Shown: in pieces, positions 1-64,000 of the stretch
Layout: every line of letters starts with the position of its first letter
Position numbering within the stretch: position 1 is the first letter of the stretch
Assembly: GCA_964600985.1 (NCBI GenBank)
Contig: CAZRJR010000002.1
Coordinates: 40,867-104,866 of the forward strand
DNA from: an uncultured Candidatus Saccharibacteria bacterium
GTDB taxonomy: Bacteria > Patescibacteriota > Saccharimonadia > CAILAD01 > JADZBC01
Length of the DNA stretch: 64,000 bases
Direction of reading: 5' to 3'
Notes under the pieces: generated by a model
Told to the model about the DNA's origin: nothing
The model's input: the letters and a program-made list of their open reading frames with translations, nothing else
Database searches by the model: none
Made by a program: the position numbers and the translations under genes

Positions 1-315
1 TCTAGGTCAATTTTGCGCGAACGCACGATTATTTGCACCGGAAAGTGCAGGCCATTGAGGAACCCTTGGTAGGAGTATTCGATTGCACCCTGTTCGCGTG
101 CGCTTTTTAGATCAAAGTTCAGTGCGGAGGCCAAGATTACCATGCGCAGTGAACCGTCACGCATAACCACAATGTTGTCACGCACTTCGGAAAACATAAG
201 GTGGTTTTGAGTGCTAGTGCGCTGGTCCTTAGTGGTTTTGGGTGGCGTAACAGAGGCCAGCGCCTTGCGTTGCTGGTCGGTTATTTGATGATTAGGTTGC
301 GCTGCCTGAGCCATA
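1..315 (-). CDS. Partial CDS (N-terminus; continues beyond the window start). Possible VirB4-like conjugation ATPase, by synteny only
   Basis: Open frame on the minus strand with ATG at 315 (MAQAAQPNHQITDQQRKALASV...IVVMRDGSLRMVILASALNFDLKS...) running off the window edge. It lies directly downstream, on the same strand, of the PrgI-like gene. The order VirB6-like, PrgI-like, ATPase mirrors Gram-positive T4SS modules (prgH-prgI-prgJ). The functional call rests on synteny only. Confidence 0.35.
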
Positions 316-350
316 CATTCTACCTACACGAATTAGTTCTAAAGAGTAAC

Positions 351-1187
351 TTAGGCTTGGCGAACTTGGACGCTTTTGCCTTGTTGCAGTACGTTTTGGC
401 GGTTTACCTGGTCAGAAAGTTGCTGCACAGATAAGTCCTCGCTGTTTTGAACCGCTCTTTGTAGTATAGCATTTTGACTAGCAGCTTGCGAAGATGCTTT
501 TGCTTGTGGGGTTTGTACCGAATTAGGGTCGGTAGCGGCCTTTTGCATAGTGGCAATCGCCTGGGCGCGAATGTCGGTGCTCGCGCTTTCTAGAAGCTCC
601 CCTACAGCCACAGCCTGTGGGTTGTGCTGCATATCGAGCATGTCATTGCGCGGCGCAGCTACCTTGGCGGCAATAATTTCCGAAGCCACTTGAGTAGCCT
701 CGGGTGTAACCACACGCTGACTGAGCGCGCTAGCGGCTACGTTGGCGTCGGGAGCTTGTACATCGGCGCCCTTGGGTATGCGGCCACGGCTGTCTACGAT
801 GGTGGCAAGTTTGCGCAATTCACCACGCACTACAGTTTGGTCTGGTCTAGGGGCTTCTTGCACTACCTTCTTTTCGGGTTCTTTTACAATCACCTTGGCA
901 TCGTCTTTAAACCACACGCGTTTACGTGGCACGAGCATGAAGCGGATCATGGCCACAAAGTAGGTTTCGAAGCTTTGGCCCTCACGGCGGATCAGCCCAA
1001 GCGCCAGGAGTGGCCCGGAAACCGGTAGTATTAATACTATTGCAATCAGTGGGGCCACACCCAATATGCGCCAACACAAGAATCCCCAGCCGATCGCGAT
1101 TACTACATATATAAACTGCTTGATCGTTAACGGACCAAGGATTGTGTCTTCACTCTCTACATTTTGGGGGACTTTGTATTGTGCCAT
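351..1187 (-). CDS. PrgI-family (VirB3-like) T4SS membrane protein with a Gln/Ala-rich C-terminal tail
   Basis: The N-terminus (MAQYKVPQNVESEDTILGPLTIKQFIYVVIAIGWGFLCW... with two TM helices) matches the pattern of PrgI-family conjugation proteins. The C-terminus is low-complexity and A/Q/V-rich. Confidence 0.55.
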   Translation of the reverse strand: MAQYKVPQNVESEDTILGPLTIKQFIYVVIAIGWGFLCWRILGVAPLIAIVLILPVSGPLLALGLIRREGQSFETYFVAMIRFMLVPRKRVWFKDDAKVIVKEPEKKVVQEAPRPDQTVVRGELRKLATIVDSRGRIPKGADVQAPDANVAASALSQRVVTPEATQVASEIIAAKVAAPRNDMLDMQHNPQAVAVGELLESASTDIRAQAIATMQKAATDPNSVQTPQAKASSQAASQNAILQRAVQNSEDLSVQQLSDQVNRQNVLQQGKSVQVRQA

Positions 1188-1204
1188 GAATTAACCCAAT
1201 TTAA

Positions 1205-3478
1205 TTAAGGTGTTGGTGGAGGTACGGCATCGTGAACTGGTGCAGTTGCCACAGCAACAGGATGTGCGCTAGGGCGTGGAGCATGGGCAGGAGGAGCAAG
1301 CCTGCCGGTTACCGTCCTTGTTCCTCCTGGTCCAGCCGCGGTGGTTACCGCTGGACTAGGAGTTGCTCCTGGCGCGGTACCAAAATAATGCACTTCTGAT
1401 GCTGCTTCTTTTGGATTCTGCTTATACGTAATAGTTGGTGCGGCGGTCCCGGCGGGCTTACCTGCTAGGTAGCTATCTACGCCCCGGCCAAGAGTGGTCG
1501 CTTCAAGAACTCTTCTTTGTTCACGCTCAGGGGCGGTTTCTGATTCTCCTAAAGCGCTTCTCAATTGAATGAGCTTTGTAGCGTCAACTGGTAGGCCTTT
1601 GGCAGCTCGGCCTTCTTGCTTCTCAAGCTCTTCGGAGTACTTCTTTTTGAGCATATCTTTTGCAACTGTTTGGGTTTTACCTTTGCCGGTTCTTGCCTCT
1701 ATCATAAGGGCGTCGTCAGACAAACCACTCGCCCAGCCTTCTTTCTCTTTTTTAATCCTCGACTCTGCAAGACCGGTTCGCTTGAGGCGTTCTTGCCTAC
1801 TAAAATCAGTTATAGGCCCAAGTTTAGTAGGTGCTCGTCCTCCAGTTGCCTTATCAATCCTGTCTTTATATCCACCCTCTTTGGACCAACTATCTTTAAC
1901 TGCGCCCTTGGTCTTACCAGCCGCCCAGTCACCAAGCTTGCCACCTGTGGCCGCCATAAGACCGCCACTCCATTTGAAGGCCTTAGGAACCATTAGGAAG
2001 CCTATGAACGGTAGTAAGGCCCCTACGATCTGTATAATTGTTCCATTGCCATCGGACTTCATTATGCTACCTATGGCTGCAGACCCATACACAATAGCAA
2101 CTATAATTGGGTACATCATTACTAGCTTAATCAGGTTAGTCCACCATGTTTTAAAGAGTTTCTCTGTGTTTGGAAGTACCTTAGCTGCAAATGCTAGTGG
2201 TGCCACGAGCACCAACACGTATAACATAGCCATGCGCAAAGCCAATATACCTAGAACAACTATGAGGGCTACTATAGCTATAACGATCATCGAAATAACT
2301 AGGAATATAGCTCCTACAGAGGCAAGGGCAGTAGTGAGCTGGGCGGCTCCACCGTCAGCTCCACTTGCACCAAGTGCACTAAAGAATCCTTGTACTCCTG
2401 CCCCAAGGATATTCCCCACTTCTACAATAGCCCCAGCTATAAGGTAGGCAAATTGAGAAAGTATAATTGCCGCAACTAGCCTCGGTACCATCTTCTTGAG
2501 TGCGTAACTATCAAGGCCTATTGAAAATGAGTTTGCAAATATGATTATCAGGAAGATGAGTACATAGAATGCATTAGCTAGGTTCAGTAGCCGCTGGTTG
2601 GCGGCCATAAAGTCTGCATTTTGAAAACCAGAGGTATTAACATCTAAGATACTCATTAGCCAACTGGAAAGAGTATCTGCCGTAGATTGCAGCAGGTTCT
2701 TGACTGGACAAAGAATAAAGTCCAGCCCTCCACCACCACAATCGTCTCCACCCTTATTTTCCTTAAATCCCTTGAGCCCTGATTTATATCCATTTTGAGA
2801 ACTTGCTGAGACTTTTTTTCCAATTGCTGTAGCCGTACCGCCTTTATTCTGACCACCAATGGTGCACTCAACGGGGCCATCTTTGTTTACCACAACACTA
2901 CATATGCCACTCTCTCCAGCTTTTTTGATATTATCATCGTCACCCGCAATAGTGTCGTACAAAGCTTCTCCAGGAGAGTATTTGCGCCAGTCCTGCGTGA
3001 GGATTATATATGAATAATCCCCTGACGAGTCATTTGAAGAGTTCGCGGTCTTGCCTAGCGGAAAGACAACATACCCCCATTCCTTATTCTTTACAGAATC
3101 ACTAGTTCCGTCTGAGTTCTCAGCTTCGAATACGTCCTTGCCAATCTGGGCTGATTTAACAGGATTATAATAGTAATCCTTTTTGTTACATGACGTACTG
3201 TTTCCGCAGTTAACAAACCGCGCCGAGTGTAGTTCGCAATGAACTTTACTTGAGTTGATAATATCGCAAACCAAGTCATCCTTAAATGCGGATGTAGGGT
3301 CGGTAATTGGATTAAATCCTCCGTCGAGCGTACTGACAGATTTGTATTGATTGGGTGTGTATGGGCCTGGTGCCGAACCTTGAGCCGAGGCTTCACCAGG
3401 AAACCCTATAAGCACAATCATGGTCAATATAGCCGCAGCCATGAGTATAGTTTTGAGTCTACATAGTTTTGTGGTCAT
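1205..3478 (-). CDS. Large polytopic membrane protein, VirB6/TrbL-like (T4SS channel component), with a signal peptide and a Pro/Ala-rich C-terminal tail
   Basis: 757 aa. N-terminal signal peptide (MTTKLCRLKTILMAAAILTMIVLIGFPGEASA), a Cys-containing extracytoplasmic domain, at least six hydrophobic helices, and a C-terminal P/A/T-rich extension. Placement between the PrgI-like gene and the pilin array supports a VirB6/TrbL role. Confidence 0.5.
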   Translation of the reverse strand: MTTKLCRLKTILMAAAILTMIVLIGFPGEASAQGSAPGPYTPNQYKSVSTLDGGFNPITDPTSAFKDDLVCDIINSSKVHCELHSARFVNCGNSTSCNKKDYYYNPVKSAQIGKDVFEAENSDGTSDSVKNKEWGYVVFPLGKTANSSNDSSGDYSYIILTQDWRKYSPGEALYDTIAGDDDNIKKAGESGICSVVVNKDGPVECTIGGQNKGGTATAIGKKVSASSQNGYKSGLKGFKENKGGDDCGGGGLDFILCPVKNLLQSTADTLSSWLMSILDVNTSGFQNADFMAANQRLLNLANAFYVLIFLIIIFANSFSIGLDSYALKKMVPRLVAAIILSQFAYLIAGAIVEVGNILGAGVQGFFSALGASGADGGAAQLTTALASVGAIFLVISMIVIAIVALIVVLGILALRMAMLYVLVLVAPLAFAAKVLPNTEKLFKTWWTNLIKLVMMYPIIVAIVYGSAAIGSIMKSDGNGTIIQIVGALLPFIGFLMVPKAFKWSGGLMAATGGKLGDWAAGKTKGAVKDSWSKEGGYKDRIDKATGGRAPTKLGPITDFSRQERLKRTGLAESRIKKEKEGWASGLSDDALMIEARTGKGKTQTVAKDMLKKKYSEELEKQEGRAAKGLPVDATKLIQLRSALGESETAPEREQRRVLEATTLGRGVDSYLAGKPAGTAAPTITYKQNPKEAASEVHYFGTAPGATPSPAVTTAAGPGGTRTVTGRLAPPAHAPRPSAHPVAVATAPVHDAVPPPTP

Positions 3479-3551
3479 TTGGTTAAATTATAGTATACCT
3501 AAGATAAAAAAGTAATGCTTAAGCTGTAATACGGTAAGGCTGCCGTGCGCC

Positions 3552-3989
3552 TTGCCTTATGCTATTATGAACTATATGTATATCAATAATTTGCAAAAGT
3601 TTATAGTAGCGGCTGTTATACTTGGGATGACATCTTTTCTTACGCTCGTTCCTACCGTAAGTTTTGCAAAGCTACCTAGTGATAATTCAGGTCAGTCTGC
3701 GGGGGTGGTTCCGGGTGGTACAGTCAAAAATTGTGGAAACTTCTTACCTGCAGCTGCTTGCACCGATAATATCGAGGGTTTTGTGTCATACGTAGCAAAC
3801 TGGATGGTAGGTATATTTGGTGCACTCTTTGTGCTCATGGTAGTTATCTCTGGCGCGCAAATGGCATCGGCCGGTGATAGTCCAGATAGACTAAAAGCGG
3901 CCAAGGGAAGGCTTACTAATGCCGTAACTGGCTTGGTACTATTAATATTGATGCGCGCCATACTGGCGCTATTCGGAATATCGTTTTAG
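3552..3989 (+). CDS. Pilin-like small secreted membrane protein (TrbC/VirB2-like), paralog 1 of 5
   Basis: Signal peptide plus a C-terminal pair of hydrophobic helices separated by an S-A-G-D-S motif. Same architecture as the four downstream paralogs. The true start may be an internal ATG (3567 or 3576). Confidence 0.5.
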   Translation: MPYAIMNYMYINNLQKFIVAAVILGMTSFLTLVPTVSFAKLPSDNSGQSAGVVPGGTVKNCGNFLPAAACTDNIEGFVSYVANWMVGIFGALFVLMVVISGAQMASAGDSPDRLKAAKGRLTNAVTGLVLLILMRAILALFGISF

Positions 3990-3999
3990 GGAGCTAAAT

Positions 4000-4443
4000 A
4001 TGCTACGGACTACAATAAACATTTTTCACAGAGGAGCGTCTTCAGTAACCAGGATGGCCCAGAGGCTTAAGGTTAAAGATTCTTTCGTGCCAGCCTACCT
4101 TGCAGTATTGTGGGTAGCTCTCTCTAAAAACGCAATTGCCGCAGCTGCGTCAAAAGAATGCAAAGGCAGCACCAATGGCACCGGTATATTTGCTGGAGTT
4201 GATACGTCATGTGTTGACGGAGTTAAGCAACTTATTACCAACGTAACCAATATGGTGTTTACCGCCGTAGGAATTGTAGCGGTTATATTTATAATCATCG
4301 GCGGGATTCGCTTGGCCACTTCGGCTGGGAACCCATCGGGTCAACAGAGCGCTAAAAAGACCATCACAAATGCTATTCTCGGCCTTGTGGTTGCTATATT
4401 CGCAGCAGCGATTGGCAACCTGGTCCTATCATCGCTTGGCTAG
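4000..4443 (+). CDS. Pilin-like small secreted membrane protein (TrbC/VirB2-like), paralog 2
   Basis: GGGAG RBS 7 nt upstream of the ATG. C-terminal region VIFIIIGGIRLATSAGNPSGQQSAKKTITNAILGLVVAIF follows the family pattern. Confidence 0.55.
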   Translation: MLRTTINIFHRGASSVTRMAQRLKVKDSFVPAYLAVLWVALSKNAIAAAASKECKGSTNGTGIFAGVDTSCVDGVKQLITNVTNMVFTAVGIVAVIFIIIGGIRLATSAGNPSGQQSAKKTITNAILGLVVAIFAAAIGNLVLSSLG

Positions 4444-4519
4444 ATCGGTCAGCGCTCCCACTTGCTTTAAGAGCGCTTCAATACTTTATTCTCATTACCT
4501 ATTAGCCTATAATCGAAAT

Positions 4520-4870
4520 ATGCTTAAACAAACCCAGAAGTTTATCTCGATCGTAGGAGCTATTTTTCCCGTACTATTAATACCAGGGGTTAGCTATGCG
4601 GCCAATGCGACTGGGATTAGTATACCTACTCTACAGGGTACACCTGACTCATTTGATTCCGTAATTCCCAAGGTCACCTCTACCCTCCTCACTTTTGCGG
4701 GGATAATCTCGGTAATTATGATCATTGTGGGTGGGATAATGTACACGCTCTCAGCTGGTGACTCAAGTAAAACCACCAAGGCCAAAGATACTATTCTATA
4801 CTCGGTGATAGGCCTCGTAATTACGCTGCTGGCTGGCGCAATTGTGACTTTTGTACTAAAAATATTCTAA
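4520..4870 (+). CDS. Pilin-like small secreted membrane protein (TrbC/VirB2-like), paralog 3
   Basis: MLKQTQKFISIVGAIFPVLLIPGVSYA signal peptide. C-terminal IISVIMIIVGGIMYTLSAGDSSKTTKAKDTILYSVIGLVITLLAGAIV. The supplied ORF starts earlier (4370) and overlaps paralog 2, so the start was trimmed to the ATG at 4520. Confidence 0.55.
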   Translation: MLKQTQKFISIVGAIFPVLLIPGVSYAANATGISIPTLQGTPDSFDSVIPKVTSTLLTFAGIISVIMIIVGGIMYTLSAGDSSKTTKAKDTILYSVIGLVITLLAGAIVTFVLKIF

Positions 4871-4981
4871 TCACAAACAAGCCCTGGAGAAGCTAGCTTA
4901 AATCATAAGCACTTCTGTATTGTCAAACCTAGTTGGCTACGATACAATCTAAGCATAATTGTTTAAGGAGAAATCATAAAA

Positions 4982-5335
4982 ATGCTCAAATCCATTACTT
5001 CTAAAGTTGGCCTTGGTCTTACCGCCGCCATGCTTACCGCTGGCACCGCTCTTGCCGACAACCCCGATGCTGTAAAGGGCATCCAGCAAGCGCAAGGCAA
5101 CCTAACTGGCCAAGAACTTGGTAGCCAGATTGGCAACATTACCAACCTGATGATCGTAGTTATCGGTATCATCTCGGTAATTATGCTTATCATTGGTGGC
5201 TTCCGATACGTTCTCTCGGGTGGTGACTCCAAGAACACCACGGCGGCTAAGGATACCATCCTCTACGCCATTATTGGTGTGGTAGTAGCCCTCCTCGCCT
5301 ACTCAATCATGGCGTTCGTAATCAAGCAAGTTTAG
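4982..5335 (+). CDS. Pilin-like small secreted membrane protein (TrbC/VirB2-like), paralog 4
   Basis: Strong RBS (AAGGAGAAA). Signal peptide. C-terminal half nearly identical to paralog 5 (GSQIGNITN...IIGGFRYVLSGGDSKNTTAAKDTILYAIIGVVVALLAYSIMAFVIKQV). Confidence 0.65.
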   Translation: MLKSITSKVGLGLTAAMLTAGTALADNPDAVKGIQQAQGNLTGQELGSQIGNITNLMIVVIGIISVIMLIIGGFRYVLSGGDSKNTTAAKDTILYAIIGVVVALLAYSIMAFVIKQV

Positions 5336-5340
5336 TACCT

Positions 5341-5709
5341 ATGCGCATAGGGGCTCGACTAGCTACGCTTAGCTCTACGCTAACACTTGGCTTGTGGGCT
5401 GGTTCACAGCGCGCGTTTGCTGCTACCTGCAACCTTACAGGTGGTGCCGAGGCGGGCGCTGCTTGTACGGGCCAAACTGGTGGCCCAGAGTTGGGTTCCC
5501 AAATCGGCAACATCACCAATGTGCTGATTACCGCTGTTGGCGTAATCTCAATCATTATGATAATTGTTGGCGGGATTCGTTATGTACTCTCGGCCGGTGA
5601 CTCCAAAAACACCACGGCGGCTAAAGACACCATCCTCTACGCCGTTATCGGTGTGGTAGTAGCCCTCCTCGCCTACTCAATCATGGCGTTCGTAGTGAAG
5701 CAGGTTTAA
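5341..5709 (+). CDS. Pilin-like small secreted membrane protein (TrbC/VirB2-like), paralog 5 (recent tandem duplicate of paralog 4)
   Basis: C-terminal about 70 aa are over 85% identical to paralog 4. The N-terminal mature region differs. Confidence 0.65.
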   Translation: MRIGARLATLSSTLTLGLWAGSQRAFAATCNLTGGAEAGAACTGQTGGPELGSQIGNITNVLITAVGVISIIMIIVGGIRYVLSAGDSKNTTAAKDTILYAVIGVVVALLAYSIMAFVVKQV

Positions 5710-5730
5710 GTTAATATAAGAGCCTCAGCC

Positions 5731-5768
5731 CCTAAGATCCCACATACTACGTGCGGCTCTTAGGTTTT
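5731..5768 (+). terminator. Putative intrinsic terminator after the pilin array
   Basis: CCTAAGA...TCTTAGG stem followed by TTTTCG. The loop is large, so this is only moderate. Confidence 0.3.
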
Positions 5769-5803
5769 CGTGTGGCTAACGTGCCCATGGTAAAATAAAG
5801 GCA

Positions 5804-7141
5804 ATGAAATTCTTACGCAAACACAAAGCTACTGTAGTCGCGGTTGGCGTAGCCCTGGCTATACTAGTGGGCCTAGCCGTTATGGTACCCACTACACCCC
5901 AGAATGCCATTTCGGTCGAGGGTATCGAGCCTTCTGGTTCGCGCGTGGACTTCCCTGCCGAGCCTATTACGCTTACGTATTGGCGCACCATAGATGGCAC
6001 CACTCCGTTTGACGACATTATAAAGGACTATAATGCAATTCACCCCAATGTAACTATCGAGCTCAAAAACCTTGACTACGCAGGCTACGATAAGCAGTTA
6101 ACCGAGGCGGCCAAGACCGGCAAGCTACCCGACCTGTACTCGATCGATCAAGACTGGATGAACCGTTACCAGGGTTACTTTGAACCCGCACCAGCTACAG
6201 TCTACGACGCCAGCGAGGTCAAGAGTACCTTTGTACCTACCGTGGCCAATAAGTTGGTTGACGGCCAGGTAGTGCAGGGTGTGGCCTACGGCGTCTCTAC
6301 CTTAGGCTTGTTTTACAATCAAGATATGTTGACTAAAGCTGGTATATCTAAGCCACCCACTACCTGGCAGCAGCTCATGGACAATACGCATAAGCTAACG
6401 TTTCGTAGTGGCAACGACATAACGCAGGCCGGGGTGGCGCTGGGCAATGCAAATGTGAGCGACTACACTGCTATTACCTCGGTGCTTATGCAGCAAAATG
6501 GTGCTACTATGACCAATAACCCACCTACTCAGGCGACCTTCAATAAGCCAGATAGCAAGGGGTATGCCTCGGCGGCCAAGGCTATGAACTTTTATAGCAG
6601 CTTTGCTAAACCAAGCAGCGCGAATTACTCCTGGAACGACAAGCTTGGTAGCTCGCTCGACGCGTTCAAGGCCGGCAAGCTAGCCATGCTAATCGACTAT
6701 GCCTATAGGGCGCCGGAGATCGACGCTGCCAATCCAGCACTTAACTACAAAATGACAGCGCTGCCCCAGGTAGATAGCACCAAGCCAGTGAACGGCGCAC
6801 AGTTCTGGGTGGAGCAAGTGAGCAAGTCTAGCAAGAACACCGAGGTAGCCTGGGACTTCTTGCGATTTGCCTCTACCCGCACCCAAATGAACCGCTACAG
6901 TATTGCCACCTACCGACCAGCCAGCCGTAAGGACCTCGTAGCCCAACAGTCGCACGACAAGTACTTAGCGCCGTTTGCCAAGCAGATTGCTAGCTCCAAA
7001 GTTTGGTATAAGGGTAATAGCTACAATGTGGACGGGATCTTTGCCGATATGATCGGTGCAGTGTTGGGCGGGGGCGATGCTCAAGCGGCGGTGGATACGG
7101 CGGCTACGCGAACTACGCAGGAAATTGCCCGAAACCAGTAA
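5804..7141 (+). CDS. ABC transporter extracellular solute-binding protein (family 1, sugar-type), orphan
   Basis: 445 aa with an N-terminal TM/signal anchor and conserved SBP_bac_1-like stretches (LTYWRT, DQDWMNRY, GVAYGVSTLGLFYN). No permease or ATPase genes adjacent. Confidence 0.7.
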   Translation: MKFLRKHKATVVAVGVALAILVGLAVMVPTTPQNAISVEGIEPSGSRVDFPAEPITLTYWRTIDGTTPFDDIIKDYNAIHPNVTIELKNLDYAGYDKQLTEAAKTGKLPDLYSIDQDWMNRYQGYFEPAPATVYDASEVKSTFVPTVANKLVDGQVVQGVAYGVSTLGLFYNQDMLTKAGISKPPTTWQQLMDNTHKLTFRSGNDITQAGVALGNANVSDYTAITSVLMQQNGATMTNNPPTQATFNKPDSKGYASAAKAMNFYSSFAKPSSANYSWNDKLGSSLDAFKAGKLAMLIDYAYRAPEIDAANPALNYKMTALPQVDSTKPVNGAQFWVEQVSKSSKNTEVAWDFLRFASTRTQMNRYSIATYRPASRKDLVAQQSHDKYLAPFAKQIASSKVWYKGNSYNVDGIFADMIGAVLGGGDAQAAVDTAATRTTQEIARNQ

Positions 7142-7244
7142 TCTACTCTTCTCTGCCCGAGCTCCATCCTAATTTATGTTCGTTTTTCCGTCATCCTAAG
7201 TGAAATCGAAAGACCTACCTTTTCATAACCGCTTTGCATGCGCG

Positions 7245-7550
7245 TCATACCGTCATTCCGAGCCCGTCGAGGAATCTGCCTGACAGGTCTTCCGTGTTTG
7301 GGTTTGTACTACGAACCAACTCCATCTTCTTGCTCCGTCGCCAGCCTTTAATTTGCTTCTCTCTAGCTATCGCATCGAGTATGCTCGTTGCCTCTTCAAA
7401 GTAGATTAGCTGATTCACTCTGTATGTTGCAGTAAATCCATCTATCAAGCCTAACTTATGCTCGTATACGCGTCGGGCTAGGTCACTAGTAACTCCTATA
7501 TACAAAGTGCCTGTCTTGCTTGCCAAAATATATACAAACGATCGCTTCAT
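7245..7550 (-). CDS. GIY-YIG nuclease family protein (YhbQ/UPF0213-like)
   Basis: MKRSFVYILASKTGTLYIGVTSDLARRVYEHK is a canonical GIY-YIG N-terminus. Start trimmed to the ATG at 7550. The gene is bracketed by 22-bp inverted repeats (see findings). Confidence 0.75.
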   Translation of the reverse strand: MKRSFVYILASKTGTLYIGVTSDLARRVYEHKLGLIDGFTATYRVNQLIYFEEATSILDAIAREKQIKGWRRSKKMELVRSTNPNTEDLSGRFLDGLGMTV

Positions 7551-7715
7551 TGTTTTAGGATAGTCAAGACTGAACCTGGCGAGCAAGCATAAGGGTGAAT
7601 TTATAAGCATATGAGATTAGAAAGATCCCTCGACGGGCTCGGGATGACGCCATAACATACCGCGGGAGATCTAGAGCAAGTGATCCTCGAATGGCGCGGG
7701 AGCGGCAGGAGAGAA

Positions 7716-7738
7716 CAAAAAACCCGGGCTTTCCCGGG
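7716..7738 (-). terminator. Intrinsic terminator downstream of hsp20
   Basis: CCCGGG-CTTT-CCCGGG hairpin followed by a U-tract on the minus strand (AAAAAA on plus). Confidence 0.6.
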
Positions 7739-7763
7739 AATTCTTGGTGCAATGTAGTGCAGA

Positions 7764-8192
7764 CTACAGACTAGCGCTTACCTTGATCTTCTTAACCTTA
7801 TTCTGAACTACCTTTGGAATCTCAATAGTAAGTACTCCGTCTTTGAGGCTGGCTACAGCCTTGTCGGCAATGGTAGAGGTGGGCAGGATTACCGAACGTG
7901 AGAACGATCCCCAGAAACACTCCTGTACGTAGTAGTGTTCTTTCTCTACAGCCTTTTCATCTTTACGATCACCACGAATTGTTACTACGTCTTCGCTAAT
8001 CGCCACATCGATATCGTCGGGACGCACGCCGGCAATCGGCGCCTTAATAACTACCGTGTCTTTAGTTTGGTACACATCGACCGCTAACTGACCTTCGAAT
8101 TCCCCTTCGGCCATCCAGTCATCGCCGGAGCTTTGGTCGTCTAGGAATTCTTCTTGCAAAATCTCTTCATCTACATCGTTCTTACGAGCCAT
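7764..8192 (-). CDS. Hsp20/alpha-crystallin family small heat-shock protein
   Basis: 142 aa. Alpha-crystallin domain pattern (VDVYQTKDTVVIKAPIAGVRPDDIDVAISEDVVTIRGDRK...GVLTIEIPK). Confidence 0.85.
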   Translation of the reverse strand: MARKNDVDEEILQEEFLDDQSSGDDWMAEGEFEGQLAVDVYQTKDTVVIKAPIAGVRPDDIDVAISEDVVTIRGDRKDEKAVEKEHYYVQECFWGSFSRSVILPTSTIADKAVASLKDGVLTIEIPKVVQNKVKKIKVSASL

Positions 8193-8253
8193 AGTATTAC
8201 TCCTTATCCTTGCTTAGCGCTGCTTTTAACCTTATTATAGCCACAAATCAGGA

Positions 8254-8931
8254 GTGAATGCAAGGATAATGCTACAAAAACTTATGCAGTTTATTGTGCC
8301 GAGTGAGTGTTTAGGCTGCGGGGAGTCGGGCAGTGTGCTGTGTGGCCCGTGCACACCACAACTTGTAACCACCAAAGTACCAAGCTGCTTTTACTGCAAC
8401 AAACTCACTTTTGGCGGCCAAGCTTGCTCTACCTGTCAACGTAAAGTTCAGCTTCGTGGTGTGCACGTGTTGTGGCGACTCGAAGGGGCGGCGCAGGATC
8501 TAGTGTATCGGCTCAAATATCATAATGACCGTTCGGTGGCGCAGTTTGTGGCCGATCAAGCAAGCTTCCAGTTTGAACTGAGTGGCTACGACCTAGTCAC
8601 GGCGGTGGCGAGTGATGGCAAGGCCTTGCGCAGGCGAGGTTACAATCAGGCGGAATTGTTGGCTCGTGCGGTAGCTCGCCAGGCAGCCGTGCCGTATTCT
8701 ACTACTCTACTGCGCACTCAGCATACGTCTCAAACTCACCTAGGGCGCCATAAGCGCTTTGAGGTCGTGCAGGGCAACTTTGTGTGCTATCAACCAAAGA
8801 AGGTGGCAGGTAAGCGCGTACTGATCGTAGATGACGTGCTTACTACGGGTGCGACCATGGCAGAATGCGCCAGGCTGTTGCGATTAGCTGACGCCAAGCA
8901 AGTGTGGGGCTTGGTCGCCGCAAAGAAATAA
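8254..8931 (+). CDS. comFC: ComF family protein (ComFC-like phosphoribosyltransferase)
   Basis: N-terminal Cys4 zinc ribbon (CLGCG...CGPC...CFYCNK...CSTC) plus the PRTase motif VLIVDDVLTTGATM. The start could instead be the ATG at 8269. Confidence 0.75.
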   Translation: MNARIMLQKLMQFIVPSECLGCGESGSVLCGPCTPQLVTTKVPSCFYCNKLTFGGQACSTCQRKVQLRGVHVLWRLEGAAQDLVYRLKYHNDRSVAQFVADQASFQFELSGYDLVTAVASDGKALRRRGYNQAELLARAVARQAAVPYSTTLLRTQHTSQTHLGRHKRFEVVQGNFVCYQPKKVAGKRVLIVDDVLTTGATMAECARLLRLADAKQVWGLVAAKK

Positions 8932-8937
8932 TAACTA

Positions 8938-9029
<92 letters not shown>

Positions 9030-9154
9030 TGAAGTTGAACACACTATAGTGTAGCCTAAACCAACCTGGAATTCTAGCCTACATTTTATGGTGCCCAGTT
9101 TTCCCCTTGTGCAAAAGCCTGTTGATAAGTTCGCATGGCGTTCGCAAAAAATCG

Positions 9155-9270
9155 CCAGAATGTATTGACGGGCATACGAATGGCAATGGTATAATTAAAT
9201 TGTCACCAGTGAGGTGGCATCCTAGGTAGCGTCCGTTCACGGACAACCTACATAAGGAGTCCCTATGGGC
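9155..9270 (+). ncRNA. Candidate small RNA: promoter (TTGACG-19-TGgTATAAT, extended -10) to intrinsic terminator
   Basis: -35 at 9155-9160 and -10 at 9180-9185. About 78 nt downstream is a hairpin AAGGAGTCCC-TAT-GGGCTCCTT followed by TTTTTT. No plausible ORF lies between them. Confidence 0.3.
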
Positions 9271-9341
9271 TCCTTTTTTAGTTTTAATTCCTGCCCTCTA
9301 GTTGTATCGGTGAAGCAACCAGAATACATACAGTACCTACC

Positions 9342-9515
9342 CTATTCCTTAGGGACTTTGCCGCTAGCTTGCCGTGCCTCGGATAAGCCAATTGCAACAG
9401 CCTGCTCGCGGCTCTGCACCTTCTTTTTGCTTCGGCCAGAAAGCAACTTGCCCTGCTTGAATTTACGTATAGCCTCCGCTACCTTTTTGCTCGCTAATTT
9501 ACCATACTTTGCCAC
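9342..9515 (-). CDS. Small conserved basic protein (57 aa; KGG/general-stress-like small protein family)
   Basis: GTG start preceded by AAGGGGG. Product MAKYGKLASKKVAEAIRKFKQGKLLSGRSKKKVQSREQAVAIGLSEARQASGKVPKE resembles a widespread family of small proteins of about 55-60 aa. Not in the ORF track because it is under 60 aa. Confidence 0.45.
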   Translation of the reverse strand: MAKYGKLASKKVAEAIRKFKQGKLLSGRSKKKVQSREQAVAIGLSEARQASGKVPKE

Positions 9516-9595
9516 GCAACCCCCTTGTTTATCCCATAATACCCCTAGGTAGGTCGGATGTGCTGCGAAATATATTACATACCACTCAAATCGGT

Positions 9596-10234
9596 CTAAC
9601 GCTCCTCGAGCAGGGCTGTGAGCTTTTTACCATTCACGGTAAACGCCTGGGCTTTATAGGTAACCACTCCTTGGCGTTGCAGGTTCTTTAGTTCTATAGC
9701 GGTTGTTTCGCGGGTAAGGCCGATGAAGTTCGCAAAGTCCTGCTGGGTTAGGGGCAGTTTGAGTTCGATGGTGTCGTTGTCCCCCGCTATGCCAAATCTT
9801 CGGCATAGGAATTCTAGGGTATAGAGTACTTTGTCGCAGGCTCGGGATTGCTCGAGAGCGTGCATGCGAAGCTGGTGACTTATGTGCCGCTCTACATAGT
9901 AGTCCAAGGCTTTGTACATCATGTCAGGATTTTGCTTGAGGTAAGCTATGTAGTCCTCGCGGGGCACCATATAGAGTTCGGTATCGGTAAATGCCTCGTA
10001 AAAGAAGTAAGAATGGTCGATTTTGCCAAACACCCAGCCAATCGGGAAAACCTCGTAGGTAAGGTCAAACAGCACTGGGCGCTCTTCGCCCGCGGCGGTG
10101 ATGTTAAACACCTTCACAAAGCCCGACCGCACCACGTAGGCGTGTTCTGGCCGATCACCTTGCTCGATTATGGTGCTTCCGCGCGGAAACTTCTTGGATG
10201 GATAATTGGCCAAAAATGCGTCAAACTTATCCAT
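9596..10234 (-). CDS. Crp/Fnr family transcriptional regulator
   Basis: cNMP-binding beta-barrel plus a C-terminal HTH (LTQQDFANFIGLTRETTAIELKNLQRQGVV). Confidence 0.8.
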   Translation of the reverse strand: MDKFDAFLANYPSKKFPRGSTIIEQGDRPEHAYVVRSGFVKVFNITAAGEERPVLFDLTYEVFPIGWVFGKIDHSYFFYEAFTDTELYMVPREDYIAYLKQNPDMMYKALDYYVERHISHQLRMHALEQSRACDKVLYTLEFLCRRFGIAGDNDTIELKLPLTQQDFANFIGLTRETTAIELKNLQRQGVVTYKAQAFTVNGKKLTALLEER

Positions 10235-10280
10235 ATGCTACTCCCTTATAGTCGCAGTATAGGGAGTTTAGGGTGCTAGA

Positions 10281-10580
10281 TCAATCTATACGTCGTGGTG
10301 ATGTCCCCTCTAGCAGTACCGCAATCAAGTAGCCAATGAGCGCATACACTACCAAGGCGATAAGCACGGCAGTCTCAAGTGGTCGCCCCAAAACAGTATA
10401 GTTGGGCAATATATTACTAAACGGTGCACTTAAATTCCCCGCTAAGCGCCCAATCCATGCTACGAATGGTTGCGCTGGATTGGCGCCAAGCAAAGTAAAT
10501 GCTAACTGTAAGCTCAAAATCAGCTCGAAGATGCCGAAGATTGTATTAGATATAACGAGCAAAACTCGGTTTGGACTCAT
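10281..10580 (-). CDS. Small membrane protein, YggT-like
   Basis: 99 aa, two TM helices, pattern consistent with the YggT family. Low certainty. Confidence 0.4.
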   Translation of the reverse strand: MSPNRVLLVISNTIFGIFELILSLQLAFTLLGANPAQPFVAWIGRLAGNLSAPFSNILPNYTVLGRPLETAVLIALVVYALIGYLIAVLLEGTSPRRID

Positions 10581-10614
10581 GTATATTCTCCTGGTTAAGG
10601 CTTGGCATAAGGAC

Positions 10615-10758
10615 CTAGGCTCGGCGTCGTGCTACGAGGTCATATATAAAGATTGCGATGGCCACCAGCAGTACCAAATGGATGATACTCCCCCCAATGT
10701 GCCCCAGTAAACCCAAAAACCATAATACGATCAGTACTATTGCTATAGTGCTTAACAT
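10615..10758 (-). CDS. lmo0937-family small membrane protein (47 aa)
   Basis: GGAGG RBS. Product MLSTIAIVLIVLWFLGLLGHIGGSIIHLVLLVAIAIFIYDLVARRRA matches the lmo0937/DUF5670 pattern. Below the ORF-track size cutoff. Confidence 0.5.
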   Translation of the reverse strand: MLSTIAIVLIVLWFLGLLGHIGGSIIHLVLLVAIAIFIYDLVARRRA

Positions 10759-10969
10759 ACTTCTCTCCTCGCTTACTAGTACATATAATGACGCGATGTA
10801 CCCACTTGGTCAGTGAGATTTCTAACCCAAACTTAGAGCGCATGTTATATATCTCATAGCCATCTCGATTGGCCTGCAGTATGCTGAAAAATGTTAAGCG
10901 GAGGTAGGGCGTGAAACTGCAAAACAAACCACCAAGAGTATGTAAATTTACTATACACAAGGAGGAGAC

Positions 10970-11143
10970 ATGCAAAGTTTCATGACACAGACCAAAACAA
11001 AAGCACGTAGCCGATCGGCGGCTATTCCTGGGAGTGCAGAATATCTAGAGTTGCTCGACGAAATAGCTACTAAATGGGCAGTTAAAGCCGATCGATTAGC
11101 GCGCCGCAGGCGAGCCCATGTAAGAGCCAAACCATTACACTAA
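10970..11143 (+). CDS. Small basic hypothetical protein (57 aa)
   Basis: AAGGAGGAG RBS 8 nt upstream of the ATG. Product MQSFMTQTKTKARSRSAAIPGSAEYLELLDEIATKWAVKADRLARRRRAHVRAKPLH. Confidence 0.4.
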   Translation: MQSFMTQTKTKARSRSAAIPGSAEYLELLDEIATKWAVKADRLARRRRAHVRAKPLH

Positions 11144-11166
11144 CTTACTTACTACAAGGAGGCACT

Positions 11167-11334
11167 ATGGCGAGTTCTGAGGAACTTCAAGAACAAGCGC
11201 AGGCTGTTCGGGATCAGGCAGTAGAAAAGCAAGGTGAAGCTAAGGCGCTCGACGAAAAGGCAGACGAGCTTGATAGTCTTGCCGAAGAAGCGGCCCAGCT
11301 TGAGGAGGAACAGGAGGAAGTCCTCGAAGAGTAA
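11167..11334 (+). CDS. Small acidic coiled-coil hypothetical protein (55 aa)
   Basis: AAGGAGG RBS. Product MASSEELQEQAQAVRDQAVEKQGEAKALDEKADELDSLAEEAAQLEEEQEEVLEE. Followed by a hairpin at 11352-11382. Confidence 0.4.
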   Translation: MASSEELQEQAQAVRDQAVEKQGEAKALDEKADELDSLAEEAAQLEEEQEEVLEE

Positions 11335-11437
11335 ACTAACTGGTTTGACGCCTGGAAAGAAAGAGACCCTCGATGGAGACGAGGGTCTCTTTCGAGGGTC
11401 TGGGGTCGCAGCAAGGAGTCGGTCGAGTTTTTCCTGA

Positions 11438-12055
11438 CTAGGTTTTTCGTTGTCTCGCCAAGCGGCGATTAATGCGACGAGCGTTTTTGGCCTGTGCGTA
11501 TGCCCACAGCACAAAAGCTAGGTATCCCGCACCCATCCCTAGCCCCAGAATGCCGCTCATGAGCGGCGTCCCTGGACTCGATGCAGGCCAAAAATCAGAG
11601 GGGTCTTCTAAGTAGACCCGGCTACTGTTATCAGACACCCAAATAGTTATCGTGTCGCCTTTGCGAGCTCCCTCCTTGAGCGGGAGCTTTACCCAGTGGG
11701 GTCTTTCTGAGTCGGGCGAAAAGTACTTGTACCACAGCCAATATGCTTGTCCGTGCTTCGTGGTGTCTATGTCTGCAAGGGTTGCCACAACGGGCTCCCA
11801 TTCCTGGCGCCGAAGGGTGTCGCGTTGGGCCAGTTCTTGGCCCATATGCAGCCCCACATACACAGGGACTGCCAGGCAGGCCAGGCATATCAGCCATACC
11901 CCAAGCCGCGCAATCTGCACACCTCGATCTACGAGGATCTTGGCAACTACCAGCGGAGCGCCGATAACACATCCCAGCATCCACAGGGCTGTGTATATGA
12001 AGTTGACAAGAAATGACCTGTGTTGCAGGTTGGTAGTAGTACGGTACTCCTTCAT
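11438..12055 (-). CDS. Hypothetical membrane protein (3 TM), moderately GC-rich
   Basis: 205 aa. First gene of a moderately GC-rich (about 56%) minus-strand segment. Confidence 0.45.
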   Translation of the reverse strand: MKEYRTTTNLQHRSFLVNFIYTALWMLGCVIGAPLVVAKILVDRGVQIARLGVWLICLACLAVPVYVGLHMGQELAQRDTLRRQEWEPVVATLADIDTTKHGQAYWLWYKYFSPDSERPHWVKLPLKEGARKGDTITIWVSDNSSRVYLEDPSDFWPASSPGTPLMSGILGLGMGAGYLAFVLWAYAQAKNARRINRRLARQRKT

Positions 12056-12241
12056 GTGCGCTCGCCTTTCTACGATCAGACCAGAAGGTATCTTGGAGTA
12101 TAGGCTATTTGTGGATTATTTCAAGCTTGTAGTTGACTAAGACCCCCCTTCTCTTAAAACAAAGAAGCGACCCAAAAGGATACTCCCTGAGTCGCTTGTG
12201 GGGCCGGCCGTGTGCCGCTTACCCCTCGCCTCGATGCAGTT

Positions 12242-12547
12242 CTAGTCAGACCACGTATCGGTAAACCTACAGAGCGTTCGCCACCGGTCATTCTTCACTA
12301 CCGAGTAGAACTTCTCACATTTTCCTCCGCCGATGCTCCAGTGGGCTTCCAGTATGCCTGCCTCTTGGAGTTGTCGGCACATGTGGCTGATGCTGCTGGT
12401 GTCGATGCGGCGCCCCAGGGGTTGTTGGCTCCATAGAGTTGTGGCGGTGAATCTGCCCCGCTGCTTCCTGATCAGGGCCAGGAGGAGAGGGGCATGCTTG
12501 CGCCTCAGGAACCAAGCGATGGTTTGCAGATCAGTGTCTTTTTTCAC
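12242..12547 (-). CDS. Winged-helix transcriptional regulator (ArsR/SmtB-like)
   Basis: 101 aa. The pattern LLLALIRKQRGRFTATTLWSQQ...ISHMCRQLQEAGILEA suggests an ArsR-type HTH. Followed by a terminator hairpin at about 12150-12200 on the minus strand. Confidence 0.45.
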   Translation of the reverse strand: MKKDTDLQTIAWFLRRKHAPLLLALIRKQRGRFTATTLWSQQPLGRRIDTSSISHMCRQLQEAGILEAHWSIGGGKCEKFYSVVKNDRWRTLCRFTDTWSD

Positions 12548-12561
12548 GGCTCACTCCTTCT

Positions 12562-12981
12562 TCAACCTGCCGCTGCACACATTTTCGCTACACCCTCGGA
12601 CGTAATGATCAGGTTGAGGTCGTCCCTAACCCGCACGTAGGCAAAAACCGTGCCGTCTTGGTACGCGTAGTGGAGCACCAGTTCACAGCCTCCGTTCTTG
12701 ACCGTAACGACGTTGTTGGTGCTGTCGTTGCTAATCACTTTGAGGCCGTCGGCCTTCAGCTGACTTTTGACGAACCAATCGTCATAGTGGTCGCCACTGC
12801 CCCACATGCCCAATACCAGAGCGATAAAGGCTGCGATGACGCAGATGAAAGCCACTCCGCCACCGTCCTTCTTCACGAAGAAGAAGGCGAGGATGCCAGC
12901 AACAAGAAGTACAAGGCTCGCACCAAATGCGGCAGCTTCCCCGCCACCGACAAGGTGATTGCCCAGAAAGTGAAAAGTCAA
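12562..12981 (-). CDS. Hypothetical membrane protein (2 TM plus a soluble C-terminal domain)
   Basis: 139 aa ORF immediately upstream, on the same strand, of the ArsR-like gene. Confidence 0.4.
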   Translation of the reverse strand: MTFHFLGNHLVGGGEAAAFGASLVLLVAGILAFFFVKKDGGGVAFICVIAAFIALVLGMWGSGDHYDDWFVKSQLKADGLKVISNDSTNNVVTVKNGGCELVLHYAYQDGTVFAYVRVRDDLNLIITSEGVAKMCAAAG

Positions 12982-13036
12982 AGTACGCTCCTTAGATCAG
13001 GAGATCAGGTTTGATCTCGCAGTAATACAATAGCAC

Positions 13037-14107
13037 CTAGAATTCTATTTGCAAGATGCTCTTAAATCCCTGGGTGGCTCTTAGCTCCAAGTAGCGCCTA
13101 AGCAAGCTCTGTAGCTCCGAATGTTCTCGACTAACTACATGTGTGTGCGTTTCGGTTAGAGCAGCACTTTTAATCTGCTCCATTCGGTCTATAAGTTTCG
13201 CCTCCTCGGTACTAAGCCGGTTTTCACACTGGTAAAAGCATAGGGTATAGTTGTGCCCGTATACCTTTTCAAACAACTGCTTGGATCGCGCCATATGGAA
13301 TCCACTTGTCACTATCGCTAGGGAGCGCCAGCCGTTAGTGTCGACTATTTTCTTGCAATAGGTGGCATTCTCGAAAGTATTTTCAGATAAGCTCTCGGTA
13401 ACGATCTGATCTTCGCCCACTCCCAGCGATAGCGCATATTGCTTCATGGATTCGGCCTCGGTTAGACGGGGTGTGTAGCTGTGTAGGCGAGAGACTCTTC
13501 CGGATAGAACTATCTTGTCCGCTTCGCCATCACGTACCATTTGCACGGCCCGGCGCACGCGACTCTTGCCCTCCTCTGGGGTAATCCCATCTTCTGTGAC
13601 GTCAAATCCCAGCACTATTACGGCATCAAAAGGCTCGGTGCTTAGAAGCTGATTGGTAATTTCTGCTGTCGGCAGAGTAGCGTCAATGGTTTTGTCGATT
13701 AGCCCAGCTGCGAGTATCTCCTCGTGGTTCTCTAGCTGACCTTTTAGCCAAGGAGTAGCGTCTTCGTAGCCTTCGTGCTCCATGCGGTCATGGTTGCGGC
13801 GTAGCATCTCGTCGTAGCTCAGCTTGAGTTGAACGACAGTAAAGCCATGATCTTTAAACATCTCTACTTGTGACAAGGGGTAAAAGTAATTTGCAAAGAA
13901 TATTATGTGCTCTTGCTTTGCTACTTTTTGATAAATTTCGGGTATAAGTACGTCGTCTTTGTAGTCGTTATCACTAGGCCAAACGCCACCGTTAGCCGCC
14001 AGGATCTCCTCATCAATCTCTGAAGCATTTAAGTTTGTATGCTGGCGCAAGTACCTGACAAGCGTAGTTTTGCCAGAAAGCTGCGGGCCTATAACGAGAA
14101 TCTTCAT
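13037..14107 (-). CDS. Fusion protein: N-terminal P-loop NTPase/kinase-like domain plus C-terminal DUF218 (YdcF/ElyC/SanA-like) domain
   Basis: Walker A MKILVIGPQLSGKTTLVRYL at the N-terminus. The C-terminal half (VIVLGFDV...IVLSGR...TENTFENA...LAIVTSGFHMARS) follows the DUF218 pattern. Confidence 0.6.
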   Translation of the reverse strand: MKILVIGPQLSGKTTLVRYLRQHTNLNASEIDEEILAANGGVWPSDNDYKDDVLIPEIYQKVAKQEHIIFFANYFYPLSQVEMFKDHGFTVVQLKLSYDEMLRRNHDRMEHEGYEDATPWLKGQLENHEEILAAGLIDKTIDATLPTAEITNQLLSTEPFDAVIVLGFDVTEDGITPEEGKSRVRRAVQMVRDGEADKIVLSGRVSRLHSYTPRLTEAESMKQYALSLGVGEDQIVTESLSENTFENATYCKKIVDTNGWRSLAIVTSGFHMARSKQLFEKVYGHNYTLCFYQCENRLSTEEAKLIDRMEQIKSAALTETHTHVVSREHSELQSLLRRYLELRATQGFKSILQIEF

Positions 14108-14120
14108 GAGTCTAGTATAA

Positions 14121-14155
14121 CAAAGCGAAACCCGGCGAAGCCGAAATCTCGCCGG
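14121..14155 (-). terminator. Intrinsic terminator (CCCGGCG...CGCCGGG) for the GC-rich gene 14187-14609
   Basis: 7-bp GC stem followed by a U-rich tract on the minus strand. Confidence 0.5.
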
Positions 14156-14186
14156 GGGAACCCCACTCTTAACTTGCTGAGCCTCA

Positions 14187-14609
14187 CTACCACATGCTGC
14201 GACGAGGCAGATCTCGCCGAACTTCGTCTTCCCAGGGGTAACTGCGACCAGGGTTGTCGCGATAGTTGTAACGCCCTCGTGGACGACGAGGAGCTCTACC
14301 GAGGTGCGGATGCTGGGTGATCAGCCTGTCGATGGTCTCGATGGCAATCGACTTCGTGGTGTTGTTGGATGGGCCCGGAGCCTGTAGCGGGCGACGGAGT
14401 TCACGCGCTCTCTCTCGGCTGATGATGCCGCGCTTCACCAGTCCGTGAAGGTCGAAGCTGAGCGCCTGCTTCACCCTGCCCTCACTTGGGTAGGGCTTTT
14501 TCGGGTGGTATGGGTATGCATCACTGTAGAGCCCCACGGGGCCTCCTTGGCGAATCAGGAACACTAGCCAACCTGGCAAGTGTTGGAGGTATTTTATAAC
14601 TCTGGTCAC
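14187..14609 (-). CDS. Hypothetical protein in GC-rich island
   Basis: 140 aa, about 62% GC, Arg/Pro-rich. Coding status moderate. Confidence 0.35.
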   Translation of the reverse strand: MTRVIKYLQHLPGWLVFLIRQGGPVGLYSDAYPYHPKKPYPSEGRVKQALSFDLHGLVKRGIISRERARELRRPLQAPGPSNNTTKSIAIETIDRLITQHPHLGRAPRRPRGRYNYRDNPGRSYPWEDEVRRDLPRRSMW

Positions 14610-14716
14610 ATGTGGTCAATGAAGTATTTCAATTGGTGTCTTACCACCTAAACCCACAACAATAGGTTGTGAACTTGGGTAGTGCCAGTTTTGAGGGTCT
14701 GGCAACCTTGCTACGA

Positions 14717-15334
14717 CTAGGAGTCGGTGTCCGATCGCAGCTTACGGCTCTGCTCCCATGCCCTGAGCTCGGCCAGGCTGAACGGGTTGAGCCGCTCGTG
14801 GCGGCAGTACCACCACGCTACCTTCATGGCAGCGAAGTGGAGAACGCACACCACGGTGGCGATTCCTGCTCCGATCAGCGCGGCCTCACTCCAGAGCTGC
14901 TGGTGTTCTGCTGCGGTCAGTGGCTGGAGTGGCTTGCCGGTGGCAGGGTCGATCTGACCCGATGCAACCACCTGGTTGACCATCGAGTTGACGATGTAGT
15001 GCCACATGTCACCGACCACGATGGCTCCAGTCAACACGACCAGGCCATAGCAGGCCAGCACCTGGCGCTTGTGCCACACCACGTTCTCCTGGTAGGAGGC
15101 GTCGAGGGCACGCTTGCCGAAGCACTTGCTGAGCAACACCTCAGCGAAGAGGTGGACCCCACCGTCTTCACGGCGCCACCACTGGGCCAGCTTGATGCAG
15201 ATCACGCGAGCGGCGTAGTAGGCCAGGGGCAGATAGAGCAGGTATGCAAGGTACTTGTACATCATGTGCGATTTTCTCCCGCACTCTAGGGCGAATTTGA
15301 TTCCGCCGAAATACAACGGCATACATAATAGCAT
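14717..15334 (-). CDS. Hypothetical membrane protein in GC-rich island
   Basis: Several TM helices. The start is probably the internal MMYKYLAYLL (about 15265). Confidence 0.4.
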   Translation of the reverse strand: MLLCMPLYFGGIKFALECGRKSHMMYKYLAYLLYLPLAYYAARVICIKLAQWWRREDGGVHLFAEVLLSKCFGKRALDASYQENVVWHKRQVLACYGLVVLTGAIVVGDMWHYIVNSMVNQVVASGQIDPATGKPLQPLTAAEHQQLWSEAALIGAGIATVVCVLHFAAMKVAWWYCRHERLNPFSLAELRAWEQSRKLRSDTDS

Positions 15335-15573
15335 AAGCGTTAATGTATGTCAAGTACAACAAAGACCCCTCTCGGGGTCTAGGCAAATTATATAAGTCAC
15401 TGCCGTAGCTTACGGGATGATTTTAGAACCATCTACTTACAAGGCAAGAACCTGCCTTCATACTGAGTAATGAGATTGCACTTTACAAAATTTGAGATAA
15501 CCATAAGTAAGTGGCAGTTTACCAAATTATAGTAAAGACTCTTTTTAACAGGTCAGAAAAGTTGCATACTATT

Positions 15574-16326
15574 TTAGTTGACTTCTGAAGCTAATAGTGG
15601 CTGGACTCCTCCATCAACAATCAAATATTGTCCGGTAATATAGGATGATTTACTGCTAATAAAGAATTCAATAGAATCCGCAATTTCGGTTGGATCAGCT
15701 ATTCTCTTAAGTAACTGCCTGTTTGCAAGTCTCTTTATCTCTTCTGGACTTAAATGTTCTGTTAGCATTCTGGTATTTACAGCGCCTGGTACAACTGCAT
15801 TAATACGGACTCTATGCGGAGCTGCTTCAATTGCAAGTGATCTTACCAGTCCAAGTAGTGCAGCTTTAGAAGACGCATAAGCAGCGAGGCCGGCAGATGT
15901 AACTATTCCGTGTATAGAGCCAACCGCAACAACAGAAGGCCAATTTTGATTTCCCTCTGTACTATTTGCAAGTATTGGCAAAAGCTTTTTAACTACAATC
16001 CACGTATTCTTAACGTTAACTCTGAATGTGTAGTCCCATTCTTCCGAAGTCATTGCATTAAATGGTTTAACAAATTGCGCTGCAGCACACAGCACAATCC
16101 CGTTAATGGTTTTATGTTTCTTGATGCGGTTAAAAATCTCGTCCATGTTGTCTTCATTCGCGACGTCAGAATTATAGAACTCGTCTATCCATATACCATC
16201 GGGGGCAGTTTTGTCTATGCCTATAACATGCCAGCCTAATTGATGGTATTTTTTTGCAGTGGCTAAACCTATACCACTTGATGCCCCTGTTATAAGTATG
16301 ATTTTATTTGCCACTGATTTGTACAT
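15574..16326 (-). CDS. SDR family NAD(P)-dependent oxidoreductase
   Basis: TGASSGIG glycine-rich motif and the usual SDR catalytic residues. AT-rich (about 37% GC) segment. Confidence 0.75.
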   Translation of the reverse strand: MYKSVANKIILITGASSGIGLATAKKYHQLGWHVIGIDKTAPDGIWIDEFYNSDVANEDNMDEIFNRIKKHKTINGIVLCAAAQFVKPFNAMTSEEWDYTFRVNVKNTWIVVKKLLPILANSTEGNQNWPSVVAVGSIHGIVTSAGLAAYASSKAALLGLVRSLAIEAAPHRVRINAVVPGAVNTRMLTEHLSPEEIKRLANRQLLKRIADPTEIADSIEFFISSKSSYITGQYLIVDGGVQPLLASEVN

Positions 16327-17164
16327 TTGTTGGGTATTCCCCATTTCTGATTGCATGCATAAATACTAACCTAATAGCCTTAAATGACTTAAAAACCTGA
16401 ACAAGTGATGGTTTATACTCCGCTCGTAATTTCATCATTCGTGGTATTGCTTTAAGGTGGGGAAATAGTTCTTGATAGTATTGGACTTCTTCGGTGAGAC
16501 CCGTTGCCTTTCCCGTGAGACTAAAATAGCTGCTATGAAGAGCCCACTTGAGAGCAGACAGTGAATACTTGGTTGCGTGAGATGTAAAAGGATAGATTAT
16601 AAGTGCGTAAGCATTTAGCACCCAGTACATTACAAAGTTTCTCCAAACTTTTATCTTGGATATGGGTGATATTTCCGAACAGGGCTTAAGTAAATCTACA
16701 CCATAGATTACCCTAGCTGATAACTGTATGTTCTTATACCCTATATCAGTTGCCCATAATGGATTATCCAAGATAGCAGAGTCAAGCCAACTTTCTGATT
16801 TAAAAATTTTCCCCGTATCTTCATTGATGAATTCTGATTCTGTACATACAAATACGGATTTATATTGGGCACCAATTCGATCGAGGACTCTCACTACTCT
16901 ACCCTTAATATTTGTGGGCACGGGTCTAATTCCCATATCCTCTTCAATTTTGTACAGAACTTGTTTTAATGCACTTATGTCTGATAGAGATGTTTCATCT
17001 TGAACGGCTACAATAAGATCTAAGTCTGATAACTTATCTATATCCTGCTTAGCTAAACTCCCAAATAATATTATCGAAACAATATCGATTTGGTTTTTTC
17101 TCGCAAATTCAAGTACCCGTTTCTTTATTAGGTCAAGATCTGATGTATTCTTATTTTTTGCCAT
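16304..17164 (-). CDS. Nucleotidyltransferase-domain protein (Pol-beta superfamily; ANT/Lnu-like or minimal NTase)
   Basis: LFGSLAKQDIDKLSDLDLIVAV GS...DxD motif in the N-terminal 60 aa. 286 aa, AT-rich. Confidence 0.6.
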   Translation of the reverse strand: MAKNKNTSDLDLIKKRVLEFARKNQIDIVSIILFGSLAKQDIDKLSDLDLIVAVQDETSLSDISALKQVLYKIEEDMGIRPVPTNIKGRVVRVLDRIGAQYKSVFVCTESEFINEDTGKIFKSESWLDSAILDNPLWATDIGYKNIQLSARVIYGVDLLKPCSEISPISKIKVWRNFVMYWVLNAYALIIYPFTSHATKYSLSALKWALHSSYFSLTGKATGLTEEVQYYQELFPHLKAIPRMMKLRAEYKPSLVQVFKSFKAIRLVFMHAIRNGEYPTNVQISGK

Positions 17165-17410
17165 GATTGCAGCATATTATATTAAATCTCAAAATTGATG
17201 TCCATTGTGGGCTTGAATGTCTTCATGTCTTTTGGAGATTTCTTTCCGCACTATAAACCTCCTCTCAAAGTCTTCAATAAGGTGCTTGTGTATGGAGTAG
17301 CTTACGAGCTGATATACGAACCACATAAAGCGAAACCCTCTCGAGTCCCGCATGTAGAATGCGAAACCCAAGAGGGCGGGTGCTGGGTGAACCAGTAGTG
17401 TTGGGATGGG

Positions 17411-17878
17411 TTAGGTGTCCGTGGTCACCGTCTGCTCGACATCGTCGGTGGTCTTGTCGAAGAGGTCGTGGTACATCCGGTGGAGACGCTCATGCTCGGA
17501 GGCGACGTACTCGCGCTGGGCGGTCCTCGTGGTGTGCGTCTTCTCGACGGCGGCCACAGCCACACTGTACTCGGGCTCGATGAAGGCCATGTACGGCGCA
17601 TCGTTCTCGGTCGGCACGTAGCCAGGGTGGTCGGCCTCCCATGCGGCCTGCTTGGCCCGCAGGGCGGACATGGCATCGCACTCCTCAGCGCGAGCCAGGT
17701 GGAAGTCGGCCTCCAGCTTGCTCATCTCCGCACGGGTGCGCTCGAACTCAGCCATGTAGCCGAGTGAGTCAGGCGGAAGGTCTGCAGTCGCCAGGTTCGA
17801 GGGGTCCATCGGTGCGCCGAGGTCGATGATGATGCCACCTCCGATGCCGATGCCGAAGATTTCTTCGGTGAGTCCCAT
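17411..17878 (-). CDS. Hypothetical acidic protein in a GC-rich (about 65%) insert
   Basis: 155 aa. Chosen over the overlapping alternative frames because of length and a start with an upstream purine-rich stretch. Flanked by direct repeats (17258-17323 and 18008-18066). Confidence 0.35.
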   Translation of the reverse strand: MGLTEEIFGIGIGGGIIIDLGAPMDPSNLATADLPPDSLGYMAEFERTRAEMSKLEADFHLARAEECDAMSALRAKQAAWEADHPGYVPTENDAPYMAFIEPEYSVAVAAVEKTHTTRTAQREYVASEHERLHRMYHDLFDKTTDDVEQTVTTDT

Positions 17879-18043
17879 GACTCTACCTAACCTTTCTCCC
17901 CGTTCGGGGAGGCAACCTAAGTAGCTTTAGGCTATCTTCCCGAGGGGAGGGAATATAACTTAACATATACCAAGCCATGTGTCAACGCATTTACCCTTGA
18001 GCAAAAAGACTCCTCTCGGAGTCTTCAATAAAATGCTTATGTA

Positions 18044-18120
18044 TGGTGTATCCGGAGGGATTCGAACCCCCGACCCCCAGCACCGCAAGCTGATGCTCTA
18101 TCCAACTGAGCTACGGATAC
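18044..18120 (-). tRNA. tRNA-Arg (anticodon reads GCG)
   Basis: GTATCCG acceptor stem, D-arm GCTCAGTTGGATAGAGC, anticodon stem TCAGC/GCTGG with loop TTGCGGT, T-arm GGGGGTTCGAATCCCTC, encoded CCA. The backbone aligns closely to bacterial tRNA-Arg(ACG), but position 34 is G. Confidence 0.7.
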
Positions 18121-18290
18121 ACGTGTAAAACAACCGTTATTCTACCCTATTTAAGCCCATCTGTAAATTGTAGCTTCCTGGCCATCGAAGATCAGAAAGG
18201 CTGGAATGGAAGAAGTAAGACTGAGCGAGGATTGCAGAGCCCTGCCTTGAGGGCGAACCCCGCAGCGAAATTCATACCTCAAAGTTAACA

Positions 18291-18456
18291 GCTGCCTCTA
18301 GATCTGAGTCAGGGCCAGGAATACTTTTGCCTACTTTTGGTATGTTCAAAAGTAGGAGATGGCTTAAAAAAGGGTTTATGCAGACCCTTCGGCTCCGCTC
18401 AGGGTGACGGATGAGTATTCAAGATGACGAAGTAGAACCTTTTAGATTATCTAAAA
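18291..18456 (-). repeat. Decayed copy of the hammerhead-associated element (inverted relative to the copy at 33580-33784)
   Basis: The reverse complement aligns to 33612-33784, including the hairpin CCTACTTTTG-N7-CAAAAGTAGG and GTCACCCTGAGC...CGAAGGGTCTGC. The ribozyme core is mutated (TTAGATA for CTGATGA). Confidence 0.55.
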
Positions 18457-19212
18457 CCGTAGCGCGCGCAGCAGACGGTCGATTAGATCATTGCGGGGTG
18501 GAACTTTGGGTAGCACACTTCCCATGAGGTCCTCTACTTTGTCCTCCTCGCCCTCTTGGATCGGCAGCGACACGAGCGTGCCAAATTGTTTGCTTGGCAC
18601 CAGCTCAAAAACCCGCTGGCCATAGTCGCTGATTTCGTAAAACGCCGAAAAGTGATCAAAGCGGTAAGATTTGTCGCCCACATACACGCCGTGGGTGGTA
18701 ATGGAGTAGGTGAGCGTACGAGGCTTGCGCTGCGCGTAAATCACGAGCGCGATACACATGAGCACCAGTAGGCCAATGGTAAGGTACTGGCGGGTGTATA
18801 TGGCCAGCCCGATCATTGCAGTAAAGAACAGAGCGAGCAGAAAGTACCAACCAGCCGGCTTGTTGGTAAAGGTGAACTCGGGGGCGTTCCAGCTCATAAG
18901 GGCTGTTTCGGCGGTAGGGTTAACTTGCTCAGGTGCTTCAGACTCATTGTGTGGCTCATCGCCAAGGTCGGCGTCCTGCATGCTCTGTGACTCATTTTGA
19001 AGGCTCTGGGGCGCAGTTTCGGTCGAGGGCGAGTAAATAGGCGGCGCTGCGGTTTCGGGCGCGCTCACGGCCTGTGGTGCGGTCATAGCGCCTATGCTTG
19101 TGGGTTGGGGCGCAGTAGCCGGCTCGCTGCTTGTAATCGCCGAGTCAGTATTGGCTGGCTCTGCCGCAGCCGGTCTGTAGGTTACGCCTGGTTTTGCTTC
19201 ATCGTCTTGCAT
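18451..19212 (-). CDS. Hypothetical membrane protein with a Pro/Ala/Thr-rich N-terminal region
   Basis: 253 aa with two central TM helices. Confidence 0.5.
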   Translation of the reverse strand: MQDDEAKPGVTYRPAAAEPANTDSAITSSEPATAPQPTSIGAMTAPQAVSAPETAAPPIYSPSTETAPQSLQNESQSMQDADLGDEPHNESEAPEQVNPTAETALMSWNAPEFTFTNKPAGWYFLLALFFTAMIGLAIYTRQYLTIGLLVLMCIALVIYAQRKPRTLTYSITTHGVYVGDKSYRFDHFSAFYEISDYGQRVFELVPSKQFGTLVSLPIQEGEEDKVEDLMGSVLPKVPPRNDLIDRLLRALRF

Positions 19213-19278
19213 GATTGGAGATTGCTTAGTGCCTATGCTTAATCAATTTCATTATGCATCAAAGCCGGCGCGATGTCA

Positions 19279-19839
19279 CTATATAGTTTTAGTACGGAAC
19301 GGCTTGTAGTTTCTGCCAAGCTTTTGGTTCTCTGATTCTAGGTCCTCGATAATTTTAAACTTATCCTCGCCGTGAACTTCCTTGAATCTTTGCAAGGTAT
19401 CCATATCTGCAAAGTAAACCTGTACACCTAATTCCATCATGGCATCCAGAGCTGAATCATATTCTTCTTTCGCAACTGGTTTAACCGGCACGGTACTGGT
19501 CCACTCCTTGTACCCCACGCCCAAATCAGGGTCGAAGTTGAATGAATCGGAGGGGAGCTCGTAAATTGCTCCACCTTCGTCTGCTGCCCGGAACCTTGCC
19601 GTGTCTCCCACGAGCACATAGGGAATGTCATTCATAAATCCCGAGGCCATTTTGCGGTCATCAAAGGGGTGTAAAAAGATAGCAGCAAATGCCTTGTCTA
19701 AAGCTGCAAACACTTGTGCTGGCTCGTCTTTGTGTCGTTTGGCTCCATGACGAGGTATAAACTCTACCACATTTCTGTCGCGTGACGCGTGGTAAAGGAC
19801 GGACGGCTTAACAAAGTCTGGGGGCGGTAACTTGGGCAT
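19279..19839 (-). CDS. Hypothetical protein
   Basis: 186 aa ORF of native composition. No recognisable motif. Confidence 0.45.
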   Translation of the reverse strand: MPKLPPPDFVKPSVLYHASRDRNVVEFIPRHGAKRHKDEPAQVFAALDKAFAAIFLHPFDDRKMASGFMNDIPYVLVGDTARFRAADEGGAIYELPSDSFNFDPDLGVGYKEWTSTVPVKPVAKEEYDSALDAMMELGVQVYFADMDTLQRFKEVHGEDKFKIIEDLESENQKLGRNYKPFRTKTI

Positions 19840-19852
19840 TGTAATAATTGCT

Positions 19853-19942
<90 letters not shown>

Positions 19943-19993
19943 ATAAGTGACTAGGCTATAGTTTACTGGAAAGTTACATAGGTTTCCACCTGA

Positions 19994-20461
19994 TTACATG
20001 AACTTATGCCACTCTTCATAGCCTTTGGTTCTACCGAGCTTCTTCATGAGGGCTTGCGAGGCGCTGTTCCAAGCATCAACATTGCCTGAAATCTGGTGAA
20101 CACCAAGTTCCTTTGCAAGATCTTCCGCTCGTTGTTCCAAGAGGGTAGCGACTCCCTTCTTCTGGTGGTCTTTGGCTACGACCACGTCTATTACGAAGAG
20201 CTGCTTCTGGTGCGTGTAGTAGTTAGGGTTATCTTGAACCTCGAGGCTGATGAACCCGATTAACTCAGAATCCTGCTTTGCTACGAAAGCAAAGCGGTTG
20301 TCTGTCTTGAGAACTTTTGTTAACCAGCTTACAGCCTTTGGCTTAGTTAGGCTATTGGAATCATAGAGGCCGTTCTGAGAAGTATGGAGTTGCCAAGAAT
20401 AGAACAGAATATCTGCTGCGCTAGGTATATCTTCATCTGTAAGTGGTGAGATTTGGATCAT
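19994..20461 (-). CDS. GNAT family N-acetyltransferase
   Basis: 155 aa with an acetyl-CoA binding-like segment (HQKKGVATLLEQRAEDLAKELG). Confidence 0.7.
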   Translation of the reverse strand: MIQISPLTDEDIPSAADILFYSWQLHTSQNGLYDSNSLTKPKAVSWLTKVLKTDNRFAFVAKQDSELIGFISLEVQDNPNYYTHQKQLFVIDVVVAKDHQKKGVATLLEQRAEDLAKELGVHQISGNVDAWNSASQALMKKLGRTKGYEEWHKFM

Positions 20462-20466
20462 TGCTT

Positions 20467-20560
20467 TGGCGGAGAGGGAGGGATTCGAACCCTCGCTAGA
20501 GATTGCTCCCTACTAACGGTTTAGCAAACCGTCCCCTTATAGCCACTTGGGTACCTCTCC
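20467..20560 (-). tRNA. tRNA-Ser (anticodon GCT)
   Basis: Anticodon stem ACGGT/ACCGT with loop TTGCTAA. Long variable arm. Encoded CCA. Confidence 0.85.
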
Positions 20561-20732
20561 TCGTAAGAACATAACACGTTTCGAACCATCACATTATACG
20601 CATTTCTGCGCCATACGCCAAGGGTAAGTGCAATAGTATAATTCAAGGCTAGGACGGCAAAAATATCCTACAAACCGAACATTATAAGGACACATTTATG
20701 GCATTTGTAAATTCATATGAACCTATTGTTCT

Positions 20733-21635
20733 CTATCTGTCAACAGGTATAGCCTCGAAACGGGCAGAATACTCAGCTGCTTTGGCTGTATTTCCAAGAT
20801 TTTTGTAGGTTTGCGCAAGGAGCAAGTTCAGGCTTGGATTAGCTCGGTCGAGCGCTATACCCTTCTCCCCTCGTCCGGCGGCTAGCTTGTAGTCGCCACG
20901 GGCCTGAGCCAGTTGAGCAAGCATTAGCCAGTCGCCCGCAGTTTTGGGAGGTGCAGCCAGAAGGCGCTTCTCCCCTACGCTGTAAACTCGGTTGGCGATC
21001 AAGAATATGCCAACGCCTCGAGCGGTGCTAAGCTGAGGCGATTGCAATACGGGCAAGCTGCCGGCCGAAACCAGTGTCTGGTTGGGGCTAAGAAGCGCGC
21101 ATATAGCAGCTACGTTTTGCGCAGGTTCGCTAGCCAGCTCTAGCTTGAGCGCCTTGGCTGCGTTCGCACAGCCGTTGGCATTATCACCCTTATTAAACAA
21201 AGCAGTAGCTAAGCCAGTGTAGGCCTGGGCTGTGGCTTTCTGTTTAATCGCGCGGGCATAAAAGCGCTGTGCTGGTGTATAGTCTTGGGCTCGGAGGGCA
21301 TATTCCCCTAGCAGCAGGTTATTCGGTGTAAGTGGCCAGGAATTCAGTACGCGCCATGCCTTATCGTAGCGACCCAGGCTTACATAGTAGTCGGCCAAAG
21401 CACGTGGGGCGGTCTCTCCCCCTTTGTCGAGTATCATGGCTTCGCGCAGGTACTCTTCGCGTACACTTGGCTCGGTGGCAGACTTGCTCTTGCTTATTAG
21501 CATCACCACTTGCCTGTCGCGCCATGCCAGCACTCTAGGAGCGACCAGTAGTACACAAATTCCAGCTAGGCCAAAGGTAATGGCGGCTATAAGGGTAAAT
21601 GGGATTCTAGGCTTACTTTGGGGTCTTGTCTTCAA
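20733..21635 (-). CDS. Tetratricopeptide-repeat protein with an N-terminal membrane anchor
   Basis: 300 aa with repeated A/Y/L TPR-like helices (YARAIKQKATAQAYTGLATALFNKGD...). Confidence 0.6.
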   Translation of the reverse strand: MKTRPQSKPRIPFTLIAAITFGLAGICVLLVAPRVLAWRDRQVVMLISKSKSATEPSVREEYLREAMILDKGGETAPRALADYYVSLGRYDKAWRVLNSWPLTPNNLLLGEYALRAQDYTPAQRFYARAIKQKATAQAYTGLATALFNKGDNANGCANAAKALKLELASEPAQNVAAICALLSPNQTLVSAGSLPVLQSPQLSTARGVGIFLIANRVYSVGEKRLLAAPPKTAGDWLMLAQLAQARGDYKLAAGRGEKGIALDRANPSLNLLLAQTYKNLGNTAKAAEYSARFEAIPVDR

Positions 21636-24003
21636 GGGCTTGAATGCTGGCTTGCAGTTCCTTCACTGCTATTTTAGCATCTTCGTACCTCTTACGCTCG
21701 GCTTCTACTACCGCTTCCGGGGCATTAGCTACAAAGTCCTGATTGGCTAGCTTGGCTTCGCTCAAGCGCGCGGCGTTTTGCTTGAGGCTTAGCTCGCGCT
21801 CAAGCGCTCTTAGGTGGTTTTGCGTCTCATCCGAGGCTTTCTTGGCAATGAACTCGGCGATTTCGAGCTCAAATTTGTCGGCCTTGGCGGCGTCGTAGGC
21901 CAAGCGAACATTCGGCCAACTTTCGGTTATAAGCTGGGAGTCAGTCCACGGCAGCTCTTGCCAAATCGCTTCGGTTACAAATGGCGCAATAGGGTGGAGC
22001 AGGCGCAGGATGGTTTCAAGCGCGGAGGCGAGCATGGCGGGGTTAAGGTTGGCCTTGGAGTACTCGATGTAACGATCAGCAAACTTGTCCCACAGGAGGG
22101 AGTAGAGTGCTTGGCCGGCTTCAGAGAAGCGGTAAGACTCGATCTGTTGCGTAACAAACTTGTTGGTCTGGGTAAGTTCGCGCGCTATGTAGTGATCGGC
22201 ATTGGTTTTAAGCTCTGGCTGAGTGGGGGAGTAGTCGGCTGGGAGTTTGCTCAGGGTAAACCGAGCTACGTTCCAGAGCTTGTTGCAGAAGTTTCGGTAG
22301 CCTTTAACCTTCTCATTAGATAACGCACCGTCGTTACCAGGAGTAATGCCAATGGTTAGTGCCAAGCGCAGGGCATCAGTGCCAAATTCCTCGGTTAATT
22401 CAAGGGGGTTGAGTACATTGCCTTTAGATTTACTCATCTTCTTGCCGTGAGCGTCGTTTACGAGCCCATGAAGGTAAACGTTTTCAAATGGCACTTTACC
22501 AGTTCGGTAAACTCCCAGCATAACCATGCGCGTAACCCATTGAAATAGAATGTCACGGCCCGTTTCCATCACGGTAGTAGGGTAGAAGGTATCGAAGTCT
22601 TCCGTTGCCATGAGTGTAGCGAAGGGCCACTGCCCACTAGAGAACCAGGTATCAAAGGTGTCGGTTTCACGCTCGTAGTTACCTTCACCGTAGTAGGCCT
22701 TCGCCTCAGCTTCATCGTTTGTTATGATGTAGGGTTTCTTTGACTTGTCCTCGCCGGAGTTATAAAAAACAGGTATATGAATACCAAACCAACTTTGACG
22801 GCTAATGTTCCAGTCGCGCAAGTTCTCGAGCCAATCAATATATGATTTCTTAAATCGAGCAGGTACGATGTTGATTTCGCCATTCTTCACTGCCGCAATG
22901 GCTGGCTTTTTAAGGTCTTCCACTTTGATCCACCACTGCTCGGTAACTAACGGCTCGATGAGATTGCCACAGCGGTCGTGGTAGGCAACAGAGTGCTCAC
23001 GGTTCATGTCAATGTGGTCTATCAATCCACGCTCCTCGAGGTCGTGTGCTACGGCGTCACGCGCTTCGAGTACAGTCATGCCTGCGTAGCGGCCTGCAGC
23101 TTCTGTGAGGAGCCCGTCGGTACCAATTCCACTAATAACCTCGAGGTTGTGGCGCTGCGCCATCTCCCAGTCGTTCGGATCGTGTGCAGGAGTGATTTTG
23201 ACCACACCGGTACCAAAATCTGGGTCTACATGCCGATCACCAATTACTCTGAGCTTGCGTTTGCCCCATAGCAGGTCGACTTCCACTTCTTTGCCAATCC
23301 ATTCCTTGTAGCGTTCGTCTTCTGGGTGCACGGCAATTCCTGTGTCAGCAAACATAGGCTCTGGTCGTACAGTAGCGATCACAAACGGCCCGTATTTAAT
23401 GTAGTAGAGCGGATCAATCTGGTCACGATGCTTAATTTCGATGTCAGCGAAGCTGGAGCGGCAGTGCGGGCACCAGTTTACAATGCGGTCACCACGGTAA
23501 ATGTGGCCATCAGCTTCGAGGCGCTTAAACGTTTCGTAAACAGTCTCGATAATGTCGTCGTCCAAGGTGAATTTAAGACGACTCCAGTCGAGAGAAAAAC
23601 CCAAGGACTTCAGCTGTGAAACAATGTTGTGTTGGTTCTGCTTGGTGTATGCCAGCGCTGCGTCATAGAATTCACTTGGTGTGAAATCAAAGCGGCTTTT
23701 GCCTTCCTTTGCGAGCTCGCGTTCGAACACCACCTGGGTTTCGATTCCGGCATGATCAGTACCTGGTAGCCAAAGGGTAGGGTGGCCTTGCATGCGGCGG
23801 TAGCGCACCATAATGTCTTCTACCACATACATGGCGTGGCCTGTGTGTAGGTTGCCGTTGGCGTTTGGTGGGGGCAGAATGATGCTAAATGGACTTTTGG
23901 GCGCGTTTAAGTTGGGCTTGAATGCTCCTGATTCTTCCCACATTTTGTACAAACGCTCTTCGTAGCTGCCTGGCTGGTATGCCTTTGGCATTGATGATTC
24001 CAT
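21613..24003 (-). CDS. valS: Valine--tRNA ligase
   Basis: Class I HIGH (PPNANGNLHTGHA) and KMSKS motifs plus a C-terminal coiled coil. Start trimmed to MESSMPKAYQPGSYEE. Confidence 0.95.
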   Translation of the reverse strand: MESSMPKAYQPGSYEERLYKMWEESGAFKPNLNAPKSPFSIILPPPNANGNLHTGHAMYVVEDIMVRYRRMQGHPTLWLPGTDHAGIETQVVFERELAKEGKSRFDFTPSEFYDAALAYTKQNQHNIVSQLKSLGFSLDWSRLKFTLDDDIIETVYETFKRLEADGHIYRGDRIVNWCPHCRSSFADIEIKHRDQIDPLYYIKYGPFVIATVRPEPMFADTGIAVHPEDERYKEWIGKEVEVDLLWGKRKLRVIGDRHVDPDFGTGVVKITPAHDPNDWEMAQRHNLEVISGIGTDGLLTEAAGRYAGMTVLEARDAVAHDLEERGLIDHIDMNREHSVAYHDRCGNLIEPLVTEQWWIKVEDLKKPAIAAVKNGEINIVPARFKKSYIDWLENLRDWNISRQSWFGIHIPVFYNSGEDKSKKPYIITNDEAEAKAYYGEGNYERETDTFDTWFSSGQWPFATLMATEDFDTFYPTTVMETGRDILFQWVTRMVMLGVYRTGKVPFENVYLHGLVNDAHGKKMSKSKGNVLNPLELTEEFGTDALRLALTIGITPGNDGALSNEKVKGYRNFCNKLWNVARFTLSKLPADYSPTQPELKTNADHYIARELTQTNKFVTQQIESYRFSEAGQALYSLLWDKFADRYIEYSKANLNPAMLASALETILRLLHPIAPFVTEAIWQELPWTDSQLITESWPNVRLAYDAAKADKFELEIAEFIAKKASDETQNHLRALERELSLKQNAARLSEAKLANQDFVANAPEAVVEAERKRYEDAKIAVKELQASIQALEDKTPK

Positions 24004-24122
24004 GGGCAGAGTATAGCTGATTGTGGGCAGGATTTCTAGGTGGAGTCGGCCCACGCATCTTGACAAAACACTTATGCTTTGCTATAATGGTAGCAACAGT
24101 ACAAAAACAAAAAAGGAGCAGT

Positions 24123-24539
24123 ATGACGCTTATTGAGTCGCAACCCAGCACATCATCATCTAGCCAGAATAGTTTGCCCGAACGCATGGCCGGAGCTTCG
24201 GCATCTGGCAATAAAGGGAATTTTCTGGCTGAGACATATCACGATGAAAGTGGCATGACCGCAAATGGTCAACCATATAACCGCCGCACGGAAGTATATA
24301 ATCGTGATCAACATGTAGCGACAGAGCTTTCTCGCGATGGTTTACCGGTTTCAACCGAACTAACTCCAAAGCCATCCCTAGAGAACCCAACTGATATTAT
24401 GCCTGCACAGGCGTCTGATGAAATTCCAAGTAGCTCAGGAGGAAACTTAGAGCATCGCCGCACTGGCACAGATGAGTCAGAGCTTTCTAGACACTTCGAA
24501 ACTCACGATGGAAACAGTAAGCCTAAAGAATTAAAGTAA
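24123..24539 (+). CDS. Hypothetical Ser/Thr-rich low-complexity protein
   Basis: AAGGAG RBS before MTLIESQPSTSSSSQ... 138 aa, likely disordered. Confidence 0.4.
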   Translation: MTLIESQPSTSSSSQNSLPERMAGASASGNKGNFLAETYHDESGMTANGQPYNRRTEVYNRDQHVATELSRDGLPVSTELTPKPSLENPTDIMPAQASDEIPSSSGGNLEHRRTGTDESELSRHFETHDGNSKPKELK

Positions 24540-24541
24540 AA

Positions 24542-25570
24542 CTACAGTTCTTCTAAACTTGAATCAGCAACTAACTCCAATGGATCCGTAAACATATCTT
24601 TCTTAGCCATTCTGTAGGCCAATGCTGCAATCATAGCGGCGTTGTCGGTACAAAGCACGGGTGGCACAAAGATAGCGTTTGGTAGCTTAGCTGTAAGCTC
24701 TGAGCGCAACCTTTGATTACAAGCCACACCGCCACCAACCACGATGCTGGCGGGCTGGTGCTCCTCGGCAGCTTTTACCGTAGCCTTTACCAGCGCATCT
24801 ACTACGGCTTTTTGAAAGCTCGCAGCAATATCATTCACTACTTGTTGATCTAGTTTATAGGTTTTAGGTAAGTTCAAGTCGCCGGGGTTATATCCGCTAA
24901 TCTCTTGCACTTGGCGGAGTACGGCGGTCTTGAGGCCCGAGAAGCTAAAGTCGTATGGGTTATCGAGCTTAGCGATCGGGAATTTATACTTGGTTTCGTC
25001 GCCATTCTTGGCGGCTTTGTCGATGGCTGGGCCGCCGGGGTAGGGGAGGCCAAGGAGCTTGGCTACTTTGTCAAACGCCTCCCCGGCCGCGTCGTCACGC
25101 GTTTCGCCCAGCAGGGTGCGGTCAAGGTTCTCATTGTACATGGTTAGTGCAGAGTGGCCACCGGATACTGTAAGGGCAAGGATCGGGAACTGAGGCTGGT
25201 TCTCGGTTAGGAACGCGGCAAAGGCGTGGGCGATTATGTGATTCACACCAACGAGTGGTTTGTTTTTAACCATCGCAATGGTGCGCGCAGTGAGGGTGCC
25301 GATGAGGAGTGAACCAATCAAACCTGGTCCGCGGGTGGTGGCAATAGCGTCAATGTCATCCCAAGTTAATTTGGCTTCGCTGAGTGCTTGCTCGATTACG
25401 GGGATAATGACCTCAATGTGACTACGGGCAGCTACCTCGGGCACCACGCCTCCGTATTGGGCGTGGATGTCGATTTGTGAACTAATTACGTTGGCTAGCA
25501 CTTCGCGGCCATCGCGCACGATGGCGCAGGCAGTTTCGTCACAGCTCGATTCAATAGCTAGAATTATCAT
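24542..25570 (-). CDS. tsaD: tRNA N6-adenosine threonylcarbamoyltransferase TsaD
   Basis: MIILAIESSCDETACAIV N-terminus and the Kae1/TsaD fold pattern throughout. Confidence 0.9.
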   Translation of the reverse strand: MIILAIESSCDETACAIVRDGREVLANVISSQIDIHAQYGGVVPEVAARSHIEVIIPVIEQALSEAKLTWDDIDAIATTRGPGLIGSLLIGTLTARTIAMVKNKPLVGVNHIIAHAFAAFLTENQPQFPILALTVSGGHSALTMYNENLDRTLLGETRDDAAGEAFDKVAKLLGLPYPGGPAIDKAAKNGDETKYKFPIAKLDNPYDFSFSGLKTAVLRQVQEISGYNPGDLNLPKTYKLDQQVVNDIAASFQKAVVDALVKATVKAAEEHQPASIVVGGGVACNQRLRSELTAKLPNAIFVPPVLCTDNAAMIAALAYRMAKKDMFTDPLELVADSSLEEL

Positions 25571-25573
25571 GCC

Positions 25574-25753
25574 TTATATGATAGTAAAAGTGCGTGCAAA
25601 AGGCGAACCGCCACCGCCCCAACGAGGGGCGGTGGCGATCATGGTGGCGACGTAGATGGCCTCGAAGATGATGAAGGTGACCAGCCCGAAGGCGAGAGTC
25701 ACCAGGCCAATCTTCGTGTACCAGACGAGCTGGAGTAGTTCGGGATTAACCAT
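25574..25753 (-). CDS. Small hypothetical membrane protein in GC-rich island
   Basis: About 62% GC. A single TM helix and a Gly-rich tail. Weak. Confidence 0.25.
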   Translation of the reverse strand: MVNPELLQLVWYTKIGLVTLAFGLVTFIIFEAIYVATMIATAPRWGGGGSPFARTFTII

Positions 25754-26120
25754 GGGTTGTCTCCTCGATGGGTAGCGGCCGGCCATGCTCGTCCGTGCCG
25801 TGGAGGGTGCGGTTGACGATGCGTTGCACCGCCCGCAAAACTTCCCTGAGGTCCACCTCCCGGAAGGCAGGGTTCAGATGGTTTTGCCCGACCTTGAAGT
25901 CGTTGGGGTCAAGTGCATCTAGCTCCTCCAACGCTGCTCTGAGTCGGGCCAACTCAGCTCGGTCATCTGCCAGAAGGTCCTTGATTTGATCCAGGCAGAG
26001 CGAGCGTTCATGGACGGTTGCTGCGTCTGCTAGGATCTCCCTGAGCGCTGCATCGAGCGCTACATCGTCCCTCATCGCGCCTGCTTGTTGCGGCGGAGGT
26101 TGATGCAGGCCACCAGCCAC
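25746..26120 (-). CDS. Hypothetical protein in GC-rich island
   Basis: 124 aa, Ala/Leu/Asp/Arg-rich helical protein. An additional 56-aa ORF (26085-26252, minus) lies upstream. Confidence 0.35.
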   Translation of the reverse strand: MAGGLHQPPPQQAGAMRDDVALDAALREILADAATVHERSLCLDQIKDLLADDRAELARLRAALEELDALDPNDFKVGQNHLNPAFREVDLREVLRAVQRIVNRTLHGTDEHGRPLPIEETTHG

Positions 26121-26374
26121 AGGCAGGTGAGCGCTGCAACCAGCTTGCTGGCGCGACCACCCATGAACGAACTCACACAGCTGGAGTGCCGATGGGGCTC
26201 CCAGCTGCTCTCGCCAGCCATGTAGCTTTTTTGCATCTGCTCGATTGCCATGGTGCTCCCTTGCTCTTGATCCTATAGTAGGATTCCCAGATTTTGGGTT
26301 GGCAATATCATACCACTTTTGGCTATATGGTCAAGGGTTCGGGGTGATCGGGGCGGTCTGTTACAATAAACTCA

Positions 26375-27367
26375 ATGGCACTTCTAGAACTACCACACGA
26401 TTGGGACGAGCGATTGGCACAAAAAGGCGGGCATGTGTTTCAGTCTTCGCTATGGGCAGAGTTCCAGCATGCCCAAAATCGGCAAGTACTGGTGGGCGAA
26501 AGTGCCGATGGCGGCAAGGCCTGGCAATGGCAGGCAGCGATTCGCCATGGCAGGCTTGGGTTTACATATTTGTATGCAGCGTATGGACCTACGGCGGTGG
26601 ATCAAAAAAGTGTACTCAGTGCCTGCGACGACCTGCACGCAACAGGAGTGGAGCACAATGTAGACTTTGTGCGCGTGGAGCCGTATAGCACCGCTGCTGG
26701 CGCGAAAGTTAGCGCCGAAACTCTGCGCTCCATTGGCGCTCGTAGGGTGGCCGATATGCAGCCTAGTCACCACATGGTACTCGACATTACCCAGAGCGAA
26801 GAAGACATGCGCCGCAGTATTTCGCCGAGTAATCGCAATCTCATAAACACTGCTAATAAGCGTGGTCTTAAATTTGTAGAAAGCACCGAGCTGGCCGATA
26901 TGGCGGAATTTGTGGCCATGCAGCGCGCCACCGCTGAGCGTGGTGGGTGGCACCCTCAGCCCGATAGTTACTATGAGTGTTTGGCTAAGAGCTTGCTGCC
27001 GAGTGGGGGCGCCAAGCTATACTTTGCTGAGCACGACCGCACTAAAATCGCCGGTGCCGTGTGCATGGACTTTGGCGGCGTGCGGTACTATTTGTTTGCT
27101 GGCATGCACCCCGAGCTCAATCGCCAACACAAGGCCGCTGTAGCGCTGGTGTGGTGGATGATTACGGACGCAAAGGCCCAAGGACTCAAGACATTTGATT
27201 ATGGCGGTGTAGCGCCCGAGGATGCGCCCGAGAGCCATCCATACTATCACCATACGAAGTTCAAAAAGTCGATTGGCGGCAATACTCTAAGCACCATTGG
27301 CACGTGGGATATACCAATTAAGAGCGGCAAGTATGCAGTTTATACAGCACTCAAGAGGTTCGTGTAG
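26375..27367 (+). CDS. FemAB-family peptidoglycan interpeptide-bridge aminoacyltransferase
   Basis: 330 aa with the GNAT-like Fem fold pattern. Tandem with a paralog. Confidence 0.75.
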   Translation: MALLELPHDWDERLAQKGGHVFQSSLWAEFQHAQNRQVLVGESADGGKAWQWQAAIRHGRLGFTYLYAAYGPTAVDQKSVLSACDDLHATGVEHNVDFVRVEPYSTAAGAKVSAETLRSIGARRVADMQPSHHMVLDITQSEEDMRRSISPSNRNLINTANKRGLKFVESTELADMAEFVAMQRATAERGGWHPQPDSYYECLAKSLLPSGGAKLYFAEHDRTKIAGAVCMDFGGVRYYLFAGMHPELNRQHKAAVALVWWMITDAKAQGLKTFDYGGVAPEDAPESHPYYHHTKFKKSIGGNTLSTIGTWDIPIKSGKYAVYTALKRFV

Positions 27368-28422
27368 TGCGGACGGCTACCGAGCAAGAATTAGCAAGCT
27401 GGGATGAGCAAATAGTTCACAACCCAGATGACGGCAATGTATTGCAAACCAAAGCCTACGGTGAGTTTAAGGCAGTACATAGCTGGCCGGCCCATTACGC
27501 TGTAGCCGAGCTAAGCGATGGTAGTACTTTACAAATTGCTTTTCTAACTCGTAAGGTACCTGGCTTGGGTGAGTTGTGGTACACACCCAAGGGCCCCGGT
27601 GTAAAGTCCCTGGCCCAGCTCAAAGAGTTTATAGACCAAGTTCGCACCTATGTGACGGATAAAAACGTATTTATGGTTAAGGTAGAACCTGATCTACTCA
27701 TTGCCGATGCACCCAAGGCAAAGCTGGAGAATTTGGGCCTCGTAAAGTCGCAGTTTAACCTGCAATGGAACCAAGCCACTACATTGGTAGACTTAGGTCC
27801 GAGTGAAGATGAGATTCTAGCTGGCTTTAAGCAAAAGACTCGCTACAACATACGCCTCGCGGCACGAAAGGGCGTGGAGGTAGCCCCAGTAGAGCTAAGC
27901 CCCAAGAACATGGCGACCATGTATGGTTTACTGAAAGCCACGCAAGAGCGTAATGGATTTTATATGCGCTCTCAGAGCTATCTAGAGGGCTTTTGGCAAG
28001 CGTACGCCAAGGCTGGCATGGGGCAACTCTTCTTTGCTACTCACGAGGGCGAGGTGCTGTCGGGCTTATTTGCTCTCTACCTGGGTAAAAAGGGCTTGTA
28101 CAAGGACGGTGGGTCTACTCGGGCCAAGGCGAATCTCATGGCACCGTATGTAATGCAGTGGGAGGTTATGAAGTGGCTCAAGGCGCGTGGGGTGGTCGAG
28201 TACGATCTGCACGGCATGCCGCCCAAGGCCGAGCTCGAGAACCCCAACCACCCGCTGGCAGGGCTGGTACAGTTTAAGTCTGGCTTTAACCCAGAAGTAA
28301 CTGAGTATGTAGGGGTGTATAATTTGCCGATTGATCAGCGCAAGTATGCGCGGTGGACGAAGTATGGCGAACGCATAGTGAGTACGTATTCATTCAAGGT
28401 GAAAAAAGAACTATATTATTAG
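27367..28422 (+). CDS. FemAB-family peptidoglycan interpeptide-bridge aminoacyltransferase (paralog)
   Basis: 351 aa, similar domain pattern. Its start overlaps the stop of the upstream paralog. Confidence 0.75.
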   Translation: MRTATEQELASWDEQIVHNPDDGNVLQTKAYGEFKAVHSWPAHYAVAELSDGSTLQIAFLTRKVPGLGELWYTPKGPGVKSLAQLKEFIDQVRTYVTDKNVFMVKVEPDLLIADAPKAKLENLGLVKSQFNLQWNQATTLVDLGPSEDEILAGFKQKTRYNIRLAARKGVEVAPVELSPKNMATMYGLLKATQERNGFYMRSQSYLEGFWQAYAKAGMGQLFFATHEGEVLSGLFALYLGKKGLYKDGGSTRAKANLMAPYVMQWEVMKWLKARGVVEYDLHGMPPKAELENPNHPLAGLVQFKSGFNPEVTEYVGVYNLPIDQRKYARWTKYGERIVSTYSFKVKKELYY

Positions 28423-28439
28423 CTCTTGACGCTCAGTTA

Positions 28440-28974
28440 GCTCGGGAGTATATTGCAAGCAGTTCCTTGTAATATCGCTGCACATTGAGACTTAATTGGC
28501 TCTGTGCACATACCCCCCGAATCCGGTACGCCACTGCAGAAGGTGTAAAGTATGCTGGTGCGGGAGGGCTCCCCGAACCAGCATATACCGGCTGAGGGGG
28601 TCCTCTCGCGGCGCTTCTGCGTCCAAATAGTGTTCCTGCACTCGCTCAGCGCCAGAAGACTTGCCGGGTTCCCCCTAACCTGTGCGTCTCTACGTTGAAT
28701 GCTGCACTTATTACTCATAACTCCAAAACGGGTGTAGTGTGAGTGCAGGAACCTAGTCTCCAAGCTGGTTGTGACGCGCAGCCCATGTGCTCCTGGCTTG
28801 AACCCGGATGCCGGCGGTGGTATTCCGGGGAGATCTGTGCCGGGATCGACCGGCGCTAGAACTGGGGTTCATCCTTACCCCGGTGGCGAAAAACCCTCCC
28901 AAGTGTTGTTTCGCTGTAATGCTCACGGGTCGGGTCGTCTTCGGACGGCTCGACCCGGGGGTTCTTTTTATTTT
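28440..28974 (+). other. GC-rich apparently non-coding segment ending in a strong intrinsic terminator. Candidate structured RNA of unknown class
   Basis: No ORF with protein-like composition. Many GC-rich stems. A terminator at 28926-28974 (CGGGTCGGGTCGTC-TTCG-GACGGCTCGACCCG plus T-tract) sits 500 nt after the femAB stop. Confidence 0.3.
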
Positions 28975-29508
28975 GGCAATAATCCCTACCGAATTTCGTA
29001 TAAAGCAAACGTCCCAGTCAAAGTTGACTGGGATTCGGGGTGGGGCCGGGAGCGAGTCCCGACCCCACCGAACTGCGCACCGAGCTAGCCCCGGTGGAAC
29101 CTAGGTGCCGTACGTTGACCTAGGTTGGTCTCACCGCTGTTTCAGGTGAGCATCATCTGGCGCGGCCGTCGGGGCGGTCAGATGATGGTGGAGGCGAGGA
29201 AGACCTGGGTGGCCGCAGCAGCCACCGGGCGACCGCGAGCAGCGGTCGGCACGGTCTTCAGCTCACCCTTCAGCATGGTGCACATGCAGTACCTCCAGGA
29301 GGCGTAGGGCGACTCCGAACGGCGTTCCGTTCGGGCATTACAGCGCTGCAGCACATAGGTGCGGAAGGTGGTTTCGGAACTTCTCTCGGCTACATTCCCG
29401 GTTCAACTCCAGGAGATACAACGTTGGTCAGAACATCTGCTTTACCTTACAGCGTTAGGGTAATTTTGGCTTAGCCTCCGAATTCTGTCAAGGACTCCAT
29501 ACTAATTT

Positions 29509-30903
29509 GTGGACACTAGCCAATCAGATTATAATGGCCTCATGAAGTTTGTGGAGGATATATTTAAGGCCTACGACATACGTGGCTTGAGCGGTGGTGA
29601 GAATGCTGAGCTAACCACCGAAGTAGCTCGCGCAGTTGGCCGCGCGTTGGCCGGTACACTGCCAAGCGCCGGTAAAGTGGTGGTCGGTAGAGATATGCGA
29701 ACTGATTCCGAGGCACTGCACCAGGCTTTGGTAGAAGGCTTAACCCAGCAAGGCCGAAGTGTGATTGATATTGGCTTAGTTACGACCGACATGGTGTATT
29801 TTGCCACTGGTCACTTCAAGGCTGCAGGTGGGGCAATGGTAACCGCTAGCCACAACCCTGGTAAGTACAACGGCATTAAGCTCTGTGGAAAGGGTGTAGT
29901 GCCAATTGGTGAATCTACGGGGTTGGGAGACATCCGGGGATTAGTTCGTAGCGAAAAGTTCAAGCGTATTGCTAAGGTGGGTGTGGTGACTCAGGAAGAT
30001 GTGCGTGCAGCTTGGTTAAAACATGCTCTCAGTTTTGTAGACGCCGAGCGACTGCTGCCATTTCATATGGCATTGGATGCCGGCAATGGTATGGCAGGGA
30101 TAATTGTCGATGCACTCAGCGCTGCTACACCGCTCAACATCGAAGCCATGTTTACCGAGCTAGACGGTAGTTTTCCGAATCATCCCGCTAACCCTACATT
30201 ACCTGAGGGTCTTAAGGACGTTGTGGCTCGTGTAGAAAGTGACCATTTAGATCTAGCGGTAGCCTTTGACGGTGATGGCGATAGGGCGGTACTGATTGAC
30301 GACAAAGCACGGCCCGTGAATCCTGGAGTTCTTGGTGCGCTGCTCATTGAACACTACCTGGCCAAGAACCCTGGCGCGCACATTGTGTACGATGCTCGAG
30401 CAAGCCACATAATGCCAGATACTATTACCAAATGTGGTGGAGTGGCCGTGCGAAGCAAGGTAGGCCATAGCAACATCAAAGCGTTAATGCACGAGTACAA
30501 AGCGGTCTTGGGTGTAGAGCAGTCAGCTCACTACTACTTCAAAGACAACTTCTATGCCGATTCGGGCCTGATTGCCACCCTTGTAGCACTCGACATTATA
30601 TCTAAATCAGGCCAAAAGTTATCGGAGCTTGTTGATCGGCTGAGTGTGTATGCAAACTCGGGCGAAGTTAATATGCCGCTTGCAACATTCGGCGACACCG
30701 AAGCTAAACTACGCGAGTTGCGCATGGCCTATAGTGATGGTGTGCAGGACGAGCTGGATGGCCTGACGGTAGAATACCCTGAGTGGTGGTTCAACGTGCG
30801 ACCGAGCAATACTGAGCCTCTATTGCGCCTGAGCGTGGAGTCCAAAGACGCTACCCTGACAGCTGAGAAGGTCGAGGAATTATTGAAGATCCTAAAGTCC
30901 TAG
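29509..30903 (+). CDS. Phosphoglucomutase/phosphomannomutase (alpha-D-phosphohexomutase family)
   Basis: Active-site TASHNPGKYNGIK and metal-binding DGDGDR motifs. Confidence 0.9.
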   Translation: MDTSQSDYNGLMKFVEDIFKAYDIRGLSGGENAELTTEVARAVGRALAGTLPSAGKVVVGRDMRTDSEALHQALVEGLTQQGRSVIDIGLVTTDMVYFATGHFKAAGGAMVTASHNPGKYNGIKLCGKGVVPIGESTGLGDIRGLVRSEKFKRIAKVGVVTQEDVRAAWLKHALSFVDAERLLPFHMALDAGNGMAGIIVDALSAATPLNIEAMFTELDGSFPNHPANPTLPEGLKDVVARVESDHLDLAVAFDGDGDRAVLIDDKARPVNPGVLGALLIEHYLAKNPGAHIVYDARASHIMPDTITKCGGVAVRSKVGHSNIKALMHEYKAVLGVEQSAHYYFKDNFYADSGLIATLVALDIISKSGQKLSELVDRLSVYANSGEVNMPLATFGDTEAKLRELRMAYSDGVQDELDGLTVEYPEWWFNVRPSNTEPLLRLSVESKDATLTAEKVEELLKILKS

Positions 30904-30906
30904 CTG

Positions 30907-31821
30907 ATGAGCGAGGGTGTACGGGAGAAGATTGAGCAAAAAGTAGAGCAGGCGGTGCTCCGGCTGCTAAGCTACTATGCCGTGTTTGGCCTTGCAGCCA
31001 CCGAGGCCGAAGTGAATAGCTATATCGGTATCAGAGTAGGGCACTTGGCAGTTCGAGACGCCCTGCGAGAGCTCACCGAGGTGGGTAAGCTCTCCCGGGC
31101 CACTGATGGCAGTTACAGGTTGGCTGGCCACACCCACCACAGCAGAGAAACCATGCTGCGCAGGCAAGAGGTGCTGGTGGCTAAGGCCAGGCGATGGGCT
31201 CGTTTGTTTGGCTTACTGCCATTTATTAAATCGGTCGTGGTGGTAAACAGCGCGGCGCTTGGCAATGTAACGGCCGAAAGTGACGTTGACTTGCTGATTG
31301 TGACTAAGCCGAACCGTATATACATTGCCAAAGGCATCCTTATGTATGGGCTTAAGTTCCTACGGCAACTCGAAACTGAGGAGAACAAGGCCGGGCGGTT
31401 TAGCCTAGGCATGTTTGTTACTACTGCTGGAGTGAATTGGCAGCGTGACATAATGGCGGTGAATGATCCGCACTTAGCGTATTGGCTTATGCTGGCGCGT
31501 CCTGTGTATGGCGCTTCGGTATGGCAAAACTTGCTCAAAACCAGTCCTTATTTGCAAGAAGCCTTTCCGAACTACGTATGGCCCAAGGCTCCCAGGCGCA
31601 TCTATAGCGGCGGCCTTACTTGGTTGGATCAGCTCGATAGCAAAGGCTACCGCAAACATCTTAAGCATACTGCAGGACAACCCAAAATGCACACCAAGGA
31701 GGCCTTTGTACGTGTCCGGCCAGATATTTTAAACCTCCATGCGCTCGACCAGAGTGGTAAGATAGCACGCAAATACCAACGCATTTTAGAATCGATCAAA
31801 GTGTCTGTATCCAAAGATTAA
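30907..31821 (+). CDS. Nucleotidyltransferase-domain protein (hypothetical)
   Basis: VVVNSAALGNVTAESDVDLLIV resembles a Pol-beta-type NTase motif. Confidence 0.5.
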   Translation: MSEGVREKIEQKVEQAVLRLLSYYAVFGLAATEAEVNSYIGIRVGHLAVRDALRELTEVGKLSRATDGSYRLAGHTHHSRETMLRRQEVLVAKARRWARLFGLLPFIKSVVVVNSAALGNVTAESDVDLLIVTKPNRIYIAKGILMYGLKFLRQLETEENKAGRFSLGMFVTTAGVNWQRDIMAVNDPHLAYWLMLARPVYGASVWQNLLKTSPYLQEAFPNYVWPKAPRRIYSGGLTWLDQLDSKGYRKHLKHTAGQPKMHTKEAFVRVRPDILNLHALDQSGKIARKYQRILESIKVSVSKD

Positions 31822-31853
31822 GGAACAATCAATTCAGCCTCAAATATTGCCAC

Positions 31854-31968
31854 TTGACAAACTAAAAGTAATGCCCTATAATGGGCCTCAACATTTGAAT
31901 AGCTATAGGTATCGAAACACCCCGCCACGGAGCAAGCCTTAAGGCTCCAGCAAAGCGGGGTTTTTTGT
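31854..31968 (+). ncRNA. Candidate small RNA: consensus sigma-70 promoter (TTGACA-17-TATAAT), about 80-nt transcript, intrinsic terminator
   Basis: -35 at 31854-31859, -10 at 31877-31882, terminator GCGGGG TTTTTT ending at about 31966. No ORF. Confidence 0.4.
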
Positions 31969-32440
31969 CCCAAGAAATGTAAGGCTACAAGTGTCTAGGC
32001 AGAAGCAGTGAGGCTTCTCCTCTCATGTTTAACGGCCGCGCTTAGGATCGCGACCTGACATGAGGGGGCATCCTAGACCTCTCAGGTAACACAACTTCCT
32101 TATTGTTGTGCGTGGCAGCGACGCTCTCGCTGCGCCTAAAGTGACCTACAAGCAGGTCTAACTAGGTAACTACATACTTTAACCCTGGCTTCCGCCGAGT
32201 GGATGATGCTTAATGCACCACATCTGGCTATGGACTGTCACCGTCAAGTTGTGGTTGCTATGCATAGTCACTACTCATTGCTAGTAGTGGGAGTGGTGAA
32301 CTATAAAATCAGAAATTATCTAGGAGCCCCATAGATTCTCTTTGCTTAGGATCGAAGAGCGCAATGGGGCGGAATAATCCTCCGTCATCCCGGCCGAGCG
32401 ACCGATTCGCTTTGTACCTACCAAGGAAAGGGGTGGAGTC

Positions 32441-33490
32441 ATGGGCCGCTTGCCCATCTTCATCTTCGCCGTCGTGTTCATCATCGGTGGCATTGTCATC
32501 AGCAGCATCGCCAAGCGCAAGGCTCGTACGGCCGAGCGCGAGGCAGCTGACGTGCCGGAGGAGTCTGGCGGCTACGGCTACAGCCATGGTGATGCCAAGG
32601 CTCGGCTCCGCCGCGAGGCGGACCAGGCCCACATGGTGGCCGTGGGGGCCAAGGCCGTCGGCCTGGGCTTCGGCCTGATGCTGCTGGCCTACAGCGTGCT
32701 CAGGGTCGTCTCGGCCAACACGGTGGCAATCCCGACCAACTTCGGAGCCATCGGCAAGCCGGTCAACCCGGGCATCCACCTGACTGCACCCTGGACGGAG
32801 TACCACTCCTTCAGCACGCGGATCCAGGAGAGCCAACGACTCAGTGCGACCGACGAGGGCGACAAGACCTCGTCGGACTGCGTCACGGTCGCAGCCAGCG
32901 ACGGCGCAGACGCATGCGTCGATGCCACCATCCGCTTCACGATCGACAAGGGTCGTGCGGACGAGTTGTACCGGCGGTACGGAAGCTTCGATGCCATCAC
33001 CAGCAAGCTGGTTCGCCGCGAGGTGGAATCCGGCCTGAAGGTGGTCTACGGGCAGTACACGCCCGAAGAGGCCAAGAGTGGTGCCAAGTTGGCGACCATC
33101 GAGCGCGACAGCAACGAGGTGCTCAAGAAGCGCCTCGACCGCTACGGCGTCACGGTGGATCGGGTCGTCCTCGGTCGGGTCCAGTTCACGGACCCGGCGG
33201 TGCAGCAACGCATCGACGACAAGATCAAGGCCCGGCAGGAAGCTGAGAAGGCCGTGATCGAGCAGAAGACCGCTCTGACGCGCGCCGAGACCAAGCGGAA
33301 GGAGGCCGAGGTCAACGCCAAGGCCAAGCTCATCAACGCTCAGGCCGAGGCAGATGCCAACGCCAAGCTCGCAGCTTCGCTCACGCCCGAGCTCCTCACC
33401 AAGCTGTACTACGAGGCTCTGGCCAAGGGCGGCAAGGTGATCGTGACCAATGGCGCGCAGGCGCCGGTCATCGTCGACAGCGGCAACTAG
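32441..33490 (+). CDS. SPFH/Band-7 (prohibitin/stomatin-like) domain membrane protein, high-GC
   Basis: N-terminal TM, SPFH-like core (PTNFGAIGKPVNPGIHLTAPW...VDATIRFTIDKGRADELYRRYG), coiled-coil C-terminus. About 66% GC, against about 48% for its neighbours. Confidence 0.7.
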   Translation: MGRLPIFIFAVVFIIGGIVISSIAKRKARTAEREAADVPEESGGYGYSHGDAKARLRREADQAHMVAVGAKAVGLGFGLMLLAYSVLRVVSANTVAIPTNFGAIGKPVNPGIHLTAPWTEYHSFSTRIQESQRLSATDEGDKTSSDCVTVAASDGADACVDATIRFTIDKGRADELYRRYGSFDAITSKLVRREVESGLKVVYGQYTPEEAKSGAKLATIERDSNEVLKKRLDRYGVTVDRVVLGRVQFTDPAVQQRIDDKIKARQEAEKAVIEQKTALTRAETKRKEAEVNAKAKLINAQAEADANAKLAASLTPELLTKLYYEALAKGGKVIVTNGAQAPVIVDSGN

Positions 33491-33579
33491 GCCGCAACAC
33501 AACAAGTAGTTCCTTCGGGGACTACGCAGGCACAGGAGTAAGCCCCACAAACTCCTCACTCCGAGCTTCGGCTCGGGGT

Positions 33580-33636
33580 GGCAACATCAATAACTGAGTA
33601 GTTATTCTGATGAGTCCAAAAGGACGAAATGTTGTA
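33580..33636 (+). ncRNA. Hammerhead ribozyme, type III (self-cleaving)
   Basis: GGCAACA-UC (cleavage after C33588), stem I hairpin AATAACT-GAGT-AGTTATT, CUGAUGA, stem II GUCC-AAAA-GGAC, GAAA, and UGUUGU pairing back to GGCAACA. All conserved core nucleotides are present. Confidence 0.8.
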
Positions 33637-33784
33637 AGTTACTTTCGGCGGTCATACTTTGTCACCTGAGCCAGTCGAAGGGTTTGCCTTAACTCTCTAA
33701 TTCTCCTCAAAACACCTTCCTACTTTTGAATATGCCAAAAGTAGGAAGGTGTATTCCCAGCATGGGACTCACATCTAGGAGCAC
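33637..33784 (+). repeat. Structured sequence downstream of the hammerhead, repeated (inverted, decayed) at 18291-18456
   Basis: Contains the hairpin CCTTCCTACTTTTG-AATATGC-CAAAAGTAGGAAGG. Aligns with the reverse complement of 18291-18456. Confidence 0.55.
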
Positions 33785-33920
33785 CCAATTCCTCATCATA
33801 CAGATATTCGCTCCCACTGCGAGTTTAAAGACTCTCGTGGTTAGCTTATTCTAATGCTTCGAAACTGTTTTTCCTGATGTTCGAATGCTGGATAGGGCAA
33901 GAAGCAAAGAAATCAAGGGC

Positions 33921-33981
33921 TTGACGGGCCCACAGCTACTTTTGTACACTGTACTTAGCACTCAAAGCATTAGAGTGCTAA
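33921..33981 (+). promoter_or_regulatory. groESL promoter (TTGACG-18-TACACT) overlapped by a CIRCE operator TTAGCACTC-N9-GAGTGCTAA (HrcA site)
   Basis: Perfect CIRCE inverted repeat at 33955-33981, immediately upstream of groES. Confidence 0.85.
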
Positions 33982-34033
33982 TGCTTACTAAGAGTAAAGT
34001 TACAGTAATAATACTATCAACAAGGAGGCAGAT

Positions 34034-35949
<1,916 letters not shown>

Positions 35950-35972
35950 GTATAAAATAGCCCCCTATTCAA

Positions 35973-36000
35973 AAGACCCGATTTAGTTCGGGTCTTTTGT
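35973..36000 (+). terminator. Intrinsic terminator after groEL
   Basis: AAGACCCG-ATTTAGTT-CGGGTCTT followed by TTGTT. Confidence 0.65.
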
Positions 36001-36014
36001 TATATAATCAGTAC

Positions 36015-36830
36015 ATGAATCGATTTAATCCTGGACCACCCAAACAACCCATGGGTGACCCCACGCGCTTCTTGGACCAAGATGATCCGTTGGACGAGGA
36101 GGCTACAGAAGTTGGGGATACTGATAGTGAATCAGGTAATCGACCAACTCCAGAGGAAGAAGCCACTGAAGTTAGAGCATTTGGAGAACAGATTCGCCAA
36201 CTCCTTATGTACTCGCCAAAGGAAGACACGCATATAGCAGATGCAGGCCCCGTTTCTAGGTCGACAGCAGTTCAGCCTACATATCAGTACTACGACCCAA
36301 TGGGAGAGGACTTTTATAAAGGGCTTGAGCAGCATGGTTATACTGGGGTGCATAGTGACCTAAGAACGTTCCGTAAACACTTGCATGAGTCGGCAAAGTC
36401 GACCGGGAATGGCTTAGCTCCGGATGAAAATTATACTGATTCTGCTGTGATACTGAGTTACAGGCTTAACGGAATGACTGTAACATTAGACCTCTCGGTA
36501 GGCACTAGGTCGTTGGTTGCTGGAGGATTATGGAGTATTCAAGTAACCGAGGAGCAGTCGGATCGGCGAAGCCAACGTGTCCTCCAGTGCCTTAAGATTA
36601 AAAATGCAGAACCATCGCTTAATGCCTATTTTAAAGCTTACGGAGAGAATCCGCCTCCTGACATTTCTTTTGAGGACAATTACCTGAGTTTGAGTATTCG
36701 TGAAGTACGTGATTACTTCCATAAAGTACTAGATGCTTGTATTCAATTGTCCATGGAGCACTATGATCCCGGGGCAAATAAAAGTGATACTAACTCCGCA
36801 GAACCTCCAGAACCAAGACTAGACGTCTAG
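36015..36830 (+). CDS. Hypothetical protein (acidic N-terminus)
   Basis: 271 aa from the ATG at 36015. No recognisable motif. Confidence 0.45.
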   Translation: MNRFNPGPPKQPMGDPTRFLDQDDPLDEEATEVGDTDSESGNRPTPEEEATEVRAFGEQIRQLLMYSPKEDTHIADAGPVSRSTAVQPTYQYYDPMGEDFYKGLEQHGYTGVHSDLRTFRKHLHESAKSTGNGLAPDENYTDSAVILSYRLNGMTVTLDLSVGTRSLVAGGLWSIQVTEEQSDRRSQRVLQCLKIKNAEPSLNAYFKAYGENPPPDISFEDNYLSLSIREVRDYFHKVLDACIQLSMEHYDPGANKSDTNSAEPPEPRLDV

Positions 36831-37454
36831 CTGTTCTCGAAGTTCTTGAGCGCGTTTGGTGTGCTTGTCGCCACCGTATTGAGGTATAAGGGCTTCAGCT
36901 TCCGAAAGTACCGTATCTGCCAGACCCATATCACCGCTCTTTACCAGGGCTTCGGCGTAGTAAAGCTTGTTGTAGAGCTCATAGTATCGATTATCGGCTG
37001 CCTTTAATAGCTCGTCGGCCTTCTTGAAGCCTCCTAAGGCACCTGGCATATCGCCCTGCTCCGTCTTCAGTCGAGCGCCAAAGCCAAGCGTAGCGGCGTA
37101 TTCGGCATCATTGCCTGCAGCTTCGAGTAACTCGAGCGATTGTGCGATGTCTTGCTCGGCTTCGGTATACTTACCAAGCTTACCGAGAACTCGGGCATGG
37201 TCCCGCAGTGCATTTGGCTTGTCACTGTCGTCGCACGTCTTTAGAACAGTATCTAGCTCCTTGAGTGCCTCGTCGTACTGCTCGGCATTGGTTAGGCTTA
37301 CACCGAGCATCCAGCGTGCTTCGGTGTCTCGTGGGCCTCCAGTTGCCAATGCTTCACGATACAGCTCAATCGCCTGCTTGTCTTCAGTTGCAACTCGAGC
37401 CTCATTGGCTCGGTCTAATAGATCTTCGTAGGATTGGGTCATAGTCGTCTCCAT
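36819..37454 (-). CDS. Tetratricopeptide-repeat protein
   Basis: 211 aa with several TPR-like helix pairs (A..Y...A...G). Confidence 0.6.
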   Translation of the reverse strand: METTMTQSYEDLLDRANEARVATEDKQAIELYREALATGGPRDTEARWMLGVSLTNAEQYDEALKELDTVLKTCDDSDKPNALRDHARVLGKLGKYTEAEQDIAQSLELLEAAGNDAEYAATLGFGARLKTEQGDMPGALGGFKKADELLKAADNRYYELYNKLYYAEALVKSGDMGLADTVLSEAEALIPQYGGDKHTKRAQELREQLDV

Positions 37455-37482
37455 ATTACCCCAAGATTATACCACTATAGCA

Positions 37483-38544
37483 GTGTATAATAAGCTTATG
37501 ATTAGCACTGACGACATCAAAAAGTACGACAAGCACCACATATTTGACGCCATAGATACTCAGCCAGCACAGCTGCGCCTTAACTTTGCCGATGGTATGG
37601 GTGATAAGCTCAGTACCGAGCTCGGCCTGGGTATTCGCAACATTGTGTTTGCGGGCATGGGGGGCTCGGCCCTAGCAGGAGTAATTGCCAAGAATTGGCT
37701 GAACCAACAACTGATTGTGCCACTCGAGGTAGTGCGTGGTTACGAGGTACCAGGCTACGTAAATGGGCATACCCTGGTAATGGTGTCCAGCGCTTCGGGC
37801 AATACCGAGGAGGCATTGAGTTGCTTGCGTGACGCGCTGCGCAAAAACGCTCAGGTAATTACATTAGCAAGTGGTGGCAAGCTCGATAAGCAAGCCAAGG
37901 ACAAGGTGCTACTTGAGATTGACTTGGCCGCCTATGCTCAGCCACGACTTGGTGTATTGGCTGAGCTCAGGGCGCTAGCATGCGTAAGCGAGAACCTCGG
38001 CCTAGTAAGCAAGGTAGATATGCGCCGCGAACTCGAGGACGTAGCAAACTTCTTGGACACACAGAAGTGCCAGTGGAACCTTGATGCGCCAAACGATAAC
38101 GTTGCGCGCCAAATCGCCAAGCAACTTCATGGCAAACCAGCACTCATATATGCAGGTCCAAGCCTAGCTTCTGCGGCGTATAAATGGAAGATCGACATAA
38201 ATGAAAACGCCAAGCAAATGGCGAACGCTAATGTATTCCCTGAGTTGAATCATAACGAAATGCAAGGCTGGTTGTTCCCGGAGCACAAAAATACCCAGGT
38301 AGTAGAGCTGCACTCAAGCCTGGATAACGAGCGGATTAAAAAGCGCTTTGTAGTAACTCGGCAGGTGTTGGCTAAACACGGTTATGAGCCTATACGGGTC
38401 GAGGTAGTGGGAAATACGCATATTCAGCAGCTGCTGAGTACCATTATGCTCGGAGACTATGTATCGGCCTACTTAGGGATCTTGAATGACGTGGATCCTT
38501 CGCCGGTCGAGCTAGTGGAAAAGTTCAAGAAGGAACTAGGTTAA
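37483..38544 (+). CDS. SIS-domain bifunctional phosphoglucose/phosphomannose isomerase-like protein
   Basis: 353 aa. SIS motif FAGMGGSALAGV, and the C-terminal isomerase pattern seen in archaeal-type PGI/PMI. Confidence 0.7.
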   Translation: MYNKLMISTDDIKKYDKHHIFDAIDTQPAQLRLNFADGMGDKLSTELGLGIRNIVFAGMGGSALAGVIAKNWLNQQLIVPLEVVRGYEVPGYVNGHTLVMVSSASGNTEEALSCLRDALRKNAQVITLASGGKLDKQAKDKVLLEIDLAAYAQPRLGVLAELRALACVSENLGLVSKVDMRRELEDVANFLDTQKCQWNLDAPNDNVARQIAKQLHGKPALIYAGPSLASAAYKWKIDINENAKQMANANVFPELNHNEMQGWLFPEHKNTQVVELHSSLDNERIKKRFVVTRQVLAKHGYEPIRVEVVGNTHIQQLLSTIMLGDYVSAYLGILNDVDPSPVELVEKFKKELG

Positions 38545-38591
38545 TCCGGGCTAGAAAATAACCTGATTTTAGGCTAAACTATACCAGTTGC

Positions 38592-38681
38592 GGAGAGGTC
38601 GCATAGTGGTCTAGTGCGCCGCCTTGGAAAGGCGGTGTAGGGGCAACTCTACCGAGAGTTCGAATCTCTCCCTCTCCGCCA
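38592..38681 (+). tRNA. tRNA-Ser (anticodon GGA)
   Basis: Anticodon stem CCGCC/GGCGG with loop TTGGAAA. Long variable arm. T-arm GAGTTCGAATCTCTC. Encoded CCA. Confidence 0.85.
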
Positions 38682-38784
38682 AGAGAGAGTTGACCGATAT
38701 TTAGTTAGATCAATTCTCTCTTGAACAGCAATTAGCGTAGCAGGATCGTATAGTTCGTGTTCCACATTTAGGGAGGGGTAACTC

Positions 38785-39582
38785 GTGTATAATATACCTG
38801 TTATGCCAGAGCCACTACCACTAGCAAAGCATATGCACCAAGATACACCACGTACTGAACCTATGGCGGATGCGAGGTTTGCCGATGGTAGGACTCGTGA
38901 ACAAAATGTGGAGCACAACATGGAAGTACTCGCAGCGGACGAAGTACTTGGCCCCGCGTACGCCCTATGCTACGAGGCGGCAATCACACAGTTTCCCGAG
39001 TTAGGAGATGTATTAATACTAAGCAAAAGCGAGCACAGCACCTCTCCTGGTTCTGCCTGTTCTCGCTGGGCAGAGCATAATTCAACCGGTAGAGATATAG
39101 TTTCTATTAATATGGAACCTGGAAGCATAGAGGATGCGCTAGCCAAGTTGGAGCAACGTCCGGCAACTAAGCGGATTTTTATGGATTATTTGGGTATACA
39201 AGATCCAGCGCAGCTTACGCCGACGAGGGTAATGGCACATATATTCCTCCACGAGCTCGGACATACACTCGACTATGCGAGGCTTATAGATGGCGCTGAA
39301 GCCTACAAGAAGTTTAGGGAAAGACGAAAACAAGAAAAGGCGAACCATCTGCCAATACCAGGAGTAAAGGTGGGTCAGTTGCTCAATCCAGCCTACCAGG
39401 CAAGATTATTAGAGCTAAATCCCGACCTATTTAAGAATTTAGGCGTTAGTGGCTTCTCGGAGCTAGCAGCTAAACAAGAGGTAGGTTACCGACATATGCC
39501 TACAGAGGTATTTGCGGACTCATTTGCCGCTACGATACTGAGGCAAGAGGAATTCACCCTTACATCCTCGGCAGAACTATAG
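38785..39582 (+). CDS. Hypothetical protein with an HExxH zinc-metallopeptidase motif
   Basis: 265 aa with HELGH at about residue 155. No other recognisable domain. Confidence 0.45.
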   Translation: MYNIPVMPEPLPLAKHMHQDTPRTEPMADARFADGRTREQNVEHNMEVLAADEVLGPAYALCYEAAITQFPELGDVLILSKSEHSTSPGSACSRWAEHNSTGRDIVSINMEPGSIEDALAKLEQRPATKRIFMDYLGIQDPAQLTPTRVMAHIFLHELGHTLDYARLIDGAEAYKKFRERRKQEKANHLPIPGVKVGQLLNPAYQARLLELNPDLFKNLGVSGFSELAAKQEVGYRHMPTEVFADSFAATILRQEEFTLTSSAEL

Positions 39583-39584
39583 TA

Positions 39585-40877
39585 TTACTTCACAGTCACT
39601 TGGGTTTCGAAGGTTAGGGCTGGCGTTTCGAATAGGTGAGGGGCACTTACAAACCCTGTCGATGGTTGCTTAAGAACATCAAAGAAGTTCCCTGAGAGAA
39701 TGCAATTAATGGAGCCAACAATTTCGCCTTCGCGAACTACCAGAACTTCAGGAGCCGGAAGAGAGTATCTACCCAATACTGGGTTAGCGGCGTAAATACC
39801 CATAACACTAAGGACTAATAGGAATACAGGGTGCTTACCTGCGAATTCCTTATATGCTAAACCAAATTGATTATCAGAAGCTAAGCTCGGGAGAGCTTTA
39901 GCGCCATATCCAAGTTTAAGGGCTGTTTTAAGGTCACATATTGGCTCTAAAAGTCGGCCATTTTTAATGACATCAAATTTTTGCCCAAGCACACCTTGAG
40001 GACTAAAGCCAAAACTATATGTACTCATTGGCTGTGATTGGTCAAAGGACAGATTAAAGTCGTCGTGGGCAATTTGCAGGTTCTGTTTAAAGTCCCCAGG
40101 TAAGTATTTAGCTATTCCAGTATCGATGAGTGTTCCACTAATGTTACTAAGAAGGAACTTATCTAATATTGACCACCCATTATCGGAATCGATAAGAACG
40201 GGATATCTTCCGGTTTCTAGGGTTACTTTGGAGTCGAGCTTACTCACAAAACTAGCGTACAGGCTTGATTTCTCTACAAAACTCGATGGACTAAATAGTG
40301 CACGTGCAGTTGATCCGGCGCCTATCCTGTCATCATAATATGCATACAACGCTTCTTTAGTAGAAGACTGTTCAAGTTCTACTCCTTCTGAGGAAATGAG
40401 GCAGCTTTGCTGTGTGGTAAATGATACACCTCCTTCAGTTAAGTTAAGGCCTTGTGTAAGCTGTAGTTCTTGGTGCTCCTTGGTATAACTTGTAATTCTC
40501 GCAGGCTCATTATTTACGATATTGGCAATTGCTGGATCAAATAATTGAGGTGGGTTGTAGCTCTTGGGCTTGGGTGCAAAAACGGGCAGGTCTTTAGGGC
40601 TGTGGGCTCCGTTAATGATTTGCTCTAAAAGACCTTCAATTGGCATATCAAATCGTGCAGAGCCAAGACTGTACTCACCAGAGGTCAGCTTGACCAAGTA
40701 ATCTATTCCCGAAATATCCACATTCCTTACAGGACGGTAAATACCACCATAATTTTCATTGATAAATCCACTTTTTAACTCATGGGTGCTTGTCGCATGA
40801 ACTTGAAAGCTATCGATGGAGGGATGTCTCTTTAGTGCACCAATTATTACGTCTTCAAGATAAGCGCGGTCTATCAT
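39585..40877 (-). CDS. TldD/PmbA family protein (TldE/PmbA-like subunit)
   Basis: 430 aa. Pattern and size typical of the non-catalytic TldE/PmbA partner. Translationally coupled to the upstream TldD-like gene. Confidence 0.6.
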   Translation of the reverse strand: MIDRAYLEDVIIGALKRHPSIDSFQVHATSTHELKSGFINENYGGIYRPVRNVDISGIDYLVKLTSGEYSLGSARFDMPIEGLLEQIINGAHSPKDLPVFAPKPKSYNPPQLFDPAIANIVNNEPARITSYTKEHQELQLTQGLNLTEGGVSFTTQQSCLISSEGVELEQSSTKEALYAYYDDRIGAGSTARALFSPSSFVEKSSLYASFVSKLDSKVTLETGRYPVLIDSDNGWSILDKFLLSNISGTLIDTGIAKYLPGDFKQNLQIAHDDFNLSFDQSQPMSTYSFGFSPQGVLGQKFDVIKNGRLLEPICDLKTALKLGYGAKALPSLASDNQFGLAYKEFAGKHPVFLLVLSVMGIYAANPVLGRYSLPAPEVLVVREGEIVGSINCILSGNFFDVLKQPSTGFVSAPHLFETPALTFETQVTVK

Positions 40878-42376
40878 GCTATACTCACGTGTTTAGTTGG
40901 CCCAAAGAAGACCAGTTCGTGTCCGCCATCACTTACATATGCGACTTGGCCTGCCTTACCACAATTCCCAAAATCATCGGTTTGAAGCTCTCCTACGCCG
41001 AATTCAATTGCCTTGAGTGCCTCAAGGACACTACCGCTAAATGACATTGGTTGCTTTGGCGTTACCTTGTCTGCAGTTAATTCATAGGTGTATCCAGCAC
41101 CAAACATAAAGTCACCTGTTTTAGCAGCAACTTGGCCTGCTCGAAAACCAATAAGATAGTAGATCTTTGGGTGTCGATCAAAAATACCCTTCTCTTTTAA
41201 AAGTCCCCATACTTTTGTTGGGTCGCTTGATGGAAGCTTTTCGGCAATCAATAAATCTTTGTGAAGTTCAATATATGTAGTGGACATTCGAGGAATTGCT
41301 ACTGCACCATAGTGCTCGCTTCTCTCGGCATTCTTATTGGCCACACCAATTTTCTTACCCGTAAAGATATCACTAATAGACTCCTTCAGGATGCCATCTT
41401 CAATAATCGTGATTGCTTTTCGTTGGTTCCCGAAAGCTCCGTAAGGATGGTAGCCATGGTTAAGCCCTTCTTCGTGATCGCGAATGGTAACCCCACGGGC
41501 TGCAACTTGTTTGCCAATCAACATTTTATTATCCTTACTACCGAGTACACTGGCGTTTTCCGCGATAGCATCAGATTCTGCTGGGTGGCCGAGAGCCTCG
41601 TGAACAAGGGTTCCAGCAAGGTTTCCAGCGACCAAGACAGGTAAGTTGCCTCCCTCTGCAGCACTTGCATCTAGTTGCTCTTCGGCAAGGAGCAATTCCT
41701 GGTCGATGAGTTGTTTTGCCTTATCTATATCACTTAGCAAATCTTTTGCTAATGGACGAAAGAGTGATATGTGAGCTGTTGTAGATTTTTCTCCTTTGCG
41801 GATGGTAAATATCACGCCTCCTCGAGTATAGGGTATAGCGAAGTCGACATCGGTGTTATCACTTCTGACAATCCTCCACTGTACTTGCTCGGATGTAAAC
41901 GTAACCATTGGTTTAGCATCTGGCCTTTTTGATAATACGTATTTTTCAAGTTCATGGGCAAAAGATTCGATTTCCGATTGTTTTATTGAGGCAGGGTCTT
42001 GGACTACATAGTGCAGATCATCTTCGCCTAAATTGTCCTGGTAGGCAAGCTCAAATATCTCCTTTGCAGTATCTGCTCCTTTTTCTTCATTTGATCGAGC
42101 AACCTTAGCGGTGTCCTGTAATAATTTACTTACGGTTGCTACATCTAGCTTATTTGTGGCACCAAAGCCTAGGTGGCCGCTCTTTGTAAAACAGTATAGT
42201 CCTGCCCCGCTAATATCACTCTGGTTTACATCGTACACAGCACCACCTTGCCAGCGGAAGGTGTATTTGCTGGTGCTGTTGAGGCGCAGAACGGTGTAAA
42301 CGTCCATTTTTTTTGCACCTTCAAGCGCAGCTTTGACTATTGCATCATATTCGCGGAGGAGTTTAGACTTACTCAT
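40874..42376 (-). CDS. tldD: TldD-like metalloprotease
   Basis: 500 aa with the HEALGH metal-binding motif (LVHEALGHPAESDA) and a TldD-type C-terminal GxC motif region. Confidence 0.7.
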   Translation of the reverse strand: MSKSKLLREYDAIVKAALEGAKKMDVYTVLRLNSTSKYTFRWQGGAVYDVNQSDISGAGLYCFTKSGHLGFGATNKLDVATVSKLLQDTAKVARSNEEKGADTAKEIFELAYQDNLGEDDLHYVVQDPASIKQSEIESFAHELEKYVLSKRPDAKPMVTFTSEQVQWRIVRSDNTDVDFAIPYTRGGVIFTIRKGEKSTTAHISLFRPLAKDLLSDIDKAKQLIDQELLLAEEQLDASAAEGGNLPVLVAGNLAGTLVHEALGHPAESDAIAENASVLGSKDNKMLIGKQVAARGVTIRDHEEGLNHGYHPYGAFGNQRKAITIIEDGILKESISDIFTGKKIGVANKNAERSEHYGAVAIPRMSTTYIELHKDLLIAEKLPSSDPTKVWGLLKEKGIFDRHPKIYYLIGFRAGQVAAKTGDFMFGAGYTYELTADKVTPKQPMSFSGSVLEALKAIEFGVGELQTDDFGNCGKAGQVAYVSDGGHELVFFGPTKHVSIA

Positions 42377-42420
42377 ACCCTCATTATACGCTAGATCTCG
42401 TATTATCTAAGCATAAGCCC

Positions 42421-42975
42421 CTAACTTAACTTCTTCTGTAATTCCGTGAGGTCTTTTAGACTGCGTGCCAATTCTTTGCTCAATTCGTCGTGTTTGAATT
42501 TGCCCGAGTCGTCGATGTGTTCATGGGCAGCAGGAATCACAATATTGTGTGCAAGTTGCATGAGTTTAACCTGGGAGAGCACTGGCTTAAGCTGCTCTAC
42601 GCCGCGAATTCCGGCATGTGGCGTCATAGAGTATCCGGCCAGTAGTACTGGCTTGCCGTGCCACTGCGCACCAAGCCAGTCAATGGCATTTTTGACCGCT
42701 GCCGAGTAGCCGTGGTTGTATTCGGGGGTTAGAATCACGTAAGCATCGCCCTCGGAGATTTTTTGCGCCCACCTTCGTCCCGTGTCGTTCTTATAATTAC
42801 CATTCGCCATGAGTGGCGGCATGGCTTCGTTGTATAAGGGGAGGGGCCAGTCATGCAGGTCGAGTAGTTCTGGCTCAATGCCATCTATTTTGCTGGCTTC
42901 ACGCTCTATCCATTGCCCAACTTTGCTGCCCAAGCTACCTTCGCGGACTGAACCAGTTATGATTTGTAACTTCAT
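42421..42975 (-). CDS. NAD(P)H-dependent FMN reductase family protein
   Basis: 184 aa flavodoxin-like fold (MKLQIITGSVREGSLGSKV...). Confidence 0.75.
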   Translation of the reverse strand: MKLQIITGSVREGSLGSKVGQWIEREASKIDGIEPELLDLHDWPLPLYNEAMPPLMANGNYKNDTGRRWAQKISEGDAYVILTPEYNHGYSAAVKNAIDWLGAQWHGKPVLLAGYSMTPHAGIRGVEQLKPVLSQVKLMQLAHNIVIPAAHEHIDDSGKFKHDELSKELARSLKDLTELQKKLS

Positions 42976-43093
42976 GCTCTTCTTTCTCCTAACTATAAAT
43001 TGTATAGTATTGAGTATATGTTTAATACTACAAAAAGTAAAGTAGTTACATAGTGTATAGTATTATGCTATACCTTTGTGGTAGAATAATGGC

Positions 43094-43438
43094 ATGAAGA
43101 CATTAACTAGAAGCAACAAGGCCTCAGTCCCTTCTGCTAAAGATTATGCCAACTGCGGCTTGGCTAAAACCCTAAAGATCATTGGCAGTAAGTGGACGCT
43201 CATGATTCTGTATAGCTTGTTCGAGGGGACTAAGCGCTTTGGCGAGTTGCAGGACTCGCTTGGCCTCAGTCCGCGTACCTTGGCCTTGCGGCTACAGCAG
43301 CTCGAGCAAGATGGAATTATAACTAAGAAGGCGTATGCCGAGGTGCCGCCGCGCGTAGAGTACTCGCTCACCGAAAAAGGTCGCTCACTCCATAAGGTAA
43401 TCAAAGATCTCAGCGCCTGGGGCGATACGCGCTGCTAG
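43094..43438 (+). CDS. HxlR-family winged-helix transcriptional regulator
   Basis: CGLAKTLKIIGSKWTLMILYSLFEGTKRFGELQ...VEYSLTEKG. Divergent from the FMN reductase gene, a common regulator/target pairing. Confidence 0.8.
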   Translation: MKTLTRSNKASVPSAKDYANCGLAKTLKIIGSKWTLMILYSLFEGTKRFGELQDSLGLSPRTLALRLQQLEQDGIITKKAYAEVPPRVEYSLTEKGRSLHKVIKDLSAWGDTRC

Positions 43439-43547
43439 CCCGAATTCTGTAGTTATTTACCACCACAAAGCTGAATTATAAAGCTCAATTCGGCTCTCTG
43501 GTGGTGCTTGAACCTGAGTCCGACGACCCAAGTTCAAGCGAGCACCC

Positions 43548-43835
43548 TCACTGGCCACTGCCGGGGCACTTTGGCCCACGGCGTGGTGGCGCGTGCTCGG
43601 CGCGCGGCGGCAGCTCTTTCCAGTGGTCTGGGATCTTGGGCGCGAAGGGCTCCGTGCTGAGCGGGCCTTCGTGCACCAAGATGAAGTGAGCTTCGCAGCC
43701 TGGGTGCGGGCAGTCACGCTCCAGTACTGCAACCGGCCTGAACCAACACGCCGTAGACGGACTGTGGCCTTTTGGCAACACACAGCGTCTGCCACTAGAG
43801 CCGAGGGGAAAACCACATTGCTCATTCTCTGTCAC
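43548..43835 (-). CDS. Hypothetical Cys/His-rich small protein in a GC-rich insert
   Basis: 95 aa. About 62% GC over a 400-bp segment. Coding is uncertain. Confidence 0.25.
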   Translation of the reverse strand: MTENEQCGFPLGSSGRRCVLPKGHSPSTACWFRPVAVLERDCPHPGCEAHFILVHEGPLSTEPFAPKIPDHWKELPPRAEHAPPRRGPKCPGSGQ

Positions 43836-44058
43836 TATTAGACTCCTGTCTCTTTCTTCGAGTCATCAGGATTGGTCCTATTACTCGTTCTTACGCGCAT
43901 CGCGATGATGGTAAGAATAGTCGTACCAACCAAGACGGCAGCGATTGCATAGGGCACTTCGTTAAGCGTAACACCTTCTTTCAAGGGTCGGGTGGACAGA
44001 TCTGGAGGGACTCAGATCGCTGCAGGTATTATAGGAAAGTAAGACGCAGAAAACTAGC

Positions 44059-44460
44059 TTAGGTATTTTTGGGCATACCCTCGAAGTCGAGAGCACAGGA
44101 GTTAATGCAAAAGCGCTGGCCGGTTGTGTTGCGTGGTCCGTCGTTAAAGACGTGCCCCAAGTGGGCTCCGCAATTGCTGCAGACTACCTCGGTGCGGTGC
44201 ATACCATGTGAATCGTCGGCAATTTGTTTGGTGGTGCCGGGTAGTGCCTGGTCAAAGCTAGGCCAACCAGAATGTGAGTTGAACTTGGCACTGGAAGCAA
44301 AAAGTTGCTGCCCACACACCACGCAGTTATACATGCCGTGCTCGTGGTGATGAACATACTTGCCACTGAATGGTGCTTCGGTAGCCTTGTGCTGGGTAAC
44401 TTGGTAAGCTTCGGAACTAAGTTTGTGCTTTAGGTCACTTGAGTCGGTTATGTCGCTCAT
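44059..44460 (-). CDS. msrB: Peptide-methionine (R)-S-oxide reductase MsrB
   Basis: CxxC...CxxC zinc site and catalytic CGAHLGHVFNDGP. Confidence 0.9.
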   Translation of the reverse strand: MSDITDSSDLKHKLSSEAYQVTQHKATEAPFSGKYVHHHEHGMYNCVVCGQQLFASSAKFNSHSGWPSFDQALPGTTKQIADDSHGMHRTEVVCSNCGAHLGHVFNDGPRNTTGQRFCINSCALDFEGMPKNT

Positions 44461-44517
44461 GGTTTATTCTCGATTGGTATTATTGTAACATGTGGGTGAT
44501 AAGTGTAGGAGACTCTA

Positions 44518-45642
44518 ATGGCAGCGGATACGAAGGCACAAATTAAGGTGCTGATTCGTCCCACGGGGGTTGGTATAAACGGCAAGAACCCTTGGGATAT
44601 TGCAGTACACAACGAGAAGTTCTACGATCGGGCGCTGGCTGGTGGTTCGCTCGGCCTGGGTGAGGCATATATGGATGGCTGGTGGACGAGTAAGGACCTA
44701 GAAGAAACGATTTATAGGCTGATATCGGCAGGAATAGATAGAAAGGTGCGCCCCAATTTAGTGTTGGCGCGCCACTATGTGGCAGCCTCGCTACGCAATC
44801 ACCAGTCGGTACGGCGGGCCAAGCGCAACGCCCAGGCGCACTACGACATTGGCAATGACCTCTACGAACCCATGCTCGGAGCAAGTATGGCTTATAGTTG
44901 CGGTTACTGGAAGAACGCCAAGACGTTGGACGAAGCACAAGAAGCCAAATACGAGCTCATTTGCCAGAAGTTGAAGCTCAAACGCGGCATGCGAGTACTC
45001 GACATTGGCTGTGGATGGGGTGGCCTGGCAATGTATATGGCACGCAAATACAAAGTCGAGGTTACCGGTGTAACCCCGGCGCGCGAACAGGCCAGCTACG
45101 TACGCGAGCATGCCAAAGGACTCGCGGTAAAGGTGTTGGAGCAAGATTATCGCGAGGTGAAGGTACGGCAAAAGTTTGATCGCGTAGTGTCGGTCGGCAT
45201 GGCCGAGCACATTGGCCCCAAGAACCTACCAAGCTACTTCGCCAAGGTCGACGAAGTTATGAAGAACGACGGCATATTCCTCCTTCACACCATTGGGAAT
45301 AACCGCACTACTCGTACCAATGAACCTTGGATGAATAAGTACATTTTCCCGGGTGCCGTGCTGCCATCGATGGCAAGTGTAGCTCGTGCTTGCGAAGGCG
45401 GCTTTGTAATTGAGGACATGCATAACTTCGGTCCGGATTATGAAAAAACGTTGCTGGCTTGGTACAGGAACTTCAAGAAAGCTTGGCCAAGCTTGGAGGA
45501 GAAGTACGGCGAGCGGTTTTATAGAATGTGGGAATTCTACCTACTGTCGTGCGCTGCGGCTTTCAAGGCTCGCCATATACAGCTGTGGCAGTTTGTAATT
45601 ACTAAGCCTGGTGGCCAGGCTCGTTACGACTCAGTCCGCTAG
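44518..45642 (+). CDS. cfa: Cyclopropane-fatty-acyl-phospholipid synthase family methyltransferase
   Basis: SAM motif VLDIGCGWGGLAMYMA and the CFA-synthase fold pattern. Confidence 0.85.
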   Translation: MAADTKAQIKVLIRPTGVGINGKNPWDIAVHNEKFYDRALAGGSLGLGEAYMDGWWTSKDLEETIYRLISAGIDRKVRPNLVLARHYVAASLRNHQSVRRAKRNAQAHYDIGNDLYEPMLGASMAYSCGYWKNAKTLDEAQEAKYELICQKLKLKRGMRVLDIGCGWGGLAMYMARKYKVEVTGVTPAREQASYVREHAKGLAVKVLEQDYREVKVRQKFDRVVSVGMAEHIGPKNLPSYFAKVDEVMKNDGIFLLHTIGNNRTTRTNEPWMNKYIFPGAVLPSMASVARACEGGFVIEDMHNFGPDYEKTLLAWYRNFKKAWPSLEEKYGERFYRMWEFYLLSCAAAFKARHIQLWQFVITKPGGQARYDSVR

Positions 45643-45698
45643 GCTTTACCCAACTCGCTTATGTTATAATCAGCTTGAATAACTAAGCGAGGAATTCT

Positions 45699-46469
45699 AT
45701 GGCCACCAAGAAGATTACTAAGGCAGGTTTGCGTACGTTTAATCTGAAAATGGCAGGTCTGCACGCTGTGCAGGCGGTGGCAATCTTGCTCCTCGCCAAG
45801 GACTTTACTCTGCCGGTTACTACAAGTTTCCTAACCTTTAGCAGAGTCAGCAAAAGCCTCGAACCAGCTACAAAAACATTGTTTAATGTACCGTTGGCTT
45901 GGTTAATAGTGGCATTCTTGGCACTTTCTGCAACTGCCCACTTAGTTATCGCAACCGTCTATAATAAGCGCTACAACCAAGGCTTGAGTAAGGGTATTAA
46001 CCAGGCTCGATGGATCGAATACTCACTTTCTGCCAGTACTATGATGGTGGCAATTGCACTCTTAGTCGGCATTTATGACCTCTCGCTCCTGATTGGTATA
46101 TTCGCTCTCGTAGCGTTCATGAACCTTATGGGGCTGGTTATGGAGGTACACAACCAAACTACCGAAAAGACCAATTGGTTGAGTTATATAATTGGCTGCA
46201 TTGCCGGCATAGTGCCTTGGGTGATCGTGGGGTTATCGTTTTGGGGTAGCGCCACGTATGGTAGTGGTAACATTCCTGCATTCGTGTATTGGATTTATGT
46301 GTCCATTTTCATCTTCTTTAACTGCTTCGCGATCAATATGCTCTTGCAGTATTTAAAAGTAGGGAAGTGGAAGGACTATATGTACGGAGAACGTATGTAT
46401 ATCGTCTTGAGCCTGGTGGCTAAGTCCGCTCTGGCTTGGCAAGTGTTCTTTGGTACCCTAAGGCCATAA
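45699..46469 (+). CDS. Heliorhodopsin
   Basis: 7-TM protein with blocks diagnostic of heliorhodopsins (RWIEYSLSAS, IGCIAGIVPW, GERMYIVLSLVAKSALAWQ including the retinal Schiff-base Lys in helix 7). Inverted topology relative to type-1 rhodopsins is a family property. Confidence 0.8.
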   Translation: MATKKITKAGLRTFNLKMAGLHAVQAVAILLLAKDFTLPVTTSFLTFSRVSKSLEPATKTLFNVPLAWLIVAFLALSATAHLVIATVYNKRYNQGLSKGINQARWIEYSLSASTMMVAIALLVGIYDLSLLIGIFALVAFMNLMGLVMEVHNQTTEKTNWLSYIIGCIAGIVPWVIVGLSFWGSATYGSGNIPAFVYWIYVSIFIFFNCFAINMLLQYLKVGKWKDYMYGERMYIVLSLVAKSALAWQVFFGTLRP

Positions 46470-46472
46470 ACT

Positions 46473-46724
46473 ATGACGTATAAGGGCCACAAGCACCACG
46501 AACATGTCTACCGGTCAGCTGCAAAGGCTGTCAGTTATCGAGTAGTAATATCTATCCAGCTGTTTGTCATTACATGGCTAGTGACCGGCAGTGTACAGAG
46601 CGCACTGCAACTAACTGGCTGGACGGCTGTGGTGAGTACACTTGTGTATTATCTTCACGAACGAGTTTGGGCCCATATTGCGTGGGGCAGAACCAAGCCA
46701 AGCTATAGTAAGGGCAACAAATAG
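46473..46724 (+). CDS. DUF2061 family membrane protein
   Basis: 83 aa. KAVSYRVVISIQLFVITWLVTG...YYLHERVW follows the DUF2061 pattern. Only 4 bp downstream of the heliorhodopsin gene. Confidence 0.6.
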   Translation: MTYKGHKHHEHVYRSAAKAVSYRVVISIQLFVITWLVTGSVQSALQLTGWTAVVSTLVYYLHERVWAHIAWGRTKPSYSKGNK

Positions 46725-46730
46725 TATGAG

Positions 46731-47093
46731 TTAACCGAGGGGTTCGTCGTTGGAATTCTTGGGCTTCTTGCTGGCCGACTTGGGCGTAATTGCTACGGCC
46801 AGAACACCTATGCCTATGAGCAAGAACAGTGCGCCGCCAAGTGCAGAGTTGTTGGCATAGAGGCCTAAGTTTCGAGCTAAAAGTAAAGCGCCTACTCCAA
46901 TCATGCCAAAAGGAATGGCCGAGCGCCCTTTGCCAGCCGACAGCGCACCGGCAAATATCAGTAGAGCGGGCCACCAAGGGCCAACATCGAAGTTAAGTTT
47001 GAGCATATGCAGTGCGCTAATTAAAATTGCGAAACCAAAAGCGATGATCACGAGGCCGAAGATGATACTAGAGTTACGATTGTCATCCATACC
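46731..47093 (-). CDS. Hypothetical membrane protein (LiaF-N-terminal-like multi-TM)
   Basis: Start trimmed to MDDNRNSSIIFGLVIIAFG. Four hydrophobic helices. Confidence 0.45.
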   Translation of the reverse strand, partial: GMDDNRNSSIIFGLVIIAFGFAILISALHMLKLNFDVGPWWPALLIFAGALSAGKGRSAIPFGMIGVGALLLARNLGLYANNSALGGALFLLIGIGVLAVAITPKSASKKPKNSNDEPLG

Positions 47094-47217
47094 TTTATTA
47101 TCTACCTGGCGCGCACAATTGCAAGCGGATGGCATGGCGTGATAGTGCAATCTGCTTGACAGTTACGCCTTCGCGCCTACAATTGAGGGTAAGGTAATAA
47201 TAAGGTAAGGAGTAATT

Positions 47218-47763
47218 ATGAATAGTTCAGACACATTAAAAGCTAATTGGTGGATGCTCACCGTACGTGGTGTGGCACTTTTGTTATTCGGCTTAGTAGC
47301 CGTGTTTTGGCCAGGCCTTACGCTTGTAACGTTCGTATACTTATTTAGCGCATTCTTGCTTGTAAGCGGTTTAGTAGGGGTAATTACAGCACTTGTTTCA
47401 ATTGGTAACAAAGGCTGGTTTGTGGGCTTGCTCATGGGGCTTTTGGAGTTAGGCGTGGGCTTGTACTTGGTTCGCCACCCATTGGTTTCGTTTGCCACAC
47501 TAATTCTACTGCTCGGCCTTAGCTTTATTGTTCGCGGCGTAATCGAAGTGGTATCGGCTCTATCTGGTAATGACATGGCAACCAGTAAGACCCTTGCCAT
47601 TATTGGTGGCCTCTTGGGTGTCATCGTAGGGGTCATGGTGCTTAACCAGCCAGCTGCCAGTGGTGTAGTGTTTGTATGGTTGGTTGGCTTGTACGCACTA
47701 CTCATGGGACCGGTGGTAATCGCACTCTCGCTCGACGCTAAAAAACTTGCTTCTGCCAAGTAA
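47218..47763 (+). CDS. HdeD-family (DUF308) membrane protein
   Basis: Repeated TM pairs with WW/G-rich turns (ANWWMLTVRGVALLLFGLVAVFWPG...). Confidence 0.65.
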   Translation: MNSSDTLKANWWMLTVRGVALLLFGLVAVFWPGLTLVTFVYLFSAFLLVSGLVGVITALVSIGNKGWFVGLLMGLLELGVGLYLVRHPLVSFATLILLLGLSFIVRGVIEVVSALSGNDMATSKTLAIIGGLLGVIVGVMVLNQPAASGVVFVWLVGLYALLMGPVVIALSLDAKKLASAK

Positions 47764-47780
47764 GTAGCTTAAGGCTAAGA

Positions 47781-48908
47781 TTGGCTAAGCAGACGAACAC
47801 ATCGGCGGCGGGCTTAAAAGCGAGCGTAGCAACTCCGTGGCCCGCGGAGGATCAAGCGCTTAAAGCGCTCATGGTGGTTGCGCCCGGTGTGTTTGTCGTT
47901 ACATTGCTCATAAGTCGGTTCGTGCTAGGGGTAGACACACTGCCAATTATCGGCCGACCATCGATGTCGATCTTCATCTCGCTTATAAGTAGCTTGCTTG
48001 CCCTTGGGCTGTTCGTGGCGCTGTATTCACGCGCAGTTAGTAAGACTGATCCGTATAGTTACTTGGCTACCGCTCGGTTGCCTATGCGCTGGTTTGACGC
48101 ATTGAGTTTGGGCATCGTATACGCGTTAATTGTATTCATACTAACGGCACTGGCTGGACGGGTAATGGCAGCTTCGTTCGAAGGCTTGCAGTTCGATATA
48201 TATACCGCCTCAATCCTCATGGGTGTTACATGTGGGCTCGTGGCATATGGTGTGGTTCGTACGGTGACTAACATTGACAGTAGGCAAATCGTGAGTGTGC
48301 TCGCGCTGTTCTTGGTCGGTGGTGTAACCCTGAGTATGCTTACGGCTCAGAACCCATTGTGGTGGGAGGCTAACTTTAGCACCCTTGGCCAGGCTACTCA
48401 GCGCGGCACGGCCTCGTTTTATGCATTTAACTTAACACTTATCTTTTCGGCGTTAGCGATTATTGTGCTGGCGCGCCATTTGTATGCCGACATGCAAGCG
48501 CTCATGAAAGAGGGATCACTTATAGGGGTGAGTAGAACGAACGCTGTTAAGACTATCTTCGTAGTGGCAGCCTTGGGCCTTGGTGGGGTGGGGCTGTTCT
48601 TTTATAAGCCGGATTCTCTTCAAGGCACGCTGCACGTCTTTTCGGCTGGCTTGGTAGCGCTGGCCTTTGGCGCTCTTATGATTCTGCTCAAGTGGCTACT
48701 ACCTGGGCTGTCGCATACGTTTATGACTATATCTTATATAGCATTAGCAGCCTTGGTGGGTGCCTACATTCTGTATATGGTACTCGGGTATTTGAGTCTA
48801 ACGGCTTTCGAGCTTAGCTGCTTTGGTATATGCTTCGGCTGGCTGTACCTCTTTACTCAACAGATCGCCCAGGAGAGAAGTGGTATAATGAAGGTGAAGG
48901 AGAACTAA
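47781..48908 (+). CDS. Hypothetical polytopic membrane protein
   Basis: 375 aa, at least 8 predicted TM helices. Confidence 0.5.
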   Translation: MAKQTNTSAAGLKASVATPWPAEDQALKALMVVAPGVFVVTLLISRFVLGVDTLPIIGRPSMSIFISLISSLLALGLFVALYSRAVSKTDPYSYLATARLPMRWFDALSLGIVYALIVFILTALAGRVMAASFEGLQFDIYTASILMGVTCGLVAYGVVRTVTNIDSRQIVSVLALFLVGGVTLSMLTAQNPLWWEANFSTLGQATQRGTASFYAFNLTLIFSALAIIVLARHLYADMQALMKEGSLIGVSRTNAVKTIFVVAALGLGGVGLFFYKPDSLQGTLHVFSAGLVALAFGALMILLKWLLPGLSHTFMTISYIALAALVGAYILYMVLGYLSLTAFELSCFGICFGWLYLFTQQIAQERSGIMKVKEN

Positions 48909-48911
48909 GCC

Positions 48912-50078
48912 ATGGGGAAGCTAAGAACCATTACAGGCTGGGTGCTGGTGGTATTAGGGTGTTCTATGCTCTCGACCTTTGCCATTGTGCGCTGGACCGA
49001 GCAGCAAGTACTAGATACCAATAACTGGGTGGCAACTATGTCGGCGCTGCCTAAGAACCAGGCTGTGGCATGGTCAATTGGTACTAAATTGGTTGATGGT
49101 ATATTTGAGAAAGGAGACATTACCACAAACCTCGAAGAAGTATTGCCGCCCAAACTCGAGTTCTTAGCACCTACCATTTCTGGATTCTTGCGCACCAAAG
49201 CGAACGATCTAGCGACTCAAATAATCATGAGTAACAAGTTTGATCAGATTTGGTCGGACGCGAATCGCACTGCACACCAGAACTTAGTAAAAGTACTGCG
49301 TTCACCTGCGAAGTCGCAAGATGCCAAGTTGTTACCATATAAAATTAACTTAGCTAAAGCCCAAACTTGGTTGCAAAACGCCGCTGCCAAGACTGATAAC
49401 GCCAAGCTTTTACAGGCACAAGATACTGCCAAGGACGTAGTGGCATTCAACGCTAGCTTGCGTAGGGGCATCAACCAGCTGCGTGCCTTTGTGCGAACTG
49501 CCGACAGTTTATACATGCTATTGCCTTACGCGGTTCTGGCAGCGTTTTTGGCAGCCCTGGCTGTAGCTCACAAACGACTCAAGGTACTAATGGGCATAGG
49601 AATCGGCATAAGTGCGCTCAATGTTTTGGCAATCGCCGGCGTGAACGTGCTGCGCCCGGCACTTCTTAATTCTTTGCAGGACCAGTCGTATTCGCCCATA
49701 TTCAACGTGCTTTGGACGGAGCTTTCACAGCCGTTCCTGTCTTACGCACGCTACTTGGTAGTGGTGGGCTTTGTGGTCATACTCTTTGCACTTGCGCTGG
49801 GTCACAAATGGTTCTCGTACTTAGTGTCAGTCAAGGCCAAGCAGGCCGATTGGTACAAGTCTGTTGGGCAAATAGTTCGCAAAGCACGGACTATGCTCAT
49901 AGAATCTTCGAGCTACCTCTATGGCGGGGGAGTAGCAATAGCAGCACTGGTAATTGCCTTTGGTGGCTTCGAAAACTGGCAAGCGATTGCTCGCATCGTG
50001 CTCTTACTGGTCTCGTATTTGTGCGTGATCAGGCTTATTACATTACCCTTTGCTAGCTCAGCAAAAGCCTCTAAGTGA
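48912..50078 (+). CDS. Hypothetical membrane protein
   Basis: 388 aa. N-terminal TM, a large soluble domain, and C-terminal TM helices. Confidence 0.5.
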   Translation: MGKLRTITGWVLVVLGCSMLSTFAIVRWTEQQVLDTNNWVATMSALPKNQAVAWSIGTKLVDGIFEKGDITTNLEEVLPPKLEFLAPTISGFLRTKANDLATQIIMSNKFDQIWSDANRTAHQNLVKVLRSPAKSQDAKLLPYKINLAKAQTWLQNAAAKTDNAKLLQAQDTAKDVVAFNASLRRGINQLRAFVRTADSLYMLLPYAVLAAFLAALAVAHKRLKVLMGIGIGISALNVLAIAGVNVLRPALLNSLQDQSYSPIFNVLWTELSQPFLSYARYLVVVGFVVILFALALGHKWFSYLVSVKAKQADWYKSVGQIVRKARTMLIESSSYLYGGGVAIAALVIAFGGFENWQAIARIVLLLVSYLCVIRLITLPFASSAKASK

Positions 50079-50162
50079 GCTTAGCTTCAGCCAACATTCA
50101 GCTTGACAGTACGGTTCACCTAGGCGGACAATAGCAGTGTAATTAATCAAGGAGTTACACTC

Positions 50163-50561
50163 ATGGCAAGTAAAAATAACGTGACTGGCTGGGTCGGCTG
50201 GGTCTTCTTTGCAGGATTCATGATGACCATGCTTGGTACTTTCCAGATGATCGCCGGGCTTACGGTGCTTCTAAATAGCAAGTGGCTTGTAACCACAGAA
50301 TCAAGTCTGCTCTTGCTTAACTTTAGCACCTGGGGTTGGACCTATCTTCTGCTTGGCCTGGTAGTACTCTTGGCTGGCTTTGGGGTCATGAAGGGCTCAG
50401 TATGGGCCCGCGTAGCTGGTGTGCTGATTGCGCTTCTTAGTGCCGCTGCCAACTTAGCTTCGATCAATATTTACCCAATTTGGTCGATCATTATCATTGC
50501 GGTCAATGTATTGGTAATCTTTGCCCTTACTGTGCATGGCGACGAACTCAAAGAAGTATAG
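50163..50561 (+). CDS. Hypothetical small membrane protein (4 TM)
   Basis: 132 aa, RBS AAGGAG. Confidence 0.5.
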   Translation: MASKNNVTGWVGWVFFAGFMMTMLGTFQMIAGLTVLLNSKWLVTTESSLLLLNFSTWGWTYLLLGLVVLLAGFGVMKGSVWARVAGVLIALLSAAANLASINIYPIWSIIIIAVNVLVIFALTVHGDELKEV

Positions 50562-50682
50562 TAAGTTCCAATTCCAGAGATCTATTCTGGTGAATACCCG
50601 AGCCTTTTAGGCCGGGTATTTGTTTTGGTAATAAAGGGGGCTGATACTTGACAAAAAAGCTAATAGGTTATATTATGTATAT

Positions 50683-50925
50683 ATGAATGCCTACCAAATA
50701 CTCGTTATCATCTTAGCAATTACCCTGGCGGTGTTTCTAATACTAGGAATTATTGCCGCATCTTTACTGATTGGCTTATTGCGCAATATGAAGCAAATTC
50801 CACCTAAGATTGAAGGGATAGTGGACAACTTCCAGGATGTAAGTGAAGCCATGCGCGACACTGCGGCACCGCTAATTATGATTGGCGACCTTATGAAGAA
50901 GTTCTTTCCGTCTAAAAAGCGCTAA
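50683..50925 (+). CDS. Hypothetical small membrane protein
   Basis: 80 aa with a single N-terminal TM. Confidence 0.4.
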   Translation: MNAYQILVIILAITLAVFLILGIIAASLLIGLLRNMKQIPPKIEGIVDNFQDVSEAMRDTAAPLIMIGDLMKKFFPSKKR

Positions 50926-50964
50926 TCTGTTCGTGATGATATAATGGACCCAAGTAAATAGGGT

Positions 50965-51393
50965 TTGACTATGGTACAAATCAAGGCTAATAGTCCGGCC
51001 GACTATATAGCTCAACTACCTAAAGACCGCCAGGGCGATATAGAGCAGCTTGTAGCGTTGATTCAAAAAGAAGCTCCCGAACTCAAGCCAACTATGCAGT
51101 TTGGCATGATTGGCTTTGGCCCGTATCGTTATCGTTACGCAAGTGGTCGCGAAGGTGATTGGGCGCAAATAGCTGTAGCTGCCCAAAAGAACTATACATC
51201 TTTATATGTTTCGTGTGCGGATAGAGGCAAGTATTTGGCTGAGTCTTATAAGGATAAGTTGCCAAAGGCTAATATTGGCAAAAGCTGCATTCGATTTAAA
51301 AGACTCGCTGACTTGGATACTGCAGCCGTGCGGCAACTTATTGCTCAGGCGGCAGAGCTCTATAGCCCTAGTGTCGATAATTATGCAGGCTAA
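50965..51393 (+). CDS. DUF1801 (YdhG-like) domain protein
   Basis: 142 aa. Pattern DYIAQLPKDRQGDIEQLVALIQKEAPELKPTMQFGMIGFGPYRY. Confidence 0.6.
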   Translation: MTMVQIKANSPADYIAQLPKDRQGDIEQLVALIQKEAPELKPTMQFGMIGFGPYRYRYASGREGDWAQIAVAAQKNYTSLYVSCADRGKYLAESYKDKLPKANIGKSCIRFKRLADLDTAAVRQLIAQAAELYSPSVDNYAG

Positions 51394-52090
51394 AGACGTC
51401 AAGGCTCAGCTCGCTAGCTTTGCCAGCCCTGAGCGTGCCAAGAGTTCAGCGTGGTTTTTTAAAACTGGCGCTGGACAATATGGCGAAGGTGATGAATTTA
51501 TAGGCGTGAACGTACCCGATCAGCGCCGGGTTGCCAAGCAGTTTGTAAATTTACCACTTAATGAGGCGGCAAAACTACTAGCTAGCAGCGTCCACGAGCA
51601 CCGCCTAACAGCTCTCATCATACTGGTTGCACAGTACAAGGTTGCAGCGGACGATGGTAAACAGCGCATATATGACTTTTACTTAGCCCACGCAGGCTGC
51701 GTGAATAATTGGGATTTGGTAGACAGCTCGGCGTCGTACATAGTAGGTGCGCATTTGTTCGATAAAGACCGTTCGTTGCTCTATGATTTAGCATACTCTG
51801 CGAGCTTGTGGGAGCGGCGCATAGCAATCATTGCCACCGCATACTTTATTGCTCGCGGGGAGAGTAATGACACGTTCGCGATCGCTGAAATTTTACTTAC
51901 CGATACGCATGACCTTATTCACAAAGCAGTGGGTTGGATGCTGCGTGAGGTGGGTAAAAGCTGTGGTCAGGAGGTTGAAGAGGAGTTTTTACACCAGTAT
52001 TATAAAAAAATGCCACGCACTATGCTACGCTACAGTATAGAGCGCTTCAGCCCAGAGCGCCGACAGCAATACCTAAAGGGCTTAATTTGA
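51386..52090 (+). CDS. DNA alkylation repair protein (AlkD/AlkC-like HEAT-repeat glycosylase family)
   Basis: 234 aa from MQAKDVKAQLASFASPERAKSSAWFFKTG, with the ...WDLVDSSA...WERRIAIIAT pattern. Confidence 0.65.
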   Translation, partial: QAKDVKAQLASFASPERAKSSAWFFKTGAGQYGEGDEFIGVNVPDQRRVAKQFVNLPLNEAAKLLASSVHEHRLTALIILVAQYKVAADDGKQRIYDFYLAHAGCVNNWDLVDSSASYIVGAHLFDKDRSLLYDLAYSASLWERRIAIIATAYFIARGESNDTFAIAEILLTDTHDLIHKAVGWMLREVGKSCGQEVEEEFLHQYYKKMPRTMLRYSIERFSPERRQQYLKGLI

Positions 52091-52097
52091 ATCAAGC

Positions 52098-52703
52098 ATG
52101 CAAACCGCCCATAACACCCAAGCCGAACCAGTAGTTACTAATGATGATGAAAAGATCATTTTCGTTGATCAAAACGGCAAGCCTACTGGCAAAGTAGGCC
52201 CTAAGCTGGCTAGTCACCACGCCGATACAGGGCTGCATCTGGCATTCTCATGCTATGTTTTTAACTCGCAAGGCAAATTACTGCTCACCCAGCGCGCCCA
52301 CGGCAAAAGGGTGTGGCCGGGCGTGTGGACTAATAGTGTGTGCGGCCATCCATTACCTGGTGAATCTCTCGAGGGCGCAATATGTAGACGCCTCGATTAT
52401 GAGCTTGGCATGCCGCCGGTATCTGGTTTAGCGCAGTTGGTGGGTAATTACATTTATAAAACTCCGCCGTACCGGGGTATAGTTGAGTACGAGTTTTGTC
52501 CCATCTATATGGGTGTGTCCGACAGCGAGCCTACTATGAACCCGCAGGAAGTAGCTGACTATAAATGGATAGGCCTAGATTGGCTTATTGCCGAGGCAGC
52601 CAAGCCCGATCCCAGCCACGTTTATTCGTACTGGATGAAGCAGCAACTTGAGCTTATTGCGAACCATGCTTCACTGCAGCGGTATCGTGGTCTAAGCGCC
52701 TAA
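52098..52703 (+). CDS. idi: Isopentenyl-diphosphate delta-isomerase (type 1, Nudix)
   Basis: Pattern TNSVCGHP...E with conserved Cys/Glu, and the Nudix-like core. Confidence 0.8.
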   Translation: MQTAHNTQAEPVVTNDDEKIIFVDQNGKPTGKVGPKLASHHADTGLHLAFSCYVFNSQGKLLLTQRAHGKRVWPGVWTNSVCGHPLPGESLEGAICRRLDYELGMPPVSGLAQLVGNYIYKTPPYRGIVEYEFCPIYMGVSDSEPTMNPQEVADYKWIGLDWLIAEAAKPDPSHVYSYWMKQQLELIANHASLQRYRGLSA

Positions 52704-52769
52704 GCTTGAGTTGGTAGGGTAATTAGGGCACAATATGCGTACCGCAATCGTCGACACCTAGGGGGAAGA

Positions 52770-53195
52770 ATGCGGAAAGTCATGATGTGCTTAGTGGCGG
52801 CGGCTGCTGGCTACCTTGGGGTCTCCTACTGGGAGTCTAGAGGTGCCATCGCCAACACCTACAAGCGGCCCAACCCACGCCTCAACCGCGTGGGTGGGTC
52901 CGACGCAGCACTCTGGGCCGCGGGCGCTGCAGCCTTGCTGGCCTGGAACTGGCGATCGATTCCTGTGATCATCTGGGAGCGCCGCAAGCCGCTGGTGCTG
53001 CTGGGGTTCATCTTGGGCTGGCTGGCGTTCGACAGCACGGCCGAAGGCATTGAGAGGTTCGAGCGGTCCATGAGCAGCACCAGCATGGGCGAAGCGCCCA
53101 TGTGTCAGGCAGTATCACCTCGCCATCGAGCTTCTCGGGGCTCGGTGGCATTCGGGATTGATCCGAGCCGGGTTCTGCCAAGGGGTGAGTGGTGA
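52770..53195 (+). CDS. Hypothetical membrane protein in GC-rich island
   Basis: 141 aa, about 62% GC. A further 52-aa GTG-initiated ORF follows (53192-53350). Confidence 0.35.
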   Translation: MRKVMMCLVAAAAGYLGVSYWESRGAIANTYKRPNPRLNRVGGSDAALWAAGAAALLAWNWRSIPVIIWERRKPLVLLGFILGWLAFDSTAEGIERFERSMSSTSMGEAPMCQAVSPRHRASRGSVAFGIDPSRVLPRGEW

Positions 53196-53408
53196 AGCGA
53201 GTAGTGGCAGCCGCAGCTCTGGTGGCAGTGGTAGCCCTCGGCTACAGGGCGGTTCGAACAGTGCGAGAGGAACAAGGCCCGCTTTTCGATGCTTCCTGGG
53301 ATGGGGTGAAGCGCAGTTCACAGTCCCAGGGCTACTGGAACAGCTGGTAGCACAAGAGGTTGGTTGGGGGAGAGATCCCCCAGCTAGCCACAACTAAACT
53401 CAATCAAA

Positions 53409-53837
53409 TTACTTTAAGAAATACCGATAGCTATTGGTATCTTTTTGTTTAAACCCATAGTTAGTATAGAGGCAGTTTGCAGCTTCACGTTTTGGCGCCG
53501 AGGTGAGCCTGAGTAGGCCCACATGTTTTGCTTTGGCCACGGCCATTATTTCGTCGAGCAAACGTTTGGCTATTCCCTGCCCGTGGTAACTAGTTAATAC
53601 CACCACATCATCGATGTCCCCAATCCTGGTACTGAGCGTTTCTACAATATTTACTACTGCGATGCCAACCAAATTCACACCATCCTTCGCCCCTATAACG
53701 ACTGTAGAGGGATTGCGGAGCGCAGCTCCATATTGGCTCGGGTTAATCGTATGGTTGGGGGACAACTCCTGCTTGAGCATAAATATTTCGTTCACGAGTT
53801 GATCGTTAAGTTCGGTGATTGGTCGAATTTCTATCAT
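53409..53837 (-). CDS. GNAT family N-acetyltransferase
   Basis: 142 aa with acetyl-CoA binding motif VVLTSYHGQGIAKRLL. Confidence 0.75.
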   Translation of the reverse strand: MIEIRPITELNDQLVNEIFMLKQELSPNHTINPSQYGAALRNPSTVVIGAKDGVNLVGIAVVNIVETLSTRIGDIDDVVVLTSYHGQGIAKRLLDEIMAVAKAKHVGLLRLTSAPKREAANCLYTNYGFKQKDTNSYRYFLK

Positions 53838-55036
53838 TCTTGTGGCTCTCCGGGGTAAAGTGTTGTGTTTTGCAGTTCCTTGGGCATAAACCCTTTGGGA
53901 TGCTCAAAGCCTGCTTCCCACTTGGCTCCTTTGCCATAGCCTAAATTCTTCATTAGTTTAGTGGGCGCATTGCGTAAATGGAGTGGTACGGTTGCATCGG
54001 GGAATTCGCGTACAGCAGCATTTGCGGCCATGATGGCGTCGTAGCTACTACGCGATTTTTTGCTTCGGGCCATAGTAATGGTGGCTTGCGAGAGGATAAT
54101 CTGACTCTCGGGCATGCCAATTCGCTCCACTGCCTGAAAAGCTGAGATAGCTAGGGTAAGTGCTCCGGGGCTAGCCAGGCCAACATCCTCGCTGGCAAAT
54201 ACTACCAGGCGTCGGGCTATGAACTTAGGGTCTTCACCGCCAGCTAGCATGCGCGCCAGGTAGTAGAGCGATGCGTCTACGTCGCCACCCCGCATGGATT
54301 TAATGTACGCTGAAATGAGATTGTAGTGGTACTCACCGCCCTTGTCGTAGCGAGTAGTTTTTTGCTGCATAGCCTGCTTAATCACGCTAGGGGTAATAAC
54401 TTTGTGCTCAATTGCAGCAGCCGCCTCGAGACCAGATAGTGCCATACGGGCGTCTCCGCCCGATAGCTCGGCGAGTAGGTCAATAGCCTCGGGCTCAACT
54501 TTTACTCTTCCTAGCTGCGAGACTGCGCGCGTGAGTATGGCGACCAGACTATCCTTACTGAGAGGCTCAAGTACAACTACACGCGATCGACTCAGCAAAG
54601 GGCCAATTACTTCGAAGCTTGGGTTCTCGGTGGTGGCACCAATCATAACGATCGTACCGTTCTCTACATGAGGCAAGAATGCGTCTTGTTGAGCTTTGTT
54701 GAATCGGTGAATTTCATCTACAAACAAGACGGTATTTATATTTTCGGCCTTAAGCTCCTGAGCGTGCGCTATTACCTTCTTCACGTCTGCCAGGCCAGAG
54801 GTAACAGCGCTAATTTCTACGAAATCGAAGTTACCCGAGCGGGCAATTATGCGCGCTAAGGTAGTTTTGCCTGTTCCTGGCGGCCCCCATAGAATCATAC
54901 TGACCGGCTTGCCTTGCTCAATTACGCTGCGCAAGAACTGATTTGCGCCCACTATATGTTCCTGGCCAACTACATCGGCAAGCTGGGTAGGGCGCATGCG
55001 CTCGGCTAGGGGAGTGGAAGGTTCGGTTTTTTTCAT
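53834..55036 (-). CDS. rarA: Replication-associated recombination protein A (AAA+ ATPase RarA/MgsA)
   Basis: Walker A GPPGTGKTTLA, Walker B LFVDEIHRFNK, sensor and MgsA C-terminal domains. Confidence 0.9.
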   Translation of the reverse strand: MKKTEPSTPLAERMRPTQLADVVGQEHIVGANQFLRSVIEQGKPVSMILWGPPGTGKTTLARIIARSGNFDFVEISAVTSGLADVKKVIAHAQELKAENINTVLFVDEIHRFNKAQQDAFLPHVENGTIVMIGATTENPSFEVIGPLLSRSRVVVLEPLSKDSLVAILTRAVSQLGRVKVEPEAIDLLAELSGGDARMALSGLEAAAAIEHKVITPSVIKQAMQQKTTRYDKGGEYHYNLISAYIKSMRGGDVDASLYYLARMLAGGEDPKFIARRLVVFASEDVGLASPGALTLAISAFQAVERIGMPESQIILSQATITMARSKKSRSSYDAIMAANAAVREFPDATVPLHLRNAPTKLMKNLGYGKGAKWEAGFEHPKGFMPKELQNTTLYPGEPQE

Positions 55037-55142
55037 GGTACTAGTGTATCACCGAACTCAGAGCGAATAAAATGCTTGTGCTAGTGATTTTGTTGCAGTC
55101 ATGATATAAAATGTTCAACTCGTATCCAGGAAGGGAGGGGTT

Positions 55143-55514
55143 ATGCCAAGTCGGCATGGAGATCAAACGATCTACTGCATAGCCGGTCGTTACTATTCTA
55201 TGGTGGGCCCGCACCCGAGCCAACTTCGGCATGGATCTGAGTTTAGGGCTGCTTGCGACGAACTTGATCACTACCAAGGTGGCTATGGTCGTGGATTCGT
55301 AATTGATGCGATGTGGCGTGTGGAACAAGATCGGCTTGCTACTAAGTATGAAGTTGAGCGACTCACTTCGACAACTACAAAGAGCAATCCACTTGCTTCA
55401 TTCGGACAGTTTCGTATCCTTACACTCGTCCAATGCAGAGGCGGACACCTCGACTATCGACCGAAGCATCGCTTGCGATACTTGTGGTGGGTATCGTCGG
55501 TGTTGGCAAAGTAG
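55143..55514 (+). CDS. Hypothetical protein
   Basis: 123 aa. Strong RBS GGAAGGGAGGGG. Followed by a terminator at 55551-55580. Confidence 0.45.
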   Translation: MPSRHGDQTIYCIAGRYYSMVGPHPSQLRHGSEFRAACDELDHYQGGYGRGFVIDAMWRVEQDRLATKYEVERLTSTTTKSNPLASFGQFRILTLVQCRGGHLDYRPKHRLRYLWWVSSVLAK

Positions 55515-55550
55515 TTAGGGCGAGGCGGGCCAATCGGAGCCGCTAGCCCC

Positions 55551-55580
55551 GGGTCTTAGGAACTTCCTAAGACCCTTTTG
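55551..55580 (+). terminator. Intrinsic terminator
   Basis: GGGTCTTAGG-AACT-TCCTAAGACCC followed by TTTT. Confidence 0.6.
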
Positions 55581-55635
55581 CGTGTCTGGAGTTTGCTGTG
55601 CAAAAAAGGTATAGTTAAGTTCAAGAGGAGTAGGT

Positions 55636-56040
55636 ATGACTGGTAGTGAAAAGTCACTTGTGCAAAAGCTAGGTATAAAACCAGAGTACTGCATTACTAT
55701 CATTAACCCACCTGATAACTTCGAGGATCAGTTGACTGACTTGCCTGATTCGGTGCGCATAGAGAACTTCCTAGAGGAAGTTGATTTTGACCTCATACAT
55801 TACTTTGCGCAAGATCGCGCAGAGCTCGAACAACAGTTCGATTACCTCAAAAACTGCCTAAACCCTAATGGTATATTATGGCTGTCATGGCCCAAAAAGA
55901 CATCAAAGCTACAAAGTGACCTAGACGACGCCCAGGTGCGTGAAATTGGTCTGGCTGGCGGTTTAGTAGACGTTAAGGTATGCGCAATCGATGACGATTG
56001 GTCGGCACTCAAGTTTGTGTTTCGTAAGGAAGATAGGTAG
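55636..56040 (+). CDS. DUF3052 domain protein
   Basis: 134 aa, RBS GAGGAG. Pattern consistent with DUF3052. Confidence 0.5.
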   Translation: MTGSEKSLVQKLGIKPEYCITIINPPDNFEDQLTDLPDSVRIENFLEEVDFDLIHYFAQDRAELEQQFDYLKNCLNPNGILWLSWPKKTSKLQSDLDDAQVREIGLAGGLVDVKVCAIDDDWSALKFVFRKEDR

Positions 56041-56043
56041 AAG

Positions 56044-56223
56044 TTAGTCTAAGGCACGATCTAAGCGGTCGCGTTCGGCAATTAAGGAGTCAAATGCCCG
56101 TGCGCTCATAGCCTTGCAGTTTTCTTCTGTGGTCGGCTGTGGGGCGTAGTATTTATCAAGCTCGCTTTTTACCACCTCGAGGCGAGAAGCGATTTGTTCT
56201 TGTGTCATGCTTGCTACATCCAT
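56044..56223 (-). CDS. Small hypothetical protein (59 aa)
   Basis: MDVASMTQEQIASRLEVVKSELDKYYAPQPTTEENCKAMSARAFDSLIAERDRLDRALD. Below the ORF-track cutoff. Convergent with the DUF3052 gene. Confidence 0.3.
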   Translation of the reverse strand: MDVASMTQEQIASRLEVVKSELDKYYAPQPTTEENCKAMSARAFDSLIAERDRLDRALD

Positions 56224-56340
56224 ATGTATCTAGTATAGGCGCTTTTGGCGTAATAGTCACGCGTACTATGGGACAAACAAGGGAAAACCCGCCTCGCGTA
56301 CGAGACGGGGTCCCTGGTACGAAGCGGGTGTGTTGTTGGC

Positions 56341-57027
56341 CTAACTCGGCCGCTTGAGGCCGAGTCGCCAGAGAGTGAAGCGCTCGGCGGGGCGGATGAG
56401 TGCAAACTTGTCGCCCTTACCGTCGCCCCCGATCGGATTCACCAGTACGGCGTTCCAACCCATCAGGATTGGCCGCAGGCAGTCGAAGCGGAACTTGTCG
56501 CCGACCACCATGATCTCGGAGCGCTTCACGGTCTTGCCTTTGATCTCTCGTGTGAGGGCGCTCAAGTCGCTCCGAAAGGTGATCCGCCAGGGCTTACGCG
56601 GCCACTTGCCGAACGCCCAGGGCGGCCAGAACACCTTCTGTGGTTGCTGGAGAAGCACGACTTCGAAGCCAACGGCTTTGAGCTGATGGATCATCTCGTC
56701 GAAATCGCCGGTGTATCTGCCCGAGTAATAGGGCGAAGTGCCTTCTTTCACGGACTTCTTCACGAGCTTGCGTTTCTTGTTGGTGCGCAGGATGATGTAG
56801 TGGTAGCCAGCGCTGTAGGCACGAGCGAAGGTATCGAGGATGTCGACCGAGAGCACGCTATGCCCTCGTGGGGCGATGGTGTTCTCGATGTCACAGACCA
56901 GCAGCTTGCCGGGCGACTCGAGGAAGTTGATCTTCTGGAACACCCTGACCAGTTGCAATTGGCCGGCTTCCTGTGCCAGCCGCGCCTTGCGGCGAGTAAG
57001 CACTCGTCCTTTAATTCGCTGTGCCAC
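56341..57027 (-). CDS. HAD-superfamily phosphatase-like protein (YqeG-like), GC-rich
   Basis: 228 aa. LLVCDIENTIAP (DxD-type motif I) and VVGDKFRFD (motif IV-like). About 58% GC. Confidence 0.5.
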   Translation of the reverse strand: MAQRIKGRVLTRRKARLAQEAGQLQLVRVFQKINFLESPGKLLVCDIENTIAPRGHSVLSVDILDTFARAYSAGYHYIILRTNKKRKLVKKSVKEGTSPYYSGRYTGDFDEMIHQLKAVGFEVVLLQQPQKVFWPPWAFGKWPRKPWRITFRSDLSALTREIKGKTVKRSEIMVVGDKFRFDCLRPILMGWNAVLVNPIGGDGKGDKFALIRPAERFTLWRLGLKRPS

Positions 57028-57130
57028 TTGGGCACCTCCTTGGTTTGGAGGCCTTCAATCCTGAATAGGCGGCCAAGTGGCCACATCATACCAGCTTCCG
57101 AGGTAATTACCAAGCATAAGAGAAATTATA

Positions 57131-58696
57131 CTACCGCTTCGGGGTAGTCGTACTTGTACTCGGGGCGGTTTTGGCTACGTAGTCGCTACCAAGGATTACT
57201 ACAAAGTCAGCGGGCGCAACAGCGGCTTTACCAGTCGTAGTAGCTGGTGGTGGAGTAGGCGCTACGCCAACCAGGCTTTGTAGGTAAGCAGCGGTAGCGG
57301 GCTTTTTGCCACCAGTGTAGTCAATAATCTGGCTCGTGGCATAGTCTTTCGTGGTGGCATTGGTGAGCGCGATTATATCCATCAGGTCGCTATAAATGCC
57401 CTTGTTGATTGTGTTGCTTAGGGTCTTGGCTACACCTATGGTAGTAGTGCCGTTCTCGATGATTACCGTTGGTTCTTCTTTCCACATTGGGCCCAGTGTA
57501 AATACGTTGGCTACAAAGTTCTGAATGGAGCTAAAGCTACCACCGGCTGGCAGGAGGTCGCTTGTACCACCCGGGTCACTTATTAGAAATCCGTTTGGCT
57601 TAAGGCTAAACACCACATTTATAGTGCTGCCGTCACTCAATTTCTTAGAAAAGTCGTTTAGGCGCATCATGTTGTTAATACTTAGGTCGGTTTTGATGTT
57701 GTTGGCAGCCGAGCCGAGTAAGGCATTGAGCTTGGCCGGGTTAGCAAGAGTGTCCAGACTCATGGCCTTAGTGCGCACTGCCTGGAGCACTTGCTGTTGG
57801 CGTAGCGCTCGGCCGAAGTCGTCGCCACAGGTACCCTTGCGGCAGCGAGCGTACCTAAGGGCTAATGCCCCATCCATGTGGATTTGGCCTGGGTTGAGCT
57901 TAAAGCCGCAGCTTCGGCTCTCGTTTTTGTCGCACGGATATTCGGGGTCGTAGAGTCGATCAGTTACATTTATGTCAACGCCACCCACGGCGTCCACAGC
58001 TTGCTTAAGTCCCGAGAAGTTGGCACGCACATAGTAGTGAATGGGGATATCAAGCGTTTGCTCGACCGTCTTGATTGCTAGGGGAATGTCGCCCTCAGCA
58101 TGCGCGTTGTTGATCTTCTGGGAGCCATAGCCCGGAATCTTTACTCGTAAGTCACGTGGTATGCTAATCATAGCTACCTTGTCGTTCTTGGTGTCTAGAC
58201 TAATTACCATGTTCGTATCGGCTAAATCTTCGCCGGCGTGACCGGGATCACCCACACCGAGTAAGAGAATGTTCACACGTCCATCGGCTTCGCCTTTGAG
58301 CTTGCCCCAGCTAAACGGATTAGAGGTAATGCGAGTAACTTGTACTGAGAGCAGCGCGAACACCGCAATCCCGCCAAGCACCAATAGCCCAAGCAGCCAC
58401 TTCCACCAATGGCGTTTTAGCTTGCCCTTTGGTTTGGTGGTCTGGTTGGCGCCCTCGTAGGGTTTGCGGCCAGCAACCTTGCGCTTGCCGCCAAAGAGTT
58501 TGTGGCGTGAACTTTTAGGCAGGGGAGCAATGTGTGTACTGGGCTGACCGAGTTCTGGCTCGGGCTGGGTGTTAAGCGCCGGCCCTGAGCTTAGTGGATC
58601 GTAGGTAAATGCCGGTGGTGGTGTCTCGATATCTGGAGCTTTGGTTGGTTGTTTGGCCAACTGCTTAGGGGGCTTTCTGGGTGTAATGTCACGCAT
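57131..58696 (-). CDS. LCP (LytR-CpsA-Psr) family cell-envelope phosphotransferase
   Basis: N-terminal disordered region plus TM, then an LCP domain (NILLLGVGD...DTNMVISLD...ISIPRD). Confidence 0.85.
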   Translation of the reverse strand: MRDITPRKPPKQLAKQPTKAPDIETPPPAFTYDPLSSGPALNTQPEPELGQPSTHIAPLPKSSRHKLFGGKRKVAGRKPYEGANQTTKPKGKLKRHWWKWLLGLLVLGGIAVFALLSVQVTRITSNPFSWGKLKGEADGRVNILLLGVGDPGHAGEDLADTNMVISLDTKNDKVAMISIPRDLRVKIPGYGSQKINNAHAEGDIPLAIKTVEQTLDIPIHYYVRANFSGLKQAVDAVGGVDINVTDRLYDPEYPCDKNESRSCGFKLNPGQIHMDGALALRYARCRKGTCGDDFGRALRQQQVLQAVRTKAMSLDTLANPAKLNALLGSAANNIKTDLSINNMMRLNDFSKKLSDGSTINVVFSLKPNGFLISDPGGTSDLLPAGGSFSSIQNFVANVFTLGPMWKEEPTVIIENGTTTIGVAKTLSNTINKGIYSDLMDIIALTNATTKDYATSQIIDYTGGKKPATAAYLQSLVGVAPTPPPATTTGKAAVAPADFVVILGSDYVAKTAPSTSTTTPKR

Positions 58697-58739
58697 AAGT
58701 ACTTAACATTATAGGCTAAAACGTATAGAATATGACGCT

Positions 58740-59720
58740 ATGAACAAAAAAAGTTTTACTAACATCTGGGCTGAACTTACGAAGCCATTTTTTGTACTGG
58801 CACCGCTTGACGATGTGAGCGACACGGTGTTTCGGCAAGTAGTGGCGCGGGCGGCTAAGCCCGATCTATTCTTTACAGAGTTTACCAATGTCGATGGTTA
58901 CTTTTCAGCAGGGCAGGCTTCGGTAGCGCGTAAGCTGCGTTGGGATAGCGAGACGGAGCAACCGCTCGTTGCCCAAATATGGGGTAAGAACCCCGAAAAC
59001 TATTACAAGATGGCCCAGGAGCTTACTCAGCAAGGCTTTGTAGGTATTGATATTAACATGGGCTGTCCGGAGCGGAGCGTGGTAAAGAGTGGCAATGGCG
59101 CCGGAGTAATTGGTGACTATGCTCGGGCCAAGGAGATTATCCGTGCTACGCAGGAGGGGGCAGCTGGCAAGTTGCCGGTAAGTGTAAAGACTCGAATTGG
59201 CATTGACAAGATTATGACCGAGGATTGGGCGAGCTTTTTGCTCGGCTTGGACCTGGCGAACCTTACGATCCATGGTCGTACAGCCAGAGAAATGAGCAAA
59301 GTGCCAGCTCACTGGGACGAGATTGGCAAGGCCGTTGCATTGCGAGACAAGCTAGCACCCAACACTACCATTGTAGGGAATGGCGACGTAGCAAGTCGGG
59401 CAGAGGGTTTGGAACGGGTGGAAGCCTATGGCGTAGATGGCATTATGATTGGCCGCGGGATCTTCCATAACATCTTTGTGTTTGAGCAAGCTCTGCAGCA
59501 ACACACTTCTGCGGAGCTGATCGAAATACTTAAATTCCACCTAGGTTTGCATGAGCAGACTTGGGGTGGTCAAAAGCGCTTTGAGCCACTCAAGAAGTTT
59601 TTTAAGATTTATATTAAGGACTTTCCGAATGCATCAGAGTTTCGAGCAGAACTCATGGAGTGTAGGGATTATGCCGAAGCAAAAACAGTGATCGCCCGCT
59701 GGGAGCCTAGCTTGATATAA
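58740..59720 (+). CDS. tRNA-dihydrouridine synthase (DusB-like)
   Basis: Dus fold FMN-binding pattern (VLAPLDDVSD...IDINMGCP...HGRT). Confidence 0.85.
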   Translation: MNKKSFTNIWAELTKPFFVLAPLDDVSDTVFRQVVARAAKPDLFFTEFTNVDGYFSAGQASVARKLRWDSETEQPLVAQIWGKNPENYYKMAQELTQQGFVGIDINMGCPERSVVKSGNGAGVIGDYARAKEIIRATQEGAAGKLPVSVKTRIGIDKIMTEDWASFLLGLDLANLTIHGRTAREMSKVPAHWDEIGKAVALRDKLAPNTTIVGNGDVASRAEGLERVEAYGVDGIMIGRGIFHNIFVFEQALQQHTSAELIEILKFHLGLHEQTWGGQKRFEPLKKFFKIYIKDFPNASEFRAELMECRDYAEAKTVIARWEPSLI

Positions 59721-59727
59721 TGCCAAC

Positions 59728-60543
59728 ATGAAGAAACTCGAAGCGCTTCGTGCAGCTGCCCTGGGGTACTACAAAGAGCACGGTCGACATGCTTTGCCGT
59801 GGCGCCAGGATACTTCGCCGTATTCAATCTTCTTGAGCGAGGTAATGTTGCAGCAAACTCAAGTAAGTCGTGTGCTCACTAAGTATGCAGAGTTTATGGC
59901 TGTTCTGCCGAGTTTAGAAACACTGGCTGCGGCGCCACAGGCGGAAGTGTTACGGCTTTGGCGGGGCTTAGGTTACAACCGGCGAGCTTTGTGGCTCAAG
60001 CAAGCGGCCGAGATGGTAGTGCGTGACCGCCATGGCGTGTTGCCAAGTGGTCCGGCGGAGCTCCAGAAGTTACCCGGCATTGGGCCAAATACTGCTGGCT
60101 CAATAGCTGCTTTTGCCTATAACGAACCTACAGTGTTTATAGAAACTAATATTCGCCGCGTATTTATTCACCACTGCTTTGCGGATCAGCAAGGAGTGGA
60201 CGATGCCGAGCTTAAGCCGCTTATTGCAGAATCCTTAGAAGGCCAGCAACCGCGACAGTGGTACTGGGCCCTTATGGATTATGGTAGTTACCTGGCAAGC
60301 CAAGTGCCGAATCCGAACCGGCGCAGCAAGCACTACGCTAAGCAGTCTAAGTTTGTGGGATCCGACAGGCAGATTCGTGGCGAAGTGTTGCGGCTACTCC
60401 TAGAGGGTAACAAACAAGCTGTGCAGCTTGCTACAGAACTAGAGCATTTAGAAACTGACCAAGCTCGAGTTAGTCGGATTCTGAGCGATTTACGCGAAGA
60501 AGGATTTATTATTCTCCAAAAAGACACCTACAAACTTGCCTAA
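59728..60543 (+). CDS. HhH-GPD DNA glycosylase (MutY/Nth-like) lacking the Fe-S cluster cysteines
   Basis: Helix-hairpin-helix LPGIGPNTAGSIAAFAY and a catalytic Asp region. No C-x6-C-x2-C-x5-C cluster. Confidence 0.6.
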   Translation: MKKLEALRAAALGYYKEHGRHALPWRQDTSPYSIFLSEVMLQQTQVSRVLTKYAEFMAVLPSLETLAAAPQAEVLRLWRGLGYNRRALWLKQAAEMVVRDRHGVLPSGPAELQKLPGIGPNTAGSIAAFAYNEPTVFIETNIRRVFIHHCFADQQGVDDAELKPLIAESLEGQQPRQWYWALMDYGSYLASQVPNPNRRSKHYAKQSKFVGSDRQIRGEVLRLLLEGNKQAVQLATELEHLETDQARVSRILSDLREEGFIILQKDTYKLA

Positions 60544-60586
60544 ATCACCCTTGCTAGATCGCACCTCCTAAGAGCATACTAAGTAT

Positions 60587-61018
60587 ATGGAAGAACCAAT
60601 CTCAGCTTGGCTTATAGTCCATTTGGTCTGTTTGGCTACTGCGTATGGGTCGGTCTTGGTGGTTGATACTGTCGGCTTGGTTTGGCTGCTGGGCAGAGTA
60701 GGGCGTGAGCGCATGCTCAAGGTTACTGCCTGGGCGCAGCCGGTAATTTGGACTGGCCTCGTGGGCATGATGATTAGTGGTGCTATGCTTGGCCCCGATC
60801 TTGCCAAGCCGCTCACTAAAATTAAGATGGTGTTAGTGATTCTCCTTGCACTCAATGGCCTCAACCTAGATGCACTTCGCAAGCGCACTAAGCAGTTGAG
60901 TGGCCAATCATTTTGGGACACGCCAAATAGTTACAGGGCGTGGTCGGTGGTTTCTATAGCTCTCTCGCAAGCCCTATGGCTGTCGATTATCCTGGTGGCC
61001 GTTCTGAATTCCAAGTAG
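60587..61018 (+). CDS. Hypothetical membrane protein (4 TM)
   Basis: 143 aa. Confidence 0.45.
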   Translation: MEEPISAWLIVHLVCLATAYGSVLVVDTVGLVWLLGRVGRERMLKVTAWAQPVIWTGLVGMMISGAMLGPDLAKPLTKIKMVLVILLALNGLNLDALRKRTKQLSGQSFWDTPNSYRAWSVVSIALSQALWLSIILVAVLNSK

Positions 61019-61067
61019 TTGTTTTGCACTAGAGTTATTACCTCAAATCAGTTATAATTCTCTCGAT

Positions 61068-61976
61068 ATGACGGCTATTAAACCAACTTTCAAACAACCA
61101 AACCCGAAGCCAACATGGGTACTTTTGTACTACAAATTTGTTCAGGTTCCAGACCCTGAGTTTGAAGTCCAGCAACACAAGCTAGTTTGTAAGGGCATTG
61201 GCATATTGGGTCGGATTTTAATTGCCCAAGAAGGCATAAATGGTACGGTTGCTGGCACGCGTGCCCAGCTAAAGGAATACATTCGCTACATGAACGCACA
61301 TCCGCAGTTTGGCGGCATTGTGTTTAAGTGGAGCCCGGCACCACGTATGCCGTTCCACAAGCTGATTGTAAAGAAGCGCGACGAAATCGTAACCCTAGGT
61401 AGGGAAGTAGATATGGCTAAGACCGCCACGTACTTGAAGCCCGAGGAGTTGCACGCAATGTTCGAACGCGGCGAAAATATGGTACTAGTAGATATGCGTA
61501 ATGATTATGAGTACCAGGTTGGGCGGTTTAAGGATGCTGTGCAGCCCAAGACCGATAAGTTCTATGAACTACCCGAAAAGGTAAAGAACATTAAGGTTCC
61601 AAAGGGCGCTAAGGCTGTAACCTACTGCACAGGTGGGATTCGGTGCGAGAAGGCCTCGATTTTGCTCAAAGAGCAGGGCGTGGAGGACGTATACCAGCTA
61701 GAGGGTGGGATTGTAAAATACCTCGAGAAGTTCCCTAATGGTTACTTTGAGGGCAAGAACTTTGTGTTTGACGACCGTATGACTCAGGCGCCAGATACCG
61801 AAGCTGGACGCAAAGTATTGGCCGAGTGTGCGCATTGTGGCGCACCAAGTGATCGGTACCTGGACTGCACCAAGCCAGACTGCCACCAGCTCTTCATTTG
61901 CTGCGAGGATTGCGAAGCCAAGCATGGTGGCTTGTGTCCGGTAGCGGTTAAGGAACTGCAGGAAGTCACTAAATGA
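61068..61976 (+). CDS. trhO: Rhodanese-domain tRNA uridine(34) hydroxylase TrhO-like (UPF0176) protein
   Basis: Rhodanese active-site loop CTGGIRCEKA plus a C-terminal Cys-rich segment. Confidence 0.75.
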   Translation: MTAIKPTFKQPNPKPTWVLLYYKFVQVPDPEFEVQQHKLVCKGIGILGRILIAQEGINGTVAGTRAQLKEYIRYMNAHPQFGGIVFKWSPAPRMPFHKLIVKKRDEIVTLGREVDMAKTATYLKPEELHAMFERGENMVLVDMRNDYEYQVGRFKDAVQPKTDKFYELPEKVKNIKVPKGAKAVTYCTGGIRCEKASILLKEQGVEDVYQLEGGIVKYLEKFPNGYFEGKNFVFDDRMTQAPDTEAGRKVLAECAHCGAPSDRYLDCTKPDCHQLFICCEDCEAKHGGLCPVAVKELQEVTK

Positions 61977-62356
61977 AAACGATCCTCGTCGATGCCATTA
62001 ATGGACTTGTACGAGAAGATGGCACGATATTTGCCGCAATGCATGAATTGCTAGATTCATATCCTAATAATAAAATAGTGTTGACCGGTGCTAACGACGA
62101 ACAGTTCAAGAAGTTTAATCTAGACAAGGTCCCTTACGTAGTCTTTACTCTCAAGCATGATCCTGAAAAGTCTGATCCTAAGTATTTTGGAATCCTACTT
62201 AAAAAGTACAATCTTACTCCTGGCGATGTGGTGTACTTTGAGCACAGCAGGGAAGCATGCAAGAGTGCTGAATCACTAGGCATACCAACGCACTATTACG
62301 ACCACACAAGAGAGGATCTCGTGGCGCTTAAGAATTTCTTGGACGAGAATCTCTAA
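61973..62356 (+). CDS. Hypothetical protein (HAD-like fragment?)
   Basis: 127 aa, overlaps trhO by 4 nt. Confidence 0.4.
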   Translation: MKTILVDAINGLVREDGTIFAAMHELLDSYPNNKIVLTGANDEQFKKFNLDKVPYVVFTLKHDPEKSDPKYFGILLKKYNLTPGDVVYFEHSREACKSAESLGIPTHYYDHTREDLVALKNFLDENL

Positions 62357-63731
62357 GCTCCTCGCGGACGACGTTGCGGTCATCCCAGGGGATGGTTGTG
62401 CCGCCAATCACCATGGATTGTTCGCTGCCTTTGCCAGTAATGAGTACAATGTCGTTCTTTTTGGCTAGTTTGAGTGCCTTGGCAATGGCTTTGCGACGGT
62501 CTTCTATACAGTACATGGTTTTATCAAGCCTGGCTCCAGCTTCTTCGGCTCCTCTGGCAATGTCTTTGATTATACTCATAGGGTCGTCATTGTACGGGTC
62601 CACATTGCATATGATGATTACGTCCGAGCCTTTGGCAGCAATAGCACCCATGGCAGGGCGCTTTTCTACATCTCTGCCGCCACCCTCGGCACCCAGTAGG
62701 GTAATGATTCGCGCTCCGCGCTTGCGCATGGTCGCAGCTCCGTCCATAAGTGCCTGCATGCTCACTTGCTCATGGGCGTAGTCTACGATCACGGTAAAGT
62801 CTTGGCCTTCGTCGATAACCTCCATGCGGCCTGGAATAACGGCGAGCCCGGCCAAGCCCTCGGCAATTACCTCGGCAGTTTTGCCAAGCGCAAATGCGGT
62901 GGCAATGGCGCCCGCCGCGTTGGTAACGTTAATAGTGCCCAAAATTCCTAGGTGGTAGGGGTGGCCGTTTACCTTAAAGTCAATGCCCTTGGCGGTCGAG
63001 GCAATGTCTACAGCCTTGTAGTCACTATTGGTCTTTACGCTGTAGCTGATTTTTTGGTCAGCCTTGAAGCCAGAATAGGCTGGTGCGTCCTGCGCGTCAC
63101 TGTTAGAGATTATGATCTTAGGAATACGCTTGCCAACCAGTACTTTATGCTTACTACGAGCCATCTGCATAAACACGCGCTTGTTGTGCTGATGCAATAC
63201 CTCCATGCTGCCACGGTGGGCGGCCATAATCTCGCGCGTAACATTGGTAAACACCAATACATCGAAGTTAATTCCCACGTGGCGATATTGGGTTTGGCCT
63301 TCGCTCGGCACTTCCATGACCACGTACTGGCATTTGGCAGCTAGCATGCGCTTAAGGTAACCCTGGAGTATAAAGGCATTGGGCATGGTCATGTGGTGGC
63401 GATTGAGTTCCTCGTGCTCAGCTATGCGGATGTTGGCCGTGCCTATTTGGCCAACTTTGCTGCCATCTGCACTTAACGCTGCCCAAATCATGTTGGCCGT
63501 AGTAGTTTTGCCTTTTGAGCCAACCACACCGATGATTATCATTTTCTCTGAGGGATTTTTGTGCTTAATTTGAGCCAATCGGGCTTCAGGGTAGTGGTAC
63601 TTGTTAAGAGCCTCTTTGGGCACCAGCGGGCGAACAGCGTTTTTTATTTGCTTAATCATGACCTTATTATACATGATTGGATCATACGAGAGCCAAGGCG
63701 TATAATTGGGGCGATGTTGAAGATATACCAA
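62328..63731 (-). CDS. murE: Mur ligase family protein (MurE-like UDP-N-acetylmuramoyl-tripeptide synthetase)
   Basis: ATP-binding GVVGSKGKTTTANMI, central and C-terminal Mur ligase domains. Confidence 0.8.
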   Translation of the reverse strand: MVYLQHRPNYTPWLSYDPIMYNKVMIKQIKNAVRPLVPKEALNKYHYPEARLAQIKHKNPSEKMIIIGVVGSKGKTTTANMIWAALSADGSKVGQIGTANIRIAEHEELNRHHMTMPNAFILQGYLKRMLAAKCQYVVMEVPSEGQTQYRHVGINFDVLVFTNVTREIMAAHRGSMEVLHQHNKRVFMQMARSKHKVLVGKRIPKIIISNSDAQDAPAYSGFKADQKISYSVKTNSDYKAVDIASTAKGIDFKVNGHPYHLGILGTINVTNAAGAIATAFALGKTAEVIAEGLAGLAVIPGRMEVIDEGQDFTVIVDYAHEQVSMQALMDGAATMRKRGARIITLLGAEGGGRDVEKRPAMGAIAAKGSDVIIICNVDPYNDDPMSIIKDIARGAEEAGARLDKTMYCIEDRRKAIAKALKLAKKNDIVLITGKGSEQSMVIGGTTIPWDDRNVVREELRDSRPRNS

Positions 63732-64000
63732 GCACCACTAGCACTCGGAAGCTATAGTGTGGGCGTAGAGCAGGGTCCTGAGGTGTTGCTGCGCGAAGGT
63801 TTGCTAACCGCGCTAAAGCACAATGGTATCGATGCAGAAGTCTTTGAGCCAATCGGGCTGAGTGAGGGCTCAGCTACTGTAGATGGACTTCGTAATTACC
63901 ACGCAGTAGTGAAGTTTAATCAAGATTTAGGGCAGCAGATCCTTGAGAATACAAGGGGCGACGATGTGGCGCTCACGCTTGGCGGGGATCATGCAGTTGG
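63714..64000 (+). CDS. Arginase/agmatinase/formiminoglutamase family hydrolase (partial, runs off the window end)
   Basis: N-terminal pattern ending in the metal-binding GGDHAVG. Confidence 0.6.
   Translation, partial: MLKIYQAPLALGSYSVGVEQGPEVLLREGLLTALKHNGIDAEVFEPIGLSEGSATVDGLRNYHAVVKFNQDLGQQILENTRGDDVALTLGGDHAV

Follow-up and report, generated by a model that had tools for sequence, protein, structure and literature searches.

Genes and features at the tRNA-Arg(GCG) locus

In the window (the whole 64-kb stretch of Candidatus Saccharibacteria DNA analysed here), we found that an intact tRNA-Arg gene is followed, in its own direction of reading, by a GC-rich 155-aa ORF, an AT-rich pair of genes encoding a nucleotidyltransferase (NTase) and a short-chain dehydrogenase/reductase (SDR), a 205-aa ORF, a conserved intergenic element (e70) and a 140-aa ORF (Table 1). 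The "pseudo-tRNA-3'-end + spacer + terminator" block is present in three copies (c1, c2 and c3), and these copies delimit two modules, A and B.

Table 1. Features of the tRNA-Arg(GCG) locus, in window coordinates
Feature	Position	Strand	Details
tRNA-Arg (anticodon GCG)	18044..18120	-	ARAGORN; Rfam tRNA 64.9 bits; intact
Copy c3	18008-18066		True tRNA-Arg(GCG) end
Module A	18043-17293		751 nt; carries the 155-aa ORF
Module A left end (c3)	18003..18043	-	Spacer 18024-18043; perfect hairpin GACUCCGAGAGGAGUC 18008-18023; U-run 18003-18007
155-aa ORF (module A cargo)	17411..17878	-	64% GC, GC3 0.84
155-aa ORF terminator	17335..17377	-	Strong 19-bp hairpin, then UUUCGCUUUAU; -34.9 kcal/mol, z -5.2
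Copy c2	17257-17324		
Pseudo-tRNA-3'-end of c2	17293..17324	-	Right-end (attR-type) arm of module A; TGGTTCGTATATCAGCTCGTAAGCTACTCCA; nhmmer E 4e-7
Module B	17292-15401		1.9 kb; AT-rich; carries NTase and SDR genes
Module B left end	17257..17292	-	Displaced spacer and decayed terminator hairpin copy, without U-run
NTase promoter-like site	17176-17204		TGGACA-17-TATAAT; promoter scan
NTase (module B cargo)	16304..17164	-	286 aa; Pol-beta type with C-terminal helical domain; Pfam Polbeta, NTP_transf_2
SDR (module B cargo)	15574..16356	-	Overlaps NTase stop codon; Pfam adh_short_C2, E 1.7e-45
Copy c1	15364-15432		
Pseudo-tRNA-3'-end of c1	15401..15432	-	Right-end (attR-type) arm of module B; TGGTTCTAAAATCATCCCGTAAGCTACGGCA; nhmmer E 7.5e-8
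Putative former tRNA-downstream sequence (before module B)	15361..15400	-	Spacer and hairpin GACCCCGAGAGGGGUC (15364-15379)
205-aa ORF promoter-like site	15325-15353		TTGACA-17-TATTAT; promoter scan
205-aa ORF	14717..15334	-	60% GC, GC3 0.80, +3.8 sd
e70	14630..14714	-	Conserved two-hairpin intergenic element, 85 nt
140-aa ORF	14187..14609	-	116 aa in Logan gene call; 59% GC
Terminator-like hairpin 3' of 140-aa ORF	14131-14156		

The preliminary description had reported two direct repeats bracketing the GC-rich segment, A (c2) and B (c3). Both are real, and repeat B does hold the tRNA-Arg 3' end with its terminator; the third copy, c1, had been overlooked. Positions 17259-17299 and 18010-18050 match without gaps at 35 of 41 positions, as compared to 27 of 41 in the best of 40 block-shuffles of the region. 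The similarity is not confined to a generic terminator motif: it extends past the hairpin to cover the 20-nt spacer and the CCA-proximal bases, and it reaches a T-loop-like stretch once a 5-nt indel is allowed. Copy c1 matches c2 at 22 of 27 positions (15405-15431 against 17297-17323) and c3 at 18 of 20 hairpin positions; taken singly, neither similarity exceeds the shuffles in the block-shuffle test. The window contains exactly two occurrences of the joint pattern GTTCNNANATCNNNNCGTAAGCTAC, and 100 shuffles gave none.

When we compared the blocks in three-way and nine-way alignments, we found that the terminator hairpins form a family. The hairpin of c3 (T3) has a fold energy of -14.5 kcal/mol (z -3.7) and, judged by its sequence, appears to be the working terminator of tRNA-Arg. 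The left end of module B is 85% identical to c3 and its hairpin (T2) folds at -7.5 kcal/mol (z -1.1), while the hairpin of c1 (T1) folds at -14.6 kcal/mol. The arms of c1 and c2 end in the non-tRNA motif GTTCG.A.ATC....CGTAAGCTAC. They are 5 nt longer than the real T-arm and contain GTAAGCTAC, and the resident tRNA lacks both of these features; identity between the pseudo-ends and this tRNA is short, limited to TTCG and some 7 nt of TAC.CCA. At the CCA-proximal positions, the tRNA has ACCA, c2 has TCCA and c1 has GGCA. Repeat A, previously read as a degenerate second copy of the resident tRNA terminus, is instead an element-type arm to which the left end of the next module is fused.

Cargo of the two modules and the region beyond them

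The window background is 50% GC and its GC3 outliers are the cargo genes, each cargo being bracketed by promoter-like and terminator-like sites. GC3 of the 155-aa ORF lies +4.4 sd from that of the 38 other window ORFs, and the NTase and SDR genes (37-40% GC, GC3 0.32) lie at -3.2 sd, in keeping with the GC-rich and AT-rich segments described earlier. The codon usage of the cargo is foreign. The 155-aa protein, predicted to form a long helical hairpin, had only itself as a match among 5.8 billion clustered proteins and four remote homologues (27-44% identity) among 1.84 billion representatives; its predicted structure gave no informative fold match and the ORF had no match in Pfam, NCBIfam, PADLOC or PHROG.

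The NTase and SDR genes, described previously as lying merely beside the hotspot, are themselves a module, bracketed by c1 and c2. The NTase keeps the G-S ... D-x-D catalytic motif and belongs to a rare family (15 clusters). In its AlphaFold model (pLDDT 87.6), the top fold matches are AadA and AAD(9) (TM 0.50-0.58), with which it shares a two-domain architecture of Pol-beta NTase domain and helical bundle at 12-15% sequence identity. Despite this AadA-like fold, it scores 16.9 bits against the ANT(9) NCBIfam model (ANT_9), whose cut-off is 340, and we rejected it as a member of the ANT(3'')(9)/AadA resistance family. The SDR attains the cut-off of no NCBIfam equivalog. The NTase-SDR pairing recurs in loci L033, L035-L038 and L039-L040; in other genomes it is a native, translationally coupled pair adjoining HisRS and tRNA-His, with a GC content that fits its own locus (34-47%). 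This native, chromosomal setting of the homologues argues against a resistance role. Thus, the earlier "ANT/Lnu-like" label holds for the fold, fails for family membership and is probably wrong as to function. The pair probably derives from a lower-GC relative within the same radiation, and the 155-aa gene from a high-GC gene pool.

Homology with relatives restarts directly beyond the c1 hairpin, at 15300-15362. The 205-aa ORF has homologues of 48% identity in L011 and 53-54% in L031, which are 63-65% GC and adjoin a Pirin gene; in relatives, small GC-rich ORFs are the rule in this region. A 62% GC island upstream had been proposed as a further insertion; since the 205-aa gene is GC-rich and conserved in relatives, the island is not shown to be a third one, and by sequence comparison the gene appears to be an older, conserved resident of the variable region and not a fresh insertion at tRNA-Arg. 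No Rfam family matches e70, and by eye we recognised no attC-type R''/L''-L'/R' site in it. The 140-aa ORF has no homologue in the loci fetched for comparison.

Empty and occupied sites in relatives

In one metagenomic sample, we found the site both empty and filled by an 8-9 kb element. The insertion point in the occupied relatives (L009 and L010) lies in the same tRNA-Arg gene, exactly after the tRNA CCA, and comparison with the empty site (L011) shows that the tRNA end is directly repeated over 9-17 nt. The element's only recombinase gene abuts the tRNA and encodes a large serine recombinase (Resolvase and Recombinase domains) whose translated C-terminal ORF also has cysteines in a zinc-ribbon-like motif. 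The right arm of the element (CGTTCGGAAATCATCCCG...TACACCA) resembles c1 and c2 in type. At the element ends, differences of 460 and 410 bp separate L010 from L009. Two Logan contigs from other samples (L030 and L032) break inside tRNA-Arg just 5' of the T-arm, the outcome expected from mixed alleles. Comparison with related genomes gave the empty site that had been sought; the relatives with empty or occupied sites are only distantly related, their flanking 253-aa protein being 54-57% identical. For the window organism itself no empty or alternative allele was recovered, and its closest contigs, L007 and L008, stop before the tRNA.

A second lineage, L014, has two different single-ORF modules with the same non-tRNA end motif as c1 and c2. 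In this unrelated array, tRNA-Arg is followed by a terminator, a 114-aa ORF, a pseudo-end, a spacer and terminator, a 108-aa ORF and a second pseudo-end; the 10-mer CGTAAGCTAC occurs twice more, at the same position, and the spacer and terminator after the first pseudo-end are 83% identical to the sequence that follows the L011 empty site. A pseudo-end profile found matches in these arrays only, with none in L011, L013 or L031. In viral-contig and metagenome-contig collections the arm motif gave nothing beyond chance matches, so the sample comprises only two lineages. The 3' end of tRNA-Arg(GCG) is an attachment site (attB/attL), and the relatives' alleles together with the L014 tandem array bear out the earlier proposal of repeated site-specific insertion with att-like duplications.

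Origin of the modules and their likeness to known systems

We consider it likely that two small integrase-less modules were added successively, by tandem accretion, at this site-specific integration site. Read along the tRNA direction, on the minus strand of the window, each module begins with a left arm of spacer and terminator hairpin that replaces the tRNA terminator, continues with its own promoter-like site, one or two cargo genes and a terminator, and ends in a right arm imitating the T-loop-to-CCA part of a tRNA. Ancestrally, the promoter of the 205-aa gene would have lain behind the tRNA, separated from it by a spacer and hairpin T1; module B would have inserted first and module A second, between the tRNA and module B. 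This order, which we infer, fits the decay seen in the ACCA/TCCA/GGCA series and in the displaced hairpin T2, which lacks stem and U-run. We detected no recombinase gene within the modules, in line with the missing integrase noted previously, nor elsewhere in the window, so the mobility of the modules is unproven. By analogy, the recombinase may have been supplied in trans or since lost, the best candidate being a large serine recombinase like that of the 8-9 kb elements at the same site in relatives.

The composition switches sharply at the repeat boundaries, as could occur if DNA of different organisms had been joined at short shared repeats during assembly or binning. We regard such a chimera as extremely improbable: contigs from two independent Logan assemblies of separate sequencing runs (SRR14932662 and SRR14932695) span every junction (L001, 8983-16218; L002, 15369-18555; L003, 16248-18799) and are 100% identical to the window, which indicates that the mosaic is not a misassembly, and the repeats, at 27-41 nt and 81-85% identity, are too weak for an assembler to be misled by them. 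Slippage or unequal crossing-over might instead have duplicated the tRNA 3' end and terminator locally in tandem, with the odd composition intrinsic to the genes and no site-specific integration; this would suit the family formed by the terminator hairpins and the stable, conserved small GC-rich genes of this region in relatives. Such a duplication is nonetheless very unlikely, as the resident tRNA lacks the longer loop and GTAAGCTAC of c1 and c2, a different genome has this motif at the same site with different cargo, and relatives show real integration there, with alleles empty or occupied exactly at the CCA.

A more serious, although still doubtful, possibility is that the modules were never small mobile cassettes and are fixed scars, left by internal deletion of full 8-9 kb recombinase-bearing elements (CIMEs in the strict sense). 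In relatives, the site is occupied by full-size elements whose right arm is related, the window has no recombinase that we could find, and a path of decay followed by accretion is described in the literature (PMC5704250; PMC3146451). However, all four modules (two in the window, two in L014) are neat, with terminator, promoter-like site, intact ORF, terminator and arm; we recognised no fragment of an element gene in any of them, and the L009 element has no gene related to their cargo.

For accretion of small modules, we find the closest parallels in CIME accretion and in the Dehalococcoides ssrA-specific genomic islands (McMurdie et al., 2011; PMC3146451). The ssrA islands likewise lie in tandem 3' of a tRNA-like gene, and a short direct repeat of the 3' end of this gene delimits each of them; just upstream of each repeat is a conserved motif that does not match the target gene. 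Some members of the array have no genes for integration and were interpreted as putative cis-mobilizable elements (PMC3146451). The integrase of the ssrA islands is a large serine recombinase at attL whose ORF finds its stop codon only inside the target gene (PMC3146451), as do the recombinase ORFs of L009 and L014. In contrast to the ssrA islands, the target here is tRNA-Arg(GCG) and not tmRNA, the host has a small Candidatus Saccharibacteria genome, the modules, with one or two genes in 0.6-1.9 kb, are much smaller and the window has no recombinase that was found. In the passages on CIMEs and tandem accretion in the review PMC5704250 (citing Pavlovic, 2004 and Bellanger, 2011), CIMEs are attL/attR-flanked elements without integration and transfer genes, described as decayed ICEs or IMEs that depend on the tyrosine or serine integrases of resident ICEs, and their cis mobilisation has been demonstrated; the modules here have no partner element within the window and resemble compact expression units, not wreckage.

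In Islander tDNA islands, as outlined in PMC4383910, the target tRNA is likewise regenerated at one end and a displaced fragment marks the other. That outline defines them by a tyrosine integrase inside, whereas no integrase is present here and the displaced fragment is mostly of element type. Like integron cassettes, the modules form a serial, one-orientation array of single-gene units that vary in base composition, are set apart by short conserved sites and do not contain the recombinase; unlike cassettes, they have no IntI or attI, each unit has its own promoter-like site and terminator, and the anchor is a tRNA gene. The tRNA-Arg locus is thus a hotspot of an ordinary kind, but one in an unusual organism and of unusually small size.

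Repeats of the tRNA-Arg end and the layout of the locus

The preliminary description had pointed to direct repeats of the 3' end and terminator of tRNA-Arg, and we found that the repeat is genuine: an ungapped comparison of 17259-17299 with 18010-18050 gives identity at 35 of 41 positions, as compared to a maximum of 27 in 40 block-shuffles. The match spans the hairpin, a 20-nt spacer and the final tRNA bases, and with a 5-nt indel it extends to a T-loop-like TTCG stretch. Because it covers the spacer and the tRNA end besides the hairpin, the similarity is more than a generic terminator motif, the alternative against which it had been set. We identified a third copy that had been missed (c1; the other two blocks are c2 and c3, and c3 is the true tRNA-Arg end), which matches c2 at 22 of 27 positions and c3 at 18 of 20 hairpin positions. 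The sequence common to c1 and c2 is GTAGCTTACG.G.TGAT.T..GAACCA. Taken singly, the c1/c2 and c1/c3 matches do not exceed those in shuffles; the joint c1/c2 pattern GTTCNNANATCNNNNCGTAAGCTAC has exactly two occurrences in the window and none in 100 shuffles.

The c1 and c2 blocks stand at the far boundaries of two modules, module A (751 nt, with a 155-aa ORF) and module B (1.9 kb, with a nucleotidyltransferase, NTase, and an SDR). Each has a T-loop-like TTCG and a CCA-like end, is 5 nt longer than the real arm and has only about 7 contiguous nt identical to the tRNA; the 35/41 match between c2 and c3 falls mostly in the spacer and terminator downstream. The CCA-proximal bases are ACCA in c3, TCCA in c2 and GGCA in c1. 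The hairpin of c2 (T2) has an energy of -7.5 kcal/mol as compared to -14.5 kcal/mol for that of c3 (T3); T2 would no longer terminate the tRNA, and its decay would track age.

On the minus strand, the order is tRNA-Arg, a spacer and the perfect terminator T3; a promoter-like site, the 155-aa ORF and a 19-bp terminator; c2 with a spacer and the decayed hairpin T2; a promoter-like site, the NTase and the SDR; c1 with a spacer and its hairpin T1; a promoter-like site, a 205-aa ORF and the two-hairpin intergenic element e70; and a promoter-like site, a 140-aa ORF, a terminator and a DUF218 gene. The promoter-like site of the 155-aa ORF (TTGACA-17-TAAGTT) was read by eye and was not called by the promoter scan. 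The NTase-SDR pair had been placed beside the hotspot as an AT-rich neighbour; it is AT-rich, and since c1 and c2 bracket it, the pair is itself a bracketed module and not merely adjacent. From a background of 50%, GC content rises to 61-62% at 14200-15250, falls to 32-42% at 15250-17350 and rises again to 62-67% at 17350-17950. With reference to the 38 other ORFs of the window (GC3 range 0.36-0.66), GC3 is 0.84 in the 155-aa ORF (+4.4 sd), 0.80 in the 205-aa ORF (+3.8 sd) and 0.32 in the NTase and SDR (-3.2 sd).

At every junction, the window is matched without a single difference by contigs of two independent sequencing runs, which rules out a chimera. Exact-protein look-ups of the window genes returned only window-identical contigs, with no allelic variation. 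An Rfam search of the region found nothing besides the tRNA.

The usual anticodon of bacterial tRNA-Arg is ACG, not GCG; GCG is kept in the tRNA-Arg of the window and of every relative that we fetched (L009-L016 and L031). The acceptor stem in the window carries a compensating change on both strands (GTATCCG/CGGATAC as compared to GTACCCG/CGGGTAC in relatives). The terminator hairpins after the 140-aa and 155-aa ORFs end in the same tail, GGGTTTCGCTTT, and a 24-nt match to the former follows a 59-aa ORF in the related locus L014; hairpins with this tail may be a shared terminator type of GC-rich small genes.

Coordinates of features in the window and in the related loci (L numbers)
Feature	Sequence	Coordinates	Strand	Remark
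tRNA-Arg(GCG), intact	window	18044-18120	-	at one module boundary; ARAGORN; Rfam 64.9 bits
Block c3	window	18008-18066		true tRNA-Arg end
Block c2	window	17257-17324
Block c1	window	15364-15432
Terminator hairpin after 155-aa ORF	window	17335-17377	-
Terminator hairpin after 140-aa ORF	window	14131-14156	-
24-nt match to the preceding hairpin	L014	9881-9904
e70, ~85 nt, two hairpins	window	14630-14714	-	recurs in relatives
e70 copies	L011	5513-5602, 6318-6399, 7128-7212
e70 copy	L013	11347-11432
e70 copy	L014	7413-7500
Counterpart-less genes	window	9030-14107		AAA_18-DUF218 fusion; 139-aa, 101-aa and 205-aa ORFs; Crp-like regulator
tRNA-Ser	window	8938-9029		no insertion
Recombinase ORF	L009	10744-11499		terminates inside tRNA-Arg
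Left part lacking in L010 element	L009	10810-11270		460 bp
Right part lacking in L010 element	L009	19268-19678		410 bp
618-aa large serine recombinase	L014	12451-14307	-	against tRNA-Ser(CGA)
618-aa large serine recombinase	L015	8219-10075	-	against tRNA-Ser(CGA)
Contig end inside tRNA-Arg	L030	5231-5307
Contig end inside tRNA-Arg	L032	5418-5525
NTase-SDR, tRNA-His, HisRS, DUF218 cluster	L033	5883-8999		conserved
NTase-SDR, tRNA-His, HisRS, DUF218 cluster	L035	3775-6742		conserved
NTase-SDR, tRNA-His, HisRS, DUF218 cluster	L039	6001-9082		conserved
CMAS family gene	window	44518-45642	+	E 7.5e-88; GC3 0.61, ordinary

Empty and occupied sites in related loci

We reached related loci through homologues of the 253-aa gene that adjoins the tRNA. 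These loci have a common frame of ValRS, a TPR protein, tRNA-Ser(GCT), tRNA-Ser(TGA), the 253-aa gene, tRNA-Arg(GCG), 4-9 kb of variable sequence, tRNA-Ser(CGA), HSP20 and a solute-binding protein. They carry type IV secretion pilins, TrbL, FemAB and small genes, and one of the samples comes from an activated-sludge plant (PMC10949500); gene content and sample source both fit Saccharibacteria.

In JGI sample 3300056999, the site at tRNA-Arg is empty in one locus (L011), and in another (L009) an 8.9-kb element begins exactly after the tRNA-Arg CCA; on the far side of this element, 16-17 nt of the tRNA end are repeated. An 8.0-kb version of the element with a 9-nt repeat is present in sample 3300056788 (L010). 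The sole recombinase gene of the element is a large serine recombinase that abuts the tRNA and is split into 305 and 251 aa in L009. The recombinases of the relatives have the Pfam architecture Resolvase, Recombinase, Zn_ribbon_recom. Two further loci, L013 and L031, resemble L011 in having tRNA-Arg with no pseudo-end downstream. Empty sites, which the integration reading anticipates, are thus found beside occupied ones, in distant relatives; our search for an empty site of the same species found none.

The L010 element lacks one segment at each end as compared to L009, and the loss at the left removes the recombinase C-terminus; its ends still join cleanly to the tRNA CCA and the 9-nt repeat. 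A deletion in L010, nesting of elements or the assembly may account for this difference.

The architecture of the window recurs in L014, where the tRNA and its terminator are followed by a 114-aa ORF, a pseudo-end (AATAGTTCGTAAATCGTCCCGTAAGCTACACCA), a spacer and terminator, a 108-aa ORF and a second pseudo-end. This locus shares the tandem, integrase-less, single-ORF arrangement with unrelated cargo, and the spacer and terminator after its first pseudo-end share 83% identity with what lies downstream of the empty L011 site. We found that the pseudo-ends of the window, L014 and L009 align as one family (GTTCG.A.ATC..(C)CCG....TAC.CCA), all of them 5 nt longer than the real T-arm. The arm motif is common to c1, c2 and both L014 pseudo-ends and resembles the attR of the L009 element. 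A profile of the family had no other match in approximately 210 kb of window and loci, and none in L011, L013 or L031. Pattern scans with the arm motif gave 0 matches in the viral and 12 in the metagenome collection, all 12 unrelated and mostly from a conserved marine locus.

When genome contigs were searched with the 356-aa DUF218 flank protein, all matches were to distant Firmicutes. The closest related assembly, GCA_964498655.1, stops 485 nt before the tRNA, with both of its contigs (L007 and L008) ending at the equivalent of window position 18605. Two Logan contigs from two other samples, L030 and L032, break off within tRNA-Arg at an identical base (...GCGGAGCCGAAG), immediately ahead of the T-arm; mixed 3'-end alleles in the assembly graph would cause this pattern. 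At the other edge of the variable region, L014 and L015 carry a 618-aa large serine recombinase whose ORF runs through tRNA-Ser(CGA), and therefore tRNA-Ser(CGA) also looks like an attachment site in that lineage.

Cargo of the modules and the wider variable region

The NTase (286 aa) combines a Pol-beta core with a helical C-terminal domain, and in its GS/DxD motif S30, G35, S46, D47 and D49 are invariant. The predicted structure (pLDDT 87.6) has AadA and AAD(9) as its best fold matches (TM 0.50-0.58, 12-15% identity). The likeness to ANT/Lnu enzymes that had been proposed from the sequence thus holds for the two-domain fold and fails for membership of the ANT(9) family, where the score is 16.9 bits against a cut-off of 340 (NF012212 ANT_9). 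Membership of the MntA-type antitoxins (26.7 bits, cut-off 60), of HalB (15.8 bits, cut-off 190) or of the CD-NTases was likewise rejected: the protein has 286 aa as compared to ~100-140 aa, there is no HEPN partner, and PADLOC gave only candidate-system matches, to the NTase core. In other small genomes, 14 homologues (37-46% identity) occur as a rare, translationally coupled NTase-SDR pair that adjoins HisRS, a DUF218 gene and tRNA-His. The GC content of the pair equals that of the locus there (34-47%), and therefore the pair is native in that part of the tree. The pair in the window was probably acquired from a lower-GC relative, and a resistance role of the NTase is unlikely.

The 155-aa ORF is a real gene, as judged from its GC3 signal and its homologues. 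Among 1.84 billion representatives we found four remote homologues (27-44% identity), so that its helical-hairpin family has five known members. Structure prediction gives a long helical hairpin whose glycine-rich N-terminus is disordered, and no informative fold or family match was found. A WXG100/Esx-like reading of the hairpin was rejected by eye, as the loop is W...HP(G/D) and not W-x-G and there is no YxxxD/E; the fold search was uninformative. In tblastn against phage genomes, neither the 155-aa nor the 205-aa ORF had a match.

The GC-rich island upstream had been taken as a further insertion. We found full-length homologues of its 205-aa ORF in L011 (48% identity) and L031 (53-54%) that have 63-65% GC and adjoin a Pirin gene. 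Other small-gene families with 58-67% GC are kept among the relatives, where ORF-sized peaks of 60-75% GC are normal for this region. High GC is therefore a lasting trait of these genes, and it gives no proof of a fresh insertion. An origin of the two GC-rich islands as paralogues of nearby ORFs of similar length was tested and is not the case. In L011, L013, L014 and L031, the small-gene families, two of which encode proteins of 176-179 aa and 185-204 aa, hold 58-67% GC in genomes of approximately 50-54% GC, despite protein identities of 46-62%.

Everything between the tRNA-Arg end and tRNA-Ser(CGA) (18043-9030) varies among lineages. Between the DUF218 fusion gene and tRNA-Ser(CGA), none of the genes of the window has an equivalent at this place in the five related lineages that we fetched, which extends the variable region to approximately 9 kb, more than twice the span first flagged. 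Elsewhere in the window, a gene matches the mycolic acid cyclopropane synthetase family (CMAS), which is notable in that the bacterium may have mycolic-acid-containing actinobacteria as its hosts.

In the window, L011, L013 and L014, e70 always lies just after a small variable ORF downstream of tRNA-Arg. In its fold, pairing holds for 97% of cells, compensatory changes occur at five pairs, and there are several conserved G-U pairs; these counts are biased toward structure because the alignment was fitted to the model. The conserved pairing suggests an RNA made from this strand. No Rfam family matches e70; candidate roles are those of a small RNA, of a 3'-UTR element and of another type of cassette boundary.

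Probable integration at tRNA-Arg and its precedents

The reading of the locus as integration at a tRNA end is largely right: it agrees with the empty and occupied relatives, with the pseudo-end family and with a window in which no recombinase was found, and one part that fell away is the insertion of the upstream island. Insertion at a tRNA end would leave an attR made up of the element's own arm (the right end of the module, from T-loop to CCA-like end), a short crossover core and the prior tRNA-downstream sequence. Thus c2 would join the arm of module A to the left end of module B, and c1 would join the arm of module B to the sequence that originally lay downstream; directly after c1, at 15300-15362, the locus is again homologous to relatives. 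The 85% identity of c2 and c3 implies related left arms on modules A and B, and the 81% identity of c1 and c2 implies related right arms. Judged by sequence, modules A and B belong to a single element family and differ in their cargo.

The ORFs of the modules showed no recombinase domain, tblastn with the relatives' serine recombinases gave no match anywhere in the 64-kb window, and no recombinase was found among 20 further large ORFs. Therefore, the enzyme would be elsewhere in the genome or gone. The best candidate would be a large serine recombinase as in L009; elements that encode one at this site occur in distant relatives only. By eye, the reconstructed attP showed no dyad symmetry.

The best precedent is the ssrA islands of Dehalococcoides, which are tandem, are bounded by repeats of the target-gene 3' end with a conserved non-target motif beside each repeat, and carry at attL a large serine recombinase whose stop codon lies only inside the target gene; some array members have no integration genes and are read as cis-mobilizable elements (PMC3146451). 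A recombinase that reads into its target in this way is found in the relatives (L009 at tRNA-Arg, the 618-aa ORF of L014 at tRNA-Ser(CGA)) and is absent from the window. The accretion model of CIMEs describes the same stacking (PMC5704250), and like CIMEs the modules are flanked by att sites of one element family and have neither integration nor transfer genes. The locus differs from both systems in its tRNA-Arg target, its host, the very small size of the modules and their tidy layout as expression units. As in a tDNA genomic island, the target tRNA is intact, whereas the integrase that such an island holds is missing from the modules. An integron array was rejected: each unit has its own promoter-like site, we found no IntI or tyrosine recombinase, no attC-like site was recognised by eye, and the boundary blocks here are tRNA-like arms with terminators.

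It is doubtful, with all parts taken jointly, that the modules are not scars of insertion but a working miniature gene-cassette system, in which a large serine recombinase acting in trans captures them serially at tRNA-Arg and each unit expresses its one or two genes by itself and has a conserved attP of ~70 nt (a pseudo-tRNA arm and a terminator arm). Within such a system, e70 may be the trace of an older array layer, the second at this site. If this were true, ultra-small episymbiotic bacteria would sample genes of very different origin in an integron-like manner.

Genomes of the candidate phyla radiation are tiny. Reports of horizontally acquired islands in them give no mechanism, and a survey of 125 Patescibacteria genomes makes no mention of tRNA, integrase or recombinase (PMC12455944). 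The locus offers a sequence-level picture of foreign-gene uptake, with a defined attB at tRNA-Arg(GCG), stacked modules that have their own promoter-like sites and terminators, and candidate large serine recombinases and att sites known from relatives. Genetic manipulation of Saccharibacteria is difficult, and the attB/attP pairs are possible tools for integration in these bacteria. The value of the locus would lie in usable att sites and in showing, at the level of mechanism, how an ultra-small genome gains genes.

Follow-up and report, generated by a model that had tools for sequence, protein, structure and literature searches.

Correia elements (CREE) of Neisseria and the ERIC/IRU sequences of enterobacteria are intergenic repeats of 100–150 nt or more, which form a long hairpin when co-transcribed with their neighbors; in the RNA this hairpin is processed by RNase III or RNase E, altering mRNA stability. 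Terminal inverted repeats of 26 bp, together with a TA duplication, are a further feature of Correia elements. The bcr1-type repeats of the Bacillus cereus group are MITE-like, with a conserved predicted RNA structure and a TTTAT target duplication. The repeat described here occurs twice in the 64-kb stretch of Saccharibacteria DNA that was analyzed (the window; about 50% G+C, five tRNAs), once upstream of groES (copy A) and once beside a tRNA-Arg gene (copy B), and can be set beside these families and several others.

Like the REP sequences and their REPIN (BIME) arrangements, it is extragenic and non-coding, and consists of imperfect palindromes whose inverted pairs are able to form a long hairpin; its hairpin is kept by compensatory change, and one hairpin type has GTAG/CTAC at the foot of the stem. 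Inverted extragenic pairs are found at most Saccharibacteria loci, although the window copies are single. Unlike REP sequences (20–40 nt), the core unit as defined by alignment of copies is 175–200 nt long, and includes a pseudoknot-capable hairpin and a multi-helix rod; a second hairpin type has GAAC, GGGC, or GGAC rather than GTAG, so that the repeat is not built of short GTAG units; and few copies per genome have been seen, rather than hundreds. No gene for the REP/REPIN partner RAYT (TnpA-REP, a Y1 HUH transposase) was seen in the 8-kb loci.

With the Correia and ERIC families the repeat shares insertion near gene ends and promoters, and presence or absence at orthologous sites. The sequences are however dissimilar; no counterpart of the 26-bp terminal repeats and TA duplication of Correia elements could be demonstrated here, and the 5′ pseudoknot hairpin and head-to-head units belong to the Saccharibacteria repeat and to neither family. 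By analogy, RNA processing of the CREE/ERIC type, with a change in mRNA stability, would be the most likely effect at the RNA level. The bcr1 repeats are also small, intergenic and mobile-looking, with compensatory substitutions, and share the ambiguity between selfish DNA and functional RNA, but come from another phylum, differ in sequence and fold, and have a defined target duplication.

PATEs derived from IS200/IS605 elements (e.g., Nezha) are likewise rich in hairpins, and obvious terminal inverted repeats or target duplications are lacking. In the present repeat, attempts to define terminal inverted repeats or a target-site duplication gave nothing clear, the left flanks of the two window copies offering only TTAC (copy A) and CTAC (copy B); on these two flanks, insertion may have been 3′ of this tetranucleotide, as IS608 inserts 3′ of TTAC. 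PATEs have hairpins near their left and right ends and a cognate TnpA; in the present case no TnpA or TnpB gene was seen. In being short, non-coding, multi-copy, and present or absent at orthologous sites, the repeat resembles a MITE. Finally, the hammerhead 5 nt upstream of copy A and the rod-like fold of the repeat recall retrozymes and viroid-like hammerhead elements, but the repeat itself includes no ribozyme, and copy B and some 40 other units are without one. Since there is a single hammerhead rather than a flanking pair, no circular RNA is predicted. A literature search on hammerhead, REP, and MITE sequences in Saccharibacteria, and on hammerheads with groES, found no description of such a repeat, within an incomplete coverage of the literature.

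The original prediction held that the reverse complement of 18291–18456 is homologous to 33612–33784, and the core of this is borne out: the local alignment of 33660–33778 with 18409–18298 scores 66, compared to 17.5 ± 2.3 (maximum 30) for 500 dinucleotide shuffles, and the four shared blocks it quoted are all present. The inner homology stands, but both ends of the interval were misplaced, with the outer 25–30 nt aligning at chance level and about 110 nt missed: homology extends that much further, toward the tRNA as far as 18168 and toward groES to about 33904. The segment 18291–18456 is the 5′ part of a complete repeat copy on the minus strand (copy B), which matches copy A, also 264 nt, with 75% identity over 236 aligned columns. 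Coordinates of both copies and their parts are given in Table 1.

Table 1. Positions of copies A and B, their parts, and adjoining features in the window
Feature	Position	Strand	Comment
Copy B (264 nt)	18168–18431	-	Small hairpin, spacer, pseudoknot hairpin, rod, conserved tail; lies between the stop codon of the 253-aa ORF (gene 18451–19212) and the -35 box of the tRNA-Arg promoter
Small upstream hairpin of copy B, GTCACCCTGAGCGGAGCCGAAGGGT	18384–18408	-	Stem ACCCU/AGGGU
Pseudoknot hairpin of copy B, CCTACTTTTG-AACATAC-CAAAAGTAGG	18330–18356	-	Loop AUAC predicted to pair with GUAU (18321–18324), beyond linker CAAAA
Rod-like long hairpin of copy B	18177–18319	-	MFE fold; closing helix CCUGGCC (18319–18313) with GGCCAGG (18183–18177)
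Sigma-70-like promoter of tRNA-Arg(gcg), TTTACA-17-TAGAAT	18139–18167	-	Directly after repeat end; tRNA gene at 18044–18120
Insertion junction	18432–18456	-	17-nt palindrome and partial repeat of ancestral gene end
Type III hammerhead (predicted)	33581–33636	+	Adjoins copy A, outside the repeat; predicted cleavage after C33588
Copy A (264 nt)	33641–33904	+	Between hammerhead and groES promoter
Small upstream hairpin of copy A, GTCACCTGAGCCAGTCGAAGGGT	33661–33683	+	
Pseudoknot hairpin of copy A, CCTTCCTACTTTTG-AATATGC-CAAAAGTAGGAAGG, plus GTATT	33715–33755	+	GTATT (33751–33755) predicted to pair with loop AAUAU
Rod-like hairpin of copy A	33757–33891	+	Closed by CCAGCAU (33757–33763)/AUGCUGG (33885–33891)

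By nhmmer, profiles of related units match the window at exactly two places, copy A at 33721–33891 (E = 1.6e-41) and copy B at 18354–18178 (E = 1e-14 with a 14-unit profile; a broader 36-unit profile gives 3.8e-31, with a match at 18354–18154). Both matches cover the full length of the model, so that copy B is not decayed but complete, and represents a slightly different subtype. By blastn, copy A is 82% identical to a sequence in L010 over 145 nt, and 78% identical to one in L053 over 175 nt (collected loci are cited by L number). A search of the window against Rfam at gathering threshold found nothing besides tRNAs; Rfam (release 15) searches with both copies and 25 related loci, at gathering and E-value thresholds, found only tRNAs, sub-threshold hammerheads, and a weak TwoAYGGAY match in an unrelated locus.

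A scan for the exact hairpin pattern CTACTTTTG-N7-CAAAAGTAG, with one genome per species, found 93 loci, about a quarter of them in Saccharibacteria, Saccharimonadia, or Patescibacteria MAGs with several matches each: six hairpins at five loci in JBPOIL01, four loci each in CAYTBW01 and JAYRII01, three each in JAYRIB01 and CAZNJX01, and two in CAZGYV01. At least six Saccharibacteria MAGs thus have the hairpin at more than one locus. A profile search over the collected loci gave about 45 units in 26 of them. Identity among copies within one genome is only 77–96%, which argues against a recent burst.

Each unit starts at its 5′ end with the hairpin NNNCTTTTG-N7-CAAAAGNNN (CTTTTG-N7-CAAAAG), followed by an A-rich linker, (N)CAAAA(G), and by 4–6 nt that complement the 3′ portion of the loop, an arrangement that would give an H-type pseudoknot. 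The remainder is an imperfect rod of about 70 bp, whose closing helix joins the bases following the pseudoknot to the 3′ end of the unit; after the rod comes a short conserved tail, (T)TAGCNRCARG. At most loci there are two inverted units, with some 36 nt of A/T-rich spacer between their head-to-head hairpins; all are intergenic. The window and the JAYRII and CAZGYV MAGs instead have single units preceded by a small hairpin, GTCAYC(C)TGAGC..CGAAGGRT (in the window, GTCACC..CGAAGGGT).

This small hairpin is common to copies A and B, and is found as GTCATCCTGAGCGATAGTCGAAGGATC in L085, L079, and L034; its stem covaries (AUCCU/AGGAU vs. ACCCU/AGGGU). In the form GTCAYCCTGAGC..(N)..CGAAGGRTC it is tandemly repeated in L085 (200–330) and stands on both sides of the unit in L034 (1338–1631), where the flanking GTCATCCTGA..TCAGGATC hairpins resemble terminal inverted repeats; this is not so at the window copies. 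Its loop resembles the stable GCGAAGC mini-hairpin motif.

Flanking genes are convergent in five cases, tandem in seven, and divergent in four, with the elements almost filling the intergenic space. The single units (both window copies and L010) are in the hairpin-first orientation, co-directional with their flanking genes, and those in the window stop 0–28 nt short of the following gene's -35 box. Ten flanking genes in the 8-kb loci are ordinary housekeeping genes, and neither a transposase nor any other candidate mobilizing gene was found beside any element among them. Downstream of copy A, at 33921–33983 in the window, the groES-groEL operon has a sigma-70-like promoter (TTGACG-18-TACACT) and a perfect CIRCE/HrcA operator, TTAGCACTC-N9-GAGTGCTAA, at 33957–33983; promoter and operator are both conserved in L033, L004, and L096/L097.

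Several other identities were considered for the repeat and rejected. It is not an intrinsic terminator, as the T-run is absent and none was called. A stand-alone small RNA gene, transcribed from a promoter in the central spacer, is not borne out: sigma-70 matches reach 5–9 of 12 at best, at inconsistent positions, and the promoter scanner called none. A TnpB/omega-RNA system does not fit the neighboring ORFs of about 400 aa, which encode glycosyltransferases, proteases, PGK, a Mur ligase, and the like. Phage or plasmid origin was rejected after the hairpin pattern gave no match in viral contigs, and the phage and plasmid collections gave none either.

The proposed structure is well conserved. 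RNAalifold on 14 units gives the hairpin and a five-helix rod; with the pseudoknot added before pairs were counted, standard pairs fill 92.9% of cells, compared to 84.4% in shuffles (none of 500 reaching the observed value) and 32–46% on sliding the 3′ partners. Changes on both sides are seen in 18 pairs, compared to 11.2 in shuffles (0 of 500). The loop and its downstream complement covary, for example as GGGC/GCCC, GACC/GGUC, GGAC/GUCC, AGAC/GUCU, AUAC/GUAU, and AAUC/GAUU; the longest match averages 4.43 nt with a unit's own partner and 2.66 nt with mismatched ones (permutation p < 1e-4). The closing helix is found in four compensated versions, GCGACAU/AUGUCGC, CCGACC/GGUCGG, and the two in Table 1, each of the latter being private to its copy. 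A copy with its own compensated closing helix is not a fossil; the earlier picture of one intact and one fossil copy therefore has to be given up, copy B being of full length and, with hairpin and rod folded for each unit alone, having a fold z of −4.25 where copy A has −3.59.

Evidence for insertion comes from the tRNA-Arg locus. Homologues of the adjoining 253-aa ORF, 57–67% identical, are found on contigs of related organisms, and in three of these relatives (L175, L176/L177, and L178/L179) the gene order is kept: tRNA-Ser(gct), tRNA-Ser(tga), ORF, tRNA-Arg(gcg). All three have an empty site, where the stop codon leads directly into the conserved promoter, (C)TTTAC...TAGAAT, and then the tRNA, in about 47 nt. 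In the window, 283 extra nt lie between stop codon and promoter, consisting of copy B and a 19-nt junction. The claim that the element is mobile or duplicating is upheld by these empty sites and by its multiple copies in related genomes.

The junction itself includes a 17-nt palindrome, TTTTAGATTATCTAAAA (18440–18456), of which TTAGATAATCT is one half, spanning the TAG stop codon at 18451–18453. Next comes GGTTCTAC, similar to the ancestral end of the gene (CGGTTCTAA(C) or CGGTTCTAAC) in the insertion-free relatives; a check for target-site duplication at copy B found only this partial repetition of gene-end sequence (GGTTYTA), close to the left junction. The palindrome and gene-end repeat are what had been read as a mutated ribozyme core: it does overlap the stop codon of the gene at 18451–19212, as was claimed, but as a junction palindrome and not as the remnant of a ribozyme. 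The junction looks like a small rearrangement or duplication at the point of insertion.

Two further loci, L180 (1222–1280) and L181, have 57 extra nt between the ORF stop codon and the tRNA-Arg promoter. These have a weak similarity (TCAGCTCTAGACGCCAAGCTGT, CTCTGCTAGCCT) to the copy B rod, not significant by nhmmer, and judging by this sequence may be the deleted relic of a unit at the same site. Just past tRNA-Arg in L178 (3528–4367) and L179 (2533–3906) there is a serine recombinase gene with Resolvase/Recombinase domains, and the tRNA-Arg neighborhood may be a general insertion hotspot. An association of the repeat with tRNA genes as such was rejected: among 22 related loci, a tRNA lies within 8 kb in only three, and the adjacency to tRNA-Arg is therefore incidental.

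At groES, the nearest relatives (L096/L097) have an orf304 homologue followed by the promoter, CIRCE, and groES, without Band_7, hammerhead, or unit. None of 80 metagenome groES loci, up to 73% identical and used as negative controls, has a unit or a hammerhead. The number of units upstream of groES is one in the window and two each in L033 and L004; similarly, after FemAB there is one in L010 and two in L014. Gain of the repeat in this lineage, at both the tRNA-Arg and the groES loci, is the best-supported reading.

Given the observed homology, copy number, structure conservation, and insertion polymorphism, the repeat is probably a non-autonomous, hairpin-rich, non-coding intergenic element of the MITE/REP type, spreading as DNA in a Saccharibacteria (Saccharimonadia) clade. 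It would insert into intergenic space directly after stop codons and directly before promoters, encoding nothing itself. The transposition mechanism and any RNA-level effect we infer by comparison: movement would be in trans, by a hairpin-recognizing enzyme, as for REP/REPIN, IS200/IS605-derived, or MITE elements, and after insertion neighboring transcripts would run through the element, placing it in a 3′ or 5′ UTR, where the rod could influence how the RNA is processed or how stable it is. This structured repeat family in reduced Saccharibacteria genomes is apparently undescribed; at a few hundred non-coding bases per locus, it would be a noticeable cost to them.

Counted against mobility is the presence of the element upstream of groES in three genomes (those of the window, L033, and L004). 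This persistence, with the rich covariation, could equally mean selection for a function. The main rival to a mobile repeat, possible though on the whole unlikely, is that these are functional structured RNAs, maintained because selection favors them and not because they spread selfishly. They could form a family of small RNAs with many copies, or act in cis within UTRs, as signals for processing or stability or as insulators that separate an upstream gene from the next promoter; a conserved protein or ligand would then bind at the pseudoknot hairpin. The strong conservation of structure, in which pseudoknot, closing helix, and inner helices all have compensatory changes, is what such RNAs should have. 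So is the orientation of the co-directional single units, since the pseudoknot is sterically plausible only with the hairpin first, and the close approach of the window units to the next -35 box also speaks for a function. Self-cleavage by the predicted ribozyme directly ahead of copy A would set a fixed 5′ end for it, and in Acinetobacter the same module of hairpin, linker, and loop complement is found at a single conserved 3′-UTR locus.

On the other hand, promoter prediction gives no sigma-70 promoter within the units or directly in front of them, as stand-alone transcription would need, and no single cis role fits paired units pointing both ways in convergent, tandem, and divergent contexts. 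The tRNA-Arg site works without the element in relatives, and there is no matching Rfam family. Nor is there an excess of G·U pairs (25, of which 14 are in one invariant column) over A·C mismatches (14): with G·U not clearly above A·C, the counts single out no functional strand, as would fit if the constraint acted on DNA, or on both strands, and not on a single RNA strand. The clean insertion polymorphism at a tRNA promoter, the covariation, and the recurrence of the pseudoknot module across phyla make this family a test case for whether such bacterial repeats are purely selfish DNA or also have an RNA role.

The hammerhead upstream of copy A has a different distribution. It has the core motifs, stems I–III, and covariation support of a type III hammerhead, and matches RF00008 with 42.5 bits (E = 8e-8), below the gathering score of 48.5; it is thus a predicted ribozyme. 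A homologue in L033 (4833–4888) keeps the core, with stem II changed from GUCC/GGAC to GCUC/GAGC, compensatory changes that make a real ribozyme probable. Searched with a descriptor, the collected loci together gave these two hammerheads only, both upstream of groES, and none in the other 40 or so units (at more than 20 loci). The hammerhead belongs to the region upstream of groES, as a feature of that locus and not of the repeat.

In the window, three further hairpins precede the hammerhead (33497–33580) and are conserved in L033 (block 4961–4833, minus strand); two have UUCG loops, and one has compensatory changes (CCGAGC/GCUCGG vs. CCGGGC/GCCUGG). This hairpin-hammerhead block (33497–33636) follows the stop codons of different genes, Band_7 in the window and a 579-aa gene in L033, and in both is upstream of the repeat and groES.

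It had been proposed that copy B is the decayed descendant of a mobile, self-cleaving element of about 200 nt carrying the hammerhead, with its ribozyme core mutated. The hammerhead does directly abut the repeat in both the window and L033, and the similarity of copies A and B extends some 20 nt beyond the small hairpin on its upstream side, stopping 5 nt short of the ribozyme. However, the supposed mutated core (18433–18456, compared with 33612–33640) aligns at chance level: for 18428–18500 (minus strand) against 33576–33642 the best score is 13, where shuffles give 11.8 ± 1.8 and 25.6% of them reach 13. A cmscan of 18100–18600 at E ≤ 10 found no hammerhead-like match, nor did the descriptor search find a hammerhead near copy B. 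With the hammerheads among all loci confined to the groES upstream region, copy B structurally intact and of full length, and the “core” a palindrome built on a gene end, such an origin is highly improbable. What survives of a hammerhead-associated element of about 200 bp is that the window has two copies of a small non-coding element; the hammerhead lies outside it, and the repeat shows no sign of self-cleavage. The tempting story of a mobile ribozyme leaving fossils behind is corrected accordingly.

Chance resemblance, or a common generic terminator hairpin, can be dismissed with near certainty: the most conspicuous common block is indeed an A/T-rich hairpin, of a kind that recurs by chance in large databases, and some matches in the exact-hairpin scan look like chance, but the global alignment of copies A and B scores 97 where shuffles give −12 ± 12 (maximum 21), the profile E-values run from 1e-14 to 1e-41, and the hairpin has no T-run after it and no terminator-like site called.

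The hairpin scan also reached outside the Saccharibacteria. In about 11 other lineages the hairpin is accompanied by the (N)CAAAA linker and a covarying loop complement, neither of which was searched for; loci with this module are spread over several unrelated phyla (L002, L013, L029, L036, L038, L039, L041, L043, L044, L051, L069, and L086). When 306 kb of unrelated control loci were scanned generically for the module, there was no match. An identical 9-bp stem is found in intergenic repeats of Granulosicoccaceae, Pseudoxanthomonas, Cupriavidus, Fluviicoccus, a Clostridia MAG, Christensenellaceae, and Cytophagales, and in Granulosicoccaceae loop and complement covary (AAAAGCA..UGCU to AAAAGCG..CGCU). 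In most of these lineages the module is part of short intergenic repeats, often at contig ends; at eight loci a short contig ends no more than about 60 nt from the hairpin, which suggests high copy number.

No description of this combination of hairpin, linker, and loop complement was found in the literature. It is conceivable, though we hold it as a tentative idea, that the module marks an undescribed and widespread class, either of structured mobile non-coding elements or of RNAs recognized by one conserved protein. If so, the Saccharibacteria units would be its most elaborate members.

Some of the module-bearing loci have features of their own. In Acinetobacter lwoffii ED23-35 (L002, 854–2134) a 1.28-kb IS3-family insertion lies beside the hairpin-rich 3′-UTR element, and is absent in other strains (L021 and L016). 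The Granulosicoccaceae module-bearing repeat in L039 includes sub-threshold TwoAYGGAY matches at 61–209 and 3381–3506 (34–36 bits, with a gathering score of 43). In a Christensenellaceae MAG (L038, 5756–7183) there is a non-coding tandem repeat of about 492 nt, in three copies 90–92% identical, with two pseudoknot-type hairpins in each unit.

Follow-up and report, generated by a model that had tools for sequence, protein, structure and literature searches.

GC-rich single-gene units in intergenic gaps of a Saccharibacteria chromosome, including an SPFH gene between a conserved leader and a hammerhead ribozyme

Single genes flanked by hammerhead ribozymes have been described from prophage regions (PMC3088659), and most of the gene transfers detected into Patescibacteria stem from other Patescibacteria (PMC12455944). 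In phages, members of the SPFH/Band-7 family PHROG 200 are annotated as 'membrane protein, Band-7-like' (actinophages) or 'lipoprotein' (T5-like phages). Here, we analysed a 64-kb stretch of DNA (the window) in which a GC-rich SPFH gene lies beside groESL and is followed by a hammerhead ribozyme. The assignment of the window to Saccharibacteria is backed by GroEL: its nearest loci are 81% and 77% identical, and the second of them is labelled Candidatus Saccharibacteria. Related contigs and genomes used for comparison carry labels such as L001, L002 and L081. We consider it probable that the GC-rich segments are accessory, fast-evolving cassettes of one or a few genes, held in a limited set of intergenic gaps of the Saccharibacteria chromosome.

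Base composition of the window and its GC-rich islands

The GC content of the whole window is 50.1%, and the sliding GC profile delineated the following islands:

11201-13000, GC 0.51-0.58
14801-15200, GC 0.625
17401-17800, GC 0.65
25601-26200, GC 0.61
29001-29400, GC 0.635
32401-33400, GC 0.65-0.67
43401-43800, GC 0.605
52801-53200, GC 0.645
56201-57000, GC 0.58-0.59

An earlier sequence-only reading of this DNA had put the background at ~48% GC, which is lower than measured, and had listed nine GC-rich segments, all of which (9/9) were reproduced by the profile. For one of them, 11400-13010, given there as ~56%, the elevation was present but only mild. GC3 per gene, the measure which that reading had proposed, was calculated for the 71 window genes (median 0.535, robust SD 0.07), and seven of the 71 were high outliers (0.70-0.87, z 2.3-4.9), well beyond chance:

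32441-33490, GC3 0.87, z=4.9
17411-17878, GC3 0.84, z=4.4
14717-15265, GC3 0.83, z=4.2
56341-57027, GC3 0.79, z=3.6
52770-53195, GC3 0.75, z=3.0
25574-25786 and 12242-12547, GC3 0.70 each, z ~2.3

Six low-GC3 outliers are also present in the window, for example at 15574-17164 (37-40% GC).

In the pooled island genes, GC1, GC2 and GC3 were 0.60, 0.45 and 0.81, corresponding to rises of +0.04, +0.05 and +0.26, respectively. The GC-richness is restricted to coding sequences, while promoters, leaders, the ribozyme and neighbouring mobile-element genes are not GC-rich; the segments 28440-29480 and 43440-43850 are GC-rich without a convincing intact ORF. The GC-rich segments are small genes in variable gaps between housekeeping genes. 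About 10% of the genes in the clade hold GC3 0.2-0.35 above that of the genome, even syntenic orthologs with synonymous-saturated neighbours, and such a persistent excess is not predicted by simple drift of imported DNA toward recipient composition.

This pattern could arise without any foreign donor, if GC were raised internally by recombination hot spots with GC-biased gene conversion, or by selection for GC-rich codons (e.g. for stability of ribozyme-processed transcripts). The rise being coding-only and chiefly at third positions, with flanking regulatory DNA and mobile-element genes not GC-rich, is what such a process would leave, and so is its persistence in positional orthologs beside dS-saturated neighbours. 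The GC-rich genes also evolve faster than their neighbours (60-69% identity for the HAD-like proteins described below versus 74-85%), ORFs in the gap between NUDIX and GNAT genes are unalignable despite a conserved 5' end, and recombination at the SPFH locus is directly evidenced. However, conversion tracts should lift the flanking non-coding GC too, which was not seen, and the two ORF-less GC-rich segments exist. Moreover, a GC3 shift of +0.25 to +0.35 far exceeds the effects reported for bacterial biased gene conversion. We regard internal GC-raising as a minority explanation that keeps some weight.

The compositional contrast itself, and nothing beyond it, would also fit an assembly or binning artefact, with high-GC reads of another organism joined into the contig. 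Against this, two independent Logan assemblies carry an identical SPFH protein in the order PGM - 304-aa ORF - SPFH - groES/groEL, and a 171-kb NCBI contig is recorded as encoding the SPFH and island proteins. The island edges fall on promoters, ribosome-binding sites and stop codons, and GC-rich orthologs are found at the same positions in several further assemblies. The chance of an artefact is negligible.

Anatomy of the SPFH unit and its hammerhead ribozyme

The focal island is a discrete unit of ~1.8 kb (31854-33636, + strand), which consists of a sigma-70 promoter, a leader, the coding sequence, three hairpins and a type III hammerhead. The features of the unit and of the region up to groESL are:

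31854-31882 (+), SPFH-unit promoter: TTGACA, 17 nt, TATAAT, with 12/12 consensus matches
31885-31972 (+), conserved leader: invariant AGCTATAGGTATCGAAA box, then a nested hairpin with terminal U-tract
31990-32135 (+), second conserved leader block: hairpin with loop GCTTAGGATCG at about 32025-32065
32310-32440 (+), proximal 5' UTR: second GCTTAGGATCG-loop hairpin, then ribosome-binding site AAGGAAAGGGG
32441-33490 (+), SPFH/Band-7 (prohibitin-type) membrane protein gene: 349 aa, GC 0.651, GC3 0.87
33506-33525, 33534-33556 and 33557-33580 (+), three stable 3' UTR hairpins downstream of SPFH
33580-33636 (+), type III hammerhead ribozyme: right edge of the DNA common to the window and L081
33650-33790 (+), repeated intergenic element: GTCACCTGAGC..CGAAGGG motif, 20-bp hairpin (33709-33755), then CTCACATCTAG
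within 33921-33981 (+), groESL promoter: TTGACG, 18 nt, TACACT
33955-33981 (+), CIRCE operator TTAGCACTC-N9-GAGTGCTAA, read directly from sequence

The alignment with L081 and L082 starts exactly at the SPFH-unit promoter, which marks the left edge of the shared DNA. The leader at 31885-31972 is kept in L081, L090, L001, L085 and L087; two covarying pairs were found in its inner stem, with weak overall support for a consensus structure, and comparison with Rfam gave no family match at E<=1. In appearance it resembles an attenuator or a small RNA. Further downstream, 280 nt including the block at 31990-32135 are 83.6% identical to L081/L082, and the proximal 5' UTR is conserved with the same two contigs, including one compensatory stem change (GCCCCAT..ATGGGGC in the window versus GTCCCAT..ATGGGAC).

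The SPFH/Band-7 gene proposed at 32441-33490 by the sequence-only reading was confirmed by Pfam PF01145 (Band_7), with 79.3 bits against a cut-off of 23.6; the match spans residues 89-277 and profile positions 2-174 of 176. As read from the sequence, the protein has a hydrophobic N-terminal stretch at residues about 5-24 (PIFIFAVVFIIGGIVISSIA) and an Ala/Glu/Lys-rich helix region at the C-terminus. It scored 24.1 bits with the HflK equivalog TIGR01933, below the cut-off of 159.4, and 167 bits (E=1.1e-48) with phrog_200, where residues 62-339 align to profile positions 77-348 of 379. The phrog_200 match is a family resemblance only and no demonstration of phage origin. An antisense ORF at 32309-33559, longer than SPFH, was rejected as spurious, the real gene being the + strand ORF.

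The minimum free energy fold of 33488-33640 had z=-5.3 versus shuffles. The last hairpin, 33557-33580, holds CCGAGC-TTCG-GCTCGG (33561-33576) directly before the ribozyme, and this hairpin and another at 17905 had been read as terminators of high-GC type. Both hairpins exist, but neither has a U-tract and no terminator was called at either. The terminator scan found a U-tract on none of the three SPFH 3' UTR hairpins, and the hairpin at 17896-17911 belongs to the 5' leader of the ORF 17411-17878. The intergenic element at 33650-33790 has a second copy at 18290-18412 (- strand), and in L081 and L083 a related piece precedes the SPFH promoter. The region 33921-33981 is conserved in L081, L090 and L001 and forms the right-hand bound of the variable slot.

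The hammerhead is formed by stems III (CAACAU/AUGUUG), I (AATAACT/AGTTATT) and II (GUCC/GGAC); both core elements, CUGAUGA and GAAA, are present, UC precedes stem I, and cleavage is predicted 3' of C33588. Rfam RF00008 matched over its full length with 42.5 bits (E=6.7e-6), under the gathering score of 48.5, and our own covariance model gave 72.8 bits for 33580-33636. Across 19 instances, 99% of cells were paired and 13 of 17 pairs showed compensatory change, values reached by 0/500 shuffles (slid controls paired in 33-50% of cells), although the alignment was fitted to our own model and thereby somewhat favours the structure. The A15.1-U16.1 pair was invariant in 18/18 distinct sequences, and in stem III a base pair is deleted or inserted in step. 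Judged by covariation, the hammerhead at 33580-33636 is genuine.

The covariance-model scan found one hammerhead in the window, so only one of the nine islands carries one and the ribozyme link cannot account for all islands. In L081, six hammerheads were found within 21 kb, and five of these form a single array (HHR-AAA_28-HHR-exonuclease-HHR...HHR-CMK-HHR). In related contigs, the mean GC3 of ORFs immediately upstream of hammerheads was +0.21 over the locus median, and an excess above +0.15 was found in 69% of these ORFs versus 11% of background ORFs (Mann-Whitney p=5e-7; instances are not independent, with related loci pooled and about nine distinct gene families). Such GC-rich ORFs include unrelated ones without known relatives in nine JGI contigs (L135-L143; taxon not established). 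Well-supported hammerheads are thus identified in Saccharibacteria and statistically tied to GC-rich ORFs.

The combination of GC-rich ORFs and hammerheads could instead represent phage 'moron'-type genes, that is, remnants or cargo of temperate phages or plasmid-like elements which deposit single expressed genes. SPFH fits phrog_200 far better than HflK, and its relatives are encoded by 1,318 phage genomes. Hammerheads flanking single genes have been called typical of prophage regions (PMC3088659); the L081 array fits this, and in L081 IS1595 and Replic_Relax genes adjoin the SPFH unit. The same hammerhead core also occurs in 36 viral contigs; these, however, are mostly 30-50% GC and have no proteins in common with the islands. 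For eight island ORFs, neither the PHROG families nor a set of 50,697 phage genomes rich in actinophages gave a match. Near the window islands we noted no genes for phage structural proteins, integrases or lysis, and a Pfam scan of ~40 of the 71 window genes found none that was phage-like. Phage GC is usually at or below host GC, not 15 points above. A phage origin of this type appears improbable to us.

The SPFH locus and the other islands in related genomes

All of the nearest SPFH homologs (69-96%, then 44-53% identical) come from related Saccharibacteria, where they occupy the same PGM-groESL-PGI neighbourhood. There, too, the gene is GC-rich relative to its background (40-52% GC); in L085 and L087 (genomes ~43% GC), SPFH GC3 is 0.67-0.72. 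The SPFH unit has ~90% nucleotide identity to L081, versus 69-76% for the flanks. For the SPFH gene alone, the identity was 91.7% with dS 0.31, compared with dS 1.14 for GroES, 2.44 for GroEL, and saturation for the phosphoglucosamine-mutase-type gene, the 304-aa ORF and PGI. Relative to the window, L090 is 94.7% identical in GroEL and just 73% in SPFH, whereas L081 is 86% identical in GroEL and 96% in SPFH; SPFH and GroEL relationships are thus in disagreement. These sequence comparisons showed that the SPFH allele was exchanged between lineages of Saccharibacteria long after the chromosome around it had diverged, and that the aligned unit has sharp edges at the -35 box and the ribozyme 3' end.

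The promoter-leader also occurs at the SPFH loci of the distant Saccharibacteria L085 and L087, and a hammerhead is found at the same locus in L001 and L090. Since both elements are present in other Saccharibacteria, the immediate donor was another Saccharibacterium or one of its mobile elements. The syntenic gap is empty in L002, and in L001 the slot holds an unrelated 597-aa ORF (GC3 0.82) between the same leader box and hammerhead. This identifies a chromosomal gap beside groESL that holds differing cargo genes, each with the same leader before it and the same ribozyme after it. In L081 and L082, the SPFH unit adjoins an IS1595 transposase and has two different downstream contexts; a Replic_Relax gene is also near the unit in L081, where the mobile-element genes have 43-48% GC. 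Within the part of the window genes that was scanned, we identified no recombinase, integrase or transposase close to the SPFH unit, and no integrase or transposase adjoining any other island.

The other islands contain the following features:

17259-18050 (-), islet at tRNA-Arg: 41-nt direct repeats at 18010-18050 and 17259-17299, 85% identical
inside this islet (-): promoter 17985-17957, leader hairpin 17896-17911, 155-aa ORF 17411-17878 (GC3 0.84) and 3' region
56341-57027 (-), HAD/YqeG-like gene: 228 aa, GC3 0.79
52770-53195 (+), 141-aa ORF: GC3 0.75, in the gap between NUDIX and GNAT genes
14187-14537 and 14717-15265 (-), two GC-rich ORFs: 116 aa and 182 aa (GC3 0.83 for the latter)
25574-26260 (-), GC-rich insert between tsaD and the first femAB-like gene: 70-aa membrane ORF 25574-25786 and 124-aa acidic ORF 25746-26120
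28440-29480 (no strand), GC-rich insert of ~1.07 kb from femAB to the phosphoglucosamine-mutase-type gene, without intact ORF
43440-43850 (no strand), GC-rich segment between hxlR and msrB, without convincing ORF
11438-12981 (-), mildly GC-rich block: three small ORFs (205, 101 and 139 aa; GC3 0.60-0.70), two of them membrane-like

In the tRNA-Arg islet, the final 7 nt of tRNA-Arg (18044-18120) are part of the upstream copy of the repeat, and the islet contains no integrase gene. The 25574-26260 insert is absent from L001, where the flanking genes are ~55 nt apart. The 28440-29480 insert is likewise absent from L002 and L085, where femAB and the phosphoglucosamine-mutase-type gene are 10 nt apart; it is probably a decayed cassette, and it contains a hammerhead-like relic at 28988-29039 (- strand) without the CUGAUGA core (13.4 bits, E=0.26, not significant). 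The ORFs 14187-14537 and 14717-15265 are called genes, each the sole member of its 90%-identity cluster, and neither matched Pfam. At the NUDIX-GNAT gap, the 5' region 52722-52784 is conserved with L094 and L095, which carry GC-rich ORFs in place of 52770-53195 whose proteins have no detectable similarity to the window ORF; the gap is GC-rich in all three genomes. Several islands are thus supported as inserted or exchangeable DNA by the genome comparison.

The HAD-like gene has a syntenic ortholog in L094 (GC3 0.84) and L095 (GC3 0.81). Seventeen close homolog clusters were found at 58-72% identity, with the next matches at <=33%, and both of the clusters with retrieved context (2/2) were Saccharibacteria-like syntenic loci. 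This gene looks vertically inherited, and 'cassette' may misname it. Its earlier description as a HAD-like phosphatase has a sub-threshold match and a name behind it: the YqeG model TIGR01668 gave 25.1 bits against a cut-off of 89.1, and a 63%-identical homolog is named YqeG by JGI. No HAD match was found in Pfam.

The sequence-only reading had explained the islands as DNA acquired from a high-GC, perhaps actinobacterial, donor. As to acquisition, the SPFH exchange, the empty gaps in relatives and the tRNA-Arg repeats support insertion for several islands. Presence in sister genomes was compared at five islands, with 11400-15340, 17340-17880 and 43440-43850 outside the comparison, and the outcome was divided: 25575-26260 (L001), 28440-29480 (L002, L085) and SPFH (L002) are absent, and the HAD-like gene and the NUDIX-GNAT gap are present (L094, L095).

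The donor is another matter. Recent, repeated transfer from the chromosome of a high-GC actinobacterial host would make the islands fresh imports of undrifted composition. Saccharibacteria and Actinobacteria are linked by lifestyle, the pooled codon-position values fit a donor of ~60-65% GC, several islands are insertions relative to relatives, and one has a tRNA-linked direct repeat. The 205-aa ORF (11438-12055) also weakly matches the Rv1733c family (27 bits versus a cut-off of 80), with no match among plasmids. However, none of the island proteins tested gave an actinobacterial homolog, five of the small island ORFs being searched against the phage collection and profile libraries only (and 11438-12055 against plasmids as well). 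For SPFH and the HAD-like gene, the nearest homologs are Saccharibacteria genes at the same loci and GC-rich there too; for the islands tested, closest homologs of similar GC in other CPR genomes and conserved synteny were thus both found, the two observations that the earlier reading itself had named as speaking against import. The leader and hammerhead of the SPFH unit are present at the same locus in other Saccharibacteria, and three lineages share the HAD-like gene in synteny and with equally high GC. For 17411-17878, only four distant relatives were found among 1.84 billion cluster representatives (a library without taxon names). The best plasmid and phage matches of SPFH are <=30% identical and taxonomically scattered, and eight island ORFs lack phage matches. 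The SPFH sister clade (34-42% identical) comes from 63% GC contigs of unknown taxon, with neighbours that best match proteobacterial plasmids at <=42%. SPFH may have a remote high-GC ultimate source. Nothing found ties the SPFH gene to an actinobacterial donor, and we rate recent host transfer as very unlikely. Compositional islands in an epibiont need not be host-derived; the traceable exchange here is between Saccharibacteria.

Proposed cassette exchange and comparison with known systems

If the GC-rich segments are exchangeable cassettes, incoming DNA may have been taken up from the environment in a competent lineage, and homologous recombination would swap the cargo, its arms being the conserved leader on one side and the 3' hairpin-ribozyme region on the other. 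IS1595 and plasmid-like elements might carry the SPFH unit to new sites, as L081 and L082 suggest. The ribozyme would cut the transcript after C33588, leaving an mRNA end 12 nt past the stable hairpin and separating the SPFH mRNA from read-through into downstream genes. Because the GC-richness is coding-only and persists in orthologs of deeply diverged lineages, it would reflect continual re-seeding from a clade-internal GC-rich gene pool, or a gene-specific GC-raising force, and not DNA newly imported from the chromosome of an actinobacterial host. The analysis found no GC-rich donor pool.

Two bolder readings were considered. One, which we think doubtful, is that cargo is swapped in a slot whose fixed recombination arms are the leader and the hairpin-hammerhead; this would be a previously undescribed device for cassette exchange. 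Far less credible is that the units of promoter, GC-rich ORF, hairpin and hammerhead form a distinct Saccharibacteria cassette system, whose host-like (actinobacterial, GC3 ~0.8-0.9) codon usage is selected since the ribozyme-processed transcripts act or are translated in the high-GC host cell. If true, this would explain the coding-only GC-richness, its persistence in deeply diverged orthologs and the ribozyme-defined RNA ends.

The exchangeable-cassette reading offers a handle on how the reduced genomes of competent epibionts gain and express accessory genes. The SPFH unit may also provide a natural expression cassette, with consensus promoter, leader and predicted ribozyme-defined 3' end, for the emerging genetics of Saccharibacteria.

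The SPFH protein resembles HflK/HflC and prohibitin-type scaffolds (FtsH protease modulators) in its Band_7 domain and in a putative membrane anchor and coiled-coil tail. The chaperonin operon next to its gene suggests that it may act in the quality control of membrane proteins. It differs from HflK/HflC in its score with the HflK model (24 bits versus 159) and in having no adjacent HflC-like partner gene. With phage SPFH/Band-7 proteins (PHROG 200) it has in common the strong profile match and a single-domain architecture with a putative N-terminal anchor; identity to any phage copy, however, is at most ~30%, the gene is chromosomal and beside groESL, and its close relatives are all from Saccharibacteria.

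The island at 17300-18009 resembles tRNA-linked genomic islets, as it adjoins the tRNA-Arg 3' end and has a 41-nt direct repeat including the last 7 nt of the tRNA. Unlike these, it is ~0.7 kb with a single ORF and without integrase, and the tRNA contains only 7 nt of the repeat. With 85% identity between the repeats, the integration event would be old. As in the survey of gene transfer within Patescibacteria (PMC12455944), the exchange partner belongs to the same phylum, with a divergence of ~8-10% here versus 4-35% reported. Compositionally distinct, ribozyme-tailed single-gene units, or fixed gaps with alternative cargo, are not described in that survey.

The hammerheads of prophage regions (Perreault et al. 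2011, PMC3088659) are the closest match for the ribozyme. Both are type III with a canonical core and directly follow single genes of varying identity, which in L081 are flanked on both sides, and the shared placement implies that transcripts are cut into single-gene units. No report of a compositionally distinct gene upstream of a hammerhead was found in the literature searched. In contrast to the prophage cases, no prophage could be recognised around the present unit, which is part of a Saccharibacteria chromosome. It has its own promoter and a single ribozyme instead of several hammerheads bracketing genes, and it carries upstream of the ribozyme a gene set apart by its composition, with GC3 raised by +0.2 to +0.3.

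Composition of the GC-rich segments

The window has a GC content of 50.1%, and a 400-nt sliding GC profile recovered all nine GC-rich segments claimed by the sequence-only reading, with peaks of 0.60-0.67. The focal stretch 32401-33400 reached 0.65-0.67, and at 11400-13010 the rise was present but only mild. In a curated set of 71 window genes, median GC at the third codon position (GC3) was 0.535, with a robust SD of 0.07, and seven of the 71 genes were high outliers.

High GC3 outliers among the window genes
32441-33490, SPFH gene, GC3 0.87 (z=4.9)
17411-17878, GC3 0.84
14717-15265, GC3 0.83
56341-57027, HAD/YqeG-like gene, GC3 0.79
52770-53195, GC3 0.75
25574-25786, GC3 0.70
12242-12547, GC3 0.70

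The pooled shift of the GC-rich genes was mainly at the third position (GC3 +0.26, compared with +0.04 for GC1 and +0.05 for GC2). Six genes of the same set were low GC3 outliers, showing that compositional heterogeneity goes in both directions. Two large neighbouring genes (430 and 500 aa) at 39585-42376 (-) had a low GC3 of 0.36-0.38, z about -2.4. A low-GC gene pair at 15574-17164 (-), with 37-40% GC and GC3 0.32, encodes a short-chain dehydrogenase and a Pol-beta-type nucleotidyltransferase; it sits between two GC-rich islets near tRNA-Arg, and 14.1-18.0 kb resembles a variable region of composite make-up.

Two antisense ORFs, 32309-33559 (416 aa, GC1 0.82) and 14669-15289, were discarded: in both, GC1 exceeded GC3 and no family match was seen, so they were taken for shadows of the SPFH gene and of a real gene, respectively. 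Segment 25575-26260 was not a single long gene, with several stops in both candidate frames of highest GC, and its best reading is a 124-aa acidic ORF at 25746-26120. Segments 28440-29480 and 43440-43850 contained no convincing intact ORF, and the GC-rich ORF-less segments were rejected as structured RNA genes, with no Rfam match at E<=1.

The arrangement of the islands is no assembly artefact: the SPFH protein was identical and the gene order the same in two independent Logan assemblies, and the island ORFs are called genes on a 171-kb NCBI contig. The nearest GroEL loci were 81% and 77% identical, the latter labelled Candidatus Saccharibacteria, and on this sequence basis the source organism is a Saccharibacterium.

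The SPFH expression unit and its hammerhead ribozyme

The focal gene lies on the + strand at 32441-33490 and encodes a 349-aa SPFH/Band-7 protein (Pfam 79 bits, cut-off 23.6). The edges of its unit were defined by aligning the window locus with the related contigs L081 and L082; the three contexts part ways directly left of the -35 box and directly right of a ribozyme.

Features of the SPFH unit and its downstream border
31854-31882 (+), SPFH promoter, 12/12 consensus
31885-31972 (+), conserved leader with an invariant AGCTATAGGTATCGAAA box (AGCUAUAGGUAUCGAAA) and a nested hairpin that resembles a terminator and runs into a U-tract
32025-32065 and 32335-32375 (+), two leader hairpins with a common GCTTAGGATCG loop
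32441-33490 (+), SPFH coding sequence
3' of the coding sequence, three stable hairpins (fold z=-5.3)
33580-33636 (+), type III hammerhead ribozyme
33921-33981, groESL's own promoter and CIRCE operator, just downstream of the unit

The leader recurred in L081 (9364-9450) and in three other related contigs, L001 (7345-7432), L085 (9465-9556) and L087 (2726-2816), preceding SPFH, or alternative cargo in L001, in distant lineages as well. It had no Rfam match and may be an attenuator, a riboswitch-like element or a small RNA, with weak covariation support. One of the two GCTTAGGATCG-loop hairpins showed a compensatory stem change relative to L081, and the pair may be two copies of a site bound by a protein or an RNA.

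An intergenic repeat of about 130 nt was found at 33650-33790 (+), after the hammerhead, and at 18290-18412 (-), upstream of tRNA-Arg. It comprises a GTCACCTGAGC..CGAAGGG motif, a perfect 20-bp hairpin and then CTCACATCTAG. A related piece lies upstream of the SPFH promoter in L081 (9130-9290), beside IS1595. The repeat may be a miniature mobile element or an insulator.

The Rfam match to the window hammerhead was full-length (42.5 bits, E=6.7e-6), below the gathering score of 48.5. With our own covariance model, built from six instances, it scored 72.8 bits, and the model found 19 copies in the window, in related contigs (L081 at 11140, 18066, 18827, 19253, 19950 and 20671; L001 at 9560; L082 at 3107; and a further one, L090, at 1505) and in JGI contigs with the same variant. 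On these copies 99% of cells pair, compared with only 33-50% in slid controls, and 13 of 17 pairs showed compensatory change. The A15.1-U16.1 pair was invariant, a whole base pair of stem III was lost or gained in step between the window and L081, and in the L082 copy stem II is expanded while the core is intact. Judged by this covariation, the hammerhead motif in the window is genuine.

The same model gave no second convincing hammerhead in the window. The candidate at 28988-29039 (-), in an ORF-less GC-rich segment, was rejected (13.4 bits, E=0.26). It keeps stem III, the UC site, a 7-bp stem I and GAAA, with other sequence in place of the CUGAUGA core and stem II, and would at best be a hammerhead-like relic.

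Cleavage is predicted 3' of C33588, and the SPFH mRNA would then end 12 nt past the CCGAGC-UUCG-GCUCGG hairpin. This hairpin had been taken for a high-GC terminator; given the predicted cleavage site and the lack of a U-tract, it makes more sense as a cap at the 3' end of a transcript processed by the ribozyme. The second hairpin taken for a terminator, at 17896-17911, belongs to a 5' leader.

On L081, a stretch of 21 kb contains six hammerheads, one after SPFH and the other five in an array (HHR-AAA_28-HHR-exonuclease-HHR...HHR-CMK-HHR) whose genes have GC3 0.66-0.80. A JGI metagenome scan for the window's variant gave nine more contigs (L135-L143), which had no genes in common with the loci compared. 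Five of the nine have a GC-rich ORF without known relatives directly upstream of the hammerhead, and these ORFs are mutually unrelated, save in the near-identical L135 and L141. ORFs just upstream of hammerheads exceeded the locus median GC3 by a mean of 0.21, the JGI contigs being of no assigned taxon, and an excess above +0.15 was seen in 69% of them compared with 11% of background ORFs (Mann-Whitney p=5e-7, with non-independent instances and only about nine distinct gene families). The type III hammerheads of the Saccharibacteria contigs are well supported and sit directly behind GC-rich genes, in L081 flanking them on either side.

Exchange and origin of the SPFH unit

The SPFH coding sequence was 91.7% identical to that of L081, with a dS of 0.31, whereas flank dS was 1.14 for GroES and 2.44 for GroEL and saturated for the phosphoglucosamine-mutase-type gene, the 304-aa ORF and PGI. 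The SPFH and GroEL relationships conflict: L090 was the closest by GroEL (94.7%), yet its SPFH was 73% identical with GC3 0.66, and L081 had a GroEL of 86%, yet an SPFH 96% identical. The gap itself was variable. In L002, another related contig, the 304-aa-ORF homolog adjoins groES directly, with no SPFH and no hammerhead, and L001 has a 597-aa ORF (GC3 0.82) that is preceded by the leader box seen in the window and followed by the window's 3' region and hammerhead. This cargo is no diverged SPFH, since BLASTP against SPFH gave E>=8.5, indicating that the two are unrelated. An IS1595 transposase directly adjoins the unit in both L081 and L082, whose downstream contexts differ; L081 also has a plasmid-type Replic_Relax gene close by. 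The dS contrast, tree conflict, variable gap and IS context indicated that the immediate donor was another Saccharibacterium or its element.

Identities of the closest SPFH homologs were 96, 87, 75 and 69%; behind them came a group at 44-53%. All those with fetched context lie between the phosphoglucosamine-mutase-type gene and PGI, beside groESL, on Saccharibacteria-like contigs, and every one is GC-rich against its own background (GC3 0.88 in L081, 0.66 in L090, and 0.67-0.72 in L085 and L087, whose genomes have about 43% GC). They form one clade in a neighbour-joining tree, a crude one without support values. The sister clade (34-42% identity) comes from 63% GC contigs of no assigned taxon. 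In two of these, L089 and L144, the SPFH protein had no plasmid match and the adjoining oxidoreductase best matched proteobacterial plasmids at <=42%. An actinobacterial assignment of this group was not demonstrable. SPFH copies of plasmids and phages were taxonomically scattered and at most 30% identical. Among the GC-rich genes found in the relatives, those with a recognised domain (ferredoxin, CMK, AAA_28, RNase T-like and cpYpsA) matched plasmids at best at 27-49% identity, scattered over Streptomyces, Pseudomonas, Listeria and Desulfosarcina, and no donor signal emerged from these plasmid matches.

The islands had been read as possible transfers from a high-GC actinobacterial host. Lateral mobility is supported, but for the islands examined an actinobacterial donor does not survive the refutation tests that the sequence-only reading had itself set: the nearest SPFH homologs are Saccharibacteria-like syntenic loci, and nothing about the origin of this gene indicates Actinomycetota.

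Phage 'moron'-type origins are one live alternative for the GC-richness. The SPFH protein matched the phage SPFH family phrog_200 at 167 bits (E=1e-48), its HflK equivalog match being far weaker (24 bits, cut-off 159). A phage origin via the common hammerhead core was rejected: the 36+3 viral contigs sharing it were mostly low-GC and had no proteins in common with the islands, and this core variant is generic.

Other islands and the cause of GC-richness

The HAD/YqeG-like gene 56341-57027 had 17 homolog clusters at 58-72% identity, the next matches being <=33%. In L094 and L095, contigs syntenic with this region, it occupies the same LytR...MgsA-GNAT neighbourhood, with GC3 0.84 and 0.81 and flanks of about 0.5, and its proteins are more diverged (60-69% identical) than the neighbours (74-85%). 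Synteny and GC3 in these contigs speak against a recent import; by this comparison the gene is ancestral in the clade and has stayed GC-rich. The dS of the trio (0.77-1.16) was not read as pointing to a recent exchange, since synonymous differences saturate at a lower level under strong codon bias. The NUDIX-GNAT gap holds a GC-rich ORF in the window, L094 and L095, about 82% identical over 64 nt at the 5' end and essentially unalignable as proteins. A GC-rich ferredoxin gene is present in L094 and L095 and missing from the window.

Islands 25575-26260 and 28440-29480 were missing at syntenic sites of L001, L002 or L085. The island at 17300-18009 comprises a promoter of its own and a 155-aa ORF, and is bracketed by a 41-nt direct repeat taking in the last 7 nt of tRNA-Arg. 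Among 1.84 billion cluster representatives, the family of the encoded protein had four distant relatives. Eight island ORFs were each the sole member of their 90%-identity cluster and had no phage-genome match; neither they nor the 124-aa ORF had a PHROG match. These ORFs had no NCBIfam/Pfam family beyond one weak match, that of a 205-aa membrane-like ORF at 11438-12055 (-) to the mycobacterial Rv1733c family (sub-threshold, 27 bits, cut-off 80). This was the only hint of actinobacterial affinity seen, and the ORF had no plasmid match.

Further features were noted in the window. Four tRNA-Ser isoacceptors (CGA, TGA, GCT, GGA, that is, all) and tRNA-Arg (anticodon GCG) lie inside 30 kb (8938-9029, 19853-19942, 20467-20560, 38592-38681 and 18044-18120). 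Inverted repeats of 34 nt (7244-7277 and 7623-7656; 85% complementary, CCGAGC..CGAGG-type motif) enclose a 121-aa ORF, 7245-7610, the left arm overlapping its 3' end. Tandem paralogous small genes of 117 and 122 aa (4982-5335 and 5341-5709, +) contain a 228-nt direct repeat, 80% identical.

The comparisons show discrete expression units, allele exchange inside the clade, alternative cargo in fixed gaps and a genuine hammerhead motif. We infer that cargo would be swapped by homologous recombination, through the conserved leader at one end and the 3' hairpin-ribozyme region at the other, and that insertion-sequence or plasmid-like elements would relocate the unit now and then. The ribozyme would set a hairpin-capped 3' end, insulating downstream genes.

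GC-richness was limited to coding sequence and kept in deeply diverged orthologs, which is a poor fit to a one-off import followed by drift to recipient composition. Continual re-seeding from a putative GC-rich pool is a live explanation. Mobile-element genes beside the unit had only 43-48% GC. L082 (1-6463; ENA ERZ27309394 k141_2536), a 6.5-kb contig of 56.6% GC, carries, in this order, IS1595, SPFH with hammerhead, three further GC-rich ORFs (GC3 0.60-0.79) and, at its end, a second SPFH 3' UTR copy; it may be a piece of a mobile element or come from a pool of GC-rich cassettes. A locus-specific GC-raising force, either biased gene conversion or selection on mRNA, is another live explanation.

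The islands are a variation on two kinds already described, genomic islets and genes flanked by hammerheads, and their GC-richness is the one unexplained property. Most detectable transfers into Patescibacteria originate in Patescibacteria (PMC12455944), and the donor of the window SPFH allele is likewise from the same clade. Our literature search returned no report of compositional contrast at hammerhead-flanked genes, nor of hammerheads in Saccharibacteria. Hammerheads flanking single genes are known in prophage regions (PMC3088659).
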